Assembly: GCA_964645205.1 (NCBI GenBank)
Contig: CAZYBO010000004.1
Location: 177,623 to 241,622, forward strand
Length of the DNA: 64,000 nucleotides
Reading direction: 5' to 3'
From: an uncultured Rickettsiales bacterium
GTDB lineage: Bacteria; Pseudomonadota; Alphaproteobacteria; Rickettsiales; SXRF01
Shown here: piece after piece, positions 1-64,000 of the stretch
Layout: every line of letters begins with the position of its first letter
How positions within the stretch are numbered: position 1 is the stretch's first letter
Made by a program: the position numbers and the translations under genes
The notes under the pieces: model-generated
What the model was told of the DNA's origin: nothing
Database searches by the model: none
The model's input: the letters and a program-made list of their open reading frames with translations, nothing else

Positions 1-182
1 TGAAATGTAACGTTGGAAAAACGGATCGCGCCCTGCGCATCGTCGCCGGGCTTGCCATAATCGCCGCCGGCATCGTCACGCAAAACTGGCTGGGAGCGAT
101 AGGCTTAGTGCCCCTGCTTACCGGCATCCTACGCTGGTGCCCCGCCTACGTGCCGCTTGGGATTTCGACGGATAAAGCGTAA
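1..182 (+). CDS. DUF2892/YgaP-like small membrane protein, 5' end cut by window edge
   Basis: Frame 3 reads KCNVGKTDRALRIVAGLAIIAAGIVTQNWLGAIGLVPLLTGILRWCPAYVPLGISTDKA, with TAA at 180-182. The CNVGxxDRxxR motif followed by two hydrophobic helices and a WCP motif matches the DUF2892 pattern as I remember it. It is absent from the ORF track because the start lies outside the window. Confidence 0.6.
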   Translation, partial: KCNVGKTDRALRIVAGLAIIAAGIVTQNWLGAIGLVPLLTGILRWCPAYVPLGISTDKA

Positions 183-188
183 ACCGCC

Positions 189-410
189 TCAGCCGATCTT
201 CTTCAGGAAACAGGTTTTCAGCACGAGTCCCTTTACCTTGTCGGCGTTGCATTCGATATGCTCTTCGTCACCGGTTAGGCGGATATTCTTGATCGTGGTG
301 CCGCGCTTGAGCGTCACCGACGTGCCCTTGACCTTTAAATCCTTGATGACCTGAACGCTGTCGCCATCGCTCAACTCCGCGCCGTTGCTGTCTTTTACCT
401 TGATGTCCAT
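189..410 (-). CDS. PhnA/YjdM C-terminal-domain protein (short form lacking the zinc ribbon)
   Basis: 73-aa ORF MDIKVKDSNGAELSDGDSVQVIKDLKVKGTSVTLKRGTTIKNIRLTGDEEHIECNADKVKGLVLKTCFLKK, which resembles the PhnA C-terminal domain. ATG start at 410. Confidence 0.75.
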   Translation of the reverse strand: MDIKVKDSNGAELSDGDSVQVIKDLKVKGTSVTLKRGTTIKNIRLTGDEEHIECNADKVKGLVLKTCFLKKIG

Positions 411-424
411 ATGAAATCTTATCC

Positions 425-707
425 TTAAACGTTTAAAGCCACCGCCTGTGCACGAACATAGACGAGATAGCGCTTGATGAGATCGGCGACCGTGTATTGC
501 TTCGCCTGCGTAGTTTTGAAATAGCGGCCTTCGCGCATCGCCATTTCAGTTTGTTGCCGCCCACTGGCGGGCATCGGTTTTGCACTCGAACATGGCCGAT
601 TGAGAGGAAAAACCGCGAATGCGAATGTTCACGCGGTAGCTGGTTTTGCCGTCAGGCGTTGTCCTCCCTCGCTTCGATGGTTGCCATACGGTGCGCCCCT
701 CATGCCG
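425..707 (-). pseudogene. Tyrosine integrase remnant: N-terminal ~90 codons only, one frameshift, catalytic domain deleted
   Basis: The minus strand reads ...GRTVWQPSKRGRTTPDGKTSYRVNIRIRGFSSQSAMFECKTDARQWAATN and stops at 546-548. After a 1-nt shift it continues as (T)EMAMREGRYFKTTQAKQYTVADLIKRYLVYVRAQ and stops at 425-427. The pattern (K/R)RxxxDGxxxYxxxIRxKG...QSxxFxTKxxAxxWA...ExxxxxGRY is typical of N-termini of tRNA-associated island and phage integrases. There is no initiator codon and no R-H-R-Y catalytic region. Confidence 0.7.
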
Positions 708-831
708 AAAGACTACAAAACATGGCGGTATTATGCAATCCTCAACTTGTTTGAACACGGGTGAAGTTTGGAATAGGCGCAAGTAAATCAGTGGGATAAT
801 GCGAAGCGTTTCGTAGGGGGACAATGTAAGC

Positions 832-1899
832 CTACAGACCTGCACCGTTGACTTGAGAAATCCCATCTTCACTGTTCTTCATCATGTCTAAAATACTTTT
901 TCCATTTATCAGTGGTATGTTCATCATGGGTGCAACTAAGCAACCACTGGCGTGATTCTCATTCTGCCAGCTACGACTAACGACCCCCTTAGTAAGTACA
1001 CCACCGCCAACCAAGATTGGGCTGCCACTCATTTTGCCTGGAATTTTTGCATCAAACTCGAAATTCGGACCAGGCGTAGGGTTTTTCTTTTCAGTTATAT
1101 TGTCTGGATGAATAGTTGTCACTGCGCCAACAGAAACGATTAATTCAGGCTGATAATCATCATCTACGCCAAGCCGAATATTTCTCATTTCAGCATATCC
1201 TATTGCAACGGCGCGATCACCCAGCTTGAGATTATGTAAGCCGATATTTAACGGCTGATAAGGCCCTATAAAGGGCTGCTCCCTAACTTTACAAATTGCT
1301 ATATCAAGATCGAGCTTGAAATCAGGCTTTTGGTGTAAAAGGGGACTTTCAATTTCTCGTCCCCAATGCTGCGTCCATTCAAAAGGACACATAAACCATT
1401 TTGCTTCACGCATCTGCTGAGGAATATCAATAAAGTGAGCTGTTCGCATTGCTGGATTGACCGGCAGCATAATCCCGAACCTCAGTTTTTCGTCAAACTT
1501 ATGGGAATTCTTGTCGATCTGGGTGACACTCGCATAATTCTCATCAACTGGATCACGAAGGACATGAGCAGCAGTCATCAAAAGGCCAGAGGCACTAATG
1601 AAGAATCCAGTGCCTATGCAGCGGATTTCTTTGTCACCTTCATTCCAAGCAACAATCGGTACAATGCTCTGTCTTACTAGAAATTCCGTCGTACCAAATG
1701 AGGCGAAAAGATTATCAAGAATGAACCCTGGCCTTTGGGTCATCAAATTTATTTCGTTTTCAATTTTGAAATAGTTCTTCTGGCAGCCTTCTCGGGGTTT
1801 TAAGTCGATACCTTGCAGATCATGGATTATCCAAACGCCCGTGTCGTTTTTTCTCCAAATCGTTTTTAATATTCCGATATCATCGTGGGTTTTTGTCAC
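832..1899 (-). CDS. Trypsin-like (S1/Trypsin_2) serine protease with no signal peptide and an unknown ~100-aa N-terminal domain
   Basis: 355-aa ORF with candidate catalytic triad contexts TAAHVL (His), DLDIAICKV (Asp) and GKMSGSPILV (Ser). The start is GTG at 1899, directly after an in-frame TAA. The gene is visibly AT-richer than its neighbours. Confidence 0.8.
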   Translation of the reverse strand: MTKTHDDIGILKTIWRKNDTGVWIIHDLQGIDLKPREGCQKNYFKIENEINLMTQRPGFILDNLFASFGTTEFLVRQSIVPIVAWNEGDKEIRCIGTGFFISASGLLMTAAHVLRDPVDENYASVTQIDKNSHKFDEKLRFGIMLPVNPAMRTAHFIDIPQQMREAKWFMCPFEWTQHWGREIESPLLHQKPDFKLDLDIAICKVREQPFIGPYQPLNIGLHNLKLGDRAVAIGYAEMRNIRLGVDDDYQPELIVSVGAVTTIHPDNITEKKNPTPGPNFEFDAKIPGKMSGSPILVGGGVLTKGVVSRSWQNENHASGCLVAPMMNIPLINGKSILDMMKNSEDGISQVNGAGL

Positions 1900-1960
1900 T
1901 TATTTTCCCCAACTGTCCCAGAATTATCCCTTGAACGTTTTCGGCATTTGAACTGGGTGG

Positions 1961-2050
1961 TGGCGGATGAGGTGAGATTCGAACTCACGGTACCCTTGCG
2001 AGTACGGCAGTTTTCAAGACTGCTGCCTTAAACCACTCGGCCACTCATCC
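1961..2050 (-). tRNA. tRNA-Ser (anticodon UGA)
   Basis: The reverse complement is GGATGAGTGGCCGAGTGGTTTAAGGCAGCAGTCTTGAAAACTGCCGTACTCGCAAGGGTACCGTGAGTTCGAATCTCACCTCATCCGCCA. It has acceptor GGATGAG/CTCATCC, anticodon stem GCAGT/ACTGC with loop CTTGAAA, a long variable arm, the T-loop GTTCGAATC, and an encoded CCA. Confidence 0.95.
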
Positions 2051-2107
2051 GTATCGGTCTGCAATAGCAAAACTATGGGGGGAACACCACTATTCTTTAA
2101 TGAGGGG

Positions 2108-2740
2108 CTATGCCTGCATCTTGCGGGGGCGGAACAGCGTTTTGACAAGGATCGTCCGCACAGCGAGAGTAGCGAGGGCAGACAGGACGATGCTGCCTGC
2201 CACGTCCGCCGGGAAATGGACGCCCAGCGATATGCGCGAAATCCCCACCCACAGCACGAGCAGCACGGCGATGCCCCTGCCGTAGCCGCCGAGGAGCGGC
2301 CACAGGCCTGCGGCCATGAGCGTGGCGAAGCTGGTATGGCCGCTGGGGAAGCTGACCAGCGGGTCTTCAGACAGGCGCACGCTGTCCATGATGCGCACGC
2401 TTCCTTCGGGCAGGGCGGCAAACGGCCTGGGGAACTGGAATGTTTCCTTAAGCTCCATAACCCACAGGAGCGAAAGCAGGTAGGCGACCAGCAAGGTGGC
2501 GAGGCAGACGCCCCAGTCCATCAGGCGGTGCGGAGGTTCGGACGGTTTTCTTACCCTGACAAGGTCGTACCAGGCGATGATGCCGATAATCACGCCATAA
2601 ACGGGGAAAATCCTGTATTCGCCCACATGCGAAGCCAGCAACATAAGCGCGTCGCTCGCCGGATTGCCCGCATGGTTGATCAGATAAAAAATCTTTTCGT
2701 TCAGCCCACCCCAATCGTAGGCAATCGCTTTAAACTGCAC
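2108..2740 (-). CDS. PAP2-family phosphatase (membrane)
   Basis: 210 aa and multi-TM. It carries the PAP2 motifs PSGHTSF and SRISLGVHFPADV. GTG start. Confidence 0.85.
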   Translation of the reverse strand: MQFKAIAYDWGGLNEKIFYLINHAGNPASDALMLLASHVGEYRIFPVYGVIIGIIAWYDLVRVRKPSEPPHRLMDWGVCLATLLVAYLLSLLWVMELKETFQFPRPFAALPEGSVRIMDSVRLSEDPLVSFPSGHTSFATLMAAGLWPLLGGYGRGIAVLLVLWVGISRISLGVHFPADVAGSIVLSALATLAVRTILVKTLFRPRKMQA

Positions 2741-2791
2741 AAGCGTATCGCTCCTGAGAACAGGTGGCCAAGCGGAAACCGAAAGTGGAAA

Positions 2792-3115
2792 TTACTTCTT
2801 CGCCGCGGCGCGTGCCTTCTTTGCGTCACGCTCAGCTTGGAACTCAGCGGCGCTTACTTTGCCGTCGCTGTTAGCATCGAGTTCCTTAAAGCGCTTTTCG
2901 GGCTTTGCGAGGAATTCCTGCTTGCTGATGAAGCCGTCATTATCCGTATCGCCACGGAGGCGACCCGTTTTCGCGGCTTTACCGGTAGCGGCGGGCGCAG
3001 TTGCCGGCTTTGCGGCTGCGGGCGCAGCGGCGGGTGCGGCAGGTTCGGCGGCCAGTGCCTGCATCGGGAGTAGCGACACCCCGCAAACGGCAACAATTTT
3101 AGCAAATGTACGCAT
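2792..3115 (-). CDS. Secreted EF-hand calcium-binding protein
   Basis: Signal peptide MRTFAKIVAVCGVSLLPMQALA, then an Ala/Pro-rich linker, then two EF-hand loops (DTDNDGFISKQEF and DANSDGKVSAAEF). Confidence 0.85.
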   Translation of the reverse strand: MRTFAKIVAVCGVSLLPMQALAAEPAAPAAAPAAAKPATAPAATGKAAKTGRLRGDTDNDGFISKQEFLAKPEKRFKELDANSDGKVSAAEFQAERDAKKARAAAKK

Positions 3116-3214
3116 AAGTCAGGCTCCTTGGGTTACGATGGGTTAGGATAGATGATTCGGCGCATTATACGGCACTCTTACGAAAATCCCACAAAAATAT
3201 TCGCAACTGCGAAA

Positions 3215-3580
3215 TTAAGCAGCGCTCTCCAGCAAACCGCCCAGGCTGCGCCCGCCTAAGACATGCACATGGAAGTGGGCAACGCTCTGGGAAGCGTCCG
3301 CCCCGTGGTTGCTGATAATGCGGTAGCCGTCATCCGCAAGGTGAAGCGCCTGCGCCACCTGACGCACGGCGGCGAAGTATCCCTGCACGAACCCTGCGGG
3401 CGCGCGTTCCATGAAATCGTGAAACGACACATACTCGCCCTTCGGCACGACCAGCACATGCACCGGCGCGGCGGGGGCGATGTCCTCGAACGCCAGCGCG
3501 TAGTCGTCTTCATACATTTTTTTGCAGGGAATCTCCCCGCGCAGGATGCGGGCGAAGATGTTGGTCTTATCGTAGGCCAT
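3215..3580 (-). CDS. HIT-family (HinT-like) nucleotide hydrolase
   Basis: Histidine triad HFHVHVLGG. I moved the start to ATG 3580 because GAGGTG lies a few nt upstream; the track's start at 3586 is a GTG. Confidence 0.85.
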   Translation of the reverse strand: MAYDKTNIFARILRGEIPCKKMYEDDYALAFEDIAPAAPVHVLVVPKGEYVSFHDFMERAPAGFVQGYFAAVRQVAQALHLADDGYRIISNHGADASQSVAHFHVHVLGGRSLGGLLESAA

Positions 3581-3587
3581 GGGCACC

Positions 3588-4184
3588 TCAATCTATGCGG
3601 CAGGCTTCGCTGAAGGACAGGCGCGGGCCGCGCGGGTAGAGTTTCGAGGCGTCGCCATAGCCGAGATTACACAGGAAGTTGGATTTGATGTTGGTGACGG
3701 GGAAAAACGCCGCGTCCACTTTCGCGTTGTTGAATCCCGACATCGGGCCGCAATCCAACCCCAGCGCACGCGTCGCCAGCATAAGATACGCGCCCTGCAG
3801 CGAGGAGTTGCGGAACGCGGCGGCTTCGATGCTGGCAGGCTTGCCCGCGAACCAGCTGCGCGCGTCCTTGTTGTGCGGAAAGAGCACGGGGAGTTTTTCG
3901 TAGAATTCCATGTCCTGCGCGATGATGGCGGTGACCGGCGCGGCCATGGTTTTAGCGACATTCCCCGCATCGAGGCACGGTTTCAGCAGCTCCTTGGCGG
4001 CCTGCGATTTCACGAACACTACGCGCATCGGCAGGCAATTGGAAGAGGTCGCGCCCATTTTCGCGAGGTCGTAGATTTGCATGAGCAGGTCGTCTTCCAC
4101 CGGCTTGTCGAGCCATGCGCTGTGGGTGCGCGCTTTGCGAAAAATCGTATCGAGTGCGTCGTCGCTGAGGTTGGCCATGATCAT
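3588..4184 (-). CDS. Nitroreductase-family protein, RutE/YdjA-like (malonic semialdehyde reductase-like)
   Basis: 198 aa. The N-terminus [55 protein letters not shown] resembles RutE-type nitroreductases. There is a 4-nt overlap with the hisE stop. Confidence 0.7.
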
Positions 4185-4510
4185 TTATCCTTTATCGCGC
4201 GCGCGGCTTTTTCATCGAGGCCGGAGATGCTGGTGCGGCGTTCCAGCTCCGCCATCACGTCCTGCGGGCTTACCCCGGCATCGGCCAGCAACAGCAGCCA
4301 ATGGAAAATCATGTCGGCGCTTTCGTTGATGACTTCCTGCTTGTTTTTTTGCATCGCGGCGATGATGGTTTCCACCGATTCCTCCCCGAATTTCTGTGCG
4401 ATTTTCGCGGTGCCTTGCTTGAAGCGCTTAGCGACATAGGAGAATTCCGGATCGGCCTTGCGGCGCTCCATCACCACGGCAAAAAGGTCGTCGAGTATAT
4501 TGGCGGGCAT
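4181..4510 (-). CDS. hisE: Phosphoribosyl-ATP pyrophosphohydrolase
   Basis: ~109 aa with a MazG-like fold sequence: [29 protein letters not shown]...[14 protein letters not shown]. The ATG overlaps the hisF TGA (TGATG). Confidence 0.9.
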
Positions 4511-5268
4511 CACATCCTCACGGGAATGGCGGCGTTCTGTAACGCCTGTTTTACTTCATGAATCGTAAATACGCCATAGTGAAAAACGGAGGCTGCCAGC
4601 ACCGCGTCCGCCTTGCCCAGCTGCACGGCGTCCACCGCGTGCTGCAGCGTGCCGATGCCGCCGGAGGCGATCACGGGAACGGACACCGCCTGCGATACGG
4701 CGCGGGTTAAATCCAGATGCACGCCCTGCTTGGTACCGTCGCGATCCATCGAGGTGAGCAATATCTCCCCTGCCCCGAGCGCCGCCATTTTTTTCGCCCA
4801 CTCCACCGCGTCGATACCGGTTGCATTGCGCCCGCCATGCGTGAAAATCTCGTATTTTCCGGGTGCAGTCTGCTTCGCATCGATCGCCACGGTGATGCAT
4901 TGCGAGCCGAATTTTGCCGCCGCCTCGCCCACGAATTCCGGTCGCTTCACCGCCTCGCTGTTGATGGATACCTTGTCCGCGCCCGCCAGCAGCAGGTTGC
5001 GAATATCGTCGAGCTTGCGCACCCCGCCGCCCACCGTCAATGGCATGAAGCATTGCTCGGCCACGGCGGAAATCACGTTATACAGAATCGAGCGGTTGTC
5101 GCTGGTAGCCGTAATATCAAGGAAACACAGCTCATCCGCGCCTTGCGCATCATACAGTTTCGCCTGCTCCACCGGATCGCCCGCATCGCGCAGCTCCACG
5201 AAATTCACGCCTTTGACCACACGGCCGTTATGTACGTCTAAGCAGGGGATGATGCGGGTTTTTAGCAT
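4510..5268 (-). CDS. hisF: Imidazole glycerol phosphate synthase, cyclase subunit
   Basis: 252 aa: [23 protein letters not shown]...ADKVSINS...ASGGIG. This is a canonical HisF. Confidence 0.95.
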
Positions 5269-5981
5269 AGCTTCAGCGCCTCTTCCGGCATGATAGCCCT
5301 GTCATAGAGGGCGCGGCCGATGATGACGCCTTCGATACCGGATGCTTCGTGTTTTTTATAAGCGCGGATATCTTCCAATGAGCTGACGCCGCCGGAGGCA
5401 ATGACGGGGATGGATATTTGTTCCGCCAGCGTAACGGTTTCTTCGACGTTGGAGCCTTTCATGGCGCCGTCGCGTGCGATGTCGGTGTAGATGACGGCGC
5501 AGACGCCGGCGTCTTCGAATTTTTTGGCGAGGTCGGTGGCCAGCATGTCGGAGAGTTCCGCCCAGCCTTCTACCGCCACCCTGCCCTGCTTGGCGTCGAT
5601 GCCCACGGCCACGCGGCCGGGAAAGGCGCGGCAAGCGTCTTTGACCAGCTGTGGGTCGCGCAGCGCCACGGTGCCTAAGATCACGCGTGCGATACCTGCG
5701 TCGAGCCAGTATTCGACCATGCCCATACTGCGGATGCCGCCGCCTAATTGCACCGGCATTTTAATATGTGCGAGGATAGATTTCACCGCCTCTTCGTTCA
5801 CCGGTTTGCCCGCAAACGCGCCGTTCAAATCCACCACATGCAGCCACGAAAATCCCGCGCGCTCGAACAATCGGGCTTGGTCGGCGGGGCTTGAGGAAAA
5901 GACCGTAGCCTTGTCCATTTCACCCTGCAGCAGGCGGACGCATTTGCCGTCTTTCAGGTCGATGGCAGGATAGAGGATCAT
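5262..5981 (-). CDS. hisA: ProFAR isomerase
   Basis: [17 protein letters not shown]... with the RBS GGAGAAGGAAAGG just upstream of ATG 5981. The 35-codon N-terminal extension in the track runs through a palindromic repeat, so I discarded it. Confidence 0.93.
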
Positions 5982-5989
5982 GTCCTTTC

Positions 5990-6097
5990 CTTCTCCTCCC
6001 CCCTTGTGGGGGAGGTTGGGGAGGGGGGGAACTCTCCGCGTGCCGGTGCGTTGATAGAGCCCCCTCTCCCTAACCCTCCCCCACAAGGGGGGAGGGA
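5990..6097. repeat. G/C-rich REP-like palindromic element (imperfect inverted repeat, ~35-bp arms, ~30-bp spacer)
   Basis: Left arm: CCTCCCCCCTTGTGGGGGAGGTTGGGGAGGGGGG (about 5995-6028). Right arm: CCCCTCTCCCTAACCCTCCCCCACAAGGGGGGAGGG (about 6061-6096). The reverse complement of the right arm matches the left arm, with a few mismatches. When read through, it translates as the artefactual [12 protein letters not shown]. Confidence 0.8.
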
Positions 6098-6114
6098 ATA
6101 TAATGGATACATCA

Positions 6115-6648
6115 TCATGTAATCATCGAAATCGGCTCAAGGTTCTTATAGTAAAACCGGCCTGCGATCATGGTGGCGTTGACAAATTCATAGGCTGGGA
6201 GCACGCCCCAGCACGCGTATTTATTTTCCTCGTAGAGCTTGATCGCCGCTTCCTGCGTAGCGCGCACGGAAAGCCGCAGCACGGAGAATCCCTGCGCCCG
6301 GGCTTCGCGCTCGGCGGCTTCCAACAGTTGGCGGGCAAGGCCGTGACCGCGCGCCCACGGTGCGACGAAATGCGCTTCCATCGAGGCGGCAAATGACGAG
6401 GTTTCCTTGCTCGGCCCCGGCTTTACCAACTGGATGCTAGCGGCCAGCGTGCCGTCGAGACGGCCTGCGAACAGCACGCGCTCAGGCACGACCAGCACGC
6501 CTTTCCAGTAGGTTTCGAGGATGTCTTTTCCCGGCGGCACCAGCCAGTTGAAGCCGATGCCGTCGCGGATGGCGTCCTCGGTGGCCTGCACCAGCTCGGT
6601 TAAATCGGCATGGCGGAATTCGGTGATACGTTCTACGCGGGTGACCAT
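6115..6648 (-). CDS. GNAT-family N-acetyltransferase
   Basis: 177 aa. The acetyl-CoA binding region is [35 protein letters not shown] (Q/RxxGxG/A-type motif). Confidence 0.85.
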
Positions 6649-6650
6649 GC

Positions 6651-7262
6651 TTACATCTTTACAAAATTCTCAAGCAGCCTAAGGCCGGTCGCCTGACTTT
6701 TTTCCGGGTGGAACTGCGTGCCCATGATATTACCCTGCCCTACCACCGCCGCAAGCGTTTGTCCATACTCGCAGGTGGCGATGATGTCGGAAGCGTTTTT
6801 GCATTGTGCGTGGTAGCTGTGCACGAAATAGGCATGTGCGCCGGGTGCGATGCCGTCGAGCAGCGGATGAGCGTGCGGAAATTGCAGCTCGTTCCAGCCC
6901 ATGTGGGGGATTTTCATGCCGGGCTTTGCGGCAAGCGGCACCACTTCGCCCGCGAGCCAGCCCAAGCCCCTATGCACGCCGTGCTCGTGACCGGTTTCAA
7001 ACAGCATCTGCATGCCAACGCACACGCCTAAAAACATTTTTTTGCGTTGCAGGATTTGTTCGCTGAGCGCATCGAGCATGCCCGGAATGGCGGTAAGCCC
7101 CGCCATGCAATCGGCAAACGCGCCGACGCCCGGCAGCACGATGTGGCTGGCGTTGCGCAAGGCGGCAGGATTGCTGGTCACCTCGACCGCCTTCGTCACG
7201 CGCGCAAACGCCTTGGCGACGGAGCGCAAATTGCCGGAGCCGTAATCGATGATGGCGAGCAT
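6651..7262 (-). CDS. hisH: Imidazole glycerol phosphate synthase, glutaminase subunit
   Basis: MLAIIDYGSGNLRSV...LPGVGAF...GVCVGMQML...HSY. Start set at ATG 7262; the upstream 50 codons of the track ORF are not HisH-like. Confidence 0.93.
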   Translation of the reverse strand: MLAIIDYGSGNLRSVAKAFARVTKAVEVTSNPAALRNASHIVLPGVGAFADCMAGLTAIPGMLDALSEQILQRKKMFLGVCVGMQMLFETGHEHGVHRGLGWLAGEVVPLAAKPGMKIPHMGWNELQFPHAHPLLDGIAPGAHAYFVHSYHAQCKNASDIIATCEYGQTLAAVVGQGNIMGTQFHPEKSQATGLRLLENFVKM

Positions 7263-7263
7263 G

Positions 7264-7641
7264 TTATGCAGGTGCGAGGCTGCGCTCGAAATAGCGCTGC
7301 TGTGCGCGCAGCAAATTGTCGGACACGGAAATATCGGCGGTGATGTAGCCCTGACGCGTAAGCCGCGCGCGCAGCCAATCGTTCGCGTGGAAGCCGACAA
7401 GCGCCTGCACACCGAGCTGCATGATGCCCACGCTGTTGGAGCTGATAATATGCTCCGTGCCCAGCGTAATCAGCACAGCGTTGGCGGTTACGACGCACAG
7501 CGCATGCAACCACAGGCGCTGGTACAGCAACCAGAATACCGTGAGCAGGAAAGCGGGAATGTTGAACCCTTCGCGCACGAATACCGGCTTTTGCCGGGCA
7601 TTTGCGTTAGACGGGTTGACATGCACGGTATAAATTTTCAT
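7264..7641 (-). CDS. DUF2628 membrane protein, in the position conserved between hisB and hisH in alphaproteobacteria
   Basis: MKIYTVHVNPSNANARQKPVFVREGFNIPAFLLTVFWLLYQRLWLHAL matches the DUF2628 N-terminal pattern. Start set at ATG 7641. Confidence 0.75.
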   Translation of the reverse strand: MKIYTVHVNPSNANARQKPVFVREGFNIPAFLLTVFWLLYQRLWLHALCVVTANAVLITLGTEHIISSNSVGIMQLGVQALVGFHANDWLRARLTRQGYITADISVSDNLLRAQQRYFERSLAPA

Positions 7642-7652
7642 CCCAAGCAGGC

Positions 7653-8252
7653 TCACAGGCTACCTCCCAACGTTCCCTTGGTAGAGGGGATGTCGTCGGA
7701 TTTGCGCGGGTCGATAGCGGTGGCGGTGCGCAGGCAACGCGCCAGGCCTTTGAAGCAGGATTCGACGATATGATGATTGTTCACGCCGTAGAGATTTTCC
7801 ACATGCAGCGTAGCGCCCGCGGCAAACGCAAAGGCCTGGAACCATTCGCGGAACAGTTCGGTGTCCATCTCGCCCAGCTTCGGCTTGGTGAATTCCACTT
7901 TCCAGATGAAATACGGCCTGCCGGAAATATCGATCGCCACGCGTGACAGCGTTTCGTCCATCGGAATATACGCATGCGCATAGCGCGTGATGCCCTTACG
8001 CTCACCGAGCGCCTTGGCGAACGCCTCGCCGATGGCGATGCCGGTATCTTCGGTGGTGTGGTGGTAGTCGATATGCAGATCGCCCTTGGCGGTGAGTTTG
8101 AGGTCGATCAGGCTATGGCGCGAGAGCTGTTCCATCATGTGGTCGAGAAAACCGATGCCAGTGGAGACTTCATACTTCCCCGTACCGTCGAGGTTGATCT
8201 CGACGGAAATCTGGGTTTCGTTGGTTTTACGTTCGACTTTGGCCGTGCGCAT
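7653..8252 (-). CDS. hisB: Imidazoleglycerol-phosphate dehydratase
   Basis: 199 aa: [18 protein letters not shown]...GFLDHM...[14 protein letters not shown]...NNHHIVES. This is a canonical HisB. Confidence 0.95.
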
Positions 8253-8332
8253 GGCGTTCTCCTCTGGACAAGCGGTGATTTTTAACAGAAAATGCAGTAA
8301 TTACAAGCAATCCGTTGATAATCTCAGGACTT

Positions 8333-8752
8333 ATGGCTGATAATGAAGAAACCTATCGCCAGATAGAAGACGGCATGAACCAGTACCTCGACCAACGGTT
8401 TGGAAAACCGTGGCTTACCCCCGCCCAGATGACGCTACTCGTACGTTCGCAGGCGGCAAGGGAACTGGTCGAGGCAGGAGATGCGGCGGAAGCAACAAGA
8501 ATAAAGACACAGCTCAATGACGGCGCACACTGGACGGCACCAACAGAAGAATCCATAACCGTAAAAAATGAAAAACTAGCGGCGTTCCGCCACCAGATTG
8601 GCATAATTCTTGGCATTTCAGATGAAGATTTAGAGAGACAAATCAAGGAGCAAGCCATGAATCTCAATGCCCGCAACGGTTACGTGGATTTAATGATGGC
8701 CGTGGTAAACCATTGGAAACCGGATCCAGAAATGCGGCGATCGAATAGCTAG
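8333..8752 (+). CDS. Hypothetical acidic protein
   Basis: ORF from ATG 8333 (MADNEETYRQIEDGMNQY...). The track start at 8315 is a TTG. I recognise no motif. GC-rich third codon positions favour this frame. Confidence 0.5.
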   Translation: MADNEETYRQIEDGMNQYLDQRFGKPWLTPAQMTLLVRSQAARELVEAGDAAEATRIKTQLNDGAHWTAPTEESITVKNEKLAAFRHQIGIILGISDEDLERQIKEQAMNLNARNGYVDLMMAVVNHWKPDPEMRRSNS

Positions 8753-9849
8753 CCGTCTTCAAGATGCAAAAGCAGCGCCGCCCCGATCAGGATCATCACC
8801 ACCGCAGGCGTCCAGGCGGCGAGCATCACAGGCAGCGTGCCCGCCGAGCCGAAAGCGAAGATCACGTCGGTGAAAAAATGCAGCAGGAAACCGGTGATGA
8901 TACCCGCCACCACAAGTATCCCTATTTTCCCGCGCCTTGGCAGGCGCAGCGAGAATACGGCAGCCACCATCACAGAGCCACTGAGCAGGAACGGATTCGC
9001 CAGCAGGCTCTGCCAGTAGAGCCGGTGGCGCAACGCTGAAAACCCGGCCTGTTCCAGCATGCCGATGAAGGACGGCAACTGCCAGAACGACATGGATTCC
9101 GGCGAGGCGAAACTATCCTGAATATGGTTCAGGGTGAGCGTCGTCGGCAACTTATATTCCGCGATCGCCTGCGGAGGCTTGCCGGGCACCGAGCGCGTTA
9201 CCTTGGTAAAATGCAGGTTGCCCAGTTCCAGCACGGCGCGCTCGGCGTCCAACCGTTCGAGAAACCGGTGTTTCTTGTCGAACGCGTAGACGGTGAGATT
9301 GGCGAACGACATATCGTTCTGCGACATGCGCGTGGCGTAGATGATATGCTCCCCCTCATCCTCCACCTGCCGCAGCCACAGGCCGGAAGAGGAAATAGCG
9401 AGCAGGCTAGGCTTGCCGGAGAAATATTTGCCTTCGAGCTGCTCGTAGCGCAGCATCATCACCGAGGCGATGGGGTTGAACGCCACCGTCATAAATACGC
9501 CCAGCGACAACACCACCGCAATAGCGGGCGACAGGAACTGCCACACCGATACGCCGGCCGAGCGCGCCACCACCAGCTCATGCGTGCGCGTGAGTTTGGT
9601 AAGGGCGATCATGCTGCCGATCAGCACCGCGTAGGGAATAAGTTTTTCCGCAATGGAAGGCAGTTTCAGCGCCGACATCTGCACGATGATGCCGAACGAC
9701 ACCATGTCCTTACCCGAGGCGCGGCGTATCAGCTCGATGATGTCCACCAGCACGGTGATGCCGATCAGCCCTCCCAGCGCCAGCAATATGGCAAAAAGGA
9801 AATGCTTCCCGATATAGCGCGACAACGTCCACGGCAGGCGCATGGCCAT
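8749..9849 (-). CDS. lptG: LPS export ABC permease LptG
   Basis: MAMRLPWTLSRYIGKHFLFAILLAL... belongs to the YjgP/YjgQ permease family. It lies directly downstream of lptF. Start set at ATG 9849. Confidence 0.88.
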   Translation of the reverse strand: MAMRLPWTLSRYIGKHFLFAILLALGGLIGITVLVDIIELIRRASGKDMVSFGIIVQMSALKLPSIAEKLIPYAVLIGSMIALTKLTRTHELVVARSAGVSVWQFLSPAIAVVLSLGVFMTVAFNPIASVMMLRYEQLEGKYFSGKPSLLAISSSGLWLRQVEDEGEHIIYATRMSQNDMSFANLTVYAFDKKHRFLERLDAERAVLELGNLHFTKVTRSVPGKPPQAIAEYKLPTTLTLNHIQDSFASPESMSFWQLPSFIGMLEQAGFSALRHRLYWQSLLANPFLLSGSVMVAAVFSLRLPRRGKIGILVVAGIITGFLLHFFTDVIFAFGSAGTLPVMLAAWTPAVVMILIGAALLLHLEDG

Positions 9850-9850
9850 A

Positions 9851-10960
9851 TTACACCGCCTTCCTTTCCTGCATGCGCGGCGGCATCGCTCTGCCCTCGC
9901 GACTGAGCATGCGGGATGCGGCGAGCGCCGGTATGATAAGATTGAGGTAAGCGAGCGCCACCATCTGCGGATGCAGCGCCATGCCGCCGCGCAGTCCGAC
10001 CGCGGTAAACAGGATCGCCGTGCCGATACACACCGCAAACGCGATACGCTGCCAGTGGCCGCGCCGGTTGAATTCGCCCGTCAGCAGCACAGCCAGCGCC
10101 AGCAGCGTCAGGCAACCCGCATAGGCAGGCCACAGCAGGCGCTGGTGACCTTCAGCGAAGCGTTTGTTATTGTCGCCGGGGGAAATCGCATCGTTATAGG
10201 TGAAAAGCTGGTGCAGGAACAGCTCCTGCGGATCGGCGGGACGTACCGACATGGATTTGGCGTACAGGCTGATGTCCAGCGTGTAGCTGTCGAAATTGAG
10301 GAACGAGAGCTTGCCGTTCTTGACTTCCTGACGGTTGCCGATTTTGAGGAAAAAGCGCGGCCCCTGAGAGGTTTCCACCAGCTTGCCTTCTTCGGCCATC
10401 ATGGTCACCGAGGTGCCGGGCGTGCGCGCGTCGTGCACAAGGATACCATGCAGGATATTATCGGCGTCGCGCTCGCGGATGAACACCATCAGCCCTTCCA
10501 CCGGGTTGGAAAACACGCCTTCCTGCAGCAGGATCGATACGTAATTATTGCGCAGGAACGACTGCATGTCGCGGAACTGCTTGTAGCTCACCGGCTGCAC
10601 ATATAAGGCGATAGCATAGGCGACGGCCATCACCCCGACGGATACCTGCAGCGCAGGTTTCGCCAGCTTCCAGCGACTTAAGCCCGCAGCCTGCATCACC
10701 ACCAACTCGCTGTCGATTTTCAGCTTATTGTAGACGAACAGCACCGAGCAGAACAAGGCGGGCGGGAGGATCATGAACAGCAGCGAGGGAATCAGCAGCA
10801 CGGTGAGCGTGAGAAACACCGTGATCGACACGCCCTGATTCACGATAAAGTCAATAAAGCGCAGCGCTTGCGTCAGCCAGACGATGCTGGTAAGGCTGAA
10901 CGTAATCAGCACCGTAGAGGTAATCAGGTGTCTGGCGATGTATTTATTGTACTGCTGCAT
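9851..10960 (-). CDS. lptF: LPS export ABC permease LptF
   Basis: MQQYNKYIARHLITSTVLITFSLTSIVWLTQALRFIDF... It is divergent from pepA, the conserved pepA/lptF arrangement. Start set at ATG 10960. Confidence 0.88.
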   Translation of the reverse strand: MQQYNKYIARHLITSTVLITFSLTSIVWLTQALRFIDFIVNQGVSITVFLTLTVLLIPSLLFMILPPALFCSVLFVYNKLKIDSELVVMQAAGLSRWKLAKPALQVSVGVMAVAYAIALYVQPVSYKQFRDMQSFLRNNYVSILLQEGVFSNPVEGLMVFIRERDADNILHGILVHDARTPGTSVTMMAEEGKLVETSQGPRFFLKIGNRQEVKNGKLSFLNFDSYTLDISLYAKSMSVRPADPQELFLHQLFTYNDAISPGDNNKRFAEGHQRLLWPAYAGCLTLLALAVLLTGEFNRRGHWQRIAFAVCIGTAILFTAVGLRGGMALHPQMVALAYLNLIIPALAASRMLSREGRAMPPRMQERKAV

Positions 10961-11000
10961 ACATATTGAATAATCCGAAAGGATTGCAAAGGGAAGCCAT

Positions 11001-12503
11001 ATGAAGATCCAATTTACCGAACTGTCCGCAAAAACCTCCGATAAAGCGATTATCCTGCCTGTGGGTGAGGATAAAAAACTTTCTTCATTCGGCCAATCCC
11101 TCGATAAACAGACCGGCGGCGCGCTGTCGAAGGCGCTCGCCACCGCGCGGTTTTCCGGCAAGGCGGGGCAATGCCTATCCGTTATCCCACCTGCGAACGT
11201 GAAAATCGACCGTATCGTGCTTGCGGGTTACGGCACGGCGAAAGCGCTCACTGCCACGGCGCTGGAAAATCTCGGCGGCAACGCGGTGGGGCATCTGCTG
11301 CCTACGGGCTGTGCTTCAGCTACGTTTGCTATTGAAGCGATCAAAGGCATGGGGGCATCCCTGCCGGAAGCAGCGGCGCGGATTGCGCACGGCGCGTACT
11401 TACGCAGCTATAATTTCAATAAATATTTCACCAAGACGCCCGCAGACGAGAAGCCGAAACTGGCTTCGTTCACCGTAGCCGGTGCGAGCGCAAAAGCCGC
11501 CGCTACCGCTTACGCGCCACTGGAGAAAATCGCAGACGGCGTGTGCTTCACGCGCAACTTGGTCAGCGAGCCTGCCAACATCATCAACCCGGAAACGCTC
11601 GCCGAAAAATGCCTTGAGCTGAAAAAGCTCGGCGTGGAAGTGGATGTGATGGGCGAAGAGGAAATGTACAAGCTCGGCATGGGCGCGCTGCTTGGCGTCG
11701 GGCAAGGCTCGGCGATGGAATCGCAGCTCGTCGTGATGCGCTGGAACGGGCTCGGCAAAGCCTCCAAAACCGCGCCGATCGCGTTCGTGGGCAAAGGCGT
11801 GACGTTCGACACCGGCGGCATCAGCATCAAGCCCGCAGGTGGCATGGAAGAAATGAAATGGGACATGGGCGGCGCGGGCGTCGTCATCGGCCTGATGAAA
11901 GCGCTGGCGGGACGCAAGGCAAAGGTCAACGTGGTCGGCGTAGTCGGGCTGGTGGAAAACATGCCCGGCGGCAACGCGCAGCGCCCCGGCGACGTGGTCA
12001 CCTCCTACTCAGGGCAGACTATCGAAGTGCTTAATACCGACGCCGAAGGCCGCCTAGTTCTGGCCGACGCGCTGTGGTATACTCAGAAACATTTCAAGCC
12101 GAAATTCATCGTCGATTTAGCCACGCTCACGGGCGCGATCATCGTCGCGCTCGGCACCTCGCGCGCCGGGCTGTTCTCCAACAACGACCAGCTCGCGGAG
12201 CGCCTGTCCAAAATCGGCGCATCCACCGGCGAGGAAGTGTGGCGCCTGCCGCTGGGTGATGTGTACGACAAACAAATCAACTCCGACATTGCCGACATGC
12301 AGAATATCGGTAAAGACCGCGAAGCCGGAAGCATCACCGCTGCGCAATTCTTGCAGCGTTTCGTCAATGATGTGCCGTGGGCGCATCTCGACATCGCAGG
12401 CGTGGCATGGAGCAAAAAAGATTCCGCCATCGTGCCGAAAGGTGCGACCGCGTGGGGTGTAAGAATGCTCAACGAGCTGGTGGCGGAATATTACGAGGGG
12501 TAA
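11001..12503 (+). CDS. pepA: Leucyl aminopeptidase (M17)
   Basis: 500 aa with the M17 signature NTDAEGRLVLADAL and VGKGVTFDTGGISIKP. Confidence 0.95.
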   Translation: MKIQFTELSAKTSDKAIILPVGEDKKLSSFGQSLDKQTGGALSKALATARFSGKAGQCLSVIPPANVKIDRIVLAGYGTAKALTATALENLGGNAVGHLLPTGCASATFAIEAIKGMGASLPEAAARIAHGAYLRSYNFNKYFTKTPADEKPKLASFTVAGASAKAAATAYAPLEKIADGVCFTRNLVSEPANIINPETLAEKCLELKKLGVEVDVMGEEEMYKLGMGALLGVGQGSAMESQLVVMRWNGLGKASKTAPIAFVGKGVTFDTGGISIKPAGGMEEMKWDMGGAGVVIGLMKALAGRKAKVNVVGVVGLVENMPGGNAQRPGDVVTSYSGQTIEVLNTDAEGRLVLADALWYTQKHFKPKFIVDLATLTGAIIVALGTSRAGLFSNNDQLAERLSKIGASTGEEVWRLPLGDVYDKQINSDIADMQNIGKDREAGSITAAQFLQRFVNDVPWAHLDIAGVAWSKKDSAIVPKGATAWGVRMLNELVAEYYEG

Positions 12504-12507
12504 TAAT

Positions 12508-12969
12508 TTGACCGCCATCCAGTTCTACCACCTCACCGCCACGCCGCTGGAGCGCGCGTTGCCGAAGCTGCTGGAAAAAGCGCTGGCGGCAGGTAACCGC
12601 ATCCTGTTGCTGGAGGAAAACGACCAGCGGCGCGACCATCTGAATCAGCTATTGTGGACGTACGATCCGGGTAGTTTCCTGCCGCATGGTAGCACGCAGG
12701 ACGGCGACCCGCAGGATCATCCGATATTGCTTTCACCCGGCCTTGAGAATGCCAATAACGCCAATCTCCTGCTGGTAGCCGACGGCAGAACCGTAGAAAA
12801 TACCGATGGGTTCGCCCGCATTCTCGACATGTTTGACGGGCGCAATGACGAGGCAACCGCCAGTGCAAGGGTACGTTGGAAGCAGTACAAGGGTGCCGGA
12901 CATACCCTCACCTATTTGCGCCAAACCGAACAAGGCGGGTGGGAGCAGTCAGCCTCCACAACCGCGTAA
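12508..12969 (+). CDS. holC: DNA polymerase III chi subunit
   Basis: 153 aa: (M)TAIQFYHLTATPLERALPKLLEKALAAGNRILL... It lies downstream of pepA as in many proteobacteria. TTG start with GAGGGG 8 nt upstream. Confidence 0.85.
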   Translation: MTAIQFYHLTATPLERALPKLLEKALAAGNRILLLEENDQRRDHLNQLLWTYDPGSFLPHGSTQDGDPQDHPILLSPGLENANNANLLLVADGRTVENTDGFARILDMFDGRNDEATASARVRWKQYKGAGHTLTYLRQTEQGGWEQSASTTA

Positions 12970-13642
12970 ACACAAAAATACAGACCCCCAGCGAAAATAA
13001 AAACTCCGCCGGTTCCTGATCGCCCCAGCCGACTGCGCGCCCGATATGCCAGTCCTTGGAATCGAAAACAACCGCCAGATAGCCGGAGAATCGCAGGTAG
13101 CTGTAGTAGGTCAATAACGGGAGAAAATAGAATACATAACCCACCGACGGGATAAGGAACTCCGCGACATCGCGGCGGAACCTGCGGATAGTGCGATGCA
13201 GCAACGCACCGAACGTGCCGTATGCGCCTACGATAATCCATGCGTTGAGCAGGTAGAAATACAGCGAATAGATATTATGCAGAGTGAATTCACGCTGGCT
13301 GTTGATCTTGCGCAACGTATCGGGCGTGCCGAAGCCGGCGATGCGCTGCCCCCATGAGATTTCTTCGCCCGCGATAAAAAACAGCCCGAACGCCAACAGT
13401 GCATAGAGGCAGGCGAACCAGCGGTGACGCTGCCGCCACAGCATGCGCATAACGATCAGACTGCCCAGCGAGGCGGCGGCATAAAACACGAACTGACAAG
13501 TTTCCAATATATTGTCTTCTTCGAGGATTTGCAGGTACACGTCGCGCCAATAAAAACGCAACGCAGCGAAAAATACGAGATAGCAGACCGGCAGCCAGAA
13601 CAGCAGCACACCCCCGATATTCGTCAACGGCTTGAAATGCAT
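12908..13642 (-). CDS. Hypothetical polytopic membrane protein
   Basis: 244 aa with at least 6 hydrophobic segments rich in aromatic residues. ATG start. Its 3' end overlaps the holC 3' end by 62 nt (convergent). Confidence 0.6.
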   Translation of the reverse strand: MHFKPLTNIGGVLLFWLPVCYLVFFAALRFYWRDVYLQILEEDNILETCQFVFYAAASLGSLIVMRMLWRQRHRWFACLYALLAFGLFFIAGEEISWGQRIAGFGTPDTLRKINSQREFTLHNIYSLYFYLLNAWIIVGAYGTFGALLHRTIRRFRRDVAEFLIPSVGYVFYFLPLLTYYSYLRFSGYLAVVFDSKDWHIGRAVGWGDQEPAEFLFSLGVCIFVFTRLWRLTAPTRLVRFGANR

Positions 13643-13743
13643 GTTTTTTCCTATAGGATACAGGCGTCCATTATAGCGTATTTTTAGGGCTTTCCCATGA
13701 TAAAAGCCGTTGCATTACGCGCCACAGCCGGTATGACCGTGGC

Positions 13744-15330
13744 ATGAACACACCATCACCCATCGCAACCCGCCGTACCTTCGCGATTATTTCGCATCCC
13801 GACGCGGGTAAAACCACGCTTACTGAAAAGCTCCTGCTGTTCGGGGGTGCGATCCATCTGGCGGGCGCAGTGAAGGCGAAAAAGGGCGGGCAATCGGCAC
13901 GCTCGGACTGGATGGCGATCGAACAGCAGCGCGGAATTTCGGTCACCGCTTCGGTGATGACGTTTGAATATAACGGCCACACCATCAACCTACTCGACAC
14001 GCCCGGCCACAAGGATTTCTCCGAAGATACCTACCGCACACTGACGGCGGTGGATTCTGCCGTGATGGTACTCGATGGCGCGAAGGGCATCGAGGAGCAG
14101 ACACTCAAGCTGTTTGAAGTCTGCCGCCTGCGCGATACGCCGATTATTACGTTCATCAACAAGATGGATCGCGAGACGCGCGAGCCGTTTGAGCTGCTGG
14201 ATGAAATTGAAAAACGCTTAGCGCTTTCGGTGTGCCCGATCACCTGGCCGATCGGCATGGGCGAGCGCTTCCGCGGCTGCTACAACCTGATGACCGACAC
14301 CCTGCATCTTTTCGACGATGATCGCGGTGAACGCATCACACAGGGCGTCACCTACAAGGGCGCAAACGACCCTGCGCTCGACGAGCTCGTACCCGCCGCA
14401 GAACTCGTGAAATTCCGCGAGGAAGTGGCGATGGTCAAGGAAATCTACCCGCCGTTCGACAGCGAGCATTACCTCGAAGGCCATTTGACGCCGGTATTCT
14501 TCGGCAGCGCCATCAATAATTTCGGCGTGCGCGAATTGCTGCACGCGCTGTGCGAACTCGCGCCGCCGCCGCGCATTCAAGCCGCCGAGCCGCGCGCAGT
14601 CAAACCGGAAGAACCGAAATTCACCGGCTTCGTGTTCAAGATTCAGGCGAATATGGACAAGAATCACCGTGATCGCATCGCGTTCGTACGCATCTGCTCG
14701 GGCAAATACACGCGCGGCATGAAAGTGCTGCATGTGCGCTCCGGCAAAACGCTCGCGCTCAACAACCCGGTACTGTTTTTGGCGCGTGAACGCGAGCTGG
14801 CGGAAGAAGCATGGCCGGGCGATATTTTAGGCATTCCCGGCCACGGGCACTTACGCATCGGCGACAGCCTCACCGAAGGCGAAGCGCTGCATTTTACCGG
14901 TATCCCTAGTTTCGCACCGGAATTATTTCAGCGCGTGCGCCTGGAAGACCCGCTGAAATCCAAACAACTCAAAGCCGCGCTGGAACAGCTCGCCGAGGAA
15001 GGCGCGTCGCAGATTTTCAAGCCGCTCGATGGCTCGCCGTGGATCATCGGCGTTGTCGGCCAATTGCAGTTCGACGTAATCGCCTCACGCCTGCAAAGCG
15101 AATATGGCGTGAAGGGCAGTTTTGAATCCGTACCCTACACGTCCGCGCGCTGGCTCAAGGCCAAAGATCCCGCCCAACTGCGGCAATTCGCCGATAAAAA
15201 TAAATACACCACCGCCGAAGACGCCAGCGGCGCGCTGGCGTATATGGCGTCCAACGCATGGAATTTACAGCGCACCGAGCAGGACTGGCCGGACGTGCAA
15301 TTCCTAAAAACGCGCGAACACGCGGGGTAA
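13744..15330 (+). CDS. prfC: Peptide chain release factor 3
   Basis: 528 aa with GTPase motifs AIISHPDAGKTTLTEKLL, DTPGHKDF and NKMD. Confidence 0.95.
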   Translation: MNTPSPIATRRTFAIISHPDAGKTTLTEKLLLFGGAIHLAGAVKAKKGGQSARSDWMAIEQQRGISVTASVMTFEYNGHTINLLDTPGHKDFSEDTYRTLTAVDSAVMVLDGAKGIEEQTLKLFEVCRLRDTPIITFINKMDRETREPFELLDEIEKRLALSVCPITWPIGMGERFRGCYNLMTDTLHLFDDDRGERITQGVTYKGANDPALDELVPAAELVKFREEVAMVKEIYPPFDSEHYLEGHLTPVFFGSAINNFGVRELLHALCELAPPPRIQAAEPRAVKPEEPKFTGFVFKIQANMDKNHRDRIAFVRICSGKYTRGMKVLHVRSGKTLALNNPVLFLARERELAEEAWPGDILGIPGHGHLRIGDSLTEGEALHFTGIPSFAPELFQRVRLEDPLKSKQLKAALEQLAEEGASQIFKPLDGSPWIIGVVGQLQFDVIASRLQSEYGVKGSFESVPYTSARWLKAKDPAQLRQFADKNKYTTAEDASGALAYMASNAWNLQRTEQDWPDVQFLKTREHAG

Positions 15331-15336
15331 CCCAGC

Positions 15337-16188
15337 TTACGCCGCTTCGCGCACTTCGATCACCGGATCGCGCCTTTTGACCGAAACCGGCATGTATTTC
15401 GGATTGAACAGCATCGGCTTGCGGTGGTGATTGCCGTGATAGTAGATGCCGAACCAGCAAGCGTTGGCGAGTTTATAGTAGAGGCTGTCGTCAAAATTGG
15501 CGGCGGCGGTTTCGCCGGTTTCTTCGTTGGCGGGATGCGCCGTGTAATTGATGTCGGCGAATAGCAAGTGGTTGGCGATATATGAGGGAATATAGAAGAA
15601 CACGAACCCTTCCGGCCCCAGTAGCAAAAACCACAGCAGCAGGTTACTCGACGCCATGATGAGGAACGTCACCAGCACGCCCTTGTGCAGCAGCTTCGTC
15701 TGCAGCCCTTCGCCCCAATGTTCGCGGTAACGCTTCGACACCACCGACGACGAATAGAGGAACATCGTGCGCGTAAACTGCCAGAACGACTTGCCCTTGG
15801 GCGGGTGCGGATCCAAATCGACATTGTCCGAATAATGGTGGTGCAGCAGGTGGATCAGTTTCCAGCCCATGAAGCCCCAAAGCTGGTGGATGCCCGACAG
15901 CGTGCCGAAAAAAACGTTCTGCCAGCGCTTTGGGAAACTGTCATGCGTAGCATTGTGAATGAACACCGCCGACAGCCCGCCGAAATAAATGCCGAACGGG
16001 ATCAGCAAAGCATGCCACAATGTCGGCGCAAAACTGTAAAATTCCGGCGGGCGGATAGCGATCATCACGGCGCACGCGCACGCACCCGCCACCGCCCATA
16101 GCGTGAACGAGCGTATGTGCAGATACCGATCCTGATAGAATTGCTGCGTCAACGACATGCGGTTTCCCCCGAAATACGAAGCCGCCAT
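15337..16188 (-). CDS. Membrane fatty-acid desaturase family protein
   Basis: Three histidine boxes (HNATHD, HLLHHHY, HGNHHRKP) in a multi-TM protein. Confidence 0.8.
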   Translation of the reverse strand: MAASYFGGNRMSLTQQFYQDRYLHIRSFTLWAVAGACACAVMIAIRPPEFYSFAPTLWHALLIPFGIYFGGLSAVFIHNATHDSFPKRWQNVFFGTLSGIHQLWGFMGWKLIHLLHHHYSDNVDLDPHPPKGKSFWQFTRTMFLYSSSVVSKRYREHWGEGLQTKLLHKGVLVTFLIMASSNLLLWFLLLGPEGFVFFYIPSYIANHLLFADINYTAHPANEETGETAAANFDDSLYYKLANACWFGIYYHGNHHRKPMLFNPKYMPVSVKRRDPVIEVREAA

Positions 16189-16296
16189 TCATAAGGGTAA
16201 CCGGGCGTTCTGGCAAGATTTACCTGTGAAAAAAGTGCGAACCCCCTGCCGGGACAATCCTTGCAGGCATATACTGGGGGAAACCAAGGAGGGATC

Positions 16297-16716
16297 ATGT
16301 TGCCGTGGATTGAGGGTATAAACGCAGTTTCCGGGCTTCTAGACCGGATCATTCCCGACCCCGAGGCGCGCGACCGCGCCAAGATCGAGCTGCTGAAGGC
16401 CGAGCGCGCGGGCGAGCTGGAAACCCTGAAACTGGCCATCACAGCCGATCATTCGCAAACCGACATCAACCGGCAGGAAGCCGCCAACCCCAACCTGTTC
16501 GTCTCCGGCTGGCGGCCGTTCATCGGCTGGGTGTGCGGCATCGCCTTTTCCTACCATTTCATCTTGCAACCCCTACTCGCCTTTACCATCGCCAACAGCG
16601 GCGGTAATGCCGCCCTACCCGCCTTCGACATGCAGGAACTGTCCACAGTGCTCATGGGCATATTGGGGCTGGGCAGCCTGAGAACCATTGAAAAAATCCG
16701 CGGGACTGGTAAGTAG
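16297..16716 (+). CDS. Holin of the 3TM type (GTA/phage-associated family)
   Basis: MLPWIEGINAVSGLLDRIIPDPEARDRAKIELLKAERAGELETLKLAI...QTDINRQEAANPNLFVSGWRPFIGWVCG resembles the alphaproteobacterial 3TM holin family. AAGGAGGG lies 4 nt before ATG 16297; the track start at 16261 is a TTG. Confidence 0.7.
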   Translation: MLPWIEGINAVSGLLDRIIPDPEARDRAKIELLKAERAGELETLKLAITADHSQTDINRQEAANPNLFVSGWRPFIGWVCGIAFSYHFILQPLLAFTIANSGGNAALPAFDMQELSTVLMGILGLGSLRTIEKIRGTGK

Positions 16717-16737
16717 GGCGTCCGGCACGCCACTTAC

Positions 16738-16811
16738 GCGGGTGTAGTTCAATGGTAGAACGGCAGCTTCCCAAGCTGCATACGAGGGTTCGATTCCCTT
16801 CACCCGCTCCA
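16738..16811 (+). tRNA. tRNA-Gly (anticodon CCC)
   Basis: GCGGGTGTAGTTCAATGGTAGAACGGCAGCTTCCCAAGCTGCATACGAGGGTTCGATTCCCTTCACCCGCTCCA. Anticodon stem GCAGC/GCTGC, loop TTCCCAA, T-loop GGTTCGATTCC. Confidence 0.95.
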
Positions 16812-16901
16812 CCCTTCGCCTTCGGCTTCGGGTGGCTTATGCCAGTAAGTCACATGAAGGCGACCTTAGGTGTAGGTGGGCTGGTTTCAAATCCCCGTCT
16901 G

Positions 16902-17411
16902 TTATTGAACGCTGCCCAGATAATCCTTCTTGCCGACATCCAACCCGTTATGACGCAGGATGGCGTAGGCGATGGTGGTGTGGAAATAGAGATTCGGGAT
17001 GACGAAGCTCAGCAGGTAGGGCTGGCCTTCGAATGTCATGTCGACGCCGCCGACCTTCAGCGCGATGGCGCGTTTTTCGCTGCCGTCGATCTGTTCGGGT
17101 TTAAATCCTTGTAAGAACGCGACGGTTTTGGCGATACGCGCCTGCAATTCGGGAAAGGTGGTTTCGGTATCGGCATAGCTCGGCACATCCACACCGGCGA
17201 GGCGAGCGGCGCAGCCTTTTACGCCATCGGTAGCAATCTGTATCTGGCGCGACAGCGGGAACATGTCTGGCGCGAGGCGGGCGTTGATCAATACGGACGG
17301 GTCGATTTTCTTCGCTTCGGCATAGGCGGCCGCTTTGGTGAGGATGGCGGAGAGGTTCTGCAGGCTGCGAATGAAGCCGGGGATGGACGCCTGATACATG
17401 GAGAGTGACAT
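16902..17411 (-). CDS. DUF1993 domain protein
   Basis: MSLSMYQASIPGFIRSLQNLSAILTKAAAYAEAKKIDPSVLINARLAPDMFPLSRQIQIATD matches the DUF1993 pattern. Confidence 0.75.
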   Translation of the reverse strand: MSLSMYQASIPGFIRSLQNLSAILTKAAAYAEAKKIDPSVLINARLAPDMFPLSRQIQIATDGVKGCAARLAGVDVPSYADTETTFPELQARIAKTVAFLQGFKPEQIDGSEKRAIALKVGGVDMTFEGQPYLLSFVIPNLYFHTTIAYAILRHNGLDVGKKDYLGSVQ

Positions 17412-17535
17412 AAGGGTGTGCTTTCTGCTTTAAAGGAGGTTAGCGAGCTATTGTGTCGTAACGCAGGATCGCGTATACTTCAATAGTTCGGGAATATAGA
17501 ACTATTAGGAAAAATGTCAAGAAGGGTATTGCGGC

Positions 17536-17898
17536 GTGCGGCAACTTTCCCATCCGAAAATCGAGGACATCACGGTCGAGGGCGTGCTTTACGCGCTCAG
17601 CGATCCCGTGCGTATGCGCATTTTCATGATGCTGGCAGGCGCGGAATGCACCAAGAATTGCTCCTCGATCGCCAATGCCTGCGAAACACCGCTGCCGAAA
17701 TCCACCCTGTCGCAACACTTCAAAATCCTGCGCGAAGCCGGATTGATTTACAGCGAGCGCAAAGGCGTGGAGATGCATAGCCGCACGCGCTGCGCCGAGT
17801 TGAAAACGCGTTTCGGGGATATGGTGGGAACAATCGTCACCGCCTATACCGCGCAGCAAAAAAAGAAAAAATCCCCGGCGAAAAAAAAGGTTCGCTGA
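17536..17898 (+). CDS. ArsR/SmtB-family HTH transcriptional regulator
   Basis: LYALSDPVRMRIFMMLA...LPKSTLSQHFKILREAGLIYSERKG is a winged-helix ArsR signature. The gene is divergent from the DUF1993 gene. GTG start. Confidence 0.8.
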   Translation: MRQLSHPKIEDITVEGVLYALSDPVRMRIFMMLAGAECTKNCSSIANACETPLPKSTLSQHFKILREAGLIYSERKGVEMHSRTRCAELKTRFGDMVGTIVTAYTAQQKKKKSPAKKKVR

Positions 17899-17902
17899 TC
17901 GC

Positions 17903-19306
17903 CTACCCCGGCAATCCCGGCACAAGCTCGCCCGGAGTATTGATTTTATCCTGATAACGCGCGGCAGGGCTTGCACCTGCATATTTCTGAGCAGAAGGGG
18001 CGGCGGTTTGCTCTGTCGGCGCAGGCACGGCGTGCATATCAATCTTGTAATACTGCTTCAGCTCCGACGCGAGCTGGGAATAGATCACGGCAATATCCGG
18101 CGCTTTTTCCTTGAAATGCTCCTTGAGATCGACCGCGATTTCAGCCAGCAGCTGCGGCACTTTCTCGCGCGGCATTTTCGCTAGCGTGTCGGTGATGTGC
18201 GCGTGCAGTTCCTTGGAATCCACTTCCCGCGAACCGTAGGGCGCGAAGAAACGGATCACGTAGCCGGCGATGAATACAAGGTTGCCGACGCCGCCGAAAT
18301 AATCGCGGTATTCCTTTCCGCGGAACTTGAATTTCTGCTTGGTGAGCCTGTCATGCGCCATCCATGCGGCGCCAACACCTTCAACCACGGAGCTGAGCCG
18401 GAACGTTACGTTCTCCCGGAATTTATCAAGCAGGGTCGGCGGCGTGGGGTGATAGGGATCGGGCTCGATGGAACCCAGCGAGATGAATTTACCCAACAGC
18501 GTGATAAGCCCGACCTTGTAGGTCACTTCATTGACATCGTTCTTAGCGGCTTTATGCGCCTCTCTGAACGAACCGGATTTGAGTTTTCTAAACCCCTCCC
18601 CCCATTTGGTGACAGGGTAGGAAAGCGATGCGGCACCGAACAAGCGCAAGCCGATTTCGCCACCGCTGACGGAATATTGCTGAATGAGCGCATGCGCCTT
18701 TTTACCTAGCCCGGCCTCTTCCTTCCCGTCCGCGCGGCGCGCGCTGCAATCCTTGTCCGGGCTGATCGTATCCTGCCCATCAGGAAGATGCTTTCCGAAT
18801 TCATCGTTGATGTGTTTTTTGATCACGCGCAACTGGTGCGGATCAGCCTTTTCCTGAGCGCCGAACGTAATATTGGTAACGTTGGCGATGAGGTTCGAGA
18901 TGGCGAAGCTGGCGATGCCTGCCCGATCTGCGCCGGGTTTGCTGCTGGTGAAGCTGGACACGAGCTGGAGCGATTGCCCCACGATGCTGGTAATACCGCG
19001 CCATTTCCAGGGATTGAATTTTTTCTCAACCACTGGCGGCACGAATGCGTCGCCATGCCCGGCGAACGCAGCCAGCAACGCGTCCGGTTTGGATGTCCCG
19101 CGCGTAACCAGCAAAGTCTGGTTGTGCATGCGGGTTTCGGCCAGCACTTCCTGCCCGATGCCGGGCGCGGCAAGCAACGCCTGCAATGCGGCTCTGTCAC
19201 CACCCTTGCGCAGGTGGAACACGCTATAGGCGCCACCGTCCCCTGCAGGTTCGATCTCGATCGACCGGATCAGGGCATGCGGATTTTTATTATGATAAAG
19301 TGGCAT
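17903..19306 (-). CDS. Hypothetical 467-aa protein with no recognisable family
   Basis: Long ORF with a clean ATG and GC-rich third codon positions. It contains several amphipathic or hydrophobic stretches (AGIASFAISNLIANVTNITFG, VGLITLLGKFISLGSI, FGGVGNLVFIAGYVIRFFAP). I recognise no catalytic motif. Confidence 0.7.
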   Translation of the reverse strand: MPLYHNKNPHALIRSIEIEPAGDGGAYSVFHLRKGGDRAALQALLAAPGIGQEVLAETRMHNQTLLVTRGTSKPDALLAAFAGHGDAFVPPVVEKKFNPWKWRGITSIVGQSLQLVSSFTSSKPGADRAGIASFAISNLIANVTNITFGAQEKADPHQLRVIKKHINDEFGKHLPDGQDTISPDKDCSARRADGKEEAGLGKKAHALIQQYSVSGGEIGLRLFGAASLSYPVTKWGEGFRKLKSGSFREAHKAAKNDVNEVTYKVGLITLLGKFISLGSIEPDPYHPTPPTLLDKFRENVTFRLSSVVEGVGAAWMAHDRLTKQKFKFRGKEYRDYFGGVGNLVFIAGYVIRFFAPYGSREVDSKELHAHITDTLAKMPREKVPQLLAEIAVDLKEHFKEKAPDIAVIYSQLASELKQYYKIDMHAVPAPTEQTAAPSAQKYAGASPAARYQDKINTPGELVPGLPG

Positions 19307-19507
19307 GGCGCCTTGTGTTTTATTGTATTATCTGTTCTTTTGCCCATCCTACTATCGGCGAGGGCTTGTCACAATCTTATTCCTTTGAGGAATTGGCAGT
19401 TAATTGAATATTAATCATTATGCGCAATAGCTAGTGGTATTATTTAGTTTCCGCCCATTATCGTGTAGGTCGGCAGAACATATCCGGGTTGAAATACGCC
19501 CGTAAAA

Positions 19508-20023
19508 ATGGAGAGAAAAATGAAATTATTACGTAACGCGGCAGTAGCCGCCCTGTTGATTCCCACCGTACTGGCCGCCCCCGCGCAGGCATCCGACTAC
19601 CTCGTCGGCTCGCTCGGCTGGTTCGATCTGGTGGACGGCGAAAACGAATCGGCGGAGTTCGGCGCGGAATACCGCTTCAGCCCCGTGCAATACGGCATCC
19701 GCCCCACGCTCGGCATTAGTTTCAACGGCGATGGCGCGGTATACGGTTACGGCGGGTTTTACTGGGATGTGCCGATCATCGACAACGAGCTGTATATCTC
19801 CCCCAATTTCGTAGCCGGCGCATACAGCGAAGGCGATAGCAAGGATCTGGGCGGGGCGATCGAATTCCGTAGCGGTATCGAATTGGGCTATCAGTTGCCG
19901 AATGCGCACCGTGTAGGCGTGGCGTTCAACCATATCTCTAACGCCAGCATCTACGACAAAAACCCCGGCGCGGAAACGCTGCTCATCAACTATTCAGTGC
20001 CGATGGGGAATTTACTGCGCTAA
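19508..20023 (+). CDS. Acyloxyacyl hydrolase / lipid A 3-O-deacylase (PagL-like) outer-membrane protein
   Basis: Signal peptide KLLRNAAVAALLIPTVLAAPAQA. Beta-barrel-like alternating pattern. C-terminal NHISNASIYDKNPGAETLLINYSVP resembles the PagL His/Ser region. Confidence 0.65.
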   Translation: MERKMKLLRNAAVAALLIPTVLAAPAQASDYLVGSLGWFDLVDGENESAEFGAEYRFSPVQYGIRPTLGISFNGDGAVYGYGGFYWDVPIIDNELYISPNFVAGAYSEGDSKDLGGAIEFRSGIELGYQLPNAHRVGVAFNHISNASIYDKNPGAETLLINYSVPMGNLLR

Positions 20024-20030
20024 TACCTAA

Positions 20031-20063
20031 AATGTCATCTTTCACGCCGTTGGGGATGACATT
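20031..20063. terminator. Hairpin between convergent genes (possible bidirectional terminator or short REP)
   Basis: AATGTCATC (20031-20039) and GATGACATT (20055-20063) form a perfect 9-bp inverted repeat with a 15-nt loop. It sits in the 41-bp gap between the PagL-like stop and the malate synthase stop. Confidence 0.45.
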
Positions 20064-20064
20064 A

Positions 20065-21648
20065 TTACGCCAGTTTCCCATATCCCGGTAGCGTGAGGAA
20101 TTCCATGAAGCTCTCCTGCGTCACCAGTTCGGTGAGCATGGAAGCTGCCTTGTCGTAAGGCAGGCCGGTTGACGGCAGTTTTTTCAATTCCTCATCCAGT
20201 AGTTGCAGATATAGCGATTCGGTGACCGGACGCCCATCGTCGAGCTTGCCCTTGTCATGGTGAATCCATTGCCAGATTTGCGAGCGCGCGATTTCGGCGG
20301 TGGCGGCGTCTTCCATCAGGTTAAAAATCGGCACGCAGCCTACTCCTGTCAGCCAATTGGCGAGATATTGCACGGATACGCTGATATTGTTGCGCAAGCC
20401 CGCTTCGGTAATCGTGCCTGCAGGAACGGTGAGTAAATCGGCAGCGGTCACCTGCACATCCTCACGTTTGCGATCCACCTGATTTTTGCCTTTCATCAAG
20501 CGGTCGAACACTTCCATCGCCACCGGCACCAGACCGGGATGCGCTACCCATGTGCCGTCATGCCCGTCGCCCGCCTCGCGCTCCTTGTCGGCGCGCACCA
20601 TGGCGAAGGCTTTTTCATTCGCCGCCTCGTCGTTTTTCACCGGGATGAACGCGCTCATGCCGCCCATGGCGAACGCGCCGCGACGGTGGCAGGTTTTAAT
20701 CAGCAGCAGCGAATAGGTACGCAGGAAATGCGTGGTCATGGTCACCTGCCCGCGGTCGGGCAGCACGAACGCCCCGTGCTTGCTGAATTTCTTGATGAAG
20801 CTGAAAATATAATCCCAGCGCCCGCAATTGAGCGCGACGCAGTAATCCTTCAGCGCATGCATGATTTCGTCCATCTCGAATGTGGCGAGGATGGTTTCTA
20901 CCAGCACGGTGGCTTTGATCGTGCCTTTTTTTAAACCAAGCATAGACTCGGAATAGGCAAAAATATCCGCCCAGAGCTGCGCTTCTTCATGGCTTTCGAG
21001 CTTGGGCAGGTAGAAATAAGGTGCGGTGCCTTTGGCGATCAGCTTTTTGGCGTTGAGCAGGAAATAGACGCCGAAATCGAGCAGCGCGCCGGGAATCGGC
21101 TTGCCTGCGAATTGCACGTGTTTTTCATCCAAATGCCAGCCGCGCGGACGCACGATAATAACGGCAGGCTTGTCGCCCACGGCATATTTTTTACCTTCGG
21201 GGCTTGTATAGCTGATCGTACCATCGGCGTAATCACGCAAATTGACCTGCCCATCCATGACCGATTCCCATGTGGGCGAAAGCGAATCCTCGAAATCAGC
21301 CATGAATACTTTTGCGCCGGAGTTCAGCGCGTTGATGATCATCTTGCGCTCGACCGGCCCGGTAATTTCCACGCGTCGATCCTGAAGGTCGGCGGGTATC
21401 GGCGCCACCGTCCAATCGCCCTCGCGGATAGATTTGGTGGTTGCTAAAAAATTAGGCAGCTCACCCGCATCAAGGCGCGCTTGACGATCCGCCCGTTTTT
21501 TAAGCAACTCGTCGCGCCTGCCCGCAAATTGCGCGGCAAGCTCGGCTACGAACGCATTAACCTCCGTAGTCATAATGGCCTGGTATTCGGGCTTCATCGT
21601 GCCGGTGATGGCAAGGGTGGATTGGGTGGTGCGTGCGGCTTCCGGCAT
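20065..21648 (-). CDS. aceB: Malate synthase A
   Basis: 527 aa, the size and overall sequence of A-type malate synthase (...RPRGWHLDEKH...GGMSAFIP...). The RBS GGAGAG precedes the ATG. Confidence 0.9.
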   Translation of the reverse strand: MPEAARTTQSTLAITGTMKPEYQAIMTTEVNAFVAELAAQFAGRRDELLKKRADRQARLDAGELPNFLATTKSIREGDWTVAPIPADLQDRRVEITGPVERKMIINALNSGAKVFMADFEDSLSPTWESVMDGQVNLRDYADGTISYTSPEGKKYAVGDKPAVIIVRPRGWHLDEKHVQFAGKPIPGALLDFGVYFLLNAKKLIAKGTAPYFYLPKLESHEEAQLWADIFAYSESMLGLKKGTIKATVLVETILATFEMDEIMHALKDYCVALNCGRWDYIFSFIKKFSKHGAFVLPDRGQVTMTTHFLRTYSLLLIKTCHRRGAFAMGGMSAFIPVKNDEAANEKAFAMVRADKEREAGDGHDGTWVAHPGLVPVAMEVFDRLMKGKNQVDRKREDVQVTAADLLTVPAGTITEAGLRNNISVSVQYLANWLTGVGCVPIFNLMEDAATAEIARSQIWQWIHHDKGKLDDGRPVTESLYLQLLDEELKKLPSTGLPYDKAASMLTELVTQESFMEFLTLPGYGKLA

Positions 21649-21710
21649 GGGACTCTCCTGATGATTAGCGTTCAGGAGCGAACCTAGCGAAGCATCCCGC
21701 CAATGACAAC

Positions 21711-21744
21711 GGCAAAAAAAGGCCGCCCGGTGAAGGGCGGCCTG
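21711..21744 (-). terminator. Rho-independent terminator of pilin copy 1
   Basis: The minus strand reads AGGCCGCCCTTCACCGGGCGGCCTTTTTTTGCC, a GC stem plus a T7 tract, about 25 nt after the pilin stop. Confidence 0.8.
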
Positions 21745-21766
21745 AAGTCAAAGCAACGGTAGTAAC

Positions 21767-22600
21767 TTAGAAGCTCGCACGAACGAGCGCCTGGCAGAGG
21801 CGGTTGTTCTGCACGCCGTTCGAGGTGCCGGTGTTGTACACGGCGGCGGCGGACAAACAGTTCGCAGCGCCTGCGGTGGACACATCGGTGTTGAGGTTAA
21901 AGTTCGCCGTGTTGTTGGTTGCCTGCACGGTACCGGTGTTCGGCACGCCATCATCCTTCTTGGTATCGATCTGGAAGGCTTCCAGCGGGGTCAGGTTCGA
22001 GGTGATCGTAGGCGTGCTGACGTTGGCCGCGAAAGTAACGCCTGCGATACGGAACACGTTCACGCCGGCCATGCCGGGATAGGTAAGCGTAGCGCCACCC
22101 GTGTAAGCCATGAGCAGGTTACCGTTGCCGATCTTGGCGGCGGGCAACGTGGTAGCTACCGGCATCGCAGCAGGCGTGCTGCTCGAAATGGACGCCGTGC
22201 TCGTCATCGGTTCGCTGATCAGGTTGGAAAGCGCAAGCTGGTGCCAGAAGGCGGCTACTTCACCCGATACCTGCACGCGCGTGCCGGCGAAATCGGTGAG
22301 GACGCCATCGCCTGCGATCATCGCGGCGTTACCGCCGGTGGGAACGCTGGCGGCAGCGAAGAAGCTCGTGCCGTTCTGGAGGTCGCCCGGCATGCCGTTA
22401 TATTTGCTGCGGAACGTGTTTACCGCTGCGTCGTATTTTTCAATCTGCGAGACCATCGCGCGAATCTGCGCGGCCTTGATCAGATCCTGACCGACCAGTA
22501 CACCGCCTACGATCAGGCCGATGATAACGAGTACGATCGATAATTCGATAAGCGTGAAACCTTGCTGGCCTTGCTTGGTGGGGGATGGGGTCTTTTGCAT
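21767..22600 (-). CDS. Type IV pilin / pseudopilin with class III signal peptide, copy 1 (277 aa, ~263 aa mature)
   Basis: MQKTPSPTKQGQQG|FTLIELSIVLVIIGLIVGGVLVG carries the prepilin cleavage/methylation motif (Gly-1, Phe+1, Glu+5). The C-terminal Cys pair (NCLSAAAVYNTGTSNGVQNNRLC) looks like a D-region disulfide loop. AAGGAG lies 5 nt before the ATG. Confidence 0.9.
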   Translation of the reverse strand: MQKTPSPTKQGQQGFTLIELSIVLVIIGLIVGGVLVGQDLIKAAQIRAMVSQIEKYDAAVNTFRSKYNGMPGDLQNGTSFFAAASVPTGGNAAMIAGDGVLTDFAGTRVQVSGEVAAFWHQLALSNLISEPMTSTASISSSTPAAMPVATTLPAAKIGNGNLLMAYTGGATLTYPGMAGVNVFRIAGVTFAANVSTPTITSNLTPLEAFQIDTKKDDGVPNTGTVQATNNTANFNLNTDVSTAGAANCLSAAAVYNTGTSNGVQNNRLCQALVRASF

Positions 22601-22613
22601 GTGATCTCCTTGC

Positions 22614-22619
22614 ATTATA
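22614..22619 (-). promoter_or_regulatory. Candidate -10 box (TATAAT) for pilin copy 1
   Basis: The minus strand reads ...GTGTAATAGCTAAAGTATAATGCAAGGAGATCACATG. This is a perfect TATAAT 14 nt upstream of the ATG region. No convincing -35 lies at 17-bp spacing. Confidence 0.35.
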
Positions 22620-22630
22620 CTTTAGCTATT

Positions 22631-22671
22631 ACACAAAAACACACGGGGATGCGTGCTTCGCATCCCCGTGT
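22631..22671 (-). terminator. Rho-independent terminator of pilin copy 2
   Basis: The minus strand reads ACACGGGGATGCGAAGCACGCATCCCCGTGTGTTTTTGTGT, a 13-bp stem followed by a T-rich tract, 11 nt after the copy 2 stop. Confidence 0.8.
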
Positions 22672-22681
22672 GACATCATCG

Positions 22682-23515
22682 TTAGAAGCTCGCGCGAACA
22701 AGCGCCTGGCAGAGGCGGTTGTTCTGCACGCCGTTCGAGGTGCCGGTGTTGTACACGGCGGCGGCGGACAAACAGTTCGCAGCGCCTGCGGTGGACACAT
22801 CGGTGTTGAGGTTAAAGTTCGCCGTGTTGTTGGTTGCCTGCACGGTACCGGTGTTCGGCACGCCATCATCCTTCTTGGTATCGATCTGGAAGGCTTCCAG
22901 CGGGGTCAGGTTCGAGGTGATCGTAGGCGTGCTGACGTTGGCCGCGAAAGTAACGCCTGCGATACGGAACACGTTCACGCCGGCCATGCCGGGATAGGTA
23001 AGCGTAGCGCCACCCGTGTAAGCCATGAGCAGGTTACCGTTGCCGATCTTGGCGGCGGGCAACGTGGTAGCTACCGGCATCGCAGCAGGCGTGCTGCTCG
23101 AAATGGACGCCGTGCTCGTCATCGGTTCGCTGATCAGGTTGGAAAGCGCAAGCTGGTGCCAGAAGGCGGCTACTTCACCCGATACCTGCACGCGCGTGCC
23201 GGCGAAATCGGTGAGGACGCCATCGCCTGCGATCATCGCGGCGTTACCGCCGGTGGGAACGCTGGCGGCAGCGAAGAAGCTCGTGCCGTTCTGGAGGTCG
23301 CCCGGCATGCCGTTATATTTGCTGCGGAACGTGTTTACCGCTGCGTCGTATTTTTCAATCTGCGAGACCATCGCGCGAATCTGCGCGGCCTTGATCAGAT
23401 CCTGACCGACCAGTACACCGCCTACGATCAGGCCGATGATAACGAGTACGATCGATAATTCGATAAGCGTGAAACCTTGCTGGCCTTGCTTGGTGGGGGA
23501 TGGGGTGGTCTGCAT
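22682..23515 (-). CDS. Type IV pilin / pseudopilin, copy 2 (mature protein identical to copy 1)
   Basis: MQTTPSPTKQGQQG|FTLIEL... From residue 4 onward it is the same as copy 1. The track start at 23563 adds 16 non-pilin residues. ATG 23515 is preceded by AGGAG. Confidence 0.9.
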   Translation of the reverse strand: MQTTPSPTKQGQQGFTLIELSIVLVIIGLIVGGVLVGQDLIKAAQIRAMVSQIEKYDAAVNTFRSKYNGMPGDLQNGTSFFAAASVPTGGNAAMIAGDGVLTDFAGTRVQVSGEVAAFWHQLALSNLISEPMTSTASISSSTPAAMPVATTLPAAKIGNGNLLMAYTGGATLTYPGMAGVNVFRIAGVTFAANVSTPTITSNLTPLEAFQIDTKKDDGVPNTGTVQATNNTANFNLNTDVSTAGAANCLSAAAVYNTGTSNGVQNNRLCQALVRASF

Positions 23516-23715
23516 TGTGGAAACTCCTAGGATGGTTAAATGACGTATCCGCACTAGTACCAAGCGCGCAACTAGCTATAGTTTCTAACATTTAAAGGTT
23601 ACTAAATGATTACCGTGCCGGGATGAAACAACTCGCAAACAGGCGATAATATCGAGCGAATACAGCTCGATACAAAACCTACATCCTGAAAACTATTTTT
23701 GGAGAGAATTATTTC

Positions 23716-23744
23716 GTTGATTGTTGCACGCGAGCAACATCAAC
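23716..23744 (-). terminator. Hairpin immediately downstream of trcR (weak terminator candidate)
   Basis: GTTGATTGTTGC...GCAACATCAAC forms an ~11-bp stem with one bulge, 3 nt after the stop. The downstream tract is A/T-rich but is not a clean U-run. Confidence 0.4.
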
Positions 23745-23747
23745 CCC

Positions 23748-24290
23748 TTAGCTCGCCGCTTCTTTTCCAGCTTCCGTCTTGATCGTAGCAACGGCGGCAT
23801 CGAGGTGCGTTTGCGTGCACAGGCCGAGCAGCACAGGATCGCGCGGCTTGATGTTCCCGGAATTCCAGTGCGATTTGGTGCGCACGGCGTCGATCGTGTT
23901 TTTGGTGGTGCCCACGAGCTTGGCGATCTGCGCGTCGGTCATCTGCGGGAAATGCTTGATGAGCCATGCGATCGCATCCGGCTTGTCCTGACGGCGTGCG
24001 ACCGGCGTGTAGCGACTGCCCTTGGTTTTCTGCGCGATATATTGCTTGGCGGTGTTGAGGATGGAAAGGCGTGCGCTGCTGTCAGCTTCGCAACGCTTGA
24101 TTTCATCAACCGTAAGCTGGCCGCTGGCGAGCGGATCCATGCCGCGAATGCCGCCTGCAACTTCACCATCAGCAATGCCCTGCACTTCCAGCGGGTGCAT
24201 GCCGCAGAATTCAGCGACCTGCTCGAAGGTCAGCGCAGTGTTTTCAACCAGCCATACGGCGGTGGCTTTCGGCATCAGGGGCAGCGTCAT
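23748..24290 (-). CDS. trcR: DUF1013 protein (TrcR-type alphaproteobacterial cell-cycle regulator family)
   Basis: MTLPLMPKATAVWLVENTALTFEQVAEFCGMHPLEVQGIADGEVA...TKNTIDAVRTKSHWNSGNIKPRDPV is highly characteristic of DUF1013. Confidence 0.8.
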   Translation of the reverse strand: MTLPLMPKATAVWLVENTALTFEQVAEFCGMHPLEVQGIADGEVAGGIRGMDPLASGQLTVDEIKRCEADSSARLSILNTAKQYIAQKTKGSRYTPVARRQDKPDAIAWLIKHFPQMTDAQIAKLVGTTKNTIDAVRTKSHWNSGNIKPRDPVLLGLCTQTHLDAAVATIKTEAGKEAAS

Positions 24291-24375
24291 GGGACTATCC
24301 TACGTTTCGTATTTTACAATCAGGTGGTTTTATGTAGTGATTTCTGGCTAAACTTCAAGTATTTTCAGGTTTATC

Positions 24376-25167
24376 ATGTTTCCGGCCACTTCCACCCTCT
24401 CTGCCAGCACCGCCGCGCCGCATATCCTGCGGCTGGCCTTGAACCGCCCGGACGCCGCCAACGCGCTCAACCGCAAAATGGGCGAGGAACTGGCGGATAT
24501 ATTCCATATTATAACAACAAAATCAAATGATTATCGCGCAATCATCCTCACCGGGGAAGGCAAGCATTTTTGCGCGGGCGCAGACCTCAAGGAACGCAAA
24601 GGCATGAATGAAGAGCAGTGGCACGAACAGCACCATGCATTTGAAAAGGCTGTATCTTCACTGTACCACTGCCCCCTGCCCGTCATTGCCGCCGTCAATG
24701 GCAGCGCGTTCGGCGGCGGCCTGGAACTGGCGCTGGCCTGCGATTTCATTTATGCCGCCGAGCACGCCCGTTTCGGCCTGCCGGAAGCCACGCTCGGCAT
24801 CATGCCCGGCATGGGCGGCACGCAGCAGCTTCCACGCGCGGCAGGCTACCGGCAGGCGCGGGAATGGCTGTTTACCGGCAAGCCGTTTTCGGCGCAAGAC
24901 GCCTACCGCGCGGGCATGGTTAACCGCGTATGCGCGCCGTCCGAACTTGCAGGCGCGGTGCTCGAAACCGCACAGGCGATTGCGGACGCCGCACCGCTCG
25001 CCGTGCAGCGAATCAAGCGGGCGACGCGCGAAGGCATGGCGATGCCGATGGAAGAAGCGATGGCATGCGAACTTAAATATTACCACACGCTGCTTAACAC
25101 ACGGGACAGGCACGAGGGCATTAACGCTTTCAATGAAAAGCGCAAACCGTCCTTTACCGGCGCATAA
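24376..25167 (+). CDS. Enoyl-CoA hydratase/isomerase (crotonase) family
   Basis: LNRPDAANALN...ILTGEGKHFCAGADLKE...AAVNGSAFGGGLELALACD is the crotonase oxyanion-hole signature. Confidence 0.9.
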   Translation: MFPATSTLSASTAAPHILRLALNRPDAANALNRKMGEELADIFHIITTKSNDYRAIILTGEGKHFCAGADLKERKGMNEEQWHEQHHAFEKAVSSLYHCPLPVIAAVNGSAFGGGLELALACDFIYAAEHARFGLPEATLGIMPGMGGTQQLPRAAGYRQAREWLFTGKPFSAQDAYRAGMVNRVCAPSELAGAVLETAQAIADAAPLAVQRIKRATREGMAMPMEEAMACELKYYHTLLNTRDRHEGINAFNEKRKPSFTGA

Positions 25168-25188
25168 AAAACGCTCATACTCCATTCC

Positions 25189-26127
25189 ATGAACGAAACA
25201 AAACGCATTGCGCTGGCATTGCAGGGCGGCGGGACGCACAGCGCGTTCGCGTGGGGCGTGCTCGACCAGCTTCTGCTCGACAAGCGCGTGAAGATCGACG
25301 CAGTGAGCGCCACCAGCGGCGGCGCGATGATGGCCGTCGTACTGGCGCAGGGATTGGCCGACGGCGGCAGCGAAGGCGCGCGCGACGCGTTGACCAGCTT
25401 CTGGAAAAAAGTCAGCCTCGCTTCGAGTATGATGCCGCTGCGCATGAGCGTGGTGGATAAATTCCTGAGCAATGTCGGTATCGATTTCTCGCCTTCCACC
25501 ATGGCGCTTGATTATGTCACGCGCATCTTTTCCCCGCACCAGTTCAACCTGTTCGACATCAACCCGCTGCGCGGCATCGTCGAAGAGATGGTGGATTTTC
25601 CTGCGCTCAACGCAAGCAGCCCGGTCAAGCTCTATATCAACGCCACCAACGCGCGCACCGGCAAGGGCAAGCTGTTCGACCACACGCAGGTATCGCTGGA
25701 GGCGATCATGGCGTCGTCGTGCCTGCCGTTTATTTTCAAGACGGTGGAGATTGATGGCGAGCCTTATTGGGACGGCAGCTTCACCGGTTGCCCGCCGCTG
25801 GCGCCGCTGGTGAACGACGCGGGCGCAGAAGACATCGTACTCGTGCAGGTACACCCCGCGCAGGTGGAAGAAGCGCCGACGACCGCCACCGATATTCTAG
25901 ACCGCGTGACGGAAATCAGTTTCAACTCCATCCTCGCGCAGGAGATCAAAACGATCGAGCTGTATAACCGCATGGCTGAAAAGCCGGTCACTCTCCACCG
26001 TATCGATGCGCAGGACGTACTCGCCAGCTCCGGCCGCGCCAGCAAGCTCAACGCCGATTGGGAATTCCTGCTCTACCTGCATGATCTCGGCGTGCAGGCG
26101 GCAACCGACTGGCTGGAGAAATTGTAG
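25189..26127 (+). CDS. Patatin-like phospholipase
   Basis: Glycine-rich GGGTHSAFAWGVL, nucleophile elbow SATSGGA, and DGS (catalytic Asp context YWDGSF). Confidence 0.85.
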   Translation: MNETKRIALALQGGGTHSAFAWGVLDQLLLDKRVKIDAVSATSGGAMMAVVLAQGLADGGSEGARDALTSFWKKVSLASSMMPLRMSVVDKFLSNVGIDFSPSTMALDYVTRIFSPHQFNLFDINPLRGIVEEMVDFPALNASSPVKLYINATNARTGKGKLFDHTQVSLEAIMASSCLPFIFKTVEIDGEPYWDGSFTGCPPLAPLVNDAGAEDIVLVQVHPAQVEEAPTTATDILDRVTEISFNSILAQEIKTIELYNRMAEKPVTLHRIDAQDVLASSGRASKLNADWEFLLYLHDLGVQAATDWLEKL

Positions 26128-26136
26128 ACTGTTTCC

Positions 26137-26748
26137 CTAACGCTGCTCTTTCAGCAATTGCTGCAAGGCTTCGGGACTGCGCATCGCGCCTTCCTGCCCG
26201 GGTTTCGGCACGGAGCGGATTTCCACATAGCAGGAAATATCCGTGATCGAAGGCGCTTCATTTACAAAGCGCAGTTGCACCTTGCAGGATGCAGCCGAAC
26301 TGTAGTGCATACCGACGGCGGCATCCGCGTAGAAAGAACTGCCATCCGCCCATTGCCGCGAAGAGAATACGACGGAAGCAGTCTGATGATCGCGCGACAA
26401 CGCAAAACTTTCGAGCTGCGGTGTCAGGTGATAATCGGAAAGCCGGGATAAGGTGTTATCCATGAAAGCGAGGAAATCCGGCTTGGCAAACGGCATCGGC
26501 ACCGGCTTGTCGTCCTGCTTGAAAATGGAAAACAGGCTTATTTCCAGCACGATTTTCGCGTCGTCGGCAAGCAGCGTGTTCAGCGCACCGACGATGGCTG
26601 CGCGATCCTGCGTTTCCACCGTATGCCCGAACGCGTCGAGCTTCGCGATGGTGACGCGCCGCAGGTAGTTGGGCGGATAAAACCCGTGATAATAGACCAG
26701 CGCCGCCGCCGCAAGCAATCCCGCCACTACTATCGCCACTATCTTCAT
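26137..26748 (-). CDS. Hypothetical protein with an N-terminal membrane anchor
   Basis: [20 protein letters not shown] is a TM anchor, followed by a ~180-aa soluble domain with no motif I recognise. The ATG overlaps the gcdH TGA (ATGA). Confidence 0.6.
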
Positions 26749-27935
26749 TCGCTTTTGAACGCCTGTATGCCGGTGATGGCGCGCCCGAGAATGAGCGCGT
26801 GGATGTCGTGCGTGCCCTCATAGGTGTTCACGCTCTCCAGATTCATCAGGTGGCGAATGACATGATACTCGTCGGAAATGCCGTTGCCGCCGTGCATGTC
26901 GCGCGCGATGCGGGCGATGTCGAGCGCTTTCCCGGCGGAGTTGCGCTTGATGATGGAGATCATGTCGGGGTGCGCCTTGCCTTCGTCAATCAGCCTTCCC
27001 ACACGCAGGCACGCCTGCAATGCAAGCGCGATGTCCACCATCATGTCGGCGAGTTTTTTCTGGATGAGCTGCGTGGCCGCCAGCGGCTTGCCGAACTGCT
27101 TGCGCTCGAGCGTATAGCCGCGCGCCGCCTGCATGCAGAATTCCGCGGCGCCCAACGCACCCCAGCCGATGCCGTAACGCGCCTTGTTCAAGCAGGAGAA
27201 CGGACCTTTCAGCCCCGATACGCCGGGCAGCATATTCTGCTCGGGCACGAACACTTCTTCCATGGCGATCATGCCGGTGGCGGAGGCGCGCAGGCTGAAT
27301 TTTCCTTCGATTTTAGGCGCGGACAGCCCCTTCATGCCTTTATCGAGGATGAAGCCCTTGATCGTGCCGTCTTCCGTGCCGGGAAGCCCGTACACTTTCG
27401 CCCAGACGACGAATACATGCGCGATGGGCGAGTTGGTGATCCAATTTTTCGCGCCGTTGAGCACGAAGCCGCCCGCAACTTTCTGCGCGCGCGTGATCAT
27501 CGCGCCGGGGTCGGAGCCATGGTCGGGTTCGGTGAGGCCGAAACAGCCGATTAGTTCGCCCTTGGCGAGTTTCGGCAGGTAGGCGTTTTTCTGCACGTCG
27601 GAACCGAAGGCGTAAATAGGGTGCATCACGAGGCTTGATTGCACCGAAAGCGCCGAGCGGTACCCCGAATCCACCCACTCCACTTCGCGGCAGATGAGGC
27701 CGGAGGCGACATGGCTCACGCCCGCGCAGCCATAGCCCTCGATGGTCGCACCGAACAATCCCAGCTCGCCCATCTCGCGCATGATGGCGGTATCGAATTT
27801 TTCGTGGCGGTTGGCTTCCAATACGCGTGGGAACAGCTTCTCGCGGGCGTACGCGCGCGCGCTGCCCTGCACCATGCGTTCCTCGTCGGTAAGCTGGTCA
27901 TTCAGGAGAAACGGGTCTTCCCAGTTGAAGCTCAT
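26745..27935 (-). CDS. gcdH: Acyl-CoA dehydrogenase, glutaryl-CoA dehydrogenase-like
   Basis: 396 aa: [20 protein letters not shown]...[14 protein letters not shown]...[18 protein letters not shown] is a typical GCDH-type ACAD. Confidence 0.85.
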
Positions 27936-28168
27936 ACCAGCAGGTTCACGATCGTGCCGCGATCCCAGAACACGCCCTTGCGGAAGGCGGCCACTGCGCT
28001 GTTGATCAGCGTCTGCAGCGAGTCGGGGGCGGGAATATGGTTGACATGGGCACGTTTGGGGATAATGAGGTGGGCATCGTCGGCATTGGCCTGCCGCCTG
28101 TTGCGCTCGCCGGGCTTGCCCGTGTTGCCGGAAGGCACATTAATACGGTTGGGATTGATATGGATCAT
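27932..28168 (-). CDS. Hypothetical small protein (78 aa), translationally coupled to gcdH
   Basis: ATG start, and its stop overlaps the gcdH ATG (ATGA). Basic N-terminal half. No recognised motif. Confidence 0.45.
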
Positions 28169-28233
28169 AGGACGCGTCCTCAGATTACTGTAACGAACTG
28201 AGCTATACTGTATTATAGGAATGGACTCAACGC

Positions 28234-29055
28234 ATGTCTTTTATCGTCGCCGCTTTTTATCATTTTTTCGACTTCCCCGATTATGCCGCACAGCAGAAGC
28301 CGCTGCTTGCTCTGCTGAAGTCGCACGAGATTAAAGGCTCGCTGCTCATCGCTGCCGAGGGGATCAACGGCACGCTGTCGGGCACGCGTGAAAATATCGA
28401 TGCGGTGCTGCGGCACCTCAAAACCACCATCACTAAAAACGATTTCGAGCATAAGGAAAGCCTGTGCGAAACCCAGCCCTTCAGACGCGCCAAGGTACGC
28501 CTGAAGAAAGAAGTGATCTCGCTGGGCGAACCGGTTTCGCCCGCACGCACAGGTACCTATATAGATGCAAAGGACTGGAACGCGCTGATCGCCGATCCGG
28601 AGGTTACCGTGCTCGATTCGCGCAACAGCTATGAGGTGCATCTGGGAACGTTCGCGCGCGCCATCGACCCGGATATTAAAAATTTCAAGCAGCTCCCCGC
28701 CTTTGTGCACGAAACCCTCGACCCCGCGCGGCATAAAAAGATCGCCACCTTCTGCACCGGCGGCATACGCTGCGAGAAATTTTCAAGCTGGCTGCTCGAC
28801 CAAGGATTTTCTGAAGTTTACCAACTCAAAGGCGGCATCCTTAAATATCTCGAGGAAATTCCAGAAGCGCAAAGCGCATGGCAGGGCGAGTGCTATGTTT
28901 TCGACGAACGTGTCGCCGTCGGCCACGGGCTTGCCCCCTCTTCCACCGCAAGCATGTGCCGCGCATGCGGGCATGCGCTTACGCAAGACGACCGCAAAAG
29001 CCCTCTATATATAGAAGACAAGCAATGTGGCCTCTGCGCGAGCGGGAAAAACTAG
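28234..29055 (+). CDS. trhO: Rhodanese-domain tRNA uridine(34) hydroxylase (TrhO/YceA, UPF0176)
   Basis: MSFIVAAFYHFFDFPDY...IAAEGINGTLSG...FCTGGIRCEKFS (rhodanese active-site Cys loop), and a C-terminal CxxC...C cluster. Confidence 0.85.
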   Translation: MSFIVAAFYHFFDFPDYAAQQKPLLALLKSHEIKGSLLIAAEGINGTLSGTRENIDAVLRHLKTTITKNDFEHKESLCETQPFRRAKVRLKKEVISLGEPVSPARTGTYIDAKDWNALIADPEVTVLDSRNSYEVHLGTFARAIDPDIKNFKQLPAFVHETLDPARHKKIATFCTGGIRCEKFSSWLLDQGFSEVYQLKGGILKYLEEIPEAQSAWQGECYVFDERVAVGHGLAPSSTASMCRACGHALTQDDRKSPLYIEDKQCGLCASGKN

Positions 29056-29981
29056 CGGGATAATTTAGGCAGCGCGTTGGTGCCGGGAGTCGAAGGCGGC
29101 AGCAGCGGCTCACGCATCGGGATATCGAGCAGCGTATCGTCCTGCTTGAACGGCACATGAAAATCCTTCGGCAATTGCAGGCCGGGCTTGCTCATGTCAT
29201 GCGCGGCGAATGCCACGCCCACCGCCGGGCCGTAGTCTTTTACATTGAAATTCCATTCGCTTTTCGCAGATTCGATCCTTGAGATGAATTCGCTCACTTT
29301 TGCTTTTCCGAAAGAAACATCCAGCGTGTCGTGCGCCCTCTTTTTCTCGGCTTCGCTGAAGGGTTTTCCTAATCGGTTGCCTAAGATGCTGCCGAGATTA
29401 TACGTCCCCTGCCCCGCGATGGTAACGCTCGGCACATAGCGGGTTTCATAATCCGTCATCAAATAATCGCTGAGCATGCGAACGCCGCTGAAGCCGTTGG
29501 TGAACTGCGCGTTCTTCGCCATGGTGGAAGTGATATTCATGACGTCTATATTATTGAAAGCCTCATTTCCCGTCGTCAGGTTCACATAGACTGTGCCCTT
29601 GGGAAGTTCCGCATTCGCCACGCCCTGCCCCGAGCCGGAATGACATGAAGTTGAGAAGATTTCGAAGCGGTTGGTGCCGCACGCCTTGGTCAATGCCGCG
29701 AACAGGTCGGAGGCCGGGGTATCGCAGGCTCCCGTAAGCCCCACGACATGCTTGCCGTTTTTCACGCCGCCATGCATATGGGTAAACACCAGCATAGGCT
29801 CCTTGATCGCAGCGGCGGCTTTGCCGATTTCATCCAGCGTGATGGCGCGCCGCGAATCGCCTACGCTCACCAGCTTGGCGCCCGCATCGCGGAAATGCCC
29901 TTCGATGGTTTTCATCTCTTCGGGATTCAACGCCGTACCGCCGGGCCCTACGAGATAAAGTATGGTTTTGGGTTCTGCCAT
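29052..29981 (-). CDS. Hypothetical protein with caspase-like (clan CD, C14-like) His/Cys dyad motifs
   Basis: 309 aa, no signal peptide. LVFTHMHGG (His-Gly) lies about 44 residues before FSTSCHSGSG, which resembles the metacaspase D-[AS]-C-H-S-G motif. The C-terminal ~150 aa are unassigned. The stop shares the CTAG at 29052-29055 with trhO. Confidence 0.55.
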   Translation of the reverse strand: MAEPKTILYLVGPGGTALNPEEMKTIEGHFRDAGAKLVSVGDSRRAITLDEIGKAAAAIKEPMLVFTHMHGGVKNGKHVVGLTGACDTPASDLFAALTKACGTNRFEIFSTSCHSGSGQGVANAELPKGTVYVNLTTGNEAFNNIDVMNITSTMAKNAQFTNGFSGVRMLSDYLMTDYETRYVPSVTIAGQGTYNLGSILGNRLGKPFSEAEKKRAHDTLDVSFGKAKVSEFISRIESAKSEWNFNVKDYGPAVGVAFAAHDMSKPGLQLPKDFHVPFKQDDTLLDIPMREPLLPPSTPGTNALPKLSR

Positions 29982-30093
29982 GCGCCTTTACTTAATCAAA
30001 CTTAACGGATCGTAGCATAATTATACTTCCCCATCAAAGATTATGCACATGTTTGCACTTAGCTAACTGGTTGTGCAGGCTACTAAAGTCAAG

Positions 30094-30137
30094 TTATCCA
30101 CAGTTTTCACATAGGGGTAAAGCGCCACATATCCACA
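30094..30137 (+). promoter_or_regulatory. Two DnaA-box-like 9-mers upstream of nrdJ
   Basis: TTATCCACA at 30094-30102 is a perfect match to the E. coli-type consensus. ATATCCACA at 30129-30137 has one mismatch and the same orientation. Confidence 0.5.
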
Positions 30138-30179
30138 GCATCTAGTATAAAAAGCGGTGTCAAGCACAATATCTAGTTG
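30133..30179 (+). promoter_or_regulatory. Tandem NrdR-box-like palindromes
   Basis: CCACAGCATCTAGTAT (30133-30148, 11/16) and GCACAATATCTAGTTG (30164-30179, 12/16) compared with the consensus acaCwAtATaTwGtgt as I recall it. The 31-bp start-to-start spacing fits the roughly three-helical-turn spacing described for NrdR operators. Confidence 0.55.
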
Positions 30180-30347
30180 ATGACGTTATCCCGTAATGTT
30201 ACATTGCCTGACGATTCATTGATGGTTATGCACTACCCACCCCGCACGTCCATGTAGGTACTGCGAACGGGATTTTCGTCACCGCCGTGGATTGTCGATA
30301 CAGACACAAAAAAATGCGATAAACTATATATACAGGGGATACCAACC

Positions 30348-33300
30348 ATGCGCATAGAACGCCACTTTACCAAGGCCAGCCAGTCTGCGTACGACACCAT
30401 CGTATTCAAGAAAGTAGACGTGGTGATGAAAAACCCCGACGGATCGGCGGTGTTTGAAGCGCTGGGCGTGGAAGTGCCGGAGCAATGGTCGCAGGTGGCG
30501 TGCGACGTGCTGGCGCAGAAATATTTCCGCAAAGCGGGCGTGGCCGCAAAGCTCAAGAAAGTAGAAGAGAATGCCGTGCCGTCATGGTTATGGCGCAGCA
30601 TGCCCGACGAGGCGGCGCTGGAAAAATTACCCGTCGAAGAACGCTATATCGGCGAAGCCTCTTCCAAGCAGGTGTTCGACCGTCTGGCAGGTGCGTGGAC
30701 ATATTGGGGCTGGAAGGGCGGCTATTTCGATAAGGAAGACGACGCGCGCGCGTTCTACGATGAAATGCGCCACATGCTCGCCATGCAGATGGCCGCGCCC
30801 AATTCGCCGCAATGGTTCAACACCGGCCTTCACTGGGCGTATGGCATCGACGGCCCGAGTCAGGGACATTATTACGTCGATCCCGACAGCAAGAAACTCA
30901 CCAAATCCAAAAGCTCCTACGAGCGCCCGCAGCCGCATGCCTGCTTCATCCAGAGCGTGTCCGACGATCTGGTGAACGACGGCGGCATCATGGATTTATG
31001 GGAGCGCGAAGCGCGTCTCTTTAAATACGGTTCCGGTACCGGATCGAATTTCTCCGACCTGCGCGGCAACGGCGAACGTTTATCGGGCGGCGGAAAATCC
31101 TCCGGCCTGATGAGCTTCCTGAAAATCGGCGACCGCGCCGCGGGCGCCATCAAATCCGGCGGCACCACGCGCCGCGCCGCCAAGATGGTGGTGGTGGACA
31201 TCGACCATCCGGATATCGAGGATTTCATCAACTGGAAAGTGCTGGAAGAGCAGAAGGTGGCCGCACTCGTCACCGGCTCGAAGCTCTGCCGCAAATATCT
31301 CGGCGCGATCATGACCGCGTGCAACACCGGCGATACCGACGCACGCTTCAACCCGTCGGACAACCCGGCGCTGAAAAGCGCGATCCGCGACGCAAAGAAG
31401 TCGCTGATTCCTGAAAACTACATCCAGCGCATCATCCAGTTCGCGCGTCAGGGCTATACGAATCTTGAGTTCCCCGAATACGATACCGACTGGGATTCGG
31501 AAGCGTACCTTACCGTCTCCGGCCAGAACTCCAACAATTCCGTGCGTGTCACCAACGACTTCTTAGAAGCCGTCGAACAGGACAAGCAATGGCATTTGCT
31601 GCGCCGCAAGGACGGCAAAGTCGCAAAAACCATTCCGGCGCGTGCATTGTGGGACGAAGTGGCTTACGCGGCGTGGGCGTGCGCCGATCCCGGACTGCAA
31701 TACGATACCACCATCAACGAATGGCACACCTGCCCGGAATCCGGCCGTATCCGTGCGTCCAACCCGTGCTCGGAATATATGTTCTTAGACGATACGGCGT
31801 GCAATCTGGCCTCGATCAACCTGCTCAAGTTCAAGCGCCCGAACGCCCTGTTCGACATCAAATCGTTTGAATACGCCTCGCGCCTGTGGACGATCGTGCT
31901 GGAAATTTCGGTGGCGATGGCGCAGTTCCCCTCCAAGGAAATCGCCCGCCTGTCCTATGAATTCCGCACGCTCGGCCTCGGCTACGCCAATATCGGCGGG
32001 CTGCTGATGGCGTCTGGCATTGCGTATGACAGCTTGGAAGGCCGCGCGATTTCGGCGGCGATCTCGGCGATCATGACCGGCGTGTCCTATGCAACCTCGG
32101 CGGAAATGGCCAAGGAACTGGGTGCGTTCGACGGCTACGAGCTCAACAAAAAACCAATGATGCGCGTGATGAAAAACCATCGCCGCGCCGCGCTCGGCGA
32201 CATTGACGGCTACGAGGATCTCTCTATCCTCCCCGTGCCGTTGGACATCGACCATTGTACGGACAAAGCGCTGGTGAAAGCTGCGAAAAAAGCATGGGAC
32301 ACCGCCATCATGCTCGGCGAGCAATACGGTTACCGTAACGCGCAGGCCACCTGCATCGCTCCCACCGGCACGATCGGGCTGGTGATGGATTGCGACACCA
32401 CCGGCATCGAGCCCGATTTCGCGCTGGTGAAATTCAAGAAGCTCGCCGGCGGCGGGTACTTCAAGATCATTAACCAGCAAGTGCCCGAAGCGCTGAAAGC
32501 ACTGGGCTACACGCAGAAACAGATTCAGGAGATCGACGCCTACGCAGTCGGTCGCGGCACGCTGAAAGACGCGCCCGGCGTCAACCATGCTGCACTGCGC
32601 GCCAAAGGATTCGACGACGACGCGCTCGCCAAGATCGAAAAATCGCTGGCGTCGGCGTTTGAAATCAAGTTCGCGTTCAACAAGTGGAGCCTAGGCGAAG
32701 AGTTCTGCAAGGCCAAGCTCGGCCTCACTGAAGCGCAGCTCAACGATTTCAGCTTCGACATGCTCATCGCGCTCGGATTCACGCGTGCGGACATCGACGC
32801 CGCCAACGAATATTGCTGCGGCACGATGACCTTGGAAGGCGCTCCCCACCTGAAGGACGAGCATCTGCCGGTGTTCGACTGCGCCAACCCGTGCGGCAAA
32901 AAAGGCACTCGCTTCTTGTCTGCGGAAAGCCATATCCGCATGATGGCCGCCGTGCAGCCCTACATTTCCGGCGCGATCTCCAAGACGATCAATATGCCCA
33001 ATTCGGCCACCGTTGAAGAGTGCAAGGACGCCTATGTATTGTCGTGGAAACTCTGCCTGAAAGCCAACGCGCTCTATCGCGACGGCAGCAAGCTGTCGCA
33101 GCCGCTCAACGCCGCCATCGCCGCCGAATTGTCGGTGGATGCCGATGACGATGTGAAGCAGGAAGAGCTGCGCACGCTGCGTTCGCCGCAAGTAATCGCG
33201 GAGCGCATCGTGGAACGTATCTATCAGGCCGAACGTTCGCGCCTGCCGGAACGCCGCAAGGGGTATACGCAAAAAGCATCCGTCGGCGGGCATAAGGTAT

Positions 33301-34043
33301 ATCTGCGCACCGGCGAATATGAAAGCGGCAAGCTCGGCGAAATCTTCGTCGACATGCACAAGGAAGGCGCCGCCTTCCGCTCGCTGATGAACAATTTCGC
33401 CATCGCGGTATCCATCGGCCTGCAATACGGCGTGCCGCTGGAGGAGTTTGTCGATGCGTTCACCTTCACGCGCTTCGATCCGTCGGGCATGGTCGAAGGC
33501 AACGAGGCGATCAAGATGTCCACCTCGATCCTCGACTATATTTTCCGCGAACTGGCGATCTCCTATCTTGGCCGCCACGACCTCGCGCATGTGGAAATCG
33601 GCGATCTCCGCTCCGACTCCATCGGACGCGGCGACGGCGATTCCATCCACGCCCATGACGACCAGCCGGAACTGCCGCAACTGTTCAACAAAGCCACCAG
33701 CAACGGCTTCGTGCGCGGCAAGCTCTATGTCGTCTCCAACAACAAACCGACTTCGGCACCCGCAACCGCGCACGCGCACGGCACGCAGACCGTAGGCAGC
33801 CTCGCGCTCGCCACCGACCATGAAACCAAAGCGTATGTCCATGCCGAGCAGGACAATGTCACGGTAAAAATCGGCGTATCAGTACAGAGCAGCGAAGTAA
33901 GCGGCCTGCGCGAAAAAATCCGCGAAGCGAAAGCCAAAGGCTACGAAGGCGACGCCTGCACGGAATGCGCGAATTTCACGCTGGTGCGCAACGGCACCTG
34001 CATGAAGTGCGATACGTGCGGTAGCACCAGCGGCTGTTCGTGA
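30348..34043 (+). CDS. nrdJ: Class II (adenosylcobalamin-dependent) ribonucleoside-diphosphate reductase
   Basis: 1231 aa: [10 protein letters not shown], active-site [18 protein letters not shown], and the Cys-rich C-terminal tail [28 protein letters not shown] typical of long alphaproteobacterial NrdJ. Confidence 0.93.
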
Positions 34044-34051
34044 GATTATCC

Positions 34052-34109
34052 TTGTCATCCTGAGCGCAGCGAAGGACATTAATATCCCTCGCTCCGTTCA
34101 GGATGACAG
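34052..34109. repeat. REP/MITE-like inverted repeat (TTGTCATCCTGAGCG... family); probable nrdJ terminator
   Basis: TTGTCATCCTGAGCGCAGCGAAGGAC (34052-34077) pairs with TCCCTCGCTCCGTTCAGGATGACAG (34086-34109). It starts 9 nt after the nrdJ stop and overlaps the first ATG of the next gene. Confidence 0.75.
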
Positions 34110-35026
34110 TTATGAAAACCTTCATCGAAAATCACTTCGGCTTCGTGCTCGTCCTGTCCTGCTTTGCGGGGCTTGTGGTTCCCGGACTGCCTTCCCTCCC
34201 GGATAATTCGGCGATCATTACGCTGGCGATGCTTACCTTCGTGTCGTGCTACCGGCTGCACGAGGGCGGATTTTCTGCGATTGCGTGGCGCGATGTCGGG
34301 TTATTTTGTATCCTTCGTTACATGCTCCTACCACTGGCATTGTGGGCGCTCGCACTGCTGGTTGCACCTGATTACGCGATGGGCATTTTCCTGCTTGCGC
34401 TGCTGCCGTCGGCGGTATCCAGCCCGGCATTTTGCACCATGTTCGGCGGGCGCGTGCCTAATGCGTTTGCCATCGTCGTTATCAGCACGCTGGCTTCGCC
34501 GCTACTCATTCCGCTGCAATTCGCGCTGATCGGCAGCGCGCAGATTGCGCCCTCCCCGCTACCCTTATTCGCCACACTCGCATGGTGCGTGTTCGCACCG
34601 ATGATCGTGTCCGCGCTGGTGCGCAAACAACGCGCGCTGGCCGGGTTTATCAACGGCAACCACAAGATGCTGTCGATAGTGCTGGTGGCCTTCATCATTG
34701 CCCTGGTCATCGCCAAGCAGCGCGAGCTGATCCTCGGCAATCTCGCCGGGTTGCTTGCACCTTTTACTATCGTGCTGCTGTGTTTCGCGTCGTTCATTTT
34801 CGCAGGTTTATTATTCGGCGCGAAAAAGCCGCGTGAGGAGCGCGTCACCTATGCCGTATGTTCCGGCTTCAATAATGCGGCGATGGGCGTGAGCCTTGCT
34901 CTGGTGCACTTCTCGCCGCAGGTGGTTTTATTCGTGGCCGTCAGCGAAATGGGTTGGGCGCTGCTGCCGTTGATGATGCGGGTGATGCTCAGGCCTTTGT
35001 CATCCCTGCGAAAGCAGGGATCTTAA
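34103..35026 (+). CDS. Bile acid:sodium symporter (BASS/SBF-like) family transporter
   Basis: 307 aa with about 9-10 TM segments. The general sequence is SBF-like (...LLALLPSAVSSPAFCTMFGG...YAVCSGFNNAAMGVSLA). The start is either ATG 34103 or ATG 34112. The last ~9 codons are encoded by a REP element. Confidence 0.6.
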   Translation: MTVMKTFIENHFGFVLVLSCFAGLVVPGLPSLPDNSAIITLAMLTFVSCYRLHEGGFSAIAWRDVGLFCILRYMLLPLALWALALLVAPDYAMGIFLLALLPSAVSSPAFCTMFGGRVPNAFAIVVISTLASPLLIPLQFALIGSAQIAPSPLPLFATLAWCVFAPMIVSALVRKQRALAGFINGNHKMLSIVLVAFIIALVIAKQRELILGNLAGLLAPFTIVLLCFASFIFAGLLFGAKKPREERVTYAVCSGFNNAAMGVSLALVHFSPQVVLFVAVSEMGWALLPLMMRVMLRPLSSLRKQGS

Positions 35027-35070
35027 ACTACAAAATAGAGAATGGATTCCTGCGTACGCAGGAATGACAA
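34998..35070. repeat. Inverted pair of REP-like hairpin units (TTGTCATYCCTGCG-N3-GCAGGRATC family)
   Basis: Unit 1 is TGTCATCCCTGCGAAAGCAGGGATC (34998-35022). Unit 2 is GGATTCCTGCGTACGCAGGAATGACAA (35044-35070), the reverse complement of the same motif. Each unit is itself a hairpin. Confidence 0.75.
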
Positions 35071-35089
35071 GAATAAAAGCGATGGTGTA

Positions 35090-37198
35090 TCAGCGCGTCG
35101 GGTATTGATATTCCACTTTGCCTTTTTTAGGCATATCCGGCGCGCCGCCGAGCAGCTTGTCCCAGAATCCGCTGCCGAGTTCCAACCCGCCGCCGCTCGG
35201 CCCATCCCACGGCAGGAAGCCGGAGGAACCGTCGGTGGGCAGCGACGAGACCGGCGTGCTTGCAAGCGCGGGCTGCATGAAATTATGCCAGATGCGCGCA
35301 GGCAGCATGCCGCCGGTAACTTTTTTCATCGGCGTGTTGTCATCGTTGCCCACCCAGACGCCTGCGACGAGATCGGGCGTGTAGCCGATAAACCATGCAT
35401 CCTTATAATCCGACGTAGTGCCGGTTTTTCCTGCCGCCGGGCGACCGATCTGGGCGGCGCGTCCCGTGCCTCCGGTGACAACGCCCATAAGCATCTCGTT
35501 CATCATGCCAACCACGTCGCCGCGCAGCACCACGCCGCTTTTCGCACCGCGCCGCTGGTAGAGCGTTTCCCCGACGACCGTATCGACCTGTAAAATCCCG
35601 TACGGGTTCACGATCGCGCCGCCCGACGCGAGATGCGCATACGCATTGGTCAGCTCAAGCAGCGATACTTCGGTGGCGCCGAGCGCGATGCTCGGAACGG
35701 GGTCGAGATCGGCGTTGATGCCCAGCCGGTGGGCAATGTCGATAACATGGCCGCGCCCGGCGCGCTCGCTTACCTGAACAGCCACCGTGTTGATGGATTC
35801 CTGCACCGCCTCGCGCAGCGGGATCACACCGAGATACCGGTTATTGTAATTCTTGGGCGACCAGTTGCCGCCGGAAATAGGAATCGTGATGGGCTTGTCT
35901 TCCACCATCGTATCGGGCGTAAGGCCGCTTTCGAGACCGGCGAGGTAGACGAAGAGCTTGAACGACGACCCAGGCTGGCGTAGCGCTTGCGTCGCGCGGT
36001 TATACTGGCTTTCGGCATAGCTGCGCCCGCCGATCATCACACGGATCGCGCCGTCGGGACTCATGGCGACGATGGCAGACTGGCTCGCGGCATGCGGTTC
36101 GCCGTCCTTCTCCATGATGTCGTTCATGGATTTTTCGGCGAGCGCTTGCCAGTCGGGACGCAAGGTGGTGATAACCACTAAATCCTGCTGCACGTTGCCG
36201 ACATAATCAGCGAGCTGGTCGAACAGCCAGTCGGCGAAGTAGAGCGCGCTCTGCGAATCGCGCGGGCGCTTGCCCATCGTCGCGGTGAGTTCGCGCCTGC
36301 CTTTTTCTACCTGCTGCGGCGTGAGGTAGCCCGCGTCCGCCATATTGACTAGCACCTGCTCGCCGCGTTTGCGCGCAAGCGTGGGATTGCCGGTGGGCGC
36401 GTAGCGCGAGGGCGCCTTGAGCAGCCCGGCCATGATCGCCGATTCGCTTAAGTTCATGTCGCGCGCGGGCTTGTCGAAATAACGCTTCGACGCGGCGTCA
36501 ACGCCGTAGCTTCCCGCGCCGAGATAGACGCGGTTTAAGTAAATGCTGAGTATTTCCTTCTTGGTAAAACGGCGCTCCAGCTTCACCGCCAGCATCATCT
36601 CCCGTATCTTGCGCGACAGCGAACGCTCCGGCGTGAGAAACACGTTCTTGGCGACTTGCTGCGTGATGGTGGAGCCGCCCTGCACCACGTGGCGCGCACG
36701 GATGTTGGCGATCGTAGCGCGCAGAAGCCCCAGCGGATCGATGCCGAAATGGTGGTAGTAATTGCGGTCTTCGGTGGCGATCACCGCGTCGATCAGCGCG
36801 GCGGGCAGATCCTCGAAATCGACGAAATCGCCGTAAATATCGCCGAAACTGCCGATAATCTGGCCATCTTCGGATTTGATGAGGATGCTCGGCGCCTTGG
36901 TGAATTTATTGAGGTCGTCAATGTCCGGCAACCCCCACGAAAACCAGAGATACGTGCACACTACCGCCACGCCGCCCCATAGCATGAGCTTGCGTACCAG
37001 CCGGCGGAACCATTTGCTGCGGCGGCGGTAGCGCGGGAACTTGCGCGGCGGCTGCGTTTTGTGCTGCGATGCGCCGCCCTTCGATTCCAGCGCGGGGGAG
37101 CGCCGCGGCGTGTAGCCCGATTTTTTCCCAGATTTCCTGCCGGATTTCTTTTTGCCTTTTTTCCTGAAGGCACGGCGGATTTTTTTAAGCACACTCAT
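35090..37198 (-). CDS. mrcA: Penicillin-binding protein 1A (bifunctional transglycosylase/transpeptidase)
   Basis: Transglycosylase motifs EDRNYYHHFGIDP and RKIREMMLAVKLE. Transpeptidase motifs SSFK, SIN and KTGTT. The cytoplasmic tail is unusually basic (KKGKKKSGRKSGKKSG...). Confidence 0.92.
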   Translation of the reverse strand: MSVLKKIRRAFRKKGKKKSGRKSGKKSGYTPRRSPALESKGGASQHKTQPPRKFPRYRRRSKWFRRLVRKLMLWGGVAVVCTYLWFSWGLPDIDDLNKFTKAPSILIKSEDGQIIGSFGDIYGDFVDFEDLPAALIDAVIATEDRNYYHHFGIDPLGLLRATIANIRARHVVQGGSTITQQVAKNVFLTPERSLSRKIREMMLAVKLERRFTKKEILSIYLNRVYLGAGSYGVDAASKRYFDKPARDMNLSESAIMAGLLKAPSRYAPTGNPTLARKRGEQVLVNMADAGYLTPQQVEKGRRELTATMGKRPRDSQSALYFADWLFDQLADYVGNVQQDLVVITTLRPDWQALAEKSMNDIMEKDGEPHAASQSAIVAMSPDGAIRVMIGGRSYAESQYNRATQALRQPGSSFKLFVYLAGLESGLTPDTMVEDKPITIPISGGNWSPKNYNNRYLGVIPLREAVQESINTVAVQVSERAGRGHVIDIAHRLGINADLDPVPSIALGATEVSLLELTNAYAHLASGGAIVNPYGILQVDTVVGETLYQRRGAKSGVVLRGDVVGMMNEMLMGVVTGGTGRAAQIGRPAAGKTGTTSDYKDAWFIGYTPDLVAGVWVGNDDNTPMKKVTGGMLPARIWHNFMQPALASTPVSSLPTDGSSGFLPWDGPSGGGLELGSGFWDKLLGGAPDMPKKGKVEYQYPTR

Positions 37199-37377
37199 GA
37201 TTCGTTCTTTTTGAGTACGTATTCCAGCTTGCGTACGGCGAGCTTTGCGAGCTGTTTTTTGCTCACCGAGCTTGCGCCGACGATGGACACTTCCTTCATC
37301 GTATGAGGGTCGATGGCGGTCACTTTCACGGATTTCCCCGCAACGGTGTATTCGATGATGTAATCGTCATCCGCCAT
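37195..37377 (-). CDS. Small conserved alphaproteobacterial protein (DUF6898-like)
   Basis: 60 aa: DYIIEYTVAGKSVKVTAIDPHTMKEVSIVGASSVSKKQLAKLAVRKLEYVL matches my memory of this small family. It overlaps both neighbours (TAATG and ATGA junctions). Confidence 0.55.
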   Translation of the reverse strand: MADDDYIIEYTVAGKSVKVTAIDPHTMKEVSIVGASSVSKKQLAKLAVRKLEYVLKKNES

Positions 37378-38675
37378 TACACCTTCAAATCCTCAGGCAG
37401 GCGCGTATCCGGCAATTTTTCGACGCGCAGGCGCGTGATCTGCGCGGCGGATTTTTCCATAACCGTGAAGCGGAACCCGAACACGTTGAAGCGCTCGCCC
37501 ACCGACGGAAGCACTTCGATCTCATGGATGAGCAGCCCGGCAATGGTGGATGCCTCTTCGTCCGGCAGTTTCCAGTCGAGATGGCGATTGAGGTCGCGCA
37601 CGCTGACGCTGCCGTCGATCAGGTAGACATCCTTGCCGATTTTCTGGATGTCGTTGTCGGCTTCGTCGTGCTCGTCGTCAATGTCGCCGACGATTTCCTC
37701 GATGATGTCTTCCAGCGTGACGATGCCGAGCCAGCTTCCGTACTCGTCCACCACAAAGGCGAAATGCTGGCGCTTGCTGCGGAAAGCAAGCAACTGGTCG
37801 CGCAGCGACGTGGTTTCGGGAATGAACCACGGCACAGTGCAGATGGACATAATGCGCTCGCTGTCGAGCTTGCCTTTATATTCGTTGAGCGCCTTGATAA
37901 GATTCTTCACGTGCAGCACGCCGATGATGTTGTCCGGCTGGTCGCGCCACAGCGGAATGCGGCTGTGCATGGTGCTCACGGCGGCCGCCACCAGCGCTTC
38001 CGGCGGCAGGCTTGCGTCGATGATTTCCACATGCTTGCGGTGAATCATGATTTCACCGATTTCGATGTCGTTGAGATCGAGAATGCTACCGAGCATGTCG
38101 CGATCCTGCTTGATCATCTTGCCTTCACGATGGTGCAGCTCGATAGTGCCGCGAATGACGTCGGTCGCGGAAATCAGCGTGTTGCTCTTGGAAATGTCGA
38201 TGCCGAATATTTTCAGCAGCACGCGAATGAAAATCTGGATGCTGCGCGTAATCGGATAAAGCAGCTTTACCAGCACGCTCAGGATCGGCGCAAGTACGAG
38301 CGATACTTTCTCCGCATTCTGGATGGCATAGGTTTTCGGCAGCACTTCGGTGAAAATAACCACCACCAGCGTCATGGCGAGCGTCACCAGCAGCAAGCCG
38401 CTTTCCGTGCCGAACAACTTGAGTGTGAAGCTGGTGGCGATCGCCGAAGCCGCGATGTTCACCGCGTTGTTGCCCAGCAGCACCGTGCCGATCAGCGATT
38501 CTTTCTCGCGGCGCAGGCGGCTTACGATTTCAGCGCGCTTGTTGCCGCCCATCACCAGTTGATAAATACGTGCGCGGGAGATGGCGGTAAGCGCCGTTTC
38601 CGCTGCGGAGAAAAACGCCGAGATCAGCAGCAGCAACAGGATGGTGAGGCCGTAAAAAATCAGCTCGTTATCCAT
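37377..38675 (-). CDS. HlyC/CorC (CNNM, DUF21-CBS-CorC_HlyC) family transporter
   Basis: 432 aa: an N-terminal 4-TM DUF21, a CBS pair, and the C-terminal CorC_HlyC domain (...GERFNVFGFRFTVMEKSAAQITRLRVEKL). Confidence 0.88.
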   Translation of the reverse strand: MDNELIFYGLTILLLLLISAFFSAAETALTAISRARIYQLVMGGNKRAEIVSRLRREKESLIGTVLLGNNAVNIAASAIATSFTLKLFGTESGLLLVTLAMTLVVVIFTEVLPKTYAIQNAEKVSLVLAPILSVLVKLLYPITRSIQIFIRVLLKIFGIDISKSNTLISATDVIRGTIELHHREGKMIKQDRDMLGSILDLNDIEIGEIMIHRKHVEIIDASLPPEALVAAAVSTMHSRIPLWRDQPDNIIGVLHVKNLIKALNEYKGKLDSERIMSICTVPWFIPETTSLRDQLLAFRSKRQHFAFVVDEYGSWLGIVTLEDIIEEIVGDIDDEHDEADNDIQKIGKDVYLIDGSVSVRDLNRHLDWKLPDEEASTIAGLLIHEIEVLPSVGERFNVFGFRFTVMEKSAAQITRLRVEKLPDTRLPEDLKV

Positions 38676-38677
38676 GG

Positions 38678-39199
38678 TTACAGCACCCTTTTCATAATAA
38701 AATCATCCATGACATAGCCGCCGCCGATATCGCGCACGTCCAGCCTCTCAATGATAAATCCATTGCGGAAATAGAAATTGACGGCCTGCACGTTTCTGCG
38801 GTTCACGCGCAGGGTGAGGACACGCGGCGCGTGGGCGGCGATGGCATGCGCGAGCAGGCGCGCGCCGAAGCCTTTGCCGTGGTCGCACGCGTCCACATAG
38901 AGCTTGTCGATAAACCAGTTATCCTCGCCCGCAGGCTCGACGGCGATGTACCCGCAGAGGCGTTCGCCTTCATGCAGCAGCCAGAAACGCTGCTGTTTTT
39001 CCGCCGCGGCTTTTTCGATGGCTTCAGCGGTGCAGAATTTCTCCAGCATGTAATCGATCTGTCCGGCGGAGACGATGTCTGGAAGGTAGCATTCGCGCCA
39101 GATGCGCCCGGCAAGCTCGCATATGCGCCGCGCATCGCCCCGCTGCATCGCACGGATGGCAGGCACGTCACCGGAAATATGGATGGGCGCGGGCTTCAC
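38678..39199 (-). CDS. GNAT-family N-acetyltransferase
   Basis: ...IRAMQRGDARRICELAGRIWRECY...LYVDACDHGKGFGARLLAHAI. The start is placed at GTG 39199, 11 nt after the aroB stop; ATG 39148 is the alternative. The longer track ORF overlaps aroB and is rejected. Confidence 0.75.
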   Translation of the reverse strand: MKPAPIHISGDVPAIRAMQRGDARRICELAGRIWRECYLPDIVSAGQIDYMLEKFCTAEAIEKAAAEKQQRFWLLHEGERLCGYIAVEPAGEDNWFIDKLYVDACDHGKGFGARLLAHAIAAHAPRVLTLRVNRRNVQAVNFYFRNGFIIERLDVRDIGGGYVMDDFIMKRVL

Positions 39200-39212
39200 A
39201 ATGAGCGGCAGC

Positions 39213-40322
39213 TTACATCGCGGCGCAGGTTTCGGCAAGCACCTGCCGGATGAGCGCCGCGTCCACGTCGTGGGCGATGAATGCCTTGCCGATGCCGCGC
39301 GTGAGGATGAAGGTGAGCTTGCCTGCTTCGGCCTTCTTGTCGTGTCCGAAATGCGCCATGAGATGGTCGATGTCCCAGTTCGGACGCAGCGACAACGGGG
39401 ATGCGGGCAGCCCGACCGCCTTGTAATGCGCCAGTACGCGCGCCTCGTCCGCATGCGGGCACAGCCCCATTTTCACCGAAGCGGCAAAAGCCATGGCCAT
39501 GCCGATGGCAACCGCCTCGCCATGCAGGAGCGTATCGGAAAAGCCGGTTTCGGCTTCCAGCGCGTGGCCGAACGTGTGACCGAAATTAAGCAACGCGCGC
39601 ACGCCGGATTCTTTCTCGTCCTTCGCCACGATCGCAGCCTTGGCCTTGCAGCTTGCGGCCACCGCTTGCGCGGCGAGTACGCTGTCGCCGTCCAGCACGC
39701 CCGCGCCGTTTTTTTCCAGCCATGCGAAGAAGCCGGGATTATCGATAAAACCGTATTTGACGATTTCGGCATAGCCCGCCCTGCGCTCGCGCGGCGGCAG
39801 GGTCGAAAGGGTAGATACGTCCGCCAGCACCAGCAGCGGCTGGTGGAAACTACCGATCAGGTTTTTCCCGAAACGCGAATTGATGCCGGTTTTCCCGCCG
39901 ACGGAACTATCCACCTGCGACAGCAGCGTGGTAGGGATCTGGATGAAATCGACCCCCCGCAGCAGGACGCTGGCGGCAAAGCCGGTAATGTCGCCAACGA
40001 CCCCGCCGCCGAGCGCGATCAACGTCGTCTTGCGGTCGGGATGCTGCTCCAGCAGCGATTCCATCAAATCGCCGAACGCGCTGAGACTCTTGGTGCCCTC
40101 ACCCGGCTTGACCACGATGGAGCGGTACTGGATTTTCTTTTCTTCCAGCGCGTTGCTCAGGCGGTGCAGATAAAGCCGCGCCACCTGCTCATCCGTGACG
40201 ATGATGACCTTTTTGCCTTTCAGCAGCGGCGCGATATGCGTCCCGGCATCGGCCAACAGGCGCTCGCCTACGAGAATATCGTAGCTGCGTTCGCACAGCT
40301 CCACACGTAAGGTCTGCGTCAT
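39213..40322 (-). CDS. aroB: 3-dehydroquinate synthase
   Basis: 369 aa: GGGVVGDITGFAAS...LNFGHTFGHALE...HGEAVAIGM. This is a canonical AroB. Confidence 0.95.
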   Translation of the reverse strand: MTQTLRVELCERSYDILVGERLLADAGTHIAPLLKGKKVIIVTDEQVARLYLHRLSNALEEKKIQYRSIVVKPGEGTKSLSAFGDLMESLLEQHPDRKTTLIALGGGVVGDITGFAASVLLRGVDFIQIPTTLLSQVDSSVGGKTGINSRFGKNLIGSFHQPLLVLADVSTLSTLPPRERRAGYAEIVKYGFIDNPGFFAWLEKNGAGVLDGDSVLAAQAVAASCKAKAAIVAKDEKESGVRALLNFGHTFGHALEAETGFSDTLLHGEAVAIGMAMAFAASVKMGLCPHADEARVLAHYKAVGLPASPLSLRPNWDIDHLMAHFGHDKKAEAGKLTFILTRGIGKAFIAHDVDAALIRQVLAETCAAM

Positions 40323-40876
40323 GCGACACGTTCCTTCAACGCCTGAATAATGCTGGTGACCACCGATTCGTGCATGCCTGCGTTGCTGTCGATGGTAATG
40401 GAGGCTTCGGCATAGAGCGGGTAGCGCTCGTCCATCAGCTTTTTCAGGATGGCGCTTTTGTCGCCGGTTTTAAGCAACGGGCGGGTGTCACGGCGGGAAA
40501 CCCGCTCCAGTAACACTTCAAGGTCGGCTTTCAGCCACACGGAAATCGCCTTCTCGCGGATAGCGCCGCGGATTTCGGGATTGATGAACGCGCCGCCGCC
40601 GGTGGCGATCACCGTGACTTCGCCGCCAAGCAGACGCATTAGCACACGCTGTTCGAGGTCGCGGAAAATCGTTTCGCCGTGGATTTCAAAAATGTCGGAA
40701 ATGCTGCAGCCGGCGGCCTCGACGATCTCCTGATCGGAGTCGATGAACTGCAACCCCAGCGCGCCCGCAAGCCTGCGCCCGATGGTCGATTTTCCTGCGC
40801 CCATCAGCCCGACGAGCACCACCGGCTTATCCAACGCCAGCGCTGTATAAGGTTCATTATGCGTGTGAAGCGTCAT
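40319..40876 (-). CDS. aroK: Shikimate kinase
   Basis: Walker A GLMGAGKSTIGRRLA, plus DSDQEI and GGGA motifs. Its stop overlaps the aroB ATG (ATGA). Confidence 0.93.
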   Translation of the reverse strand: MTLHTHNEPYTALALDKPVVLVGLMGAGKSTIGRRLAGALGLQFIDSDQEIVEAAGCSISDIFEIHGETIFRDLEQRVLMRLLGGEVTVIATGGGAFINPEIRGAIREKAISVWLKADLEVLLERVSRRDTRPLLKTGDKSAILKKLMDERYPLYAEASITIDSNAGMHESVVTSIIQALKERVA

Positions 40877-40958
40877 CGGTTGAAATGCTTCTTTTTTGCT
40901 TGTTATTGTAAAGGGCGCTGATTACCATGGTGTTCATAATTAAAGGAAATGACAAAGA

Positions 40959-41126
40959 ATGCAACAGAAGCGACGCCGCTCCCCGCTTAAATTTCTCGTG
41001 CTGCTGCTCGTGCTGGCCTCAGGCTCCGGCATTGCGGTGCTGTACATGACCGACATTCCCGCCCCCACGCAGACGGTGGAAAAGGAGCTCGATGCCAAAG
41101 CCTTCCTCGCCGGTAAGCCCGAGTAA
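40959..41126 (+). CDS. Candidate 55-aa single-pass membrane protein (below the ORF-track size cutoff)
   Basis: ATG 40959 gives MQQKRRRSPLKFLVLLLVLASGSGIAVLYMTDIPAPTQTVEKELDAKAFLAGKPE, with TAA at 41124-41126. It has a positive-inside N-terminus and one TM segment. The 3' end overlaps the xerD start by 35 nt. Confidence 0.4.
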   Translation: MQQKRRRSPLKFLVLLLVLASGSGIAVLYMTDIPAPTQTVEKELDAKAFLAGKPE

Positions 41127-42072
41127 CGAAGACGCGCGGATTGTCGGGCAATTCATCGAAATGATGGTGGCCGAACGCGGCGCGGCGGCAAATACGGCAG
41201 CGGCCTACCAGCGCGATCTATCTGATTTTCTTTCATTTTCCAGCAAACATCGCCTCAAGCTGGGTAACGTTTCCCGCACCGACATCGAAAAATTCATGGC
41301 GCAGCTTGCCCGCGCAGGACTCGCCGCCCGCTCAGTAGCCCGGAAACTGTCGGCGCTGCGGCAATTCTTTGAATTCTGCTACAATGAGAAGATGCGCGCC
41401 GACAACCCGGCCGCCACGCTGGAAACGCCCAAACAGCCCAAAATACTGCCTAAAATGCTCGAAACCGGGCATATCACCGCTCTTATCAGCGCCGCGCGCA
41501 AGGATAATTCCGCCGAAGGCATCCGCTTGCAGGCCATGCTGGAGCTGATGTACGGCGCAGGATTGCGCGTATCGGAGCTGGTGTCGCTCAAACTTTCCGC
41601 ACTGCAGGTAAAACCCGGCAGCAAGCAGGTGCTAGCCGATTCGCTCGTCGTATCCGGCAAGGGCAATAAAGAACGGCTGGTGCCGATCAACGGGCATGCG
41701 CGCGCTGCGCTTTCGCGTTACCTTGAAGTACGCGACGATTTCCTTCCCGGCACGGAGGAAAAGCGCATGCCGAGTGTCTGGCTGTTTCCTTACCACCGTG
41801 CTGAAGGTTATGTCACCCGCCAGCAGTTCGGCGTGATGCTGAAGGCGCTGGCGGTGAAGGCGAATATCGATCCCGAGGCGTTGTCGCCGCACACGCTGCG
41901 CCATTCTTTCGCCAGCCACCTGCTTGAAGGCGGCGCCGATCTGCGCGTGATTCAGGAATTGCTGGGACATTCCGATATTTCCACCACTCAAATCTACACC
42001 CATATCGCAGGCGACCGCCTGAAAAAACTGGTGCAGGAAAAGCACCCGCTGCGAAAGCGGAAAAAACTGTAA
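41092..42072 (+). CDS. xerD: Site-specific tyrosine recombinase XerD
   Basis: FIEMMVAERGAAANTAAAYQRDL...LRVSELVSL...HTLRHSFASHLLEGGADLRVIQELLGHSDISTTQIYTH. AAAGGAG lies just before ATG 41092. Confidence 0.9.
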   Translation: MPKPSSPVSPSNEDARIVGQFIEMMVAERGAAANTAAAYQRDLSDFLSFSSKHRLKLGNVSRTDIEKFMAQLARAGLAARSVARKLSALRQFFEFCYNEKMRADNPAATLETPKQPKILPKMLETGHITALISAARKDNSAEGIRLQAMLELMYGAGLRVSELVSLKLSALQVKPGSKQVLADSLVVSGKGNKERLVPINGHARAALSRYLEVRDDFLPGTEEKRMPSVWLFPYHRAEGYVTRQQFGVMLKALAVKANIDPEALSPHTLRHSFASHLLEGGADLRVIQELLGHSDISTTQIYTHIAGDRLKKLVQEKHPLRKRKKL

Positions 42073-42075
42073 TTC

Positions 42076-42789
42076 CTACCGGTATGCGTGCAGCGTCTTG
42101 CCGTGCGTTTGCAACCAATGACGAGATTCGCGCCAGTGCGGGCACAGCTGGGCTACGACCTGCCAGAACGCCTTGCTATGATTCATTTCCACCAAATGCG
42201 CGACCTCGTGGCTAACCACGTAGCCCAGCACCTCACGCGGGGCAAGCACCAGCCGCCATGAGAAAGACAGGTTGCCGTCTTGCGTGCAGCTTCCCCATAG
42301 CGAGCTAGTGTCACGGACGGTGATTTTTCGGATACGTTTTTCCACCTGCGCGGCCTGTGCCTGCGCCTGAGGCGTGATTTCGTCGCGAGCGAGCGCTCGC
42401 AGCCAGTCCTGAAGGCGGCGGGCAAGGAATTCCGGCTCTCCGGGCACGAGTACGCAATCGCCCTCGATCCGCACCACGCCGCGCCCGCCCGTATGCGCTA
42501 TGCGGTATCGCGCGCCCAGCAACGGCAGCGTCCCGCCGTCGGCGAACGCGGCTCCCGCGTCGGCGTGGCTGGCGAGCTGCTGCATGATCCAGCCTCGCTT
42601 TTCCTCGATAAAACGTAACCCTTGCCCGATAGCCACATATCGGGGTAAAGTGAGCGTCAGGCACCGGTCGAGCGGCTGGTAGCGGACGATCATATGCCGC
42701 GCCGTTTTATGCTTGCGGATCACCACCGGCACCGATTGATCCGCAGAAGTGAACCAATATTTGGATATATGCAGGGCTTTACTCATCAT
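42076..42789 (-). CDS. M48/YgjP-like (DUF45) metal-dependent hydrolase
   Basis: HEVAHLVEMNHSKAFW is a zinc-binding HExxH context typical of the YgjP/DUF45 family. Confidence 0.8.
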   Translation of the reverse strand: MMSKALHISKYWFTSADQSVPVVIRKHKTARHMIVRYQPLDRCLTLTLPRYVAIGQGLRFIEEKRGWIMQQLASHADAGAAFADGGTLPLLGARYRIAHTGGRGVVRIEGDCVLVPGEPEFLARRLQDWLRALARDEITPQAQAQAAQVEKRIRKITVRDTSSLWGSCTQDGNLSFSWRLVLAPREVLGYVVSHEVAHLVEMNHSKAFWQVVAQLCPHWRESRHWLQTHGKTLHAYR

Positions 42790-42798
42790 TAGCGTTAT

Positions 42799-44634
42799 AT
42801 GCGATTTCCTCCGTCATTCATAGAGCGTCTGCGCTCGCATTTTCTCCTGTCGGAAATCATCGGCGCGCGCATCGCTATTAAGAAAGCGGGACGCGAATAC
42901 CACGCGTTGTGCCCTTTCCACAACGAAAAATCGCCGTCATTCACCATCAATGACGAAAAAAACTTCTACCATTGTTTCGGCTGCGGCGAACATGGCGACG
43001 CGATCAGCTTCCTCATGAAATACGAGCGGCTGACCTACCCTGAAACGATCGAGCGCTTAAGCAGTGACGCAGGCATCCCCATGCCGAAGCCCGATCCCAT
43101 CGAAGCGCGGCGCGCGGACGCGGAAAAAACCATCCACGACGTGCTCGATGCCGCCGCCACATGGTTCGAGCAGCAGCTTGCCGCCAACGCGCTGCCACAG
43201 GATTACCTGAAGAAACGCGGGCTTGCCGCCGATACGCAAAAACAGTTCCGCATCGGTTACGCGCCCGATGGCCGCAACGCGCTGCACCAGCATTTGCTGA
43301 AGGCCGGATTCCCGCAGCCGCTGCAGGCGCAGGCCGGGCTTATCATCCTGCCCGAAGGCGGCGGCGTGCCGTATGACCGTTTCCGTGGGCGCGTGATGTT
43401 CCCTATCCGCAACGCGTCGGGAAAAATCATCGCGTTCGGCGGACGCCTGATCGTGGATACCGCGAACAGCAAATTGCCGAAATACCTCAACTCGCCGGAA
43501 ACGGCGGTGTTCAAAAAAGGCGAGATGCTGTTCAACCTCGACCTCGCTAAGCGCGCCGCGCGCGAGCGCAACATGGCGGTGGTGATGGAAGGCTACATGG
43601 ACGTAGTATCCACCGCGCAGGCGGGCGTGGATTACGCGGTAGCGACGCTCGGCACCGCCGTCACGCCCGAACATTTGCGCCTGCTATGGCAATTGTGCAA
43701 GGAGCCGGTGCTGTGTCTAGACGGCGACGCGGCGGGCAAACGCGCGATGGCGCGCGCGGCCGAAATCGTGCTGCCGCTGCTCAAGCCCGGATGCAGCCTG
43801 CGCTTTGCGCTGTTACCGCGCGGCGAAGACCCCGACACGTATATACGCAAGCACGGCAAGGCGAGTTTCGAGGCGATTGTGAACAATGCGCAGCGTCTGT
43901 CGCAGTCGTTGTGGGAAAGCCTATCGCAGCAATACCGCCTCGACATTCCCGAAGGGCTCGCCGCGCTGGAGGACGCATGCAAAAAACTCACTGATAAAAT
44001 CACCGACCCCACCGTGCGGCACGATTACCTCGATTATTTGCGCCGCCAGATTTCCGCCTGCCGCCAGCGCCTGTGGGATAAGACGCGCACCAAGGGAAAA
44101 CCTGTGCAACCGCGATCACCGCAGGTGATGCAGATGATGGTATCGCACCAGTCGGCGGCGCTTGACGCGGTGATCCGCCAGATGTTTTCCGGCCTGCTTA
44201 TTTTCCCGGCACTGCTGCATAAAAGCGCGGTGGTGGAAGTGCTATCGCACCTCGACATCCGCAATGCGGGTGTCGATGCGCTGCGCAATGCGCTGCTTTC
44301 CGCCTCCGAACAGCCGGGGATCGATAATCCTGACGCACTGGCCGCCTACCTGCAAACGCAATTGCCCGGCATGGCGCTTGGCAACATGCTCGGCGAATCG
44401 CTCGCCCTGCCCTACCGCCCTAGCCTGACGATCGAGGATGCGTGGCAGTTGTGGAATGAAAATGTTTGCGCTTACCAGCTTGAGCATTTGCAGCTCGAAT
44501 TGAAGGAACTGCAGGAAAGCGCCGGGGCGTCGCTCGACGAAGCCAGTTACCAACGAATGATTGAAACACAAAAAGCGCTTGAAAAAGCGCAATTATCCCG
44601 CCAATTCGCCCCCAACGAACCCGACGCCGCATAA
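42799..44634 (+). CDS. dnaG: DNA primase
   Basis: Zinc ribbon CPFHNEKSPSFTINDEKNFYHCFGCGEHGD. TOPRIM motifs EGYMDV...DGDAAG. Confidence 0.95.
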   Translation: MRFPPSFIERLRSHFLLSEIIGARIAIKKAGREYHALCPFHNEKSPSFTINDEKNFYHCFGCGEHGDAISFLMKYERLTYPETIERLSSDAGIPMPKPDPIEARRADAEKTIHDVLDAAATWFEQQLAANALPQDYLKKRGLAADTQKQFRIGYAPDGRNALHQHLLKAGFPQPLQAQAGLIILPEGGGVPYDRFRGRVMFPIRNASGKIIAFGGRLIVDTANSKLPKYLNSPETAVFKKGEMLFNLDLAKRAARERNMAVVMEGYMDVVSTAQAGVDYAVATLGTAVTPEHLRLLWQLCKEPVLCLDGDAAGKRAMARAAEIVLPLLKPGCSLRFALLPRGEDPDTYIRKHGKASFEAIVNNAQRLSQSLWESLSQQYRLDIPEGLAALEDACKKLTDKITDPTVRHDYLDYLRRQISACRQRLWDKTRTKGKPVQPRSPQVMQMMVSHQSAALDAVIRQMFSGLLIFPALLHKSAVVEVLSHLDIRNAGVDALRNALLSASEQPGIDNPDALAAYLQTQLPGMALGNMLGESLALPYRPSLTIEDAWQLWNENVCAYQLEHLQLELKELQESAGASLDEASYQRMIETQKALEKAQLSRQFAPNEPDAA

Positions 44635-44802
44635 GGGCATGCTAATTAACCATTGAAAAAAATAAAATTTGCCTTATTTCTAGCATGTTTACAATTCCGT
44701 TTGGCTGGCGGCAGGCATTAGAAATACCCTTTATATATCAGTTTATTGTTTGTGACGTTGTGAAAACGTCTTAGGCAAACCATTATTTAAGGATCGCGAT
44801 CA

Positions 44803-47100
44803 ATGGCTCAAAAACGCGCACTCAAAAGCAAGAACGCCCCCGCAAAAAAGAAAAAGCGCCTTGCCGCGCCGACAAAAAAACCTGTCGTGAAAAAGAAGCT
44901 GCCCGTAAAAAGCAAGCCCAAGGCGAAACCCGCGAAGGCTAAAGCGAAAAACGTTGCCAGAGCCACCGTAAAGCCTGTAAAGAAGCAGGCCGCCGCCAAA
45001 ACCGCGCCCAAGCCGAAACCAAAACCCATCACGGCCAAACCGCAACCCGCCCCGCAGAGCAAGACGCCTGCGGCAAGGCATCAGGAGATCATAGTGAAGA
45101 ACGGTAAACCCACAAAAAAAATAGCCGAAAAAAAATCGGCCGCTAAGCCCGCTAAAAAAGACAGCACGAAAAAAGAATCCTCCAAAGAAGAATTGCAACA
45201 GGCCGTCGTCCGCAAGTTGATTGCGCTCGGAAAGGCGCGCGGTTTCATTACTTATGACGAATTGAACGCTATCCTGCCGTCGGACGAATTTTCGCCGGAA
45301 GTGATCGACGCCGCGATCAGCGCGCTGGCACAGGTAGACATCACCGTCACCGAAGAAGGTGCGCCGGTCGACCCTGCGGATGCGCCTGCGGAAGTGGATG
45401 CGGAAGAAGTGGAAAATGTCGGCCGCTCCGACGATCCGGTGCGCATGTATCTGCGCGAGATGGGTAACGTGGAATTACTATCGCGCGAAGGCGAAATCGA
45501 AATCGCCAAGCGCATCGAATCCGGCCGCGAAGTGGTTATCAGCGCATTGTGCGAATGCCCGCTGGTGATGAAGGAAATTCTCTCCTGGCGCGATGAGCTG
45601 GACGCAGGCACGATGTTGCTGCGCGACATCATCGATCTTGATGCGACCTACGGCGCAGGCAGCGAAACCGGCATGATCCCGGCAGCCGCAGCCGTCGCAG
45701 CGCCCGTCGTCAAAGCGGTCGAAGAAGAGGACGAGGACGAAGAAGACGAGGACGGCGACGAAGACGAAGAAAGCGAAGAAGGCGAAAAAGCCGCGCCGGA
45801 AGAAGATTTCGCCGAGGACGAAGATGACGGCACCGTGTCGCTGCTCGCCATGGAAAGCGCGCTGAAACCGCAGATATTAGAAACGCTCGACCAGTTCGCC
45901 AAGATCAGCAAAAAAATGCGTTCGCTGCAGGAAAAGCGCCTGACCAAATCGTTCGGTGAAGGCAAGTACAGCAAGGAAGACGAGAAACTCTACCAAAAGC
46001 TCCATCACGATCTCGTGGAGCTGATGATGGGCATGCGCTTCACCATCCACCGCGTCGAGAAACTCATCCACAAGCTCTACGATCTCAACCGCCGCCTGAT
46101 GATGCTCGAAGGCAAATTACTGCGCCTCGCGGAAGGCTACAAAATCAACCGCAAGCTGTTCATCGAGGCCTATATCGGCAGCGAACTCGACCCGGGCTGG
46201 GTCAAGCGCGTAGCCGCTCGCACCGACAAGGGATGGAAAGAATTCATCGCCAAGGACATCGCGGAAATCGAATCGATCCGCAAGGAAGTCGCGACCATGG
46301 CCGAAGCGGTGGGACTCGACATCGGCGAATTCAAGCGCATGATCCTCGCAGTGCAAAAAGGCGAGCGCGAAACCAACCGCGCGAAGAAAGAAATGATCGA
46401 AGCGAATTTGCGCCTCGTGATTTCCATCGCCAAGAAATACACCAACCGCGGATTGCAATTTCTCGACCTGATTCAGGAAGGCAATATCGGCCTGATGAAG
46501 GCGGTGGATAAGTTTGAATACCGCCGTGGCTATAAATTCTCCACCTACGCAACATGGTGGATACGTCAGGCCATCACGCGCTCGATCGCGGATCAGGCGC
46601 GCACCATCCGTATCCCCGTACACATGATCGAAACGATCAACAAGATCGTGCGCACCAGCCGCCAGATGCTGCACGAAATCGGCCGCGAGCCGACGCCGGA
46701 AGAATTGGCCGAACGCTTGGTGATGCCGCTGGACAAGGTACGCAAGGTGATGAAAATCGCCAAGGAGCCGGTGTCGCTGGAAACCCCGATCGGCGACGAG
46801 GAAGATTCGCATCTGGGCGATTTCATCGAAGATAAAAACGCCGTGCTGCCGCTCGACGCCGCCATCCAAAGCAACCTGCGTGAAACCACCACGCGCATCC
46901 TCGCCTCCCTCACCCCACGTGAAGAACGCGTGCTGCGCATGCGCTTTGGCATCGGCATGAACACCGACCACACGCTTGAAGAAGTAGGCCAGCAATTCTC
47001 GGTGACGCGCGAACGCATCCGCCAGATCGAAGCGAAAGCGCTGCGCAAGCTGAAACACCCGAGCCGCTCGCGCAAACTCAGGAGCTTCTTGGATTATTGA
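44803..47100 (+). CDS. rpoD: Primary sigma factor RpoD with a ~128-aa Lys/Ala/Pro-rich N-terminal extension
   Basis: Regions 2-4 are canonical ([56 protein letters not shown]; the 4.2 region [27 protein letters not shown]). There is an acidic non-conserved insert. The N-terminus is [36 protein letters not shown]... Confidence 0.95.
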
Positions 47101-47321
47101 TGTCCGCCATCGACCTGAAAAAATGGAAGCGCAGCAGCGAAGGGTTCACCTCGCCCGCCCTGCCGCCACCGTTATTCAAGGAACAGAAGGGCGTGCTCAT
47201 CCGCGAAAAGATTTTTGCTGAATTCGACGACAAGCGGCGTATGATCAAAATCCTCATCAACGACAAGGCTGCCAAGGGCAATGAGGAAAAACTCGAACGC
47301 CTCGGTTGGATTAAGGGATAG
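47100..47321 (+). CDS. Hypothetical 73-aa protein
   Basis: The ATG overlaps the rpoD TGA (TGATG). Strong G/C third-position bias in this frame. The stop lies 3 nt before the NDUFA12-like gene. No motif recognised. Confidence 0.5.
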   Translation: MSAIDLKKWKRSSEGFTSPALPPPLFKEQKGVLIREKIFAEFDDKRRMIKILINDKAAKGNEEKLERLGWIKG

Positions 47322-47324
47322 ACC

Positions 47325-47678
47325 ATGACCATCACCACGCGCATTTTCACGTATTTCCGCGGCAGGCTCGTCGGCAAGGACGCGTTCGGCAACAAATACT
47401 ACCGCGAACGCCGCATACCGGCAAACCGCCGCGAAAAACGCTGGGTAATATTCCACGGCAAGGCGGAACCCACGAAAGTTCCCCCCGAATGGCACGGCTG
47501 GCTGCATTACACGCATAACAATCCGCCTGCTGAACGCGCGATTCGCCACTATGCCTGGGAAAAACCGCATTTGCCGAACTTAACCGGCACGCCCGGCGCC
47601 TACGTCCCGCCCGGCCATTTGCTGCGCGGCGGCAAGCGCGCGGAAGCCACGGCGGACTATGAGTCGTGGAAGCCCTAA
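47325..47678 (+). CDS. NDUFA12-family protein (NADH:ubiquinone oxidoreductase subunit 17.2-like)
   Basis: FTYFRGRLVGKDAFGNKYYRE...RWVIFHGKAEPTKVPPEWHGWLHYT is the characteristic NDUFA12 motif. Confidence 0.85.
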   Translation: MTITTRIFTYFRGRLVGKDAFGNKYYRERRIPANRREKRWVIFHGKAEPTKVPPEWHGWLHYTHNNPPAERAIRHYAWEKPHLPNLTGTPGAYVPPGHLLRGGKRAEATADYESWKP

Positions 47679-47682
47679 CAAC

Positions 47683-48540
47683 CTAGCTGAACATAATCGC
47701 CAGCGTCACCGCCAGCCATGCGAATGCGTTGGCCAGTTGCAGCTTGTCTTTGAATAAGATGGCCTCCGGCTCGCCGCCCTTGCCGTACACATAGATCGAT
47801 TGCAGGTAGCGGAACAGGCCAAACGCCACGAACCCCACCGTGTAGATCATCTCCGTTTTGCCGATGCGGGTTGCGACTTCGGCGGCGTAGATGGCGTAGG
47901 TCATCAGCGCGCTGCCGGCGGAAATCACCAGCATGCGGTCGAGCAGGTTACGGTTGTAATGGCGCAGGTTTGCGCGGGCGCGGGCATATTCCTCGAATCC
48001 CAGCTCATGGTACCGTTTGCCGCAGGCAAGGAACAGCGCGAGCAAGAACGTGGCGAGCACGATCCATGGTGAAATCCGTACATCCAGCGCATAGCCGCCC
48101 ATCAGCACGCGCAGCACGTAGCAGAAGGCGATAAAGAAAATATCGATGATGGCGATCTGCTTGAGATAAAACGTGTAGAGCACGTTCAGCCCGACATACA
48201 CCATCGCCACCGCCGCGCACGGCGCAGGCAGGCGCAGCAGCAGCATGCCCGCGAGCACGGCGAACCCGCACAGCATCGCCAGCGCCACCGCGACCGGCAG
48301 CCGCCCCGACGCCAGCGGCCGGTGTTTTTTCACCGGGTGCGTACGGTCTTCGGCTACATCCTGCACATCGTTGATGATATAGACGCAACAAGACATACAC
48401 AGAAAGCACAACGCCGCCTCCAGCGAAATTTTCCACGCCAGCGGCTGCGTAAACAGCCCGGCGAAGAACATCGGCGCCAGCACGAAGCCGTTTTTTATCC
48501 ATTGCCGCGGGCGTAGCAGCCTGATTGCCGGAGAGATCAT
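47683..48540 (-). CDS. UbiA-family prenyltransferase, decaprenyl-phosphate phosphoribosyltransferase-like
   Basis: LLRPRQWIKNGFVLAPMFFAG...NDVQDVAEDRTHPVKKHRPLASG. 285 aa, about 8 TM segments. Confidence 0.8.
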   Translation of the reverse strand: MISPAIRLLRPRQWIKNGFVLAPMFFAGLFTQPLAWKISLEAALCFLCMSCCVYIINDVQDVAEDRTHPVKKHRPLASGRLPVAVALAMLCGFAVLAGMLLLRLPAPCAAVAMVYVGLNVLYTFYLKQIAIIDIFFIAFCYVLRVLMGGYALDVRISPWIVLATFLLALFLACGKRYHELGFEEYARARANLRHYNRNLLDRMLVISAGSALMTYAIYAAEVATRIGKTEMIYTVGFVAFGLFRYLQSIYVYGKGGEPEAILFKDKLQLANAFAWLAVTLAIMFS

Positions 48541-48642
48541 AGGATTGTTTTACCGGATGTTGCGGTTTTTTGCTTTGAAAACATTTCTTTTTTGCTATTG
48601 ATTGCAGTCAGTGACAAGAAAAAAGGTGGAAAAGGCCTGACC

Positions 48643-49119
48643 ATGCAGAAAAATATCCTCGAAACGCTAATGGGCGCCATCGTGTTGCTGGTGGCAGGCG
48701 CGTTCCTGACCTTCGCTTACGAAGGCAGCCAGATGCGCGTGGATGACGGCTACAAGGTCACCACCGCTTTCTCCAACGCGTCGGGCATTGCGCTCGGCAG
48801 CGACGTACGCATCGGCGGCGTGAAAGTGGGTGTGGTGTCCGACCTCACGCTCGACCCGCAGACCTACAAGGCGGTGGCCACCATGCAGATCCGTAAAGAT
48901 ACGCTGGTGCCGAAAGATTCCTCGGCTTCCATCGTAAGCAGCGGGCTTCTTGGCGATAAATATGTGCAACTCACCCCCGGCGGCGACGAAAAGATGCTCG
49001 CAGACGGCGGCGTGATCAAGTTCAACCAGTCGGCGGTCAACCTCGAAGAAATGATCGGAAAATTCATGTTCAGCGGCGGCGGGGTGGACAAGGATGAGAA
49101 ACAACCCGCCGGGGAATAG
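48643..49119 (+). CDS. mlaD: Outer-membrane lipid asymmetry protein MlaD (MCE domain)
   Basis: MQKNILETLMGAIVLLVAGAFL (anchor), then ...SNASGIALGSDVRIGGVKVGVVSDLTLDP... (MCE domain). Start moved to ATG 48643. Confidence 0.85.
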   Translation: MQKNILETLMGAIVLLVAGAFLTFAYEGSQMRVDDGYKVTTAFSNASGIALGSDVRIGGVKVGVVSDLTLDPQTYKAVATMQIRKDTLVPKDSSASIVSSGLLGDKYVQLTPGGDEKMLADGGVIKFNQSAVNLEEMIGKFMFSGGGVDKDEKQPAGE

Positions 49120-49558
49120 CGTGCGCGCCCCCCTCGCCCTGCTGCTTTGCCTTGCGGCATTTTCTTTCACGGCCGGTGCAGCCGATATTGAGGTTACCGA
49201 TACGCCGCCGCCGGTAGTCGCGCCACAGCCGCAATACAACACCATCGTACTGCAGGGATTGAACAAGGTCACAGGCCATATTTCCAAACTCGATGGCCCT
49301 TTGGGTTCTGCGCTGCGCTTTGGGAACATCGAGATCGTCGCGCGCAAATGCTGGAAAGCCCCGCCGGAAGACCGGCCGGAAAACGCCGCCTTGCTGGATA
49401 TTTCCGAACTGAAACAGGGCGAAGCGCCGCAGTCGATTTTCCTCGGCTGGATGTTTTCCTCCAGCCCTGGCCTGTCCGGGCTGGAACACCCGGTTTACGA
49501 CATCACCGTGCTGGCCTGCGAAGAGCGGAAAGAGCCGGAAAAAGAAGATTCCAAATAA
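49094..49558 (+). CDS. DUF2155 periplasmic protein
   Basis: Signal peptide, then VLQGLNKVTGHISKLDGPLGSALRFGNIEIVARKCWKAPPEDRPENAALLDI. This is the DUF2155 pattern, in the usual position after mlaD in alphaproteobacteria. Confidence 0.75.
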   Translation: MRNNPPGNSVRAPLALLLCLAAFSFTAGAADIEVTDTPPPVVAPQPQYNTIVLQGLNKVTGHISKLDGPLGSALRFGNIEIVARKCWKAPPEDRPENAALLDISELKQGEAPQSIFLGWMFSSSPGLSGLEHPVYDITVLACEERKEPEKEDSK

Positions 49559-49571
49559 TCGCTCAGGCAAT

Positions 49572-50630
49572 CTAGCCGTCGACACCGACAGCCTGAGAAA
49601 TATGCGTAAACCCGTCGCGCTCCAGCAGTTCTACCAATCCCGACTGGATGGCGGGGATCAGCGCGAAGCCCTGATAGACTAGCGCGGTGTAGAGCTGCAC
49701 GAGGGTAGCGCCCGCGCGAATTTTTATATAGGCGTCTTCAGCCGATGCGATGCCGCCGGTGCCGATAAGCGGAATTTTTCCCCCGATAAGACGGTGGAAA
49801 TCCCGGAGCGCTTCGGTGGAACGCGTAAAGACCGGTTTGCCGGAAAGCCCGCCCTGCTCCCCGTTATAGCGGCTGATGAGATGCGGGCGCGCAAGCGTGG
49901 TGTTGCTTACGATCAGCCCGTCCATACCGGATTCCAGCACGCTTTGCGCGATATCTTCCTTTTCCTGCGCGTCAAGATCAGGCGCGACCTTCAGCAGCAT
50001 AGGCGTTTTGCGTTTGTGCGCGCGGGCGCAGCCTTCGCCGGTTTCGCGCAACGCGGTCAGGAGCTCAACCAGTGCCTCGCGCTTTTGCAGCGCGCGCAGG
50101 CCGGGCGTGTTGGGTGAGGAAATATTGACGGTGATGTAATCGGCATAGGGATACACCGCCATTACGCCTTGCGCATAATCGGCCACCGCGTCGGTCGCGT
50201 CTTTATTCTTGCCGATATTCGCGCCTACTATGCCTCTCGATTTATCGTGCGCGCCGATATTGGCGATGAACGTTGCGAGCCCTTCATTGTTAAAACCCAG
50301 CCGGTTGATGACCGCCTCGTCCTCGCGCAGGCGGAAAATGCGCGGGCGCGGATTGCCCGGCTGCGGCAGCGGCGTCACCGTTCCTGCCTCGACGAAACCG
50401 AATCCCTGCGCGATCAACGCATCGACGGCTTCGGCGTTTTTGTCGAACCCGGCGGCAAGCCCCACGGGATTGGGAAATTCCAGGCCTAAGGTTTTGACCG
50501 CAAGCGCGGGGTGACTAAACGCCGCTTGCTTTGGCAGCAGGCGGTGGCGCAACGCGAACAAACCGAGGCGGTGGGCGGCTTCCGGCGGCAGCGCGTGCAG
50601 CAGCGGCTTCATGAGCGGATAGATTTGCAT
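49572..50630 (-). CDS. pyrD: Dihydroorotate dehydrogenase (quinone), class 2
   Basis: 352 aa: FPNPVGLAAGFDKNAE...GANIGKNKD...NISSPNTPGLR...GTGGI. Confidence 0.95.
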   Translation of the reverse strand: MQIYPLMKPLLHALPPEAAHRLGLFALRHRLLPKQAAFSHPALAVKTLGLEFPNPVGLAAGFDKNAEAVDALIAQGFGFVEAGTVTPLPQPGNPRPRIFRLREDEAVINRLGFNNEGLATFIANIGAHDKSRGIVGANIGKNKDATDAVADYAQGVMAVYPYADYITVNISSPNTPGLRALQKREALVELLTALRETGEGCARAHKRKTPMLLKVAPDLDAQEKEDIAQSVLESGMDGLIVSNTTLARPHLISRYNGEQGGLSGKPVFTRSTEALRDFHRLIGGKIPLIGTGGIASAEDAYIKIRAGATLVQLYTALVYQGFALIPAIQSGLVELLERDGFTHISQAVGVDG

Positions 50631-50639
50631 GGCGCCAAT

Positions 50640-50909
50640 CTAATCGTGCGCAGGATAAATGGAAAGAAGGAGTTTCGCCTGCTCCTGCGTCATGGACGAA
50701 GGCGCTGTGGATCGTACTGGCTCGAGTTTTTCCTTCGGATGCGTTGCCAGCGGCTTTACGGGACGGGCTTGATACGCAAACGGCCGCGTGACATGCGGCA
50801 CGGAAAGCGGCATGAACCGCGCCGCTTTTTCCGGCGTGGCCGCATCCGTTCCGGCCATCGCCGGAAAACAGGCGCACAGGCAGGCGAACATGACGAGAAT
50901 ATTTTTCAT
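50640..50909 (-). CDS. Small secreted hypothetical protein
   Basis: 89 aa. The signal peptide MKNILVMFACLCACFPAMAG may carry a lipobox-like Cys. No other motif. Confidence 0.5.
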   Translation of the reverse strand: MKNILVMFACLCACFPAMAGTDAATPEKAARFMPLSVPHVTRPFAYQARPVKPLATHPKEKLEPVRSTAPSSMTQEQAKLLLSIYPAHD

Positions 50910-50987
50910 ACCCGCTATTTAGCAAATTATATGCCACGCCTTGTTTTACTTTAATGTTTTTTTAATGGGATTCGTGGTGTATACATA

Positions 50988-52886
50988 ATGACGACTTTGA
51001 CACTACATGTAGTTGGCATGGCTTACCGCTTACCCTCGAATTTGAATTTTGCCGCCCTACTCTGCTGCACATTGGCGAGCGTGGTTGCGCACCCCGTCGC
51101 TGCGGAGACGCTGATGTACGGCAAGAACGGCTCGGGGCGCTACGCCACCGGCAGCCGCACGGAACCGACCGACCCTTACGCCAACCCTTACCAGCAGCGC
51201 CGCGGCACCGCACGCGCGCAAGCGATCCAGAACCGTTACCCTTCCGCCACGCAGCAGCCCACACAAACGGCTTCCGCTGCACCTGCGCGCACGCCGTCAA
51301 CCCCGCTGAGAATTGTCGTACCCAACCTTGAAGCCGCACAGCAAAAGGGCGGCACCATGGTGCGGATGACGCCCGCTCCGCGCGTTTCAACGCCCGCGTA
51401 CCAACCGCCTCCACCTGTCGAAATAGCCAGCGCCGAACCGGTTATATCACCGCCGGAATATGGCGCCGCCGAACCGCGTTTCGTGGCCGATGCCGAACCG
51501 TCCGCGCCGCCGATTGAAAAATCCTTTGCCGCACCCAAACCGCTTTCGACCACTGCCGAATATAGCGCGCAGAGCGTGATGGCGCGCGCGGTGGCGCCGC
51601 TGATGAGCATTATCGCCAGCATCGCACCCGAATCACCCGCACCCGCTGTCAAAACCGCATCCGTGCAAATAGATCAGGCGGAGCAATTCGCCGCACTTGC
51701 GCCTGCCGCCGGTGAGCCTGCACCCACCGTACCGCTGATCGCAGCGCCACAACAACCTGCCGCTCCGACTCCTGAAGAAAAACCGGAAGCGCCGACCGCA
51801 CCGGTTCCTGCCGCACCGGTTGCACCAAAGGCACCTGAACCGAAAGCCGCGGCACCCGCGCCGGAACCTGTTGCACAACCTGCATCTGAGCCTGCCGCCA
51901 GCCCCGCCAGCGCCACGCTGGATGAAGCGCTGCAAACAGCCGCGCCGGAGCCTAAGGCCGAAACGCCGGTAGTGCCCAAGAAAAAACCGATGACGAAAAA
52001 AGAACCGGAAGCGCCGAAAGCCACTAAGGTTGCCGCGCCCGTCAAGCCGTTGATCGAAGAGCCCCCGGCGACCGAAGCGGCTGAAACGCCCAGTGAGCCT
52101 GCTCCCACCCTGAGCGCGGCCAGCAAAACCATCCTCGATAAAATCAACCCAAAGCCCGATGCACCGAAAAAAGGCAAGCACGAGCCGCTTTCCATCGACC
52201 GCGCCAAGGATACGCAGGAGATTTCCGAAGGATCCCCCGTCGCGGAGACCGCTTCGGTGCACCACGAATCCATGGGCATCAAGATCGAGGTGAAAAGCCG
52301 CCCGGTGAATTACGATTACGAGTTGGAAAAGGCTTATAACGCGCTTATCGCCGGGCAGACGGATGTAGCGGTCGCCATTTATAAATCCGTGCTCGAAAAC
52401 AACCCCTCCAACAAGGGTGCGCTATTTGGGCTGGCCACGACCTACCACCGCTCCGGGCAGATCGATATGGCGAGACCGTATTACGGAAAGCTGTTGTCGA
52501 TCGACCCGCAAAACCGCGACGGGCTGAATAATTTCCTCGTCCTGCTGGCCGATGAAGCGCCCGAAGAAGCCCTGTCGCAGATGGAAAAACTCGAGGCGAA
52601 AAACCCCGGCTTCAGCCCGATCCCGGCGCAAATGGCGATTATTTACCAGAAGCTCGGAAAAACAGAGCTGGCGGGTGAAAAAATGCTCAAGGCCATCACG
52701 TTGGCGCCGGAAAACCTGACTTATCGCTATAACCTCGCCATTATGCTCGATAAACAGCATAAATATGAGCAGGCGATGCCGCTGTACAGACAGCTTATTG
52801 AAGCACAGCAGCGCGGGGAAGCCATACCCGGTAATGTCCAGAAAATTCAGGAAAGATTAACCTTTATTAGCTCTAATAGACCCTGA
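50988..52886 (+). CDS. Secreted TPR-repeat protein with a long Pro/Ala-rich low-complexity linker
   Basis: Signal-like AYRLPSNLNFAALLCCTLASVVAHPVAAE (the true start may be ATG 51018). About 350 aa are P/A/E-rich. The C-terminal ~200 aa hold TPR-type repeats (AYNALIAGQTDVAVAIYKSVLENNPSN..., LAIMLDKQHKYEQAMPLYRQLI). It lies immediately upstream of pilT. Confidence 0.7.
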   Translation: MTTLTLHVVGMAYRLPSNLNFAALLCCTLASVVAHPVAAETLMYGKNGSGRYATGSRTEPTDPYANPYQQRRGTARAQAIQNRYPSATQQPTQTASAAPARTPSTPLRIVVPNLEAAQQKGGTMVRMTPAPRVSTPAYQPPPPVEIASAEPVISPPEYGAAEPRFVADAEPSAPPIEKSFAAPKPLSTTAEYSAQSVMARAVAPLMSIIASIAPESPAPAVKTASVQIDQAEQFAALAPAAGEPAPTVPLIAAPQQPAAPTPEEKPEAPTAPVPAAPVAPKAPEPKAAAPAPEPVAQPASEPAASPASATLDEALQTAAPEPKAETPVVPKKKPMTKKEPEAPKATKVAAPVKPLIEEPPATEAAETPSEPAPTLSAASKTILDKINPKPDAPKKGKHEPLSIDRAKDTQEISEGSPVAETASVHHESMGIKIEVKSRPVNYDYELEKAYNALIAGQTDVAVAIYKSVLENNPSNKGALFGLATTYHRSGQIDMARPYYGKLLSIDPQNRDGLNNFLVLLADEAPEEALSQMEKLEAKNPGFSPIPAQMAIIYQKLGKTELAGEKMLKAITLAPENLTYRYNLAIMLDKQHKYEQAMPLYRQLIEAQQRGEAIPGNVQKIQERLTFISSNRP

Positions 52887-52905
52887 ACCTTTTCAGCGGT
52901 CTTAT

Positions 52906-54018
52906 ATGGAAATCACCGATCTCCTGATTTATACGGACAAGAATAAAGCGTCCGACCTTCACCTTTCTGCCACCAATCCCCCCATCCTGCGCATCCACGG
53001 GGAAATGGTGCCGTACCAGTCGCCCGCGCTCGGCGTGGACGATGTGAAGCGCATGCTCTATTCCATCATGACCGAGCAGCAGCGCTCCGATTACGAGCGC
53101 GATCTGGAAATCGACTTCGCGATTTCGTTCAGCAAGGAAATGCGTTTTCGCGTCAACGCGTTCAATACGCTAAACGGTCCTGCCGCCGTGCTACGTACCA
53201 TCCCCAACAAAATCCTTTCGCTTGAAGAGCTGGGCACGCCGGACGTACTGAAAAAACTCTGCCACCTGCATAAAGGCCTCATTCTCGTGACCGGCCCTAC
53301 CGGTTCGGGTAAATCGACGACGATGGCGGCCATGCTCGACTACGTAAACGCCAACGAAGCCAAGCACATCATCACCATCGAAGACCCGGTGGAATTCATC
53401 CACACCTCGAAAAAATCGCTGATCAACCAGCGCGAGGTGGGCAAGAACACCAAATCTTTCGCCAAGGCGCTGCGCAGCGCGCTGCGCGAAGACCCGGACA
53501 TCGTGCTGGTGGGCGAATTGCGCGACATCGAAACCATCCAGCTCGCGCTGACCGCCGCCGAAACGGGGCACTTGGTCATGGGCACGCTGCACACCAATTC
53601 CGCGCCTAAAACCATCGACCGTATCATCGACGTGTTCCCTGCCAACGACAAGGAAATGGTGCGCGCGATGCTGTCCGTATCGCTCGAAGGCGTCGTCACG
53701 CAGGCGCTGCTCAAGAAAAACGGCGGCGGCCGCGTAGCCGTGCACGAAATCATGCTGGGCACCGGCGCGGTGCGTAACCTGATCCGCGAAGGCAAGGTAC
53801 CGCAGCTATTCTCCATCATGCAATTGGGCAGCAAGCTCGGCATGTGCACGATGAAAGACAGTATCTACGGATTGCTGGAAAAGAATATCATCACCGAAGA
53901 AGTCGCACGCAGCGCGCTCGCCAGCAGTTCCAGCGACGATTCGGAAGAAGGCGCGCAATTGCCCGGCAATAAACGTCCCGGCGGCGGTTCCGCAGCCAAG
54001 TCCGCACATTCATTCTAG
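52906..54018 (+). CDS. pilT: Type IV pilus retraction ATPase PilT
   Basis: Walker A GPTGSGKST, Asp box, AETGHLVMGTLHTNSA, and the PilT-type N-terminus DLHLSATNPPILRIHG. Confidence 0.9.
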   Translation: MEITDLLIYTDKNKASDLHLSATNPPILRIHGEMVPYQSPALGVDDVKRMLYSIMTEQQRSDYERDLEIDFAISFSKEMRFRVNAFNTLNGPAAVLRTIPNKILSLEELGTPDVLKKLCHLHKGLILVTGPTGSGKSTTMAAMLDYVNANEAKHIITIEDPVEFIHTSKKSLINQREVGKNTKSFAKALRSALREDPDIVLVGELRDIETIQLALTAAETGHLVMGTLHTNSAPKTIDRIIDVFPANDKEMVRAMLSVSLEGVVTQALLKKNGGGRVAVHEIMLGTGAVRNLIREGKVPQLFSIMQLGSKLGMCTMKDSIYGLLEKNIITEEVARSALASSSSDDSEEGAQLPGNKRPGGGSAAKSAHSF

Positions 54019-54027
54019 GGGCACCGC

Positions 54028-55167
54028 ATGAGCGTCAACACCGAAGCCATGATTCAGGATTTTATCGATAAGGATGCCACCGACCTTTACCTGACCGTGG
54101 GCGCGCCGCCTTCTTTACGTTTCGGCAACCGCATCGAGCCTTATAACAACCAGAAACTGACCGAGGCCGACATACGCGAAATCCTGCCTGCGCTGGTCAG
54201 CAGCGACGTCATCGACGAATTTGAATCCACGCTCGAATTCAACACGGCGGTATACTGGAAAAATATCGCGCGTTTCCGCATCAATATCTTCCGCCAGCGC
54301 CAGAATACCGGCCTCGTCATCCGCCGCATCCAGACGAACATCCCTACCCTCGCCTCGCTCGACCTGCCGAAAATCTACGAAGAGCTTATCATGGAAAAGC
54401 GCGGGCTGATCCTGCTGGTCGGGCAAACCGGCGCGGGCAAATCCACTTCGCTGGCTGCCATGCTTGAGCACCGCAACACGCACGGACAGGGTCATATCGT
54501 CACCATCGAAGACCCGATCGAATTCATCCTGAGCCACAAGAACTGCATCATCACCCAGCGCGACGTGGGTATCGACACCTACTCGTTCAGCATCGGGCTG
54601 AAGAACACGCTGAGGCAAACGCCGGACGTCGTGGTCATCGGTGAAATCCGCGATCGCGAAACTATGGAACACGCCATCGTATTCGCGGAAACGGGGCATC
54701 TGTGCCTTGCCACCCTGCACGCCAACAACGCGAATCAGGCCATCGAGCGCATCATCAATTTTTTCCCGGAAGAAAAGCACAAGCAGGTGCTCGCCAACCT
54801 ATCGATGAATCTCAAGGCTATCCTGTCGCAGCGCCTCGTGCCCAACACGAAGGGCGCGCGCAGCATCGCGCTGGAAATCATGATCAACCAGGGGTTGATC
54901 CGCAGCCTGATTCAGGAAGGGCGCGTGAAAGAAATCAAGGATCTGATCGAGCGCGGGCAAGACGAAGGCATGCAGACCTTCGACCAGAGCCTACTTACCC
55001 TGTTCATCGCGGGGCTTATCACCGAAGAGGCCGCTCTCGCGGAATCCGACAACCCGGCGAACTTACGACTGGCGATAAAGCAGCTTGAGATGAGCAAGCG
55101 CGTAACCGGCGCGTCACCCGCAGCGCCCATGACGACCATGGGCAATTCCAGCAAGCAGCAATTTTAA
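54028..55167 (+). CDS. pilU: PilT-family ATPase, PilU-like
   Basis: GQTGAGKSTS, AETGHLCLATLHANNA. A second PilT paralog directly after pilT, as in pilT-pilU pairs. Confidence 0.8.
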   Translation: MSVNTEAMIQDFIDKDATDLYLTVGAPPSLRFGNRIEPYNNQKLTEADIREILPALVSSDVIDEFESTLEFNTAVYWKNIARFRINIFRQRQNTGLVIRRIQTNIPTLASLDLPKIYEELIMEKRGLILLVGQTGAGKSTSLAAMLEHRNTHGQGHIVTIEDPIEFILSHKNCIITQRDVGIDTYSFSIGLKNTLRQTPDVVVIGEIRDRETMEHAIVFAETGHLCLATLHANNANQAIERIINFFPEEKHKQVLANLSMNLKAILSQRLVPNTKGARSIALEIMINQGLIRSLIQEGRVKEIKDLIERGQDEGMQTFDQSLLTLFIAGLITEEAALAESDNPANLRLAIKQLEMSKRVTGASPAAPMTTMGNSSKQQF

Positions 55168-55169
55168 GA

Positions 55170-55910
55170 TTAGGCCGCCGCTTCCAGCCTGCCGCCCTGA
55201 ATGGAGCGCAAGAAGGCTTTCTCCAGCAAGGTTTCCTTATATTTTTCCTTAAACGTCGCAGGTGTGCCGATGAAGAACAGGCGGCCTTCGTGAATCACGC
55301 CGATGCGGTCGCAGATTTCATCGATGTCGGCAAGGATGTGCGAGCTGAAGAATACGGTTTTGCCCTTCTTGCGGTTGGCGAGCAGCATGTCTTTCAGCTT
55401 GATACGCGCACTGGGATCAAGACCGCTCATCGGCTCGTCGAGTATCAGCAGCGACGTGTCCACCATGAACGCCCCCAGCAACCCGAGCTTTTGCCCCATC
55501 CCTTTTGAATAGGAACCGACACGCGCGGAAAGCACGCGCGGGTCGAGGTCGAGTGCTTCGGCCAGCGATTGCGCCAGCGACGTATCGAGTTTTTTTCCAT
55601 AGTATGACAGCGCGAGATCGAGATATTCCATGCCCTTCAAATAGCGCGACGGCTGGAATTTTTCCGGCAGGTAGGACAGTTTGCTGCGCGCACGCAAATC
55701 GGTCGTCGGCACGCCGAACAGGTGTGCGCTCCCCGAATCCGCCTTCACGAGGTCGAGCAGGATTTTGATCATCGTGGTCTTGCCTGCGCCGTTTACGCCG
55801 ATCAACCCGAAAATCTCGCCGGGCATCAGCGCAAGGTCGATGCCTTCGAGCACTTTGCGCGTGCCATAGGATTTATGGATCGATTGTATGGAGATAGGCG
55901 ATGCCGTCAT
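55170..55910 (-). CDS. ABC transporter ATP-binding protein (ABC-2/CcmA-like) with no adjacent permease
   Basis: Walker A GVNGAGKTT, signature-like YSKGMGQKL, Walker B LLILDEPMSGLD, H-loop SSHIL. It starts 13 nt after the upstream pilus-operon gene and ends 2 nt from the pilU stop. Confidence 0.85.
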   Translation of the reverse strand: MTASPISIQSIHKSYGTRKVLEGIDLALMPGEIFGLIGVNGAGKTTMIKILLDLVKADSGSAHLFGVPTTDLRARSKLSYLPEKFQPSRYLKGMEYLDLALSYYGKKLDTSLAQSLAEALDLDPRVLSARVGSYSKGMGQKLGLLGAFMVDTSLLILDEPMSGLDPSARIKLKDMLLANRKKGKTVFFSSHILADIDEICDRIGVIHEGRLFFIGTPATFKEKYKETLLEKAFLRSIQGGRLEAAA

Positions 55911-55922
55911 GAATAGTTCCTT

Positions 55923-56780
55923 TTAGTCCTGGCTCTCAAGTTTCTTGTAGGAGTTTATCAGGCCGCCAAGACCGGTGTTATCGGCATCCTCGCCACTTTC
56001 GGCGCTCGCGGCTTCAGGCGCGGCCTGCGGCTCTTTTTTTGGTTTGGCGCCTCTGGCATGCTGCAATTCCACCGTCACCGGCACCACTTTGCCTTCCAGT
56101 ACCCGCATAACATAAGATGAGAACGTCTGGTTGTGGCGCAGTGTGAAGGTGACCGTGCCCTGCGCGTCGTCCACACTGACGGATTCGGTTGGCGATATGT
56201 CCCATACTTCGTTGATTTTTTCCATGTCCACCGGACGCCACACGATGGTAACCTTGTCGCGGTCGATCGCCTCAACCTGAATGTCGGCGCCTTGTTTGGG
56301 CGTAGTCGGAAGGATTTTCTGGCCGTTTATCCATACCACCCAATCGTTGGGCGAGTGATACACCAGCGATTCAAGATAAAGCTGCGGATACGTGAAGTAT
56401 TTCTTCGCGACTTCATCCGGCTTCAACCCCTTCAACTCATCTTCCTGCTCTCCTTCACCGATTGAGCCGCTGAAGCCAACCTGATTCTGGTAGGACTGAA
56501 TAGCGGTGCGTATCAAGGCAAGCTCCTTGCCGCTGAAGAAAAGGCTGTTGGACGCAGATGGCTCTTCCTGCGCGTTCGCGGGCGGGAATAATGTCGCCAT
56601 CTGTTCGATAGGGGACGGTTCTTCGGTTTTCCTGCGGATTACCGCGCCAGCGGCACCGGCTGCGTCATCTAACGCCTCATCCGATTCCGACAACTCAAAC
56701 GCCGTGGCCGTTTGCACAGGCAAACTCGCCATTGCAAGCGCAACACACAGGATGAGCATATACGGTTCCCGGTGCGTCAT
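55923..56780 (-). CDS. Secreted hypothetical protein; positional PilP/GspC-like candidate
   Basis: Signal peptide MLILCVALAMASLPVQTATA, then an acidic linker, then a beta-rich core (WVVWINGQKILPTT...IQVEAIDRDKVTIVWRP). The ATG overlaps the upstream stop (ATGA). The functional call rests on gene position and architecture only. Confidence 0.4.
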   Translation of the reverse strand: MTHREPYMLILCVALAMASLPVQTATAFELSESDEALDDAAGAAGAVIRRKTEEPSPIEQMATLFPPANAQEEPSASNSLFFSGKELALIRTAIQSYQNQVGFSGSIGEGEQEDELKGLKPDEVAKKYFTYPQLYLESLVYHSPNDWVVWINGQKILPTTPKQGADIQVEAIDRDKVTIVWRPVDMEKINEVWDISPTESVSVDDAQGTVTFTLRHNQTFSSYVMRVLEGKVVPVTVELQHARGAKPKKEPQAAPEAASAESGEDADNTGLGGLINSYKKLESQD

Positions 56781-57424
56781 TGCGGTTTCTGTCCTTGCGG
56801 CGCCGGCGGCTCTACGGTTTTGATACCGTACCAGACCAGCTTCATTTCACCCTTGATCAGCGGCAATTTTCCGGTTTTCGCGATGGTATTCAGCATTTCA
56901 TCGGTGAGTTTCTGCGTGCGTTCAAGGCGCATCGCCGTGATTTTAACCGCACCGGACATCTCCTTGTCGATCGCACCCAGCAACTCATACACGTCCTCGT
57001 CCGTCAACGCTTCGAAGCTCAGTTGCACATCGCTGGCAACAATGCTGCTGTTCTTGAGCTTCGGATTCGTAGTCTCCATCTCAGGCGTCACGGTGAGCGA
57101 CAGGTTGTTGAGGAAATAACGGTTCTTGAAAATCTCGAATTTTTTCCGGGACGCCTGACGATTGATCGCCAGTTCGTTATTGGCGTTTTTGGTACGGATT
57201 TCCTCGTAAAGCTCCATATTGCCCTGCACCTTGGAATATTTGGTACGCAGGTCGTTCATCTGGGAGCTTATCATTGCAATTTCGTTATCCAGCACCTGTT
57301 TCTGCTGCACGTAATCCTCAGACATCATCGTGGCATAATACGTGCCGCCGCCCAGCGCCGAAATCGCCACCACCAGTATGGCGGCTTCTTTGATCAGTCG
57401 TTTCCTGACGTCCTGATACTTCAT
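56777..57424 (-). CDS. Bitopic membrane protein with a coiled coil; positional PilO/GspM-like candidate
   Basis: 215 aa: a short cytoplasmic N-terminus, the TM segment AAILVVAISALGGGTYYA, a coiled-coil region, and a C-terminal alpha/beta domain. It overlaps both neighbours by 4 nt. Confidence 0.4.
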   Translation of the reverse strand: MKYQDVRKRLIKEAAILVVAISALGGGTYYATMMSEDYVQQKQVLDNEIAMISSQMNDLRTKYSKVQGNMELYEEIRTKNANNELAINRQASRKKFEIFKNRYFLNNLSLTVTPEMETTNPKLKNSSIVASDVQLSFEALTDEDVYELLGAIDKEMSGAVKITAMRLERTQKLTDEMLNTIAKTGKLPLIKGEMKLVWYGIKTVEPPAPQGQKPQ

Positions 57425-59133
57425 TTGGGCGCCCCTTTCGCCGACAGCACGGCAAAATCAGGCAGCATGTCGCCCTTGATCACCATCTGAATATCCAGCG
57501 TCTTGCCTTGCGGCGCAGCGTTTCCGGTGGGATTGAAGCTGATTTCGAGCTTGGCGTCGTCTTTCAACTCCGCCGGGATATTGCCGTAGCTGACGTCATA
57601 GCCTTTGAATACGTCTTTATACGCGTTGAGCACCTTGTTCAGCATGTCCCTGAGTTCCGTGGGATCGCTGGTTTTGCTGACGAATATAAGGTTAAGCGTC
57701 ACGCCCATTTTCACCTTGGCTCCCGGCGGTGTGGGAGGCGATTCGGCCTTGATCGGCGTGCCGTCGCCCAGCACCCAGTCGATGCTCTTGATGGTAACGG
57801 GCAATTGCTTGAGGGTAAGCACCGCATGCACCAGCGGCATGGGAGACAGGCGCTCTTTCTGGAGCATCTGGTATAGGTCGATCAGGTCGCTGACCTTATC
57901 CACATCGAGGTTGGAGTTTTTAATGTCCTGCTCAAGCCGACTCTTGGCCTGGGTCTGCGACTGCTTGGTTTCCTCAAGCGCTGAAATATCCTGAGACACT
58001 GAGAACATGGAAAACGCCTCATACCCGGCATAGAGGATAATCAGCAGCGCGATCAGCGCGGCGGCTATTTTCTGGGTGGAGAGTATCTGGAAATAACTGT
58101 CCAGCTTGCGCGTTTGCACGGTGGTGAGCTTGAGCACGTGCTGCTTGCTGCACCCGATGCTGGCGGCGAGGATCACGTCGCCGAACTGGTCGGTGGGCTG
58201 CGTAGCGCCCTCGATGCCGAGATGCTGCGCCACTTCAAACGGCGTCATGACGTGGCAGCCGCGCGCCTCGAACTTGGCGCCGTCGATAAACGGCTTGATA
58301 CCACCGGCAGCAATAACATACACGTCCAGCCCGTCCTCGGGCTTGAAGGAAAGACGGCGGACATATTCAAGCGTGGTGGTGATTTCCTGCTCGATATTCC
58401 CTGCAACCACTTCGGGATTGGTCTCCGCCATCGGCTGCGCGAGGCGGGTGAACACGATGCGGCCGTTGCGCAGGATCACCTGCCGGAATCCACCCACCTT
58501 GTTGTGGCTGACGAAGAATTTCCACTGCGCGCTGGTTTCTTCCTTGGGCAGCGCCATGGCGCGCTCAAGATTTTTTATGAGTACTTCCGTTTCCACCGAC
58601 ACGAGATAGATGCCATAGAAGCGGTTAGGCACGGCCTCCGCAAAATCGAGCCATACCGCCATGTGCGGGCTGCGCTCCAGCGAGATCATCAGGAAGTTCC
58701 AATCCTTGCGGCCGTTCTCTTCTCGGCCGAGCAGCACTGAGCCCTTGATGGCATCGCGGCCGAAATCGCGGTCGAGGCGGGTTTTGATGAGCTTGTTGAC
58801 GCTGAGCTTGCTGACCGGCGGCAGCGTATGCTGCACATAGGTCTGATCCATGCTGTCGACTACCATCATCAACGGCGCGTTCACGTCGGCTTCCATCACC
58901 GCTGCCAGTTCGTCGAGGCTTGCCTTGCCGGAATCCGGCACGAAATGGCGGCTGCGCACCACATTGCCGTCGATATGCACCAGTATCGCGCCCTCGTCGC
59001 CGACCAGCAGCACGAAACGCGTGCCCTTCGAAGCGCGGAAGCCTTTGCGTTTCGAAGACGCCTCCGCGCGCGGCTTCTTGAGCCTGGCGACCTTGGGCGG
59101 TTTAATCGTAGAGCGTTTAATCTTCAGAGCCAT
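57421..59133 (-). CDS. 570-aa bitopic protein; GspL-like or PilM-PilN-fusion-like candidate
   Basis: A ~340-aa cytoplasmic domain, one TM (KIAAALIALLIILYAGYEAF), a coiled coil, and a ~150-aa periplasmic domain. This is the architecture of GspL or of a PilM+PilN fusion, and it lies directly after pilC. I could verify no sequence motif by eye. Confidence 0.4.
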   Translation of the reverse strand: MALKIKRSTIKPPKVARLKKPRAEASSKRKGFRASKGTRFVLLVGDEGAILVHIDGNVVRSRHFVPDSGKASLDELAAVMEADVNAPLMMVVDSMDQTYVQHTLPPVSKLSVNKLIKTRLDRDFGRDAIKGSVLLGREENGRKDWNFLMISLERSPHMAVWLDFAEAVPNRFYGIYLVSVETEVLIKNLERAMALPKEETSAQWKFFVSHNKVGGFRQVILRNGRIVFTRLAQPMAETNPEVVAGNIEQEITTTLEYVRRLSFKPEDGLDVYVIAAGGIKPFIDGAKFEARGCHVMTPFEVAQHLGIEGATQPTDQFGDVILAASIGCSKQHVLKLTTVQTRKLDSYFQILSTQKIAAALIALLIILYAGYEAFSMFSVSQDISALEETKQSQTQAKSRLEQDIKNSNLDVDKVSDLIDLYQMLQKERLSPMPLVHAVLTLKQLPVTIKSIDWVLGDGTPIKAESPPTPPGAKVKMGVTLNLIFVSKTSDPTELRDMLNKVLNAYKDVFKGYDVSYGNIPAELKDDAKLEISFNPTGNAAPQGKTLDIQMVIKGDMLPDFAVLSAKGAPK

Positions 59134-59213
59134 GATGTCATCGTGCCTGACGCTGTATATATTGACTATATAGCATGGTTTGAGGCGTGGTCATGCGAAA
59201 CCTTTGTATCATG

Positions 59214-60416
59214 CTAGAATTTCACCTTGCTGAACGATTCGTAAAGCGGGCCGAATACGGCGGCGATCACCCAGAAAATCATCAAGCCCATCACCACGGT
59301 CAGGATCGGCTGGATAGCGCCGACCATCGCTTCCACCGCATCGTTCACTTCGCGGTGGTAGAAGAAGTTGATGTTCTCCAGCGCTTCCGTCATGTTGCCG
59401 CTATCCTCACCGACCTTGAACATACGCACGACGAGGTTGGGAAACTGGTTGGAAAGGCGCAGGCTGGCGGTCAGCGAGTTGCCTTCCATCACGTTGGTTT
59501 TCACAAGGTCGACCGAATCGCGCAGGATACGGTTGCTGACCACGGTTTTGCCGCCTTCCAGCGATTCGAGTATGTCGATGCCGCTGTTGAACATCACCGC
59601 GAAAAAGTGCGTAAAGCGCGCCATGTCGATCTTGCGCGTGACCGGGCCGATGAGCGGCACTTTCAGGATCAGCGCATCTATTTTGTAAGCAAAGGGTTCC
59701 GAGGTTCTGTACAGGGTAAGGATCGTCATGATCAGCAGCACAGGCGTGCCCATGATGATGTACCAGTAATTCTCGAACGCCCACGACACCGAGATCAGCG
59801 CGCGCGTGTGGATGGGAAGGCCGTAGCCCTGCCCCATGATGAAATCCACCAGCTTCGGCACAACCGCCATCATCAGCGTGGCGATCACCGCGAAAATCAC
59901 CACCAGCAGCACGATAGGGTAGCGCGTGGCTTTCTTAATCTTGCGACGGATTTCCTCAGACCATTTCAAATGGTCGGCAAGGTGTAGAAACGATTCGGAA
60001 AGGTTACCCGTTCTCTCGCCGGTTTCGACCAGTCCTACGAACACGTTGTTGAAAATACGCGGATAAGCGGCCAGCGCCTTCGACAGCATGTTGCCGTTCT
60101 TCACCCCTTCGTACACGCCCGTCATCACGTCGCGCAGCTTGGGTGATTCGCTGGAATCGCGCACGTCAGCCAGCGCGTCGTGCAGCGGCACGCCTGCGCG
60201 GTTGAGTTGCTCCAGATGCATGCACAGGATGATAAGGTCTTTTGTTTTCACCTTGGCGAAGCGCGAGGTTTTCTTCTGCTTCACTTCTCTTGCGGAAATC
60301 AGGTCGAGGCCGATCTGCTTTAGGCGTTCCTCAAGGTCAAGCTCGTTGTCGGCGACCACCACGCCGCGCATTTTCCGTCCCGCATTGTTGATCGCCGTGT
60401 AATTGAATGCGGGCAT
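59214..60416 (-). CDS. pilC: Type IV pilus / T2SS platform protein (GspF/PilC family)
   Basis: 400 aa with two T2SSF repeats and 3 TM segments (...LSKALAAYPRIFNNVFVGLVETGERTGNL...; ...LTASLRLSNQFPNLVVRMFKVGEDSGNM...). Confidence 0.88.
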   Translation of the reverse strand: MPAFNYTAINNAGRKMRGVVVADNELDLEERLKQIGLDLISAREVKQKKTSRFAKVKTKDLIILCMHLEQLNRAGVPLHDALADVRDSSESPKLRDVMTGVYEGVKNGNMLSKALAAYPRIFNNVFVGLVETGERTGNLSESFLHLADHLKWSEEIRRKIKKATRYPIVLLVVIFAVIATLMMAVVPKLVDFIMGQGYGLPIHTRALISVSWAFENYWYIIMGTPVLLIMTILTLYRTSEPFAYKIDALILKVPLIGPVTRKIDMARFTHFFAVMFNSGIDILESLEGGKTVVSNRILRDSVDLVKTNVMEGNSLTASLRLSNQFPNLVVRMFKVGEDSGNMTEALENINFFYHREVNDAVEAMVGAIQPILTVVMGLMIFWVIAAVFGPLYESFSKVKF

Positions 60417-60422
60417 GGGAGC

Positions 60423-62249
60423 TTACAACCTGTCGGTTAAGTCAATGGTGTTGATAAGTTCTTTCAGGTTGATGTCGCCCGCGAGCACTTTGTTGATGCC
60501 ATCTTGCGCCATGGTCACAAAGCCGTTGGCCGTCGCGTAATCCAGCATGGCGCGCTTGGTGGCGTGCGTGGAAATCAGCTCGTCCAGCCCACGGTCAATG
60601 CGCAGCACTTCCACGATGCCGGTACGCCCCTTAAAGCCTTTGTTGTTGCACTTCTCGCAGCCATGCGGCTCGTAAATCGTCGGTGGCTTGGACGCATCCA
60701 CGCCCAAAATTTTGCATTCCTCCGCCGAGGCGGTGTAAGGTTTTTTGCAGCTTTTGCACAGCTTGCGCGACAGGCGTTGCGCCAGCACGCCGATGAGCGA
60801 ACCCGCCAGCAAGTGCGCAGGCACGCCGATATCGCCCAGTCGCGGAATCGCGCCCAGCGCGTCGTTAGTGTGCAGCGTGGTGAACACCTGGTGGCCGGTG
60901 AGCGCGGCGCGCACGGCCATCAGCGCCGTGTCCTCGTCGCGCACTTCGCCGATGAAGATAATATCAGGATCCTGGCGCATCAGGGATTTGATGCCGTTGG
61001 AGAAATCCATGCCCGAGCCTTCGCGCACGTTGCTCTGGCGGATCAGCGGCAGCTGGTATTCCACCGGATCTTCCAGCGTCATGATGTTGGTATCGATGTC
61101 GTTGATGTAGCTCAGGATCGAGTACAGCGTTGTCGTTTTACCCGAACCCGTGGGGCCGGTCACGATGATGATGCCTTCGGGACGCTTCAGCAGCAGCTTG
61201 AGTACGGAATCGTTATGGTCGGAGAAGCCGAGGCTCGCCAGCGGCACCAGCGATTTCGCTTTGTCGAGCAGACGCATCACGATGTTTTCGCCGTACACGG
61301 TCGGCTGGGTAGCGACGCGGAAATCCACTTCGCGGCCAAGCACGTTGTAGGAAATGCGCCCATCCTGCGGGTTGCGGGTTTCGGCGATGTTCATGCCCGC
61401 CATGATCTTGATACGCACCGCCATCGCAGACCAGTAGTCGCGGTGGAACGAGCGAATCTGCACCATCTGCCCGTCGATGCGGTAGCGCAGGCGCAGGAAC
61501 GAGCCTTCCGGCTCGAAATGGATGTCCGACGCACCGGATTTGATCGCATCCACCAGCAGCGCGTTGACAAGGCGCACGGTGGGGTTGACGTAGCCTTCCT
61601 GCCGTCCGTCCAGCTTCGCGTTTTCGCGGATGCCGGTTTCGATTTCGCGCAAGATGCCGTCCACCGAAATTTCGTAGTCGTAATACTGGTCGATCAGTTC
61701 GAGGATTTCTGACTCGGTGCAATAGATCGGCACGATCTTGGTGCTGCGCGGCACGTGCCTGCGCACCTGGTCGATGGCAAGCACGTTATACACGTCCGCC
61801 ATGGCGAGCTTGAGCACGTCGTTTTCGTAGCTGACCGGGATGACCTTATGGCGCGCGGCGATTTCCTTCGGCACGCGGCGCACCACGGCGGAATCGAGCA
61901 TGCTTGATTTGGGATCGAATTTCTGGGTGCCGGACGATTCGGCGAGGATTTCGCCGAGCGCGCTTTCGGTGATGAATCCCATATCGACGAGAATCGCACC
62001 GAATAATTTCTTGGCGGTTTTCTGTTCGGTCAGCGCAATCTGCAGCTGATCCTGCGAGATCAGCCCGAGCGCGATCAGCTTTTCGCCCAACCGCAACGGA
62101 CGCGCCTGAGTGACGAGCGCTGGCGCTTCGCCGTCCACAGTTTCAGGAACCGCACCCGCCGGAGGATTGTCGGAGACGTTGCCCGCTTCGGGACCTGTTA
62201 CTTCCTTGGCCATCGCCTCGTCTGCCGGTTTCTGTTTTCCTGCCTTCAT
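60423..62249 (-). CDS. pilB: Type IV pilus assembly ATPase (GspE/PilB family)
   Basis: N-terminal T2SSE_N-like domain, Walker A GPTGSGKTTT, ALTGHQVFTTLHTND, and the tetracysteine motif CKSCKK...CEKCNNKGFKGRTG. Confidence 0.9.
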   Translation of the reverse strand: MKAGKQKPADEAMAKEVTGPEAGNVSDNPPAGAVPETVDGEAPALVTQARPLRLGEKLIALGLISQDQLQIALTEQKTAKKLFGAILVDMGFITESALGEILAESSGTQKFDPKSSMLDSAVVRRVPKEIAARHKVIPVSYENDVLKLAMADVYNVLAIDQVRRHVPRSTKIVPIYCTESEILELIDQYYDYEISVDGILREIETGIRENAKLDGRQEGYVNPTVRLVNALLVDAIKSGASDIHFEPEGSFLRLRYRIDGQMVQIRSFHRDYWSAMAVRIKIMAGMNIAETRNPQDGRISYNVLGREVDFRVATQPTVYGENIVMRLLDKAKSLVPLASLGFSDHNDSVLKLLLKRPEGIIIVTGPTGSGKTTTLYSILSYINDIDTNIMTLEDPVEYQLPLIRQSNVREGSGMDFSNGIKSLMRQDPDIIFIGEVRDEDTALMAVRAALTGHQVFTTLHTNDALGAIPRLGDIGVPAHLLAGSLIGVLAQRLSRKLCKSCKKPYTASAEECKILGVDASKPPTIYEPHGCEKCNNKGFKGRTGIVEVLRIDRGLDELISTHATKRAMLDYATANGFVTMAQDGINKVLAGDINLKELINTIDLTDRL

Positions 62250-62382
62250 AGCTGGTCGGACAATACTTGCATAATGGGGTGATTTACAAACACTTTTAGC
62301 ACCCTACCATTTGGTCAGAAAAAGATTGAGATTCCGTTAAAATTTACGCCCGGAAAGGTGGCTGGAAAAGGCTAATTTCCGT

Positions 62383-64000
62383 TTACGCGGCGGAGGTGCG
62401 CCACTGCAACTGGCGCAGGCAGGCATCGACCCATTGCGCGGTCAGTTTTTCCTGTACGGAATTTTGTTTCAGCCGTTCGTTCAAATGTGGCCACGATACG
62501 CTGTCAAGCAATTGATCCTGATTGAAGCAGGAGTAGACATACGTCTCTTTGCCGGTAACCGGATCGACATGTTTCTGCAGGCATTGTGCGCAGATTTCCT
62601 TCATCATGCACTGCATCGGCGAGTTGATGCTGCCGATCGCCACGTGCAACGGGTTGAGCTGTGGCGCGAGCACGCCATGGCGCGCGGATGCCACCGCTGC
62701 CATCATGCGGTCGGAACCGATGGCAACGATACGCTGCACGGCAAACAACGGAATGGCGGGATCTTTTTCCCCATAGGCGCGGATGGCTTCTACGATATTG
62801 CCATGGAAGGAGCTGTCCTGCGGGCGGCGGGCGGGGAGTTTGGCCTCATCGCAGCACCACACGATTACATCGGCGGCCGCTTCAATATCGTCGATTTTAT
62901 AGCGGTCGGACGCTTTTTTATAGCCCGCGAAATAGAGCACTTTTGAGCCTTTTGCACGCAGCGCCTTGCCTATGGAAAACAGCACCGCGTTACCCAGTCC
63001 GCCGCCAGCAAGCAGCACGGTTTCGTTGGCATGGATTTCGGTGGGCATTCCCGTCGGCCCCATCAGAATCACCGGTTCATCCGGCTTCAAAAACGCGCAC
63101 AAATCCGATGATCCGCCCATTTCCAGCGCAATCACCGACACCAGTCCCTTTTTCTTATCCACCCATGCACCGGTCATAGCGAGACCTTCCATGGCTAAAG
63201 TCGTGCTGAGCGTTGAGCATTGAACTTTAGGTGCAAAGGCCTCGAAATTCTGCAAACGATAAAATTGCCCCGGCTGGAATGCTTGTGCAGCCAACGGCGC
63301 GTGCAGCACCACTTCCACGATGTTCGACGTCAGCCGGTTGACCGCATGCACCTTTGCGCGCAACTGCTGGTTAATGGATTGTAAAAACTCATGACCCGTG
63401 ACCCGTGCCCCATGTGCTCTCTTCGCCAACACTGCCGAAACCGCAGGGTATCCCTGCTTCGCGCTGCCCATCGCCTTCACTACATTGCCCGCGAATGACG
63501 GGTGCAGATCGCCGAAAAAGCTCACCGCGCGGCCTTCTTTGTCGATCGACATCAACACCTGCGGCACGGACGGTTTCGCGCTGCGCTCCGGTTTTACCGG
63601 GGTTCCGTTTTCATCAACGGCACGGAAATATTTTCCGTCGAGCGTGAAATGCTCGGGATCTTCGCGTTGCAACACGGTGTTGGGGTTGGTGCCGGCGGCA
63701 ATCAAAATCGTGCGCGCAGGCACGGTGACCGCCTCGTTTTCCGTCCCCGCTTTTTTCAGCACGATGGCTTTCGCATGGCCTCGCGCATCCACTTCAACCG
63801 CTTTCGGCTCATAAAGTTCGGCGAAGAAAATCCCCTCCTCCAGTGCTTTTTCCACTTCTTCATGGTTGAGTCGGTAGCTCGGCGCGTCGATCATGCGTTT
63901 GCGGTACACCAGCTTGACGCCCCCCCAGCTATCGAGCAGCGACCATACGTCCGGCTGCGGTTTTTTCTTTTCTTCGATAATCGCGCGGCCATGCGCGAGG
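62383..64000 (-). CDS. Large flavoprotein oxidoreductase, N-terminus outside the window: pyridine-nucleotide-disulfide-oxidoreductase-like part fused to a PyrK/FNR-like domain with a C-terminal Cys cluster
   Basis: The reading frame stays open to the window edge (I checked codons 63910-63999 and found no stop). The C-terminal half reads ...VNRLTSNIVEVVLHAPLAAQAFQPGQFYRLQNFE...LLAGGGLGNAVLFSIGKAL...CMMKEICAQCLQKHVDPVTGKETYVYSCFNQD, an FNR-like fold plus a 2Fe-2S-like motif as in PyrK/GltD-related proteins. Confidence 0.6.
   Translation of the reverse strand, partial: LAHGRAIIEEKKKPQPDVWSLLDSWGGVKLVYRKRMIDAPSYRLNHEEVEKALEEGIFFAELYEPKAVEVDARGHAKAIVLKKAGTENEAVTVPARTILIAAGTNPNTVLQREDPEHFTLDGKYFRAVDENGTPVKPERSAKPSVPQVLMSIDKEGRAVSFFGDLHPSFAGNVVKAMGSAKQGYPAVSAVLAKRAHGARVTGHEFLQSINQQLRAKVHAVNRLTSNIVEVVLHAPLAAQAFQPGQFYRLQNFEAFAPKVQCSTLSTTLAMEGLAMTGAWVDKKKGLVSVIALEMGGSSDLCAFLKPDEPVILMGPTGMPTEIHANETVLLAGGGLGNAVLFSIGKALRAKGSKVLYFAGYKKASDRYKIDDIEAAADVIVWCCDEAKLPARRPQDSSFHGNIVEAIRAYGEKDPAIPLFAVQRIVAIGSDRMMAAVASARHGVLAPQLNPLHVAIGSINSPMQCMMKEICAQCLQKHVDPVTGKETYVYSCFNQDQLLDSVSWPHLNERLKQNSVQEKLTAQWVDACLRQLQWRTSAA

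Follow-up and report, generated by a model that had tools for sequence, protein, structure and literature searches.

The locus described here raises the question of how two neighbouring pilin genes can be almost identical over their whole length when the DNA around them is not alike at all. Both genes are encoded on the minus strand of the window (the whole 64-kb stretch of DNA that was analysed), head to tail and offset by exactly 915 nt, and each comprises 834 nt including the stop codon: copy 1 (21767..22600) and copy 2 (22682..23515). Their 277-aa products, obtained from the open reading frames and their translations, begin with different 14-aa leaders (MQKTPSPTKQGQQG in copy 1 and MQTTPSPTKQGQQG in copy 2, i.e. 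Lys or Thr at the third position), followed in both by FTLIELS, and cleavage after Gly14 gives identical mature proteins of 263 aa, in which Cys248 and Cys269 are present. A preliminary description of this DNA had proposed exactly such an arrangement (two 834-nt genes, a 915-nt period and a mature protein of about 263 aa) and was right in these points. The pair is the sole repeat of at least 40 nt in the window, and its similarity therefore lies far beyond chance.

A pairwise alignment of the coding sequences revealed 5 nucleotide differences in 834 nt (99.4% nucleotide identity), all of them located no more than 9 nt from the ATG or 19 nt from the stop codon. Such clustering at the ends has a probability of ~4e-8 if differences are spread uniformly. 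At the 5' end, the ATG is common to both copies, codon 2 is CAA in copy 1 and CAG in copy 2 (a synonymous change), and codon 3 is AAG and ACC (Lys and Thr), respectively. Over the other 825 nt of copy 1 (21767-22591) only two mismatches with copy 2 were found, at 21779/22694 and 21785/22700, and both are synonymous (codon 272, CTC/CTT, Leu; codon 274, CGT/CGC, Arg). Between these ends lies a tract of perfect identity of 806 nt (21786..22591, minus strand, matching 22701-23506), which contains about 160 four-fold degenerate sites without a single difference and which we read as homogenised by conversion. The alignment reproduced what had been noted by eye, namely a shared block with just two synonymous substitutions near the 3' end and divergence at codons 2-3 (MQK/MQT) and in the upstream DNA, and its total of five differences is not many more than had been listed.

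Outside the coding sequences the two copies match at a random level only, and the repeat unit is the coding sequence alone, not the 915-nt segment. The genes are separated by a unique spacer of 81 nt (22601..22681, minus strand), which contains the copy 2 terminator as well as the short 5' region belonging to copy 1 and matches neither the DNA downstream of copy 1 (21686-21766) nor that upstream of copy 2 (23516-23596). The RNA of this spacer is predicted to fold with -33.3 kcal/mol (z = -5.1). The intrinsic terminator of copy 2 (22640..22672, minus strand) consists of a 14-bp stem with 10 G-C pairs followed by a U-tract, and that of copy 1 (21720..21743, minus strand) of a 9-bp stem followed by UUUUUUU, the two being unlike in sequence. 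The Shine-Dalgarno sequences AAGGAG of copy 1 (22606..22611, minus strand) and AGGAG of copy 2 (23524..23528, minus strand) are likewise placed in dissimilar sequence contexts. A comparison of the pilin leaders with Rfam yielded no known RNA or riboswitch, just two sub-threshold matches over the copy 1 terminator. Simple segmental duplication is excluded, because the spacer is unrelated to the flanks and the copies share neither a terminator nor a ribosome-binding site, and the name "perfect tandem duplication", under which the locus had first been recorded, does not fit a pair whose flanks are unrelated as well.

The same spacer bears on an assembly or polishing artefact, in which the genes would be real and either their interiors would have been collapsed into one consensus or the copy number would not be two. 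Since this unique 81-nt sequence is bounded by the repeat on both sides, there must be molecules of the form repeat-spacer-repeat, and the genes are truly arranged in tandem. None of the surviving differences is more than 19 nt from unique flanks, close enough for short reads to phase it, and all relatives are metagenome-assembled genomes, as this explanation would have it; however, with reads or read pairs anchored in the flanks, differences located 20-300 nt inside the repeat would likewise be phased, and this part shows none. Moreover, that a contig of 316 kb continues across 806 nt of perfectly repeated sequence suggests the use of long reads, and both proteins are on record from one contig. 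An artefact of this kind is regarded as unlikely, and the interior identity could be slightly overstated (e.g. 98-99%, not 100%) if the assembly was made from short reads or polished with ambiguous ones.

Comparison with relatives showed that pilin pairs at the same locus may be diverged. The conserved upstream neighbour of the pilin locus is a gene encoding a TrcR-family regulator (23748..24290, minus strand; Pfam PF06242, E = 4.7e-64), which is found beside the pilin gene also in L009, L011, L012, L013 and L016. Copy 2, the TrcR-proximal gene, occupies the conserved position. At this ECH-TrcR-pilin locus, L011 and L012 carry a single pilin gene, and L009, L013 and L016 carry pairs with nucleotide identities of ~63%, ~70% and ~90%, respectively, whose flanks are unrelated except for a terminator stem common to the L016 pair. 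The paralogs of L009 and of L013 are each other's nearest relatives, both members of the L016 pair fall within one 90%-identity cluster, and L014 has pilin arrays of 2 to at least 4 genes. When ten multi-member clusters were screened for near-identical pairs, the L016 pair was the one further case, the other clusters grouping sequences from different assemblies. BLASTn searches (word size 7) of the window against L009, L011, L013 and L015 aligned coding regions only (TrcR, pilin and PagL); orthology of the spacer across species was also considered, but intergenic DNA is too diverged to be aligned in this way.

The within-genome paralog pairs P0003/P0004 and P0009/P0018, in each of which the members are nearest relatives, share 68% and 83% identity, respectively, compared with 50-64% to other genomes. 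The 99.4% nucleotide identity of the window pair stands against an amino-acid identity to other genomes of no more than 64%, and no closer relative was present in the collections searched. Paralogs within a genome are thus more alike than orthologs between genomes, synonymous sites included, and the identity is bounded by the limits of homology, with unrelated flanks and with diverged pairs at the same locus, which is the pattern of concerted evolution.

A segmental tandem duplication that arose very recently, through unequal crossing-over or slippage during replication, and is too young to have diverged would give head-to-tail copies with near-perfect identity, synonymous sites included, as observed here, but it would also give a spacer composed of the DNA downstream of copy 1 and upstream of copy 2, and the comparison of the spacer with these flanks led to its rejection. 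Further arguments point the same way: the period is 915 nt and only 825-834 nt are shared, i.e. the whole period is not repeated; the terminator and the ribosome-binding site differ between the copies; non-coding flanks cannot randomise while 806 coding nt gain zero synonymous changes; and relatives have diverged pairs at the same locus. This origin is considered very unlikely. The preliminary description had named gene conversion or very recent duplication; the anatomy of the locus backs the former, and a spacer that matches neither flank contradicts the latter.

Concerted evolution by gene conversion between older tandem paralogs is, in our opinion, the probable reason why the copies are kept identical. 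The two intact and separate genes would be old tandem paralogs and not the products of a fresh duplication. Intrachromosomal gene conversion (non-reciprocal, of the RecA/double-strand-break-repair type) would have replaced one coding sequence by a copy of the other, probably more than once, and so recently that not one synonymous change is present in 806 nt. It would stop at the limits of homology, so that identity ends at the ends of the coding sequences, and the leftover differences would be retained at these ends, the places at which conversion works least well. Two differently wired genes would thereby supply one and the same mature pilin of 263 aa. We infer both the recombination mechanism and a direction of transfer, of which copy 2 to copy 1 is weakly favoured; the presumed benefit would be a larger amount of pilin, or expression of an unchanged pilin in two regulatory regimes. 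An ancestral pair appears to be the parsimonious reading of the sequences, since intergenic divergence hides spacer orthology with relatives. Conversion between paralogs as diverged as those of the relatives (~65-70% identity) would be inefficient, and it may instead be that homogenisation has gone on without a break ever since an old duplication and has kept the divergence of the pair small throughout.

Direct repeats of ~0.8 kb can recombine, deleting or amplifying a unit, the pilin family has hypervariable surface patches and L014 contains the arrays mentioned above, but a programmed variation device (antigenic, phase or copy-number variation as in Neisseria pilE/pilS, or an amplifiable array) is highly improbable, as identical copies carry no sequence diversity to exchange, both genes are complete with start codon, ribosome-binding site and terminator, and the window contains no silent or partial cassette detectable by tBLASTn and no other repeats or inverted repeats. 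A tBLASTn search, which recovered two complete genes only and not the organisation of a pilE/pilS-type system, combined with a six-frame scan for G-F-[ST]-L-[IL]-E, also disclosed no further prepilin genes in the window, and the earlier suggestion that the repeat is a substrate for variation was not upheld. Like in Neisseria, gene conversion at the twin locus would be a non-reciprocal recombination between pilin gene copies; there, however, it diversifies one expressed gene from silent, partial and divergent cassettes, whereas here it would homogenise two complete, expressible genes in a window without silent copies.

The pilin pair resembles tufA/tufB of Salmonella enterica and Escherichia coli in several respects: each is a pair of full-length paralogs that match almost perfectly, even at synonymous sites, within the gene but not in the flanking DNA, and conversion, proposed for the pilin genes, goes no further than the homology does. 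Between tufA and tufB of Salmonella, conversion is a processive, RecA-dependent process that cannot pass beyond the repeated gene and is rarer toward the gene ends (PMC5485169). The likeness would extend to the product, presumably in both cases a strongly expressed protein required in large amounts. The tuf genes lie 762 kb from each other in inverted orientation, whereas the pilin genes are adjacent and direct, and therefore unequal crossing-over and deletion are also possible in the latter; the tuf genes differ at 12 dispersed sites, in contrast to the five differences of the pilin genes, all at the ends. A survey of prokaryotes lists 26 genes that evolve in concert, and its text names no pilin (PMC6053082). 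Two adjacent major type IV pilin genes serving one machine are also known from Streptococcus sanguinis (pilE1/pilE2; PMC10628169, bioRxiv 10.1101/459388). The pilins of this monoderm host are much smaller, differ in sequence and form a heteropolymer, whereas the mature products are identical here and the filament would accordingly be a homopolymer.

The encoded protein has the N-terminus of a type IV pilin with a class III signal peptide: the leader ends in Gly (...QQG) and is followed by FTLIELSIVLVIIGLIVGG, with Phe+1, Glu+5 and a hydrophobic N-terminal helix. Matches to Pfam N_methyl (PF07963; 30.6 bits vs a cut-off of 21.2) and TIGR02532 (29.5 bits vs 16.3) support the initial assignment to type IV pilins. 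In an AlphaFold2 model the helix spans residues 17-67, and a Foldseek search with the confidently modelled head domain revealed no PDB neighbour and no similarity to solved pilins. In a survey of 1,955 major T4a pilins the mature length was 141 +/- 25 aa (range 42-297), and the 263 aa of the twin pilin lie ~5 SD above this mean (PMC11046646). The pilin had been called unusually large, which holds against the T4a pilins of that survey (PMC11046646) but not within its own family, a large unnamed one whose pilins have 250-320 aa and of which it is typical; the head domain by itself matches 1015 clusters at 50% identity. Large T4a pilins, such as the 208-aa PilA of Myxococcus xanthus, are enriched in some lineages, predatory ones included (PMC11046646). 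The twin pilin would share with them a type IVa-type system with PilT and the location of the extra mass in the C-terminal globular domain. It differs from such pilins in its greater length, in having one Cys pair instead of several, in its 14-aa leader and in its host, an uncultured alphaproteobacterium.

Components of a type IVa machine (PilB, PilC and PilT/PilU) are encoded 28 kb from the twin genes. These are two PilT/PilU-family type IVa retraction ATPases (52906..55167, plus strand; TIGR01420, 472 and 418 bits vs a cut-off of 319), a PilC-like platform protein (59214-60416, minus strand) and a PilB-like extension ATPase with an MshE-type c-di-GMP-binding N-terminus (60423-62249, minus strand); the open reading frames that were scanned included neither a prepilin peptidase gene nor a secretin gene. 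As type IVa features we took a PilT-type retraction ATPase, a short leader with Phe+1 and a mature pilin of ~110-165 aa. The PilT/PilU matches and Phe+1 agree with this class, yet the 14-aa leader and the 263-aa mature pilin are outside the usual range. In the relative L015, a pilin of the family adjoins a secretin and PilT-type ATPases. The twin pilin is likely the major subunit of a retractile type IVa-like pilus. As a separate observation, the supplement to a study of Micavibrio lists a prepilin gene, GMV_1530, in the vicinity of one gene for a secretin and one for twitching motility (PMC3189940); the likeness consists in similar gene order and gene lengths only, and no link is claimed.

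The two copies also differ in their upstream elements. A direct-repeat motif, GTAATCATTTAGTAAC (GTAA-N7-GTAAC; 23598..23613, minus strand), is located 98 nt upstream of copy 2. This is its one occurrence in the window, copy 1 having no such motif upstream. It falls within a short block, the sole conserved intergenic one, in which the DNA upstream of copy 2 aligns with the corresponding DNA of L009 and L011, ahead of their first (or single) pilin gene, and motifs of this type occur in 9 of the 23 upstream regions of family pilin genes, compared with 47 matches in 510 kb of background. A CtrA-regulated promoter is characterised by a TTAA-N7-TTAA(C) box near the promoter, bound by CtrA; GTAATCATTTAGTAAC has the right spacing and the direct repeat, but G replaces the first T of each half-site, while a family member in L013 carries the exact CtrA consensus, TTAATTCTTTGTTAAC. 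An alphaproteobacterial pilin gene behind a direct-repeat box of the TTAA-N7-TTAA type is also represented by the CtrA-controlled pilA of Caulobacter crescentus (PMC11264516). The PilA protein of that species, however, is a small Flp-type (T4c/Tad) pilin, the motif in the window is GTAA-N7-GTAAC and not TTAA, and CtrA binding here is putative.

Copy 1 lies behind the strong terminator of copy 2 with a short, unrelated 5' region, in which a TATAAT hexamer (22614-22619, minus strand) is placed only 13 nt ahead of the ATG. A regular-expression scan for sigma-54 promoters (TGGCA-N6/7-TTGC type) upstream of either copy gave no match, and a sigma-70 scan of the minus strand gave no convincing promoter. 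Because only copy 2 keeps the CtrA-box-like motif, the probable effect of having two genes is that a single protein is controlled in different ways or made in a larger amount. The differing cis-elements would point at least as much to different regulation as to selection for dosage, a possibility raised in the preliminary description.

Homogenisation of tandem paralogs is textbook biology, and the twin genes alone therefore change little; their setting is an unstudied pilin family. They offer a clean example of conversion limits, with leftover differences only at the edges of homology, as predicted by processive models derived from tufA/tufB. Repeats of this kind are prone to mis-assembly and to deletion or amplification, and copy numbers in related metagenome-assembled genomes should accordingly be treated with caution. 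The finding also draws attention to the unnamed family of 250-320-aa pilins with a head domain lacking a Foldseek neighbour, in a host class better known for Tad/Flp pili. The GTAA-N7-GTAAC motif and the TrcR neighbour suggest a link between type IVa pilus expression and alphaproteobacterial cell-cycle control. Taken together, and as a tentative picture that in its entirety is rather doubtful, an uncultured lineage of alphaproteobacteria (whose public metagenome-assembled genomes carry the label "Rickettsiales" or "Alphaproteobacteria") may build a retractile type IVa pilus from an undescribed class of giant pilins of ~260 aa, with a head fold absent among solved structures. Their locus would be tied to cell-cycle circuitry through the TrcR neighbour and the CtrA-box-like motif and subject to recurrent gene conversion among tandem copies, and here exactly the same subunit would be produced from two genes with different wiring, of which just one would be subject to cell-cycle or developmental control.

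The twin pilin genes were recovered as head-to-tail ORFs of 834 nt (277 aa) on the minus strand, copy 1 at 21767-22600 and copy 2 (proximal to the TrcR-family gene) at 22682-23515, with an offset of 915 nt between the in-register copies, which matches the arrangement given in the preliminary description of this DNA. A base-by-base pairwise comparison revealed five differences in all per 834 nt (99.4% nucleotide identity). Within 21767-22591 the only mismatches are at 21779 and 21785, i.e. the two synonymous 3'-end substitutions observed before (codons 272, CTC/CTT, and 274, CGT/CGC), and the divergence in leader codons 2-3, also re-found, comprises three further mismatches (CAA/CAG and AAG/ACC, the latter Lys/Thr). 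The copies are identical over 806 nt (21786-22591), including ~160 four-fold degenerate positions, and constitute the only repeat of at least 40 nt in the 64-kb window. Beyond the CDS, the similarity of the two units is at random level, as had been indicated for the flanking DNA. Since the sole amino-acid difference is located in the prepilin leader, which in both copies ends with Gly14 followed by FTLIELS, it is lost on processing and both genes yield the same 263-aa mature protein, of the predicted length and with the predicted C-terminal cysteine pair (Cys248/Cys269).

All five differences are placed no more than 9 nt from the ATG or 19 nt from the stop codon, and under uniform placement the chance of such end-clustering is ~4e-8. 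Confinement of differences to the CDS ends is what gene conversion predicts, and together with the unrelated flanks it supports the homogenisation proposed earlier as one possible origin of the identity. Homogenisation of the coding sequences must postdate the divergence of the flanks, because non-coding DNA cannot randomise while 806 nt of coding sequence gather no synonymous change. Gene conversion between tandem paralogs would homogenise the CDS and, limited by homology, would stop at the gene ends. Conversion of tufA/tufB in Salmonella is RecA-dependent, processive and confined to the repeated gene, and its frequency falls toward the gene ends (PMC5485169), where the remaining differences of the pilin copies likewise sit.

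Homologs of the pilin number in the thousands, the nearest being only 61-64% identical; the best 120 are 254-332 aa long (bar one 153-aa fragment) and are aligned over most of their length. In homologous loci on metagenome contigs of relatives, the local order is conserved: enoyl-CoA hydratase (ECH), TrcR, pilin(s) and then PagL. Loci L011 and L012 contain one pilin gene each, while two are present in L009 (68% amino-acid, about 63% nucleotide identity), in L013 (83% and about 70%, respectively) and in the ECH-TrcR locus of L016 (JGI 3300050207, contig Ga0502764_0002985, 5010-6789; about 90% nucleotide identity). L016 is a distant family member (~45% identical to the window pilin). Its two genes differ synonymously in 51 codons and non-synonymously in 26, their identity begins at the ATG, and their downstream terminators have a common stem sequence and different loops. 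At least four consecutive pilin genes are found on one 4-kb contig (L014, JGI 3300072960, 1-3984), with pairwise amino-acid identities of 61-72% and, in the alpha1-coding region, perfectly identical stretches of 73-93 nt. The compared within-genome paralogs are each other's closest relatives (the L016 pair lies inside one 90%-identity cluster), and the flanks within pairs are unrelated, except for the common terminator stem of L016. The locus is conserved, and its gradient of 63%, 70%, 90% and 99.4% is a signature of concerted evolution, homogenisation being most recent in the window pair. It would be less parsimonious to assume several independent duplications, each of the CDS only. The comparison with relatives thus revealed diverged pairs at the same locus, and we infer, rather than show, an ancestral pilin pair there, because the intergenic DNA is too diverged to prove spacer orthology. 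Neither the concerted evolution of tandem gene copies nor a large type IVa pilin is new in kind.

Segmental tandem duplication copies an uninterrupted stretch of DNA, and the spacer would then equal the DNA downstream of copy 1 joined to a copy of the DNA upstream of copy 2. The 81-nt spacer (22601-22681, minus strand) resembles neither, and simple tandem duplication was rejected; the perfect or very recent duplication proposed in the preliminary description is unsupported, as spacer, terminators and ribosome-binding sites all differ. Copy 2 is followed, within the spacer, by a strong intrinsic terminator with a 14-bp stem (22672-22640, minus), and the whole 81 nt of spacer RNA fold with -33.3 kcal/mol (z = -5.1); the terminator of copy 1 (21743-21720, minus) is unlike it. 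Similarly, the ribosome-binding site of copy 1 (AAGGAG, 22611-22606, minus), placed in a short 5' region in the spacer, is unlike that of copy 2 (23528-23524, minus). Copy 1 lies ~40 nt downstream of the strong terminator, and its only promoter-like element, a TATAAT hexamer 13 nt before the ATG (22619-22614, minus), is too near the start codon for a normal leader. In the predicted spacer fold (22601-22640), the post-terminator U-tract pairs with the Shine-Dalgarno region of copy 1, and so in read-through transcripts this ribosome-binding site might be masked.

The tandem arrangement must be real, because the spacer is unique and has repeat DNA to its left and right. Any mismatch lying within one read or insert length of the repeat's edge would have been phased, and that zone shows none; a few differences at the very centre could have been lost if short reads were used for the assembly. 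Homologous recombination between direct repeats 0.8 kb long is expected to cause deletion or amplification, which makes copy-number heterogeneity of the twin genes in the population plausible.

A type IVa-type machine is encoded about 28 kb from the twin genes. It comprises a TPR protein (50988-52886), two PilT/PilU ATPases (52906-54018 and 54028-55167, both above the NCBIfam cut-off), a PilC-like protein (59214-60416) and a PilB-like ATPase with an MshE-type c-di-GMP-binding N-terminus (60423-62249). Three consecutive minus-strand ORFs (55923-59133; 285, 215 and 570 aa) with no Pfam or NCBIfam family match separate an ABC ATPase gene from the PilC/PilB genes; by position they could be alignment/platform components (PilM/N/O/P equivalents). 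As this machine is nearby and no further prepilin gene or pilin fragment was found in the window, the twin genes most likely encode the major subunit. In the same respect the window is unlike pilE/pilS, and nothing suggests such a device behind the recombination-based variation considered earlier. In L015, a family pilin directly adjoins a secretin gene, and the same locus includes genes for PilT-type ATPases at a distance of about 6 kb. This gene order is mirrored in the predatory alphaproteobacterium Micavibrio aeruginosavorus, where the highly expressed 744-nt prepilin gene GMV_1530 is near two hypothetical proteins of roughly 255 aa and near genes for a secretin and for a twitching-motility ATPase (PMC3189940, supplement file 4), a likeness in gene order.

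The region 3' of the pilins appears prone to insertion. In the window, a malate synthase gene (20065-21648, minus) lies between the pilin pair and PagL, which is adjoined by a 467-aa ORF (17903-19306, minus) with no Pfam or NCBIfam family match. The pilins of L009 directly abut PagL, and toxin-antitoxin modules (MazEF, Gp49, PIN) fill the slot downstream of the pilin in L011 and L015.

The N-terminal methylation motif is all that Pfam and NCBIfam recognise in the pilin. Searched by itself, the head domain (residues 71-277) matched 1015 cluster representatives (E <= 0.001) in a set of 1.84 billion, nearly all of the listed matches being 250-320 aa long. The pilin belongs to a large unnamed family that occurs in MAGs labelled Alphaproteobacteria or Rickettsiales. 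Major T4a pilins have a mature length of 141 +/- 25 aa (range 42-297) and are termed 'large' from 166 aa (PMC11046646). The earlier designation 'unusually large' therefore holds against this survey, with 263 aa being near the top of its range, but not within the pilin's own family, for which this length is typical. The confident AlphaFold2 model (119-sequence alignment; pLDDT 93.1, pTM 0.86) starts with a 51-residue alpha1 helix (17-67). The alpha-beta loop after it is very long, at about 93 residues (68-160), with short helices inside, and leads to a beta-sheet (strands 161-167, 181-189, 198-200, 225-228, 249-251 and 269-274); the C-terminus is closed by the invariant Cys248/Cys269 pair. The sheet region has one inserted helix, 205-215, which runs into an invariant K214-x-D216-D217 segment; D212 and G218 are nearly invariant, and the resulting D-x-K-x-D-D-G segment could be a metal-binding or subunit-interface site. 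Structure prediction, suggested earlier for locating the extra ~100 residues, assigns most of them to the enlarged alpha-beta loop and to insertions around the sheet. A Foldseek search of the PDB with the head-domain model (window 21770-22399; pLDDT 92.9, pTM 0.89) returned no neighbour (best E = 1.4). This giant-pilin family, with a head domain lacking a solved structural neighbour, is among the more interesting by-products of the analysis, as is a CtrA-box-like motif kept by only one twin.

In alignment A2, a block preceding copy 2 is conserved ahead of the first L009 pilin gene and of the only one in L011. Its core, GTAATCATTTAGTAAC (23598-23613, minus), is the only GTAA-N7-GTAAC match in the window, and the motif is absent upstream of copy 1. 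The direct repeat is found in relatives at about 9830 (L009), 9808 (L011) and 7813 (L013), and L013 carries the exact CtrA consensus TTAATTCTTTGTTAAC. Of 23 pilin genes of the family, 9 have a sense-strand match to a relaxed pattern, [TG]TAA-N7-[TG]TAA, in the 300 nt before the gene, against a background of 47 matches in 510 kb (both strands counted). This enrichment is indicative only, as the pattern was drawn up with the data already in view. The CtrA box is TTAA-N7-TTAA(C), and pilA of Caulobacter is CtrA-activated via several such sites (PMC11264516); the window motif bears a resemblance to these sites. The conserved upstream neighbour is a TrcR-family gene (PF06242, cell-cycle regulator; 23748-24290, minus), found at the pilin locus in L009, L011, L012, L013 and L016 too, and thus kept even where the pilin is only ~45% identical to that of the window. 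Its presence may mean that the pilin is functionally coupled to cell-cycle control. The two copies look like independent units under different control, which would favour either simple dosage or two modes of regulation for one and the same protein.

Follow-up and report, generated by a model that had tools for sequence, protein, structure and literature searches.

What machine is encoded by a compact block of six genes that combines an extension ATPase and platform protein of the type IV filament superfamily with three envelope proteins of obscure ancestry and an ABC ATPase? The block lies within the 64-kb stretch of DNA analysed here (the window). On gene content, predicted folds and conservation of gene order, we consider it likely that this locus specifies the cytoplasmic and inner-membrane core of a clade-specific, retractile type IV pilus machine with leanings towards the MSH and T2SS families.

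Organisation and conservation of the locus

An ORF check of the window reproduces the six minus-strand genes at 55170-62249 described in the first-pass annotation. Read in gene order from the extension ATPase to the ABC ATPase, they are separated by 6 nt, 80 nt, two successive 4-nt overlaps and 12 nt. The three middle proteins are referred to here as X1, X2 and X3. They are genuine genes and not chance ORFs, since homologues were found for each (more than 281 for X1, 521 cluster representatives for X2 and 32 for X3) and their order recurs in related loci.

Gene order was compared in 59 related, independent loci, and the block recurs among them, as the first-pass annotation had proposed to check. 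The succession X1-X2-X3-ABC is nearly invariant: X2 follows X1 in 54 of 54 cases, X3 follows X2 in 46 of 46, and the ABC gene comes directly after X3 in 41 of 42. The platform gene belongs to the block in 36 of 43 loci and the extension ATPase gene in 26 of 34. These relatives appear in public records under the labels Rickettsiales or Alphaproteobacteria bacterium, and the block is a conserved gene cluster for pilus assembly in an uncultured clade of Alphaproteobacteria. The organism is a diderm, with LptF/G and PagL encoded in the window.

The extension ATPase and platform protein

The extension ATPase (60423..62249, minus strand; 608 residues; PilB/MshE/GspE class) matches Pfam T2SSE with 411.6 bits and MshEN with 60.1 bits. 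At the level of sequence it carries an MshE-type c-di-GMP-binding motif at residues 53-104 (NCBIfam NF053729, 60 bits, cutoff 38), with the MshEN domain at 111-193; residues 53-76, RLGEKLIALGLISQDQLQIALTEQ, agree with the published 24-residue MshEN motif. The MshEN domain is present in some PilB proteins too, and is not exclusive to MSH. Binding of c-di-GMP by MshE controls MSHA pili (PMC4624765).

T. thermophilus PilF and M. xanthus PilB match the ATPase best among PDB sequences, at 405 bits, followed by GspE at 377. It falls below the equivalog cutoffs of both NCBIfam GspE (507.9 against 630.25) and PilB TIGR02538 (502.9 against 675.65). The inner-membrane platform protein (59214..60416, minus strand; 400 residues; PilC/MshG/GspF class) has the two repeats of Pfam T2SSF (168.3 bits) and likewise lies below the cutoff of NCBIfam GspF (306.5 against 424); in blastp it scores 188 bits with SkF, 186 with AcMshG, 168 with EcGspF and 103 with HofC. 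Both proteins score marginally higher on the NCBIfam GspE/GspF models than on those for PilB/PilC. The claim that this is a diverged system is upheld, in that no curated NCBIfam equivalog model captures the block. A hexameric-ATPase family member, a platform protein and a pilin with a class III signal peptide nevertheless place it in the type IV filament superfamily.

In a tree of the ATPase with five references, another of the proposed checks, the family ATPases form a clade of their own (100/100 bootstraps). No sister group is supported among these references, the grouping with MSH being recovered in 22/100.

X1, X2 and X3

Identification of the three middle proteins is complicated by the fact that none has a significant Pfam, NCBIfam or PDB-sequence match. 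Neither they nor their homologues match the PilM_2, PilN, PilO or PilP models, and they have no detectable sequence similarity to MshI, MshJ or MshK. Such a missing family signature is weak evidence of novelty, because canonical Aeromonas MshI and MshK are also without a Pfam match; MshI2 and MshJ reach 22-29 bits. The earlier statement that the middle proteins bear no family signature stands for Pfam and NCBIfam, but the proteins are mostly assignable, X1 by its fold and X2, plausibly, by paralogy, and appear to be rapidly evolving forms of the standard proteins of a pilus scaffold.

The predicted fold identifies X1 (57421..59133, minus strand; 570 residues) as a PilM-PilN fusion resembling GspL and MshI, confirming the fusion that had been guessed from its topology. 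In the AF2 model (pLDDT 84.5) a basic tail at the N-terminus precedes an actin-like domain in the cytoplasm (∼38-330), followed by a transmembrane segment and long helix at 339-406 and by a periplasmic domain at ∼432-555 for which an (alpha-beta-beta)x2 topology was read from the DSSP string of the model. PilM is the best Foldseek match of the N-terminal domain, and three of the matches to PilM or to the GspL cytoplasmic domain (5eou_B, E 6.8e-12; 2ych_A, 3.4e-10; 4pht_Y, 9.9e-9) each have a probability of 1.00. The matches also include 3jc8_Ma, FtsA and, at about 1e-8, the cytoplasmic domains of GspL/EpsL; the cytoplasmic domain of X1 is, however, larger than that of GspL and aligns better with full PilM by both TM-score and E-value. 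Across 63 homologues, 41 residues of X1 are invariant.

X2 (56777..57424, minus strand; 215 residues) is a bitopic protein with a transmembrane helix at ∼14-34, a coiled coil and a C-terminal alpha/beta domain. Profile alignment with hhalign (probability 75%, E 2.5e-5) suggests that X2 and the C-terminal half of X1 are paralogous. Pfam T2SSM is matched weakly by 2 of 54 X2 members (best E 8e-4), and single GspM or MshJ sequences give no match to X2. The paralogy and the T2SSM matches make the earlier guess of a PilO/GspM-like protein plausible.

X3 (55923..56780, minus strand; 285 residues) is a periplasmic protein in which a signal peptide or anchor is followed by a disordered Pro/Ala linker, a conserved helix (residues 84-101), a beta domain (128-238) and a conserved amphipathic helix at the C-terminus. 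In the AF2 model (core pLDDT about 90, mean 68.5) the first six strands of the beta domain resemble the HR domains of PilP, GspC and GspB. Foldseek returned nothing for X3 at E below 1e-3, and its weak top matches include GspB (4wfw, E 0.05, rmsd 2.8, with 30% of 50 columns identical) and PilP (2ivw, E 0.1). Pfam T2SSB was the most frequent weak match, with 3 of 95 sequences (best E 0.009) in a set that mixed X1 and X3, so that the members concerned may be either. GspB proteins, whose HR domains bind the N0 domain of the secretin, function together with either a pilotin or the GspA ATPase (PMC9239104). These weak matches suggest that X3 probably carries a PilP/GspC/GspB-type HR domain, and leave its earlier assignment as PilP or GspC plausible.

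The ABC ATPase

The last gene of the block (55170..55910, minus strand) encodes a 246-residue ABC ATPase of the ABC-2/type V-exporter class, with 74.8 bits on Pfam ABC_tran and intact Walker A, signature, Walker B and H-loop sequences. It scores below the cutoffs of NCBIfam drrA (151) and GldA (132), and in the PDB it comes closest to ABCA NBDs, 1vpl, Rv1218c and NosF. No ABC-2 permease is encoded within about 10 kb of the gene in the 59 loci, and an ABC ATPase without an adjacent permease is the novel element of this system. It had been listed as a mere component of the block, which it is, but it proves to be both the most tightly linked part and the least explained.

We regard it as unlikely that the protein is just a passenger, with a housekeeping function as part of a transporter, whose gene shares the operon in this clade but which plays no part in the pilus. 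By sequence it is an ordinary ABC-2-class nucleotide-binding domain, it has no permease or other transporter part beside it in the block, and the gene is missing from one locus (L033), all of which would suit a passenger. Its linkage to X3, however, extends to the most divergent loci, in which X1 is 27-28% identical, the extension ATPase and platform genes and pilT and pilU no longer adjoin, and housekeeping genes with no relation to the block lie on either side. In addition, 4-nt overlaps of start and stop codons between the two genes are frequent, which argues for translational coupling of the ABC gene to X3. ABC genes also lie inside T4aP clusters in M. xanthus, as pilGHI (PMC6060248).

Retraction ATPases, TPR protein and pilins

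Directly downstream of the operon, and convergent with it, is a conserved trio of plus-strand genes that is syntenic in the relatives. It encodes a PilU-like retraction-type ATPase (54028..55167), a PilT retraction ATPase (52906..54018) and an exported TPR protein (50988..52886). These neighbours had been left out of the first-pass finding. PilT and the PilU-like protein both exceed the cutoff of the NCBIfam pilT_fam model TIGR01420 (472.1 and 417.6 against 319.1). The TPR protein, recognised by TPR Pfam families, contains a Pro/Ala-rich region of ∼400 residues; it scores 51.9 on NCBIfam PilW, below the cutoff of 154, and has weak similarity to Aeromonas MshN (blastp E 2e-6). Where a TPR protein is encoded beside a pilus cluster, it is usually a pilotin or stabiliser of the secretin (PilF/PilW/Tgl/TadD), and this one is a candidate secretin-assembly or stability factor of the PilF/PilW/Tgl/MshN/TadD kind.

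The only pilin genes in the window, as had been noted, lie 32 kb from the operon, with neither a minor-pilin set nor a GspG-K set in the 64 kb. They are a tandem pair on the minus strand (21767-22615 and 22682-23563), nearly identical copies in a direct repeat (915-nt spacing, 99-100% identity), and encode the candidate major pilin. The products exceed the cutoffs of Pfam N_methyl and NCBIfam TIGR02532 and have the prepilin motif ...QQG/FTLIELSIVLVIIGLIVGG, with a leader of ∼14 residues and a mature protein of ∼260. Orthologous pilins are encoded within 10 kb of the block in four related loci (L016, L030, L045 and L058).

These features bear on a second alternative, that the locus encodes a T2SS or T2SS-like endopilus in which the extension ATPase, the platform protein and X1-X3 would drive a short pseudopilus that moves folded proteins through a secretin. 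The best NCBIfam models for the first two proteins are those of GspE and GspF, the top blastp match of the ATPase belongs to a Skermanella cluster with the gene order E-F-pilins-L-M-x-D, X1 is a fused L-type protein, and there are the weak matches to T2SSM and T2SSB. All the T2SS equivalog scores are below their curated cutoffs, however; pilT and pilU adjoin the block, and T2SSs are not known to use retraction ATPases. The pilin, at ∼260 residues compared with ∼140 for GspG, matches the GspG/H models over the N-terminal helix only, GspG-K are absent from the window, and the secretin of one relative (below) scores best as MshL and not GspD. An endopilus thus looks distinctly unlikely.

The secretin

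The window was searched by Pfam and NCBIfam analysis of its larger ORFs, by phmmer against ORFs of at least 60 residues and by tblastn. In agreement with the first-pass annotation, no PilQ/GspD secretin and no prepilin peptidase was found within the 64 kb; nor was a GspA/MshM homologue, and MshM (an ExeA/GspA-like AAA ATPase, AAA_22) is absent from the 59 related loci as well. T4aP components are typically spread over several loci (PMC6668835), so that absence of a secretin from one locus is uninformative. In one of the 59 related loci, L017, a secretin gene adjoins the block, convergent with the ABC gene. Its product gives 107.8 bits on Pfam Secretin and is best on TIGR02519 MshL (201.7 bits, below the cutoff of 250.2), with phmmer scores of 101 bits for AcMshL, 63 for HofQ and 46 for GspD.

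A secretin beside the block in this relative makes a secretin-less machine unlikely. The idea of a new, secretin-independent filament type, in which the outer membrane would be crossed with the help of X3, the ABC ATPase and the TPR protein instead of a secretin, draws on the missing secretin genes of the window and of 58 of the 59 loci, on the separate ATPase clade and on an obligatory ABC ATPase with no counterpart in canonical models, but we judge it very improbable given the scattering of T4aP genes, a bona fide secretin in L017, the weak resemblance of X3 to HR domains that bind secretin N0, and a TPR protein of the type usually associated with secretins.

Proposed mechanism and comparison with known systems

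In the retractile pilus machine that we favour, the c-di-GMP-sensing ATPase of PilB/MshE type would act through the PilC-type platform to polymerise the ∼260-residue pilin encoded 32 kb away, and PilT and PilU, from the convergent neighbouring genes, would retract the pilus. A remodelled alignment subcomplex would hold the motor in place. In it, X1 joins a cytoplasmic, PilM-like domain of actin-like fold to a PilN-like part that spans the membrane and reaches into the periplasm, as in GspL and V. cholerae MshI, X2 would be its PilO/GspM-like partner, and X3 would be an adaptor of the PilP/GspC/GspB kind in the periplasm, with an HR-type beta domain that meets the N0 domain of a secretin. That secretin (MshL-like in the relative), a prepilin peptidase and minor pilins would be encoded elsewhere. 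The ABC ATPase, translationally coupled to X3, would be the fourth obligatory member of the X1-X2-X3 module; its likeliest roles would be to energise an unlinked ABC-2 exporter on which pilus biogenesis depends, as in M. xanthus PilGHI, or to take the place of GspA/MshM, the ATPase that partners GspB-type proteins when the secretin is assembled.

The T2SS platform (GspE-F-L-M-C, with GspA/GspB) shares with this locus a fused L-type protein, a putative M-like partner and the highest model scores of the ATPase and platform protein, and a candidate HR-domain protein encoded beside an ATPase is reminiscent of the GspB-GspA pair (PMC9239104). The ATPase next to X3 is nevertheless of ABC type and not AAA+ like GspA, the locus has no GspD or GspG-K pseudopilins, and it has retraction ATPases. 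Type IVa pili such as those of P. aeruginosa and M. xanthus have in common with it a PilB-like ATPase, PilC, PilT and PilU, a multi-locus organisation, PilM as the best fold match for the N-terminal domain of X1, and an ABC gene in a pilus cluster (pilH of pilGHI, PMC6060248). In contrast to these pili, PilM and PilN are fused, no PilM/N/O/P family model is matched, the extension ATPase falls short of the PilB equivalog cutoff, the ABC ATPase is without PilG/PilI-like partners, and the pilin is unusually large and its leader longer.

Comparison with the MSHA pilus of Vibrio and Aeromonas (mshHIJKLMNEGF plus pilins) also shows differences. MSH has not been reported in Alphaproteobacteria, is almost always encoded in a single locus, and is defined by mandatory mshA, mshE, mshG and mshL together with mshM (PMC6668835), whereas here the locus has neither secretin nor pilins, an ABC ATPase follows X3 in place of an MshM homologue, and X1-X3 are dissimilar in sequence to MshI/J/K. 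Scores exceed those of T2SS references by small margins, and the MSH grouping is unsupported in the tree. There are likenesses as well. As in MSH loci, there is no prepilin peptidase in the locus (PMC6668835). The order X1-X2-X3-ABC parallels I-J-K-(L)-ATPase, the ATPase has an N-terminus of the MshE c-di-GMP type, and the TPR partner resembles MshN. X1 corresponds to a PilM-PilN-type protein that can be fused, as in V. cholerae MshI, or split, as in the MshI/MshI2 of Aeromonas. MSHA pili are retracted by PilT and PilU, whose genes lie outside the msh operon. Of the reference proteins compared, those of the Aeromonas system give the top phmmer scores: MshE for the extension ATPase (379), MshG for the platform protein (205) and MshL for the L017 secretin.

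Organisation of the locus

The operon consists of six genes on the minus strand, whose coordinates in the first-pass annotation are exactly reproduced here. The first two encode the GspE/PilB-type extension ATPase E (60423–62249; 608 aa, T2SSE ATPase with an MshEN domain) and the GspF/PilC-type platform protein F (59214–60416; 400 aa, T2SSF); these are followed by X1 (57421–59133; 570 aa), X2 (56777–57424; 215 aa) and X3 (55923–56780; 285 aa), and by the ABC-type ATPase, ABC (55170–55910; 246 aa). From E to ABC, the first two junctions are gaps of 6 and 80 nt, the next two are 4-nt overlaps and the last is a gap of 12 nt. X1, X2, X3 and ABC are referred to below as the quartet.

Convergent with the end of the operon, on the plus strand, are three genes not mentioned previously, which encode a TPR protein (50988–52886), PilT (52906–54018) and PilU (54028–55167), the last two scoring above the curated PilT/PilU cutoff. 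In the TPR protein, a low-complexity region of ∼400 residues, rich in Pro, Ala and Glu, separates the signal sequence from the C-terminal TPR repeats; its orthologues range from ∼470 to 825 aa, and this region is therefore highly variable in length. As the first-pass annotation had stated, the window encodes neither a secretin nor a prepilin peptidase; a GspA/MshM homologue was likewise not found. The only two pilin genes in the window form a tandem duplicate at 21767–23563, a perfect head-to-tail arrangement with 915-nt spacing and 99–100% identity, whose products differ in the leader region only. Copies this alike point either to a duplication that is very recent or to gene conversion that still continues. 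The presence of LptF/G and PagL genes in the window indicates that the host organism is diderm. Promoter and terminator scans gave results no more frequent than expected by chance.

X1 resembles a PilM–PilN fusion

Searches of X1, X2 and X3 against Pfam, NCBIfam, PADLOC and the sequences in the PDB gave no significant match. The earlier description of these three proteins as unassignable thus holds at the level of family signatures, but two of the three can now be assigned, X1 by its fold and X2, more tentatively, by its apparent paralogy with X1. With no PADLOC match for any of them, a defence system was rejected.

With 63 homologues as input, AlphaFold2 gave a confident model of X1 (mean pLDDT 84.5). 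The N-terminal tail is basic and disordered and is followed by an α/β domain (residues ∼38–330), which leads into a very long helix (339–406) with a hydrophobic segment inside it and then into a C-terminal domain with the order α-β-β-α-β-β. The latter is the topology of the periplasmic domains of PilN, PilO, EpsL and EpsM. In Foldseek comparisons with the PDB, X1 matches Pseudomonas aeruginosa PilM (E = 6.8e-12), the PilM proteins of Thermus thermophilus and Myxococcus xanthus, FtsA, and the cytoplasmic domains of GspL/EpsL (E ∼1e-8), each with probability 1.00, in keeping with the original suggestion of PilM plus PilN, or GspL. On the strength of these matches and of the C-terminal topology, we identify X1 as a PilM–PilN fusion in the GspL arrangement. 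Vibrio cholerae MshI is a fusion of this PilM–PilN type. The cytoplasmic domain of X1 has 41 invariant positions, which at the first hairpin include the motif GDEG; such striking conservation suggests constrained interactions or nucleotide binding.

X2 and X3

On its sequence, X2 is bitopic and contains a coiled coil. Comparison of the X2 and X1 family profiles with hhalign (probability 75%, E = 2.5e-5) aligns X2 with the membrane-proximal coiled coil of X1 and the start of its periplasmic domain, and the two would thus appear to be paralogues of the PilN/PilO or GspL/GspM type. A weak match to Pfam T2SSM is seen in 2 of 54 members of the X2 family (best E = 8e-4).

In the X3 model only a β core (residues ∼128–238) is confident, with pLDDT ∼90, the remainder being mostly disordered. 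No Foldseek match to the PDB was found at E <1e-3; the weak top matches include Dickeya dadantii GspB (4wfw; E = 0.05, 30% identity over 50 columns, rmsd 2.8 Å) and Neisseria meningitidis PilP, both of which have the HR fold. In structure, the HR domain of GspB is related to GspC and PilP; it binds the N0 domain of the secretin and acts together with GspA, an ATPase, or with a pilotin (PMC9239104). Among 95 pooled X1 and X3 members the commonest weak Pfam match is T2SSB, in three members (best E = 0.009) that are not attributable to one family or the other. With modest confidence, we assign X3 to the PilP/GspC/GspB class of adaptors.

When the family profiles were aligned by hhalign with Escherichia coli GspL, GspM, GspC and GspB and with Aeromonas MshI, MshJ and MshK, no match was obtained, single-sequence templates of this kind having low power. 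The GspB of E. coli K-12, moreover, is without an HR domain (PMC9239104). In a control with the Aeromonas MSH proteins, Pfam gave no match for MshI and MshK, 29 bits to PilN for MshI2 and 23 bits to PilO/T2SSM for MshJ. Since even canonical MSH proteins are barely seen by Pfam, the absence of signatures is to be expected here and is not evidence for a new kind of machine.

Conservation of the quartet

Homologues of X1 number more than 281, all of them unannotated and from uncultured Alphaproteobacteria or "Rickettsiales" MAGs. For X2, a word-indexed search recovered X2 alone and an exhaustive HMMER search recovered 521 cluster representatives of uniform length, as might be expected of a fast-evolving family; 32 homologues of X3 are detectable.

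The first-pass annotation had proposed that co-occurrence of the six genes be checked across genomes, and 59 related loci were gathered and annotated locally, each neighbour being counted in those loci with enough sequence. The quartet proves to be near-invariant: X2 follows X1 in 54 of 54 loci, X3 follows X2 in 46 of 46, and ABC follows X3 in 41 of 42, L033 being the sole exception. A 4-nt overlap between the X3 and ABC genes is frequent. Linkage to the other genes is looser, with F upstream in 36/43 loci, E upstream in 26/34 and PilU/PilT downstream in 19/27. In the four most divergent loci (L056–L059; X1 identity 27–28%) neither E/F nor pilT/U adjoins the quartet, which is flanked by housekeeping genes and is nevertheless unbroken; we conclude that the conserved unit is X1-X2-X3-ABC rather than the six-gene block.

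Around the quartet of the most divergent relative, L058, are five pilin-like genes (812–2606 and 14466–17392), one of them encoding 428 aa, and a gene for a 504-aa ankyrin-repeat protein (4290–5804) that hints at a eukaryote-associated lifestyle. In tblastn searches of plasmid records every match was below 40% identity. Two plasmid-labelled records, NZ_AP026896.1 (Aeromonas caviae, 4.9 Mb) and NZ_CP119142.1 (Neisseria gonorrhoeae, 2.2 Mb), are whole chromosomes, largely unannotated; they are good sources of reference sequence but a pitfall for plasmid statistics.

Relationship to known type IV filament systems

E and F both fall below the equivalog cutoffs for PilB/PilC and for GspE/GspF. A Tad or type IVb system can be rejected, as E scores 124 bits against the type IVb ATPase BfpD and 405 against type IVa pilus (T4aP) PilF/PilB in the PDB (GspE, 377), and the TadB/C architecture is absent. 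In comparisons with a small local reference set, the best family member of E scores 379 bits (phmmer) against Aeromonas MshE, 365 against a Skermanella T2SS-like E, 335 against E. coli GspE, 325 against Neisseria PilF and 277 against HofB, and that of F scores 205 against MshG, 193 against the Skermanella F, 172 against GspF and 120 against HofC. The window E itself gives 340 bits (blastp) with the Skermanella ATPase and 336 with Aeromonas MshE. In a neighbour-joining tree with five reference ATPases the family is monophyletic (100/100) and has no supported sister group, MshE being the best candidate (22/100). Within the T4aP/MSH/T2SS group the clade branches deeply and separately, leaning slightly towards MSH.

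E also carries an MshE-related c-di-GMP-binding motif (60 bits; curated cutoff 38), and its residues 53–76 presumably correspond to the published 24-residue motif. In MshE, this N-terminal domain couples c-di-GMP to pilus assembly (PMC4624765).

The locus conforms fully to none of the three systems. T2SS cutoffs are missed, the window has no pseudopilin set and PilT is present; MshM was not found in the window or in the 59 loci and the organisation is not that of a single MSH locus; and, in contrast to T4aP, PilMNOP are not separate and the PilB cutoff is missed. Because pilT/pilU are syntenic, the pilin is ∼260 aa and the window has no GspG–K set, we favour a T4aP/MSH-type retractile pilus over a T2SS. 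What stands of the first-pass reading is that the type IV filament system has diverged strongly and that its alignment subcomplex has been remodelled; that it is secretin-less cannot be demonstrated.

The Skermanella ATPase is the closest match to the window E from a cultured organism (39% identity). It is encoded on megaplasmid pSM-1 of the alphaproteobacterium Skermanella mucosa, in a T2SS-like cluster (10193–21401) with the order A24 peptidase, E, F, three pseudopilins, a fused L-like protein with a 'PilN domain', GspM, a hypothetical protein and GspD.

For basal Rickettsiales and their uncultured alphaproteobacterial relatives, type IV pili have been inferred to be ancestral organelles that serve attachment and motility (PMC9352585, PMC10847448), and such inferences are built on recognisable core genes only. 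Placing three widespread "hypothetical" families (>281, 521 and 32 detected members) in the pilus alignment complex, X3 with modest confidence, makes better detection models possible for these lineages.

The secretin question

In one of the 59 loci, L017 (X1 46% identical), a secretin is encoded beside the quartet. Its gene is convergent and directly follows that of ABC, at the usual place of pilU; the 689-aa product is probably a lipoprotein, judging from its lipobox-like sequence LIGSC. It scores 201.7 bits with the MshL model (cutoff 250.2), 131 with GspD and 112 with PilQ, and by phmmer 101 bits against Aeromonas MshL, 63 against HofQ and 46 against GspD. This MshL-like secretin adjoining ABC argues against the secretin-less new filament type proposed at first.

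The conserved TPR protein shows a weak likeness to PilW/MshN. T4aP genes are usually spread across several loci, and the prepilin peptidase is never inside MSH loci (PMC6668835). Given the L017 secretin, the HR-like X3, the weakly PilW/MshN-like TPR protein, the scattering of T4aP genes and the lack of a prepilin peptidase in MSH loci, a secretin encoded elsewhere in the genome seems far more likely than a machine without one.

The ABC ATPase

ABC is the least readily explained member of the operon. All catalytic motifs are present on inspection of the sequence, the nearest relatives in the PDB are the nucleotide-binding domains of ABCA proteins, TM0544, Rv1218c and NosF, and there is a resemblance, below cutoff, to drrA/GldA; these likenesses place it in the ABC-2/type V exporter class. 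In none of the 59 loci is there a permease gene within ∼10 kb. Its linkage to X1–X3 is nevertheless tighter than that of E and F, and it diverges much more slowly, retaining ∼50% of its phmmer self-score in the most divergent loci, compared with 5–15% for X1–X3.

Two precedents bear on its role. In Deltaproteobacteria, the ABC genes pilGHI are found within T4aP clusters, and a requirement for them in pilus biogenesis has been proposed (PMC6060248). HR proteins of the GspB type have GspA as their partner ATPase, and the MSH counterpart of GspA is MshM (PMC9239104, PMC6668835), and the window order X1-X2-X3-ATPase parallels mshI-J-K-(L)-M. By analogy, we infer that ABC may act through a PilGHI-like or a GspA/MshM-like mechanism. 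A bolder reading, which we regard as possible but rather unlikely, is that the quartet marks a distinct alphaproteobacterial type IV filament branch in which ABC is integral to the alignment/assembly platform as its fourth subunit. If ABC were integral, its docking site could be the PilM-like domain of X1; alternatively, it could replace the GspA/MshM AAA+ ATPase that acts with GspB-type HR proteins in secretin placement. Either role, if true, would give pilus biogenesis a third ATP-driven step, of a different mechanism. How and why a third kind of ATPase, strictly conserved and with no permease nearby, is incorporated in the machinery of a type IV filament is a question whose answer may bear on the long-unexplained PilGHI requirement of Myxococcus.

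Other features of the window

Upstream of E, positions 62383–63909 encode the C-terminal part of a ∼1150-aa RP005_N/Pyr_redox_2 (glutamate-synthase-β-like) protein, whose gene has the same position in several relatives (L006/L007, 3270–6822), preceded there by sulfate-assimilation genes. Six ORFs of 200–467 aa are without a Pfam or NCBIfam match (17903–19306, 2075–3073, 3579–4439, 12908–13642, 17440–18042 and 29052–29981). Positions 1–2050 have a GC content of 0.476, compared with 0.55–0.61 elsewhere, and include a gene for a trypsin-like peptidase (832–1899) and, at their end, a tRNA-Ser gene (1961–2050); this low-GC segment may mark an island boundary.
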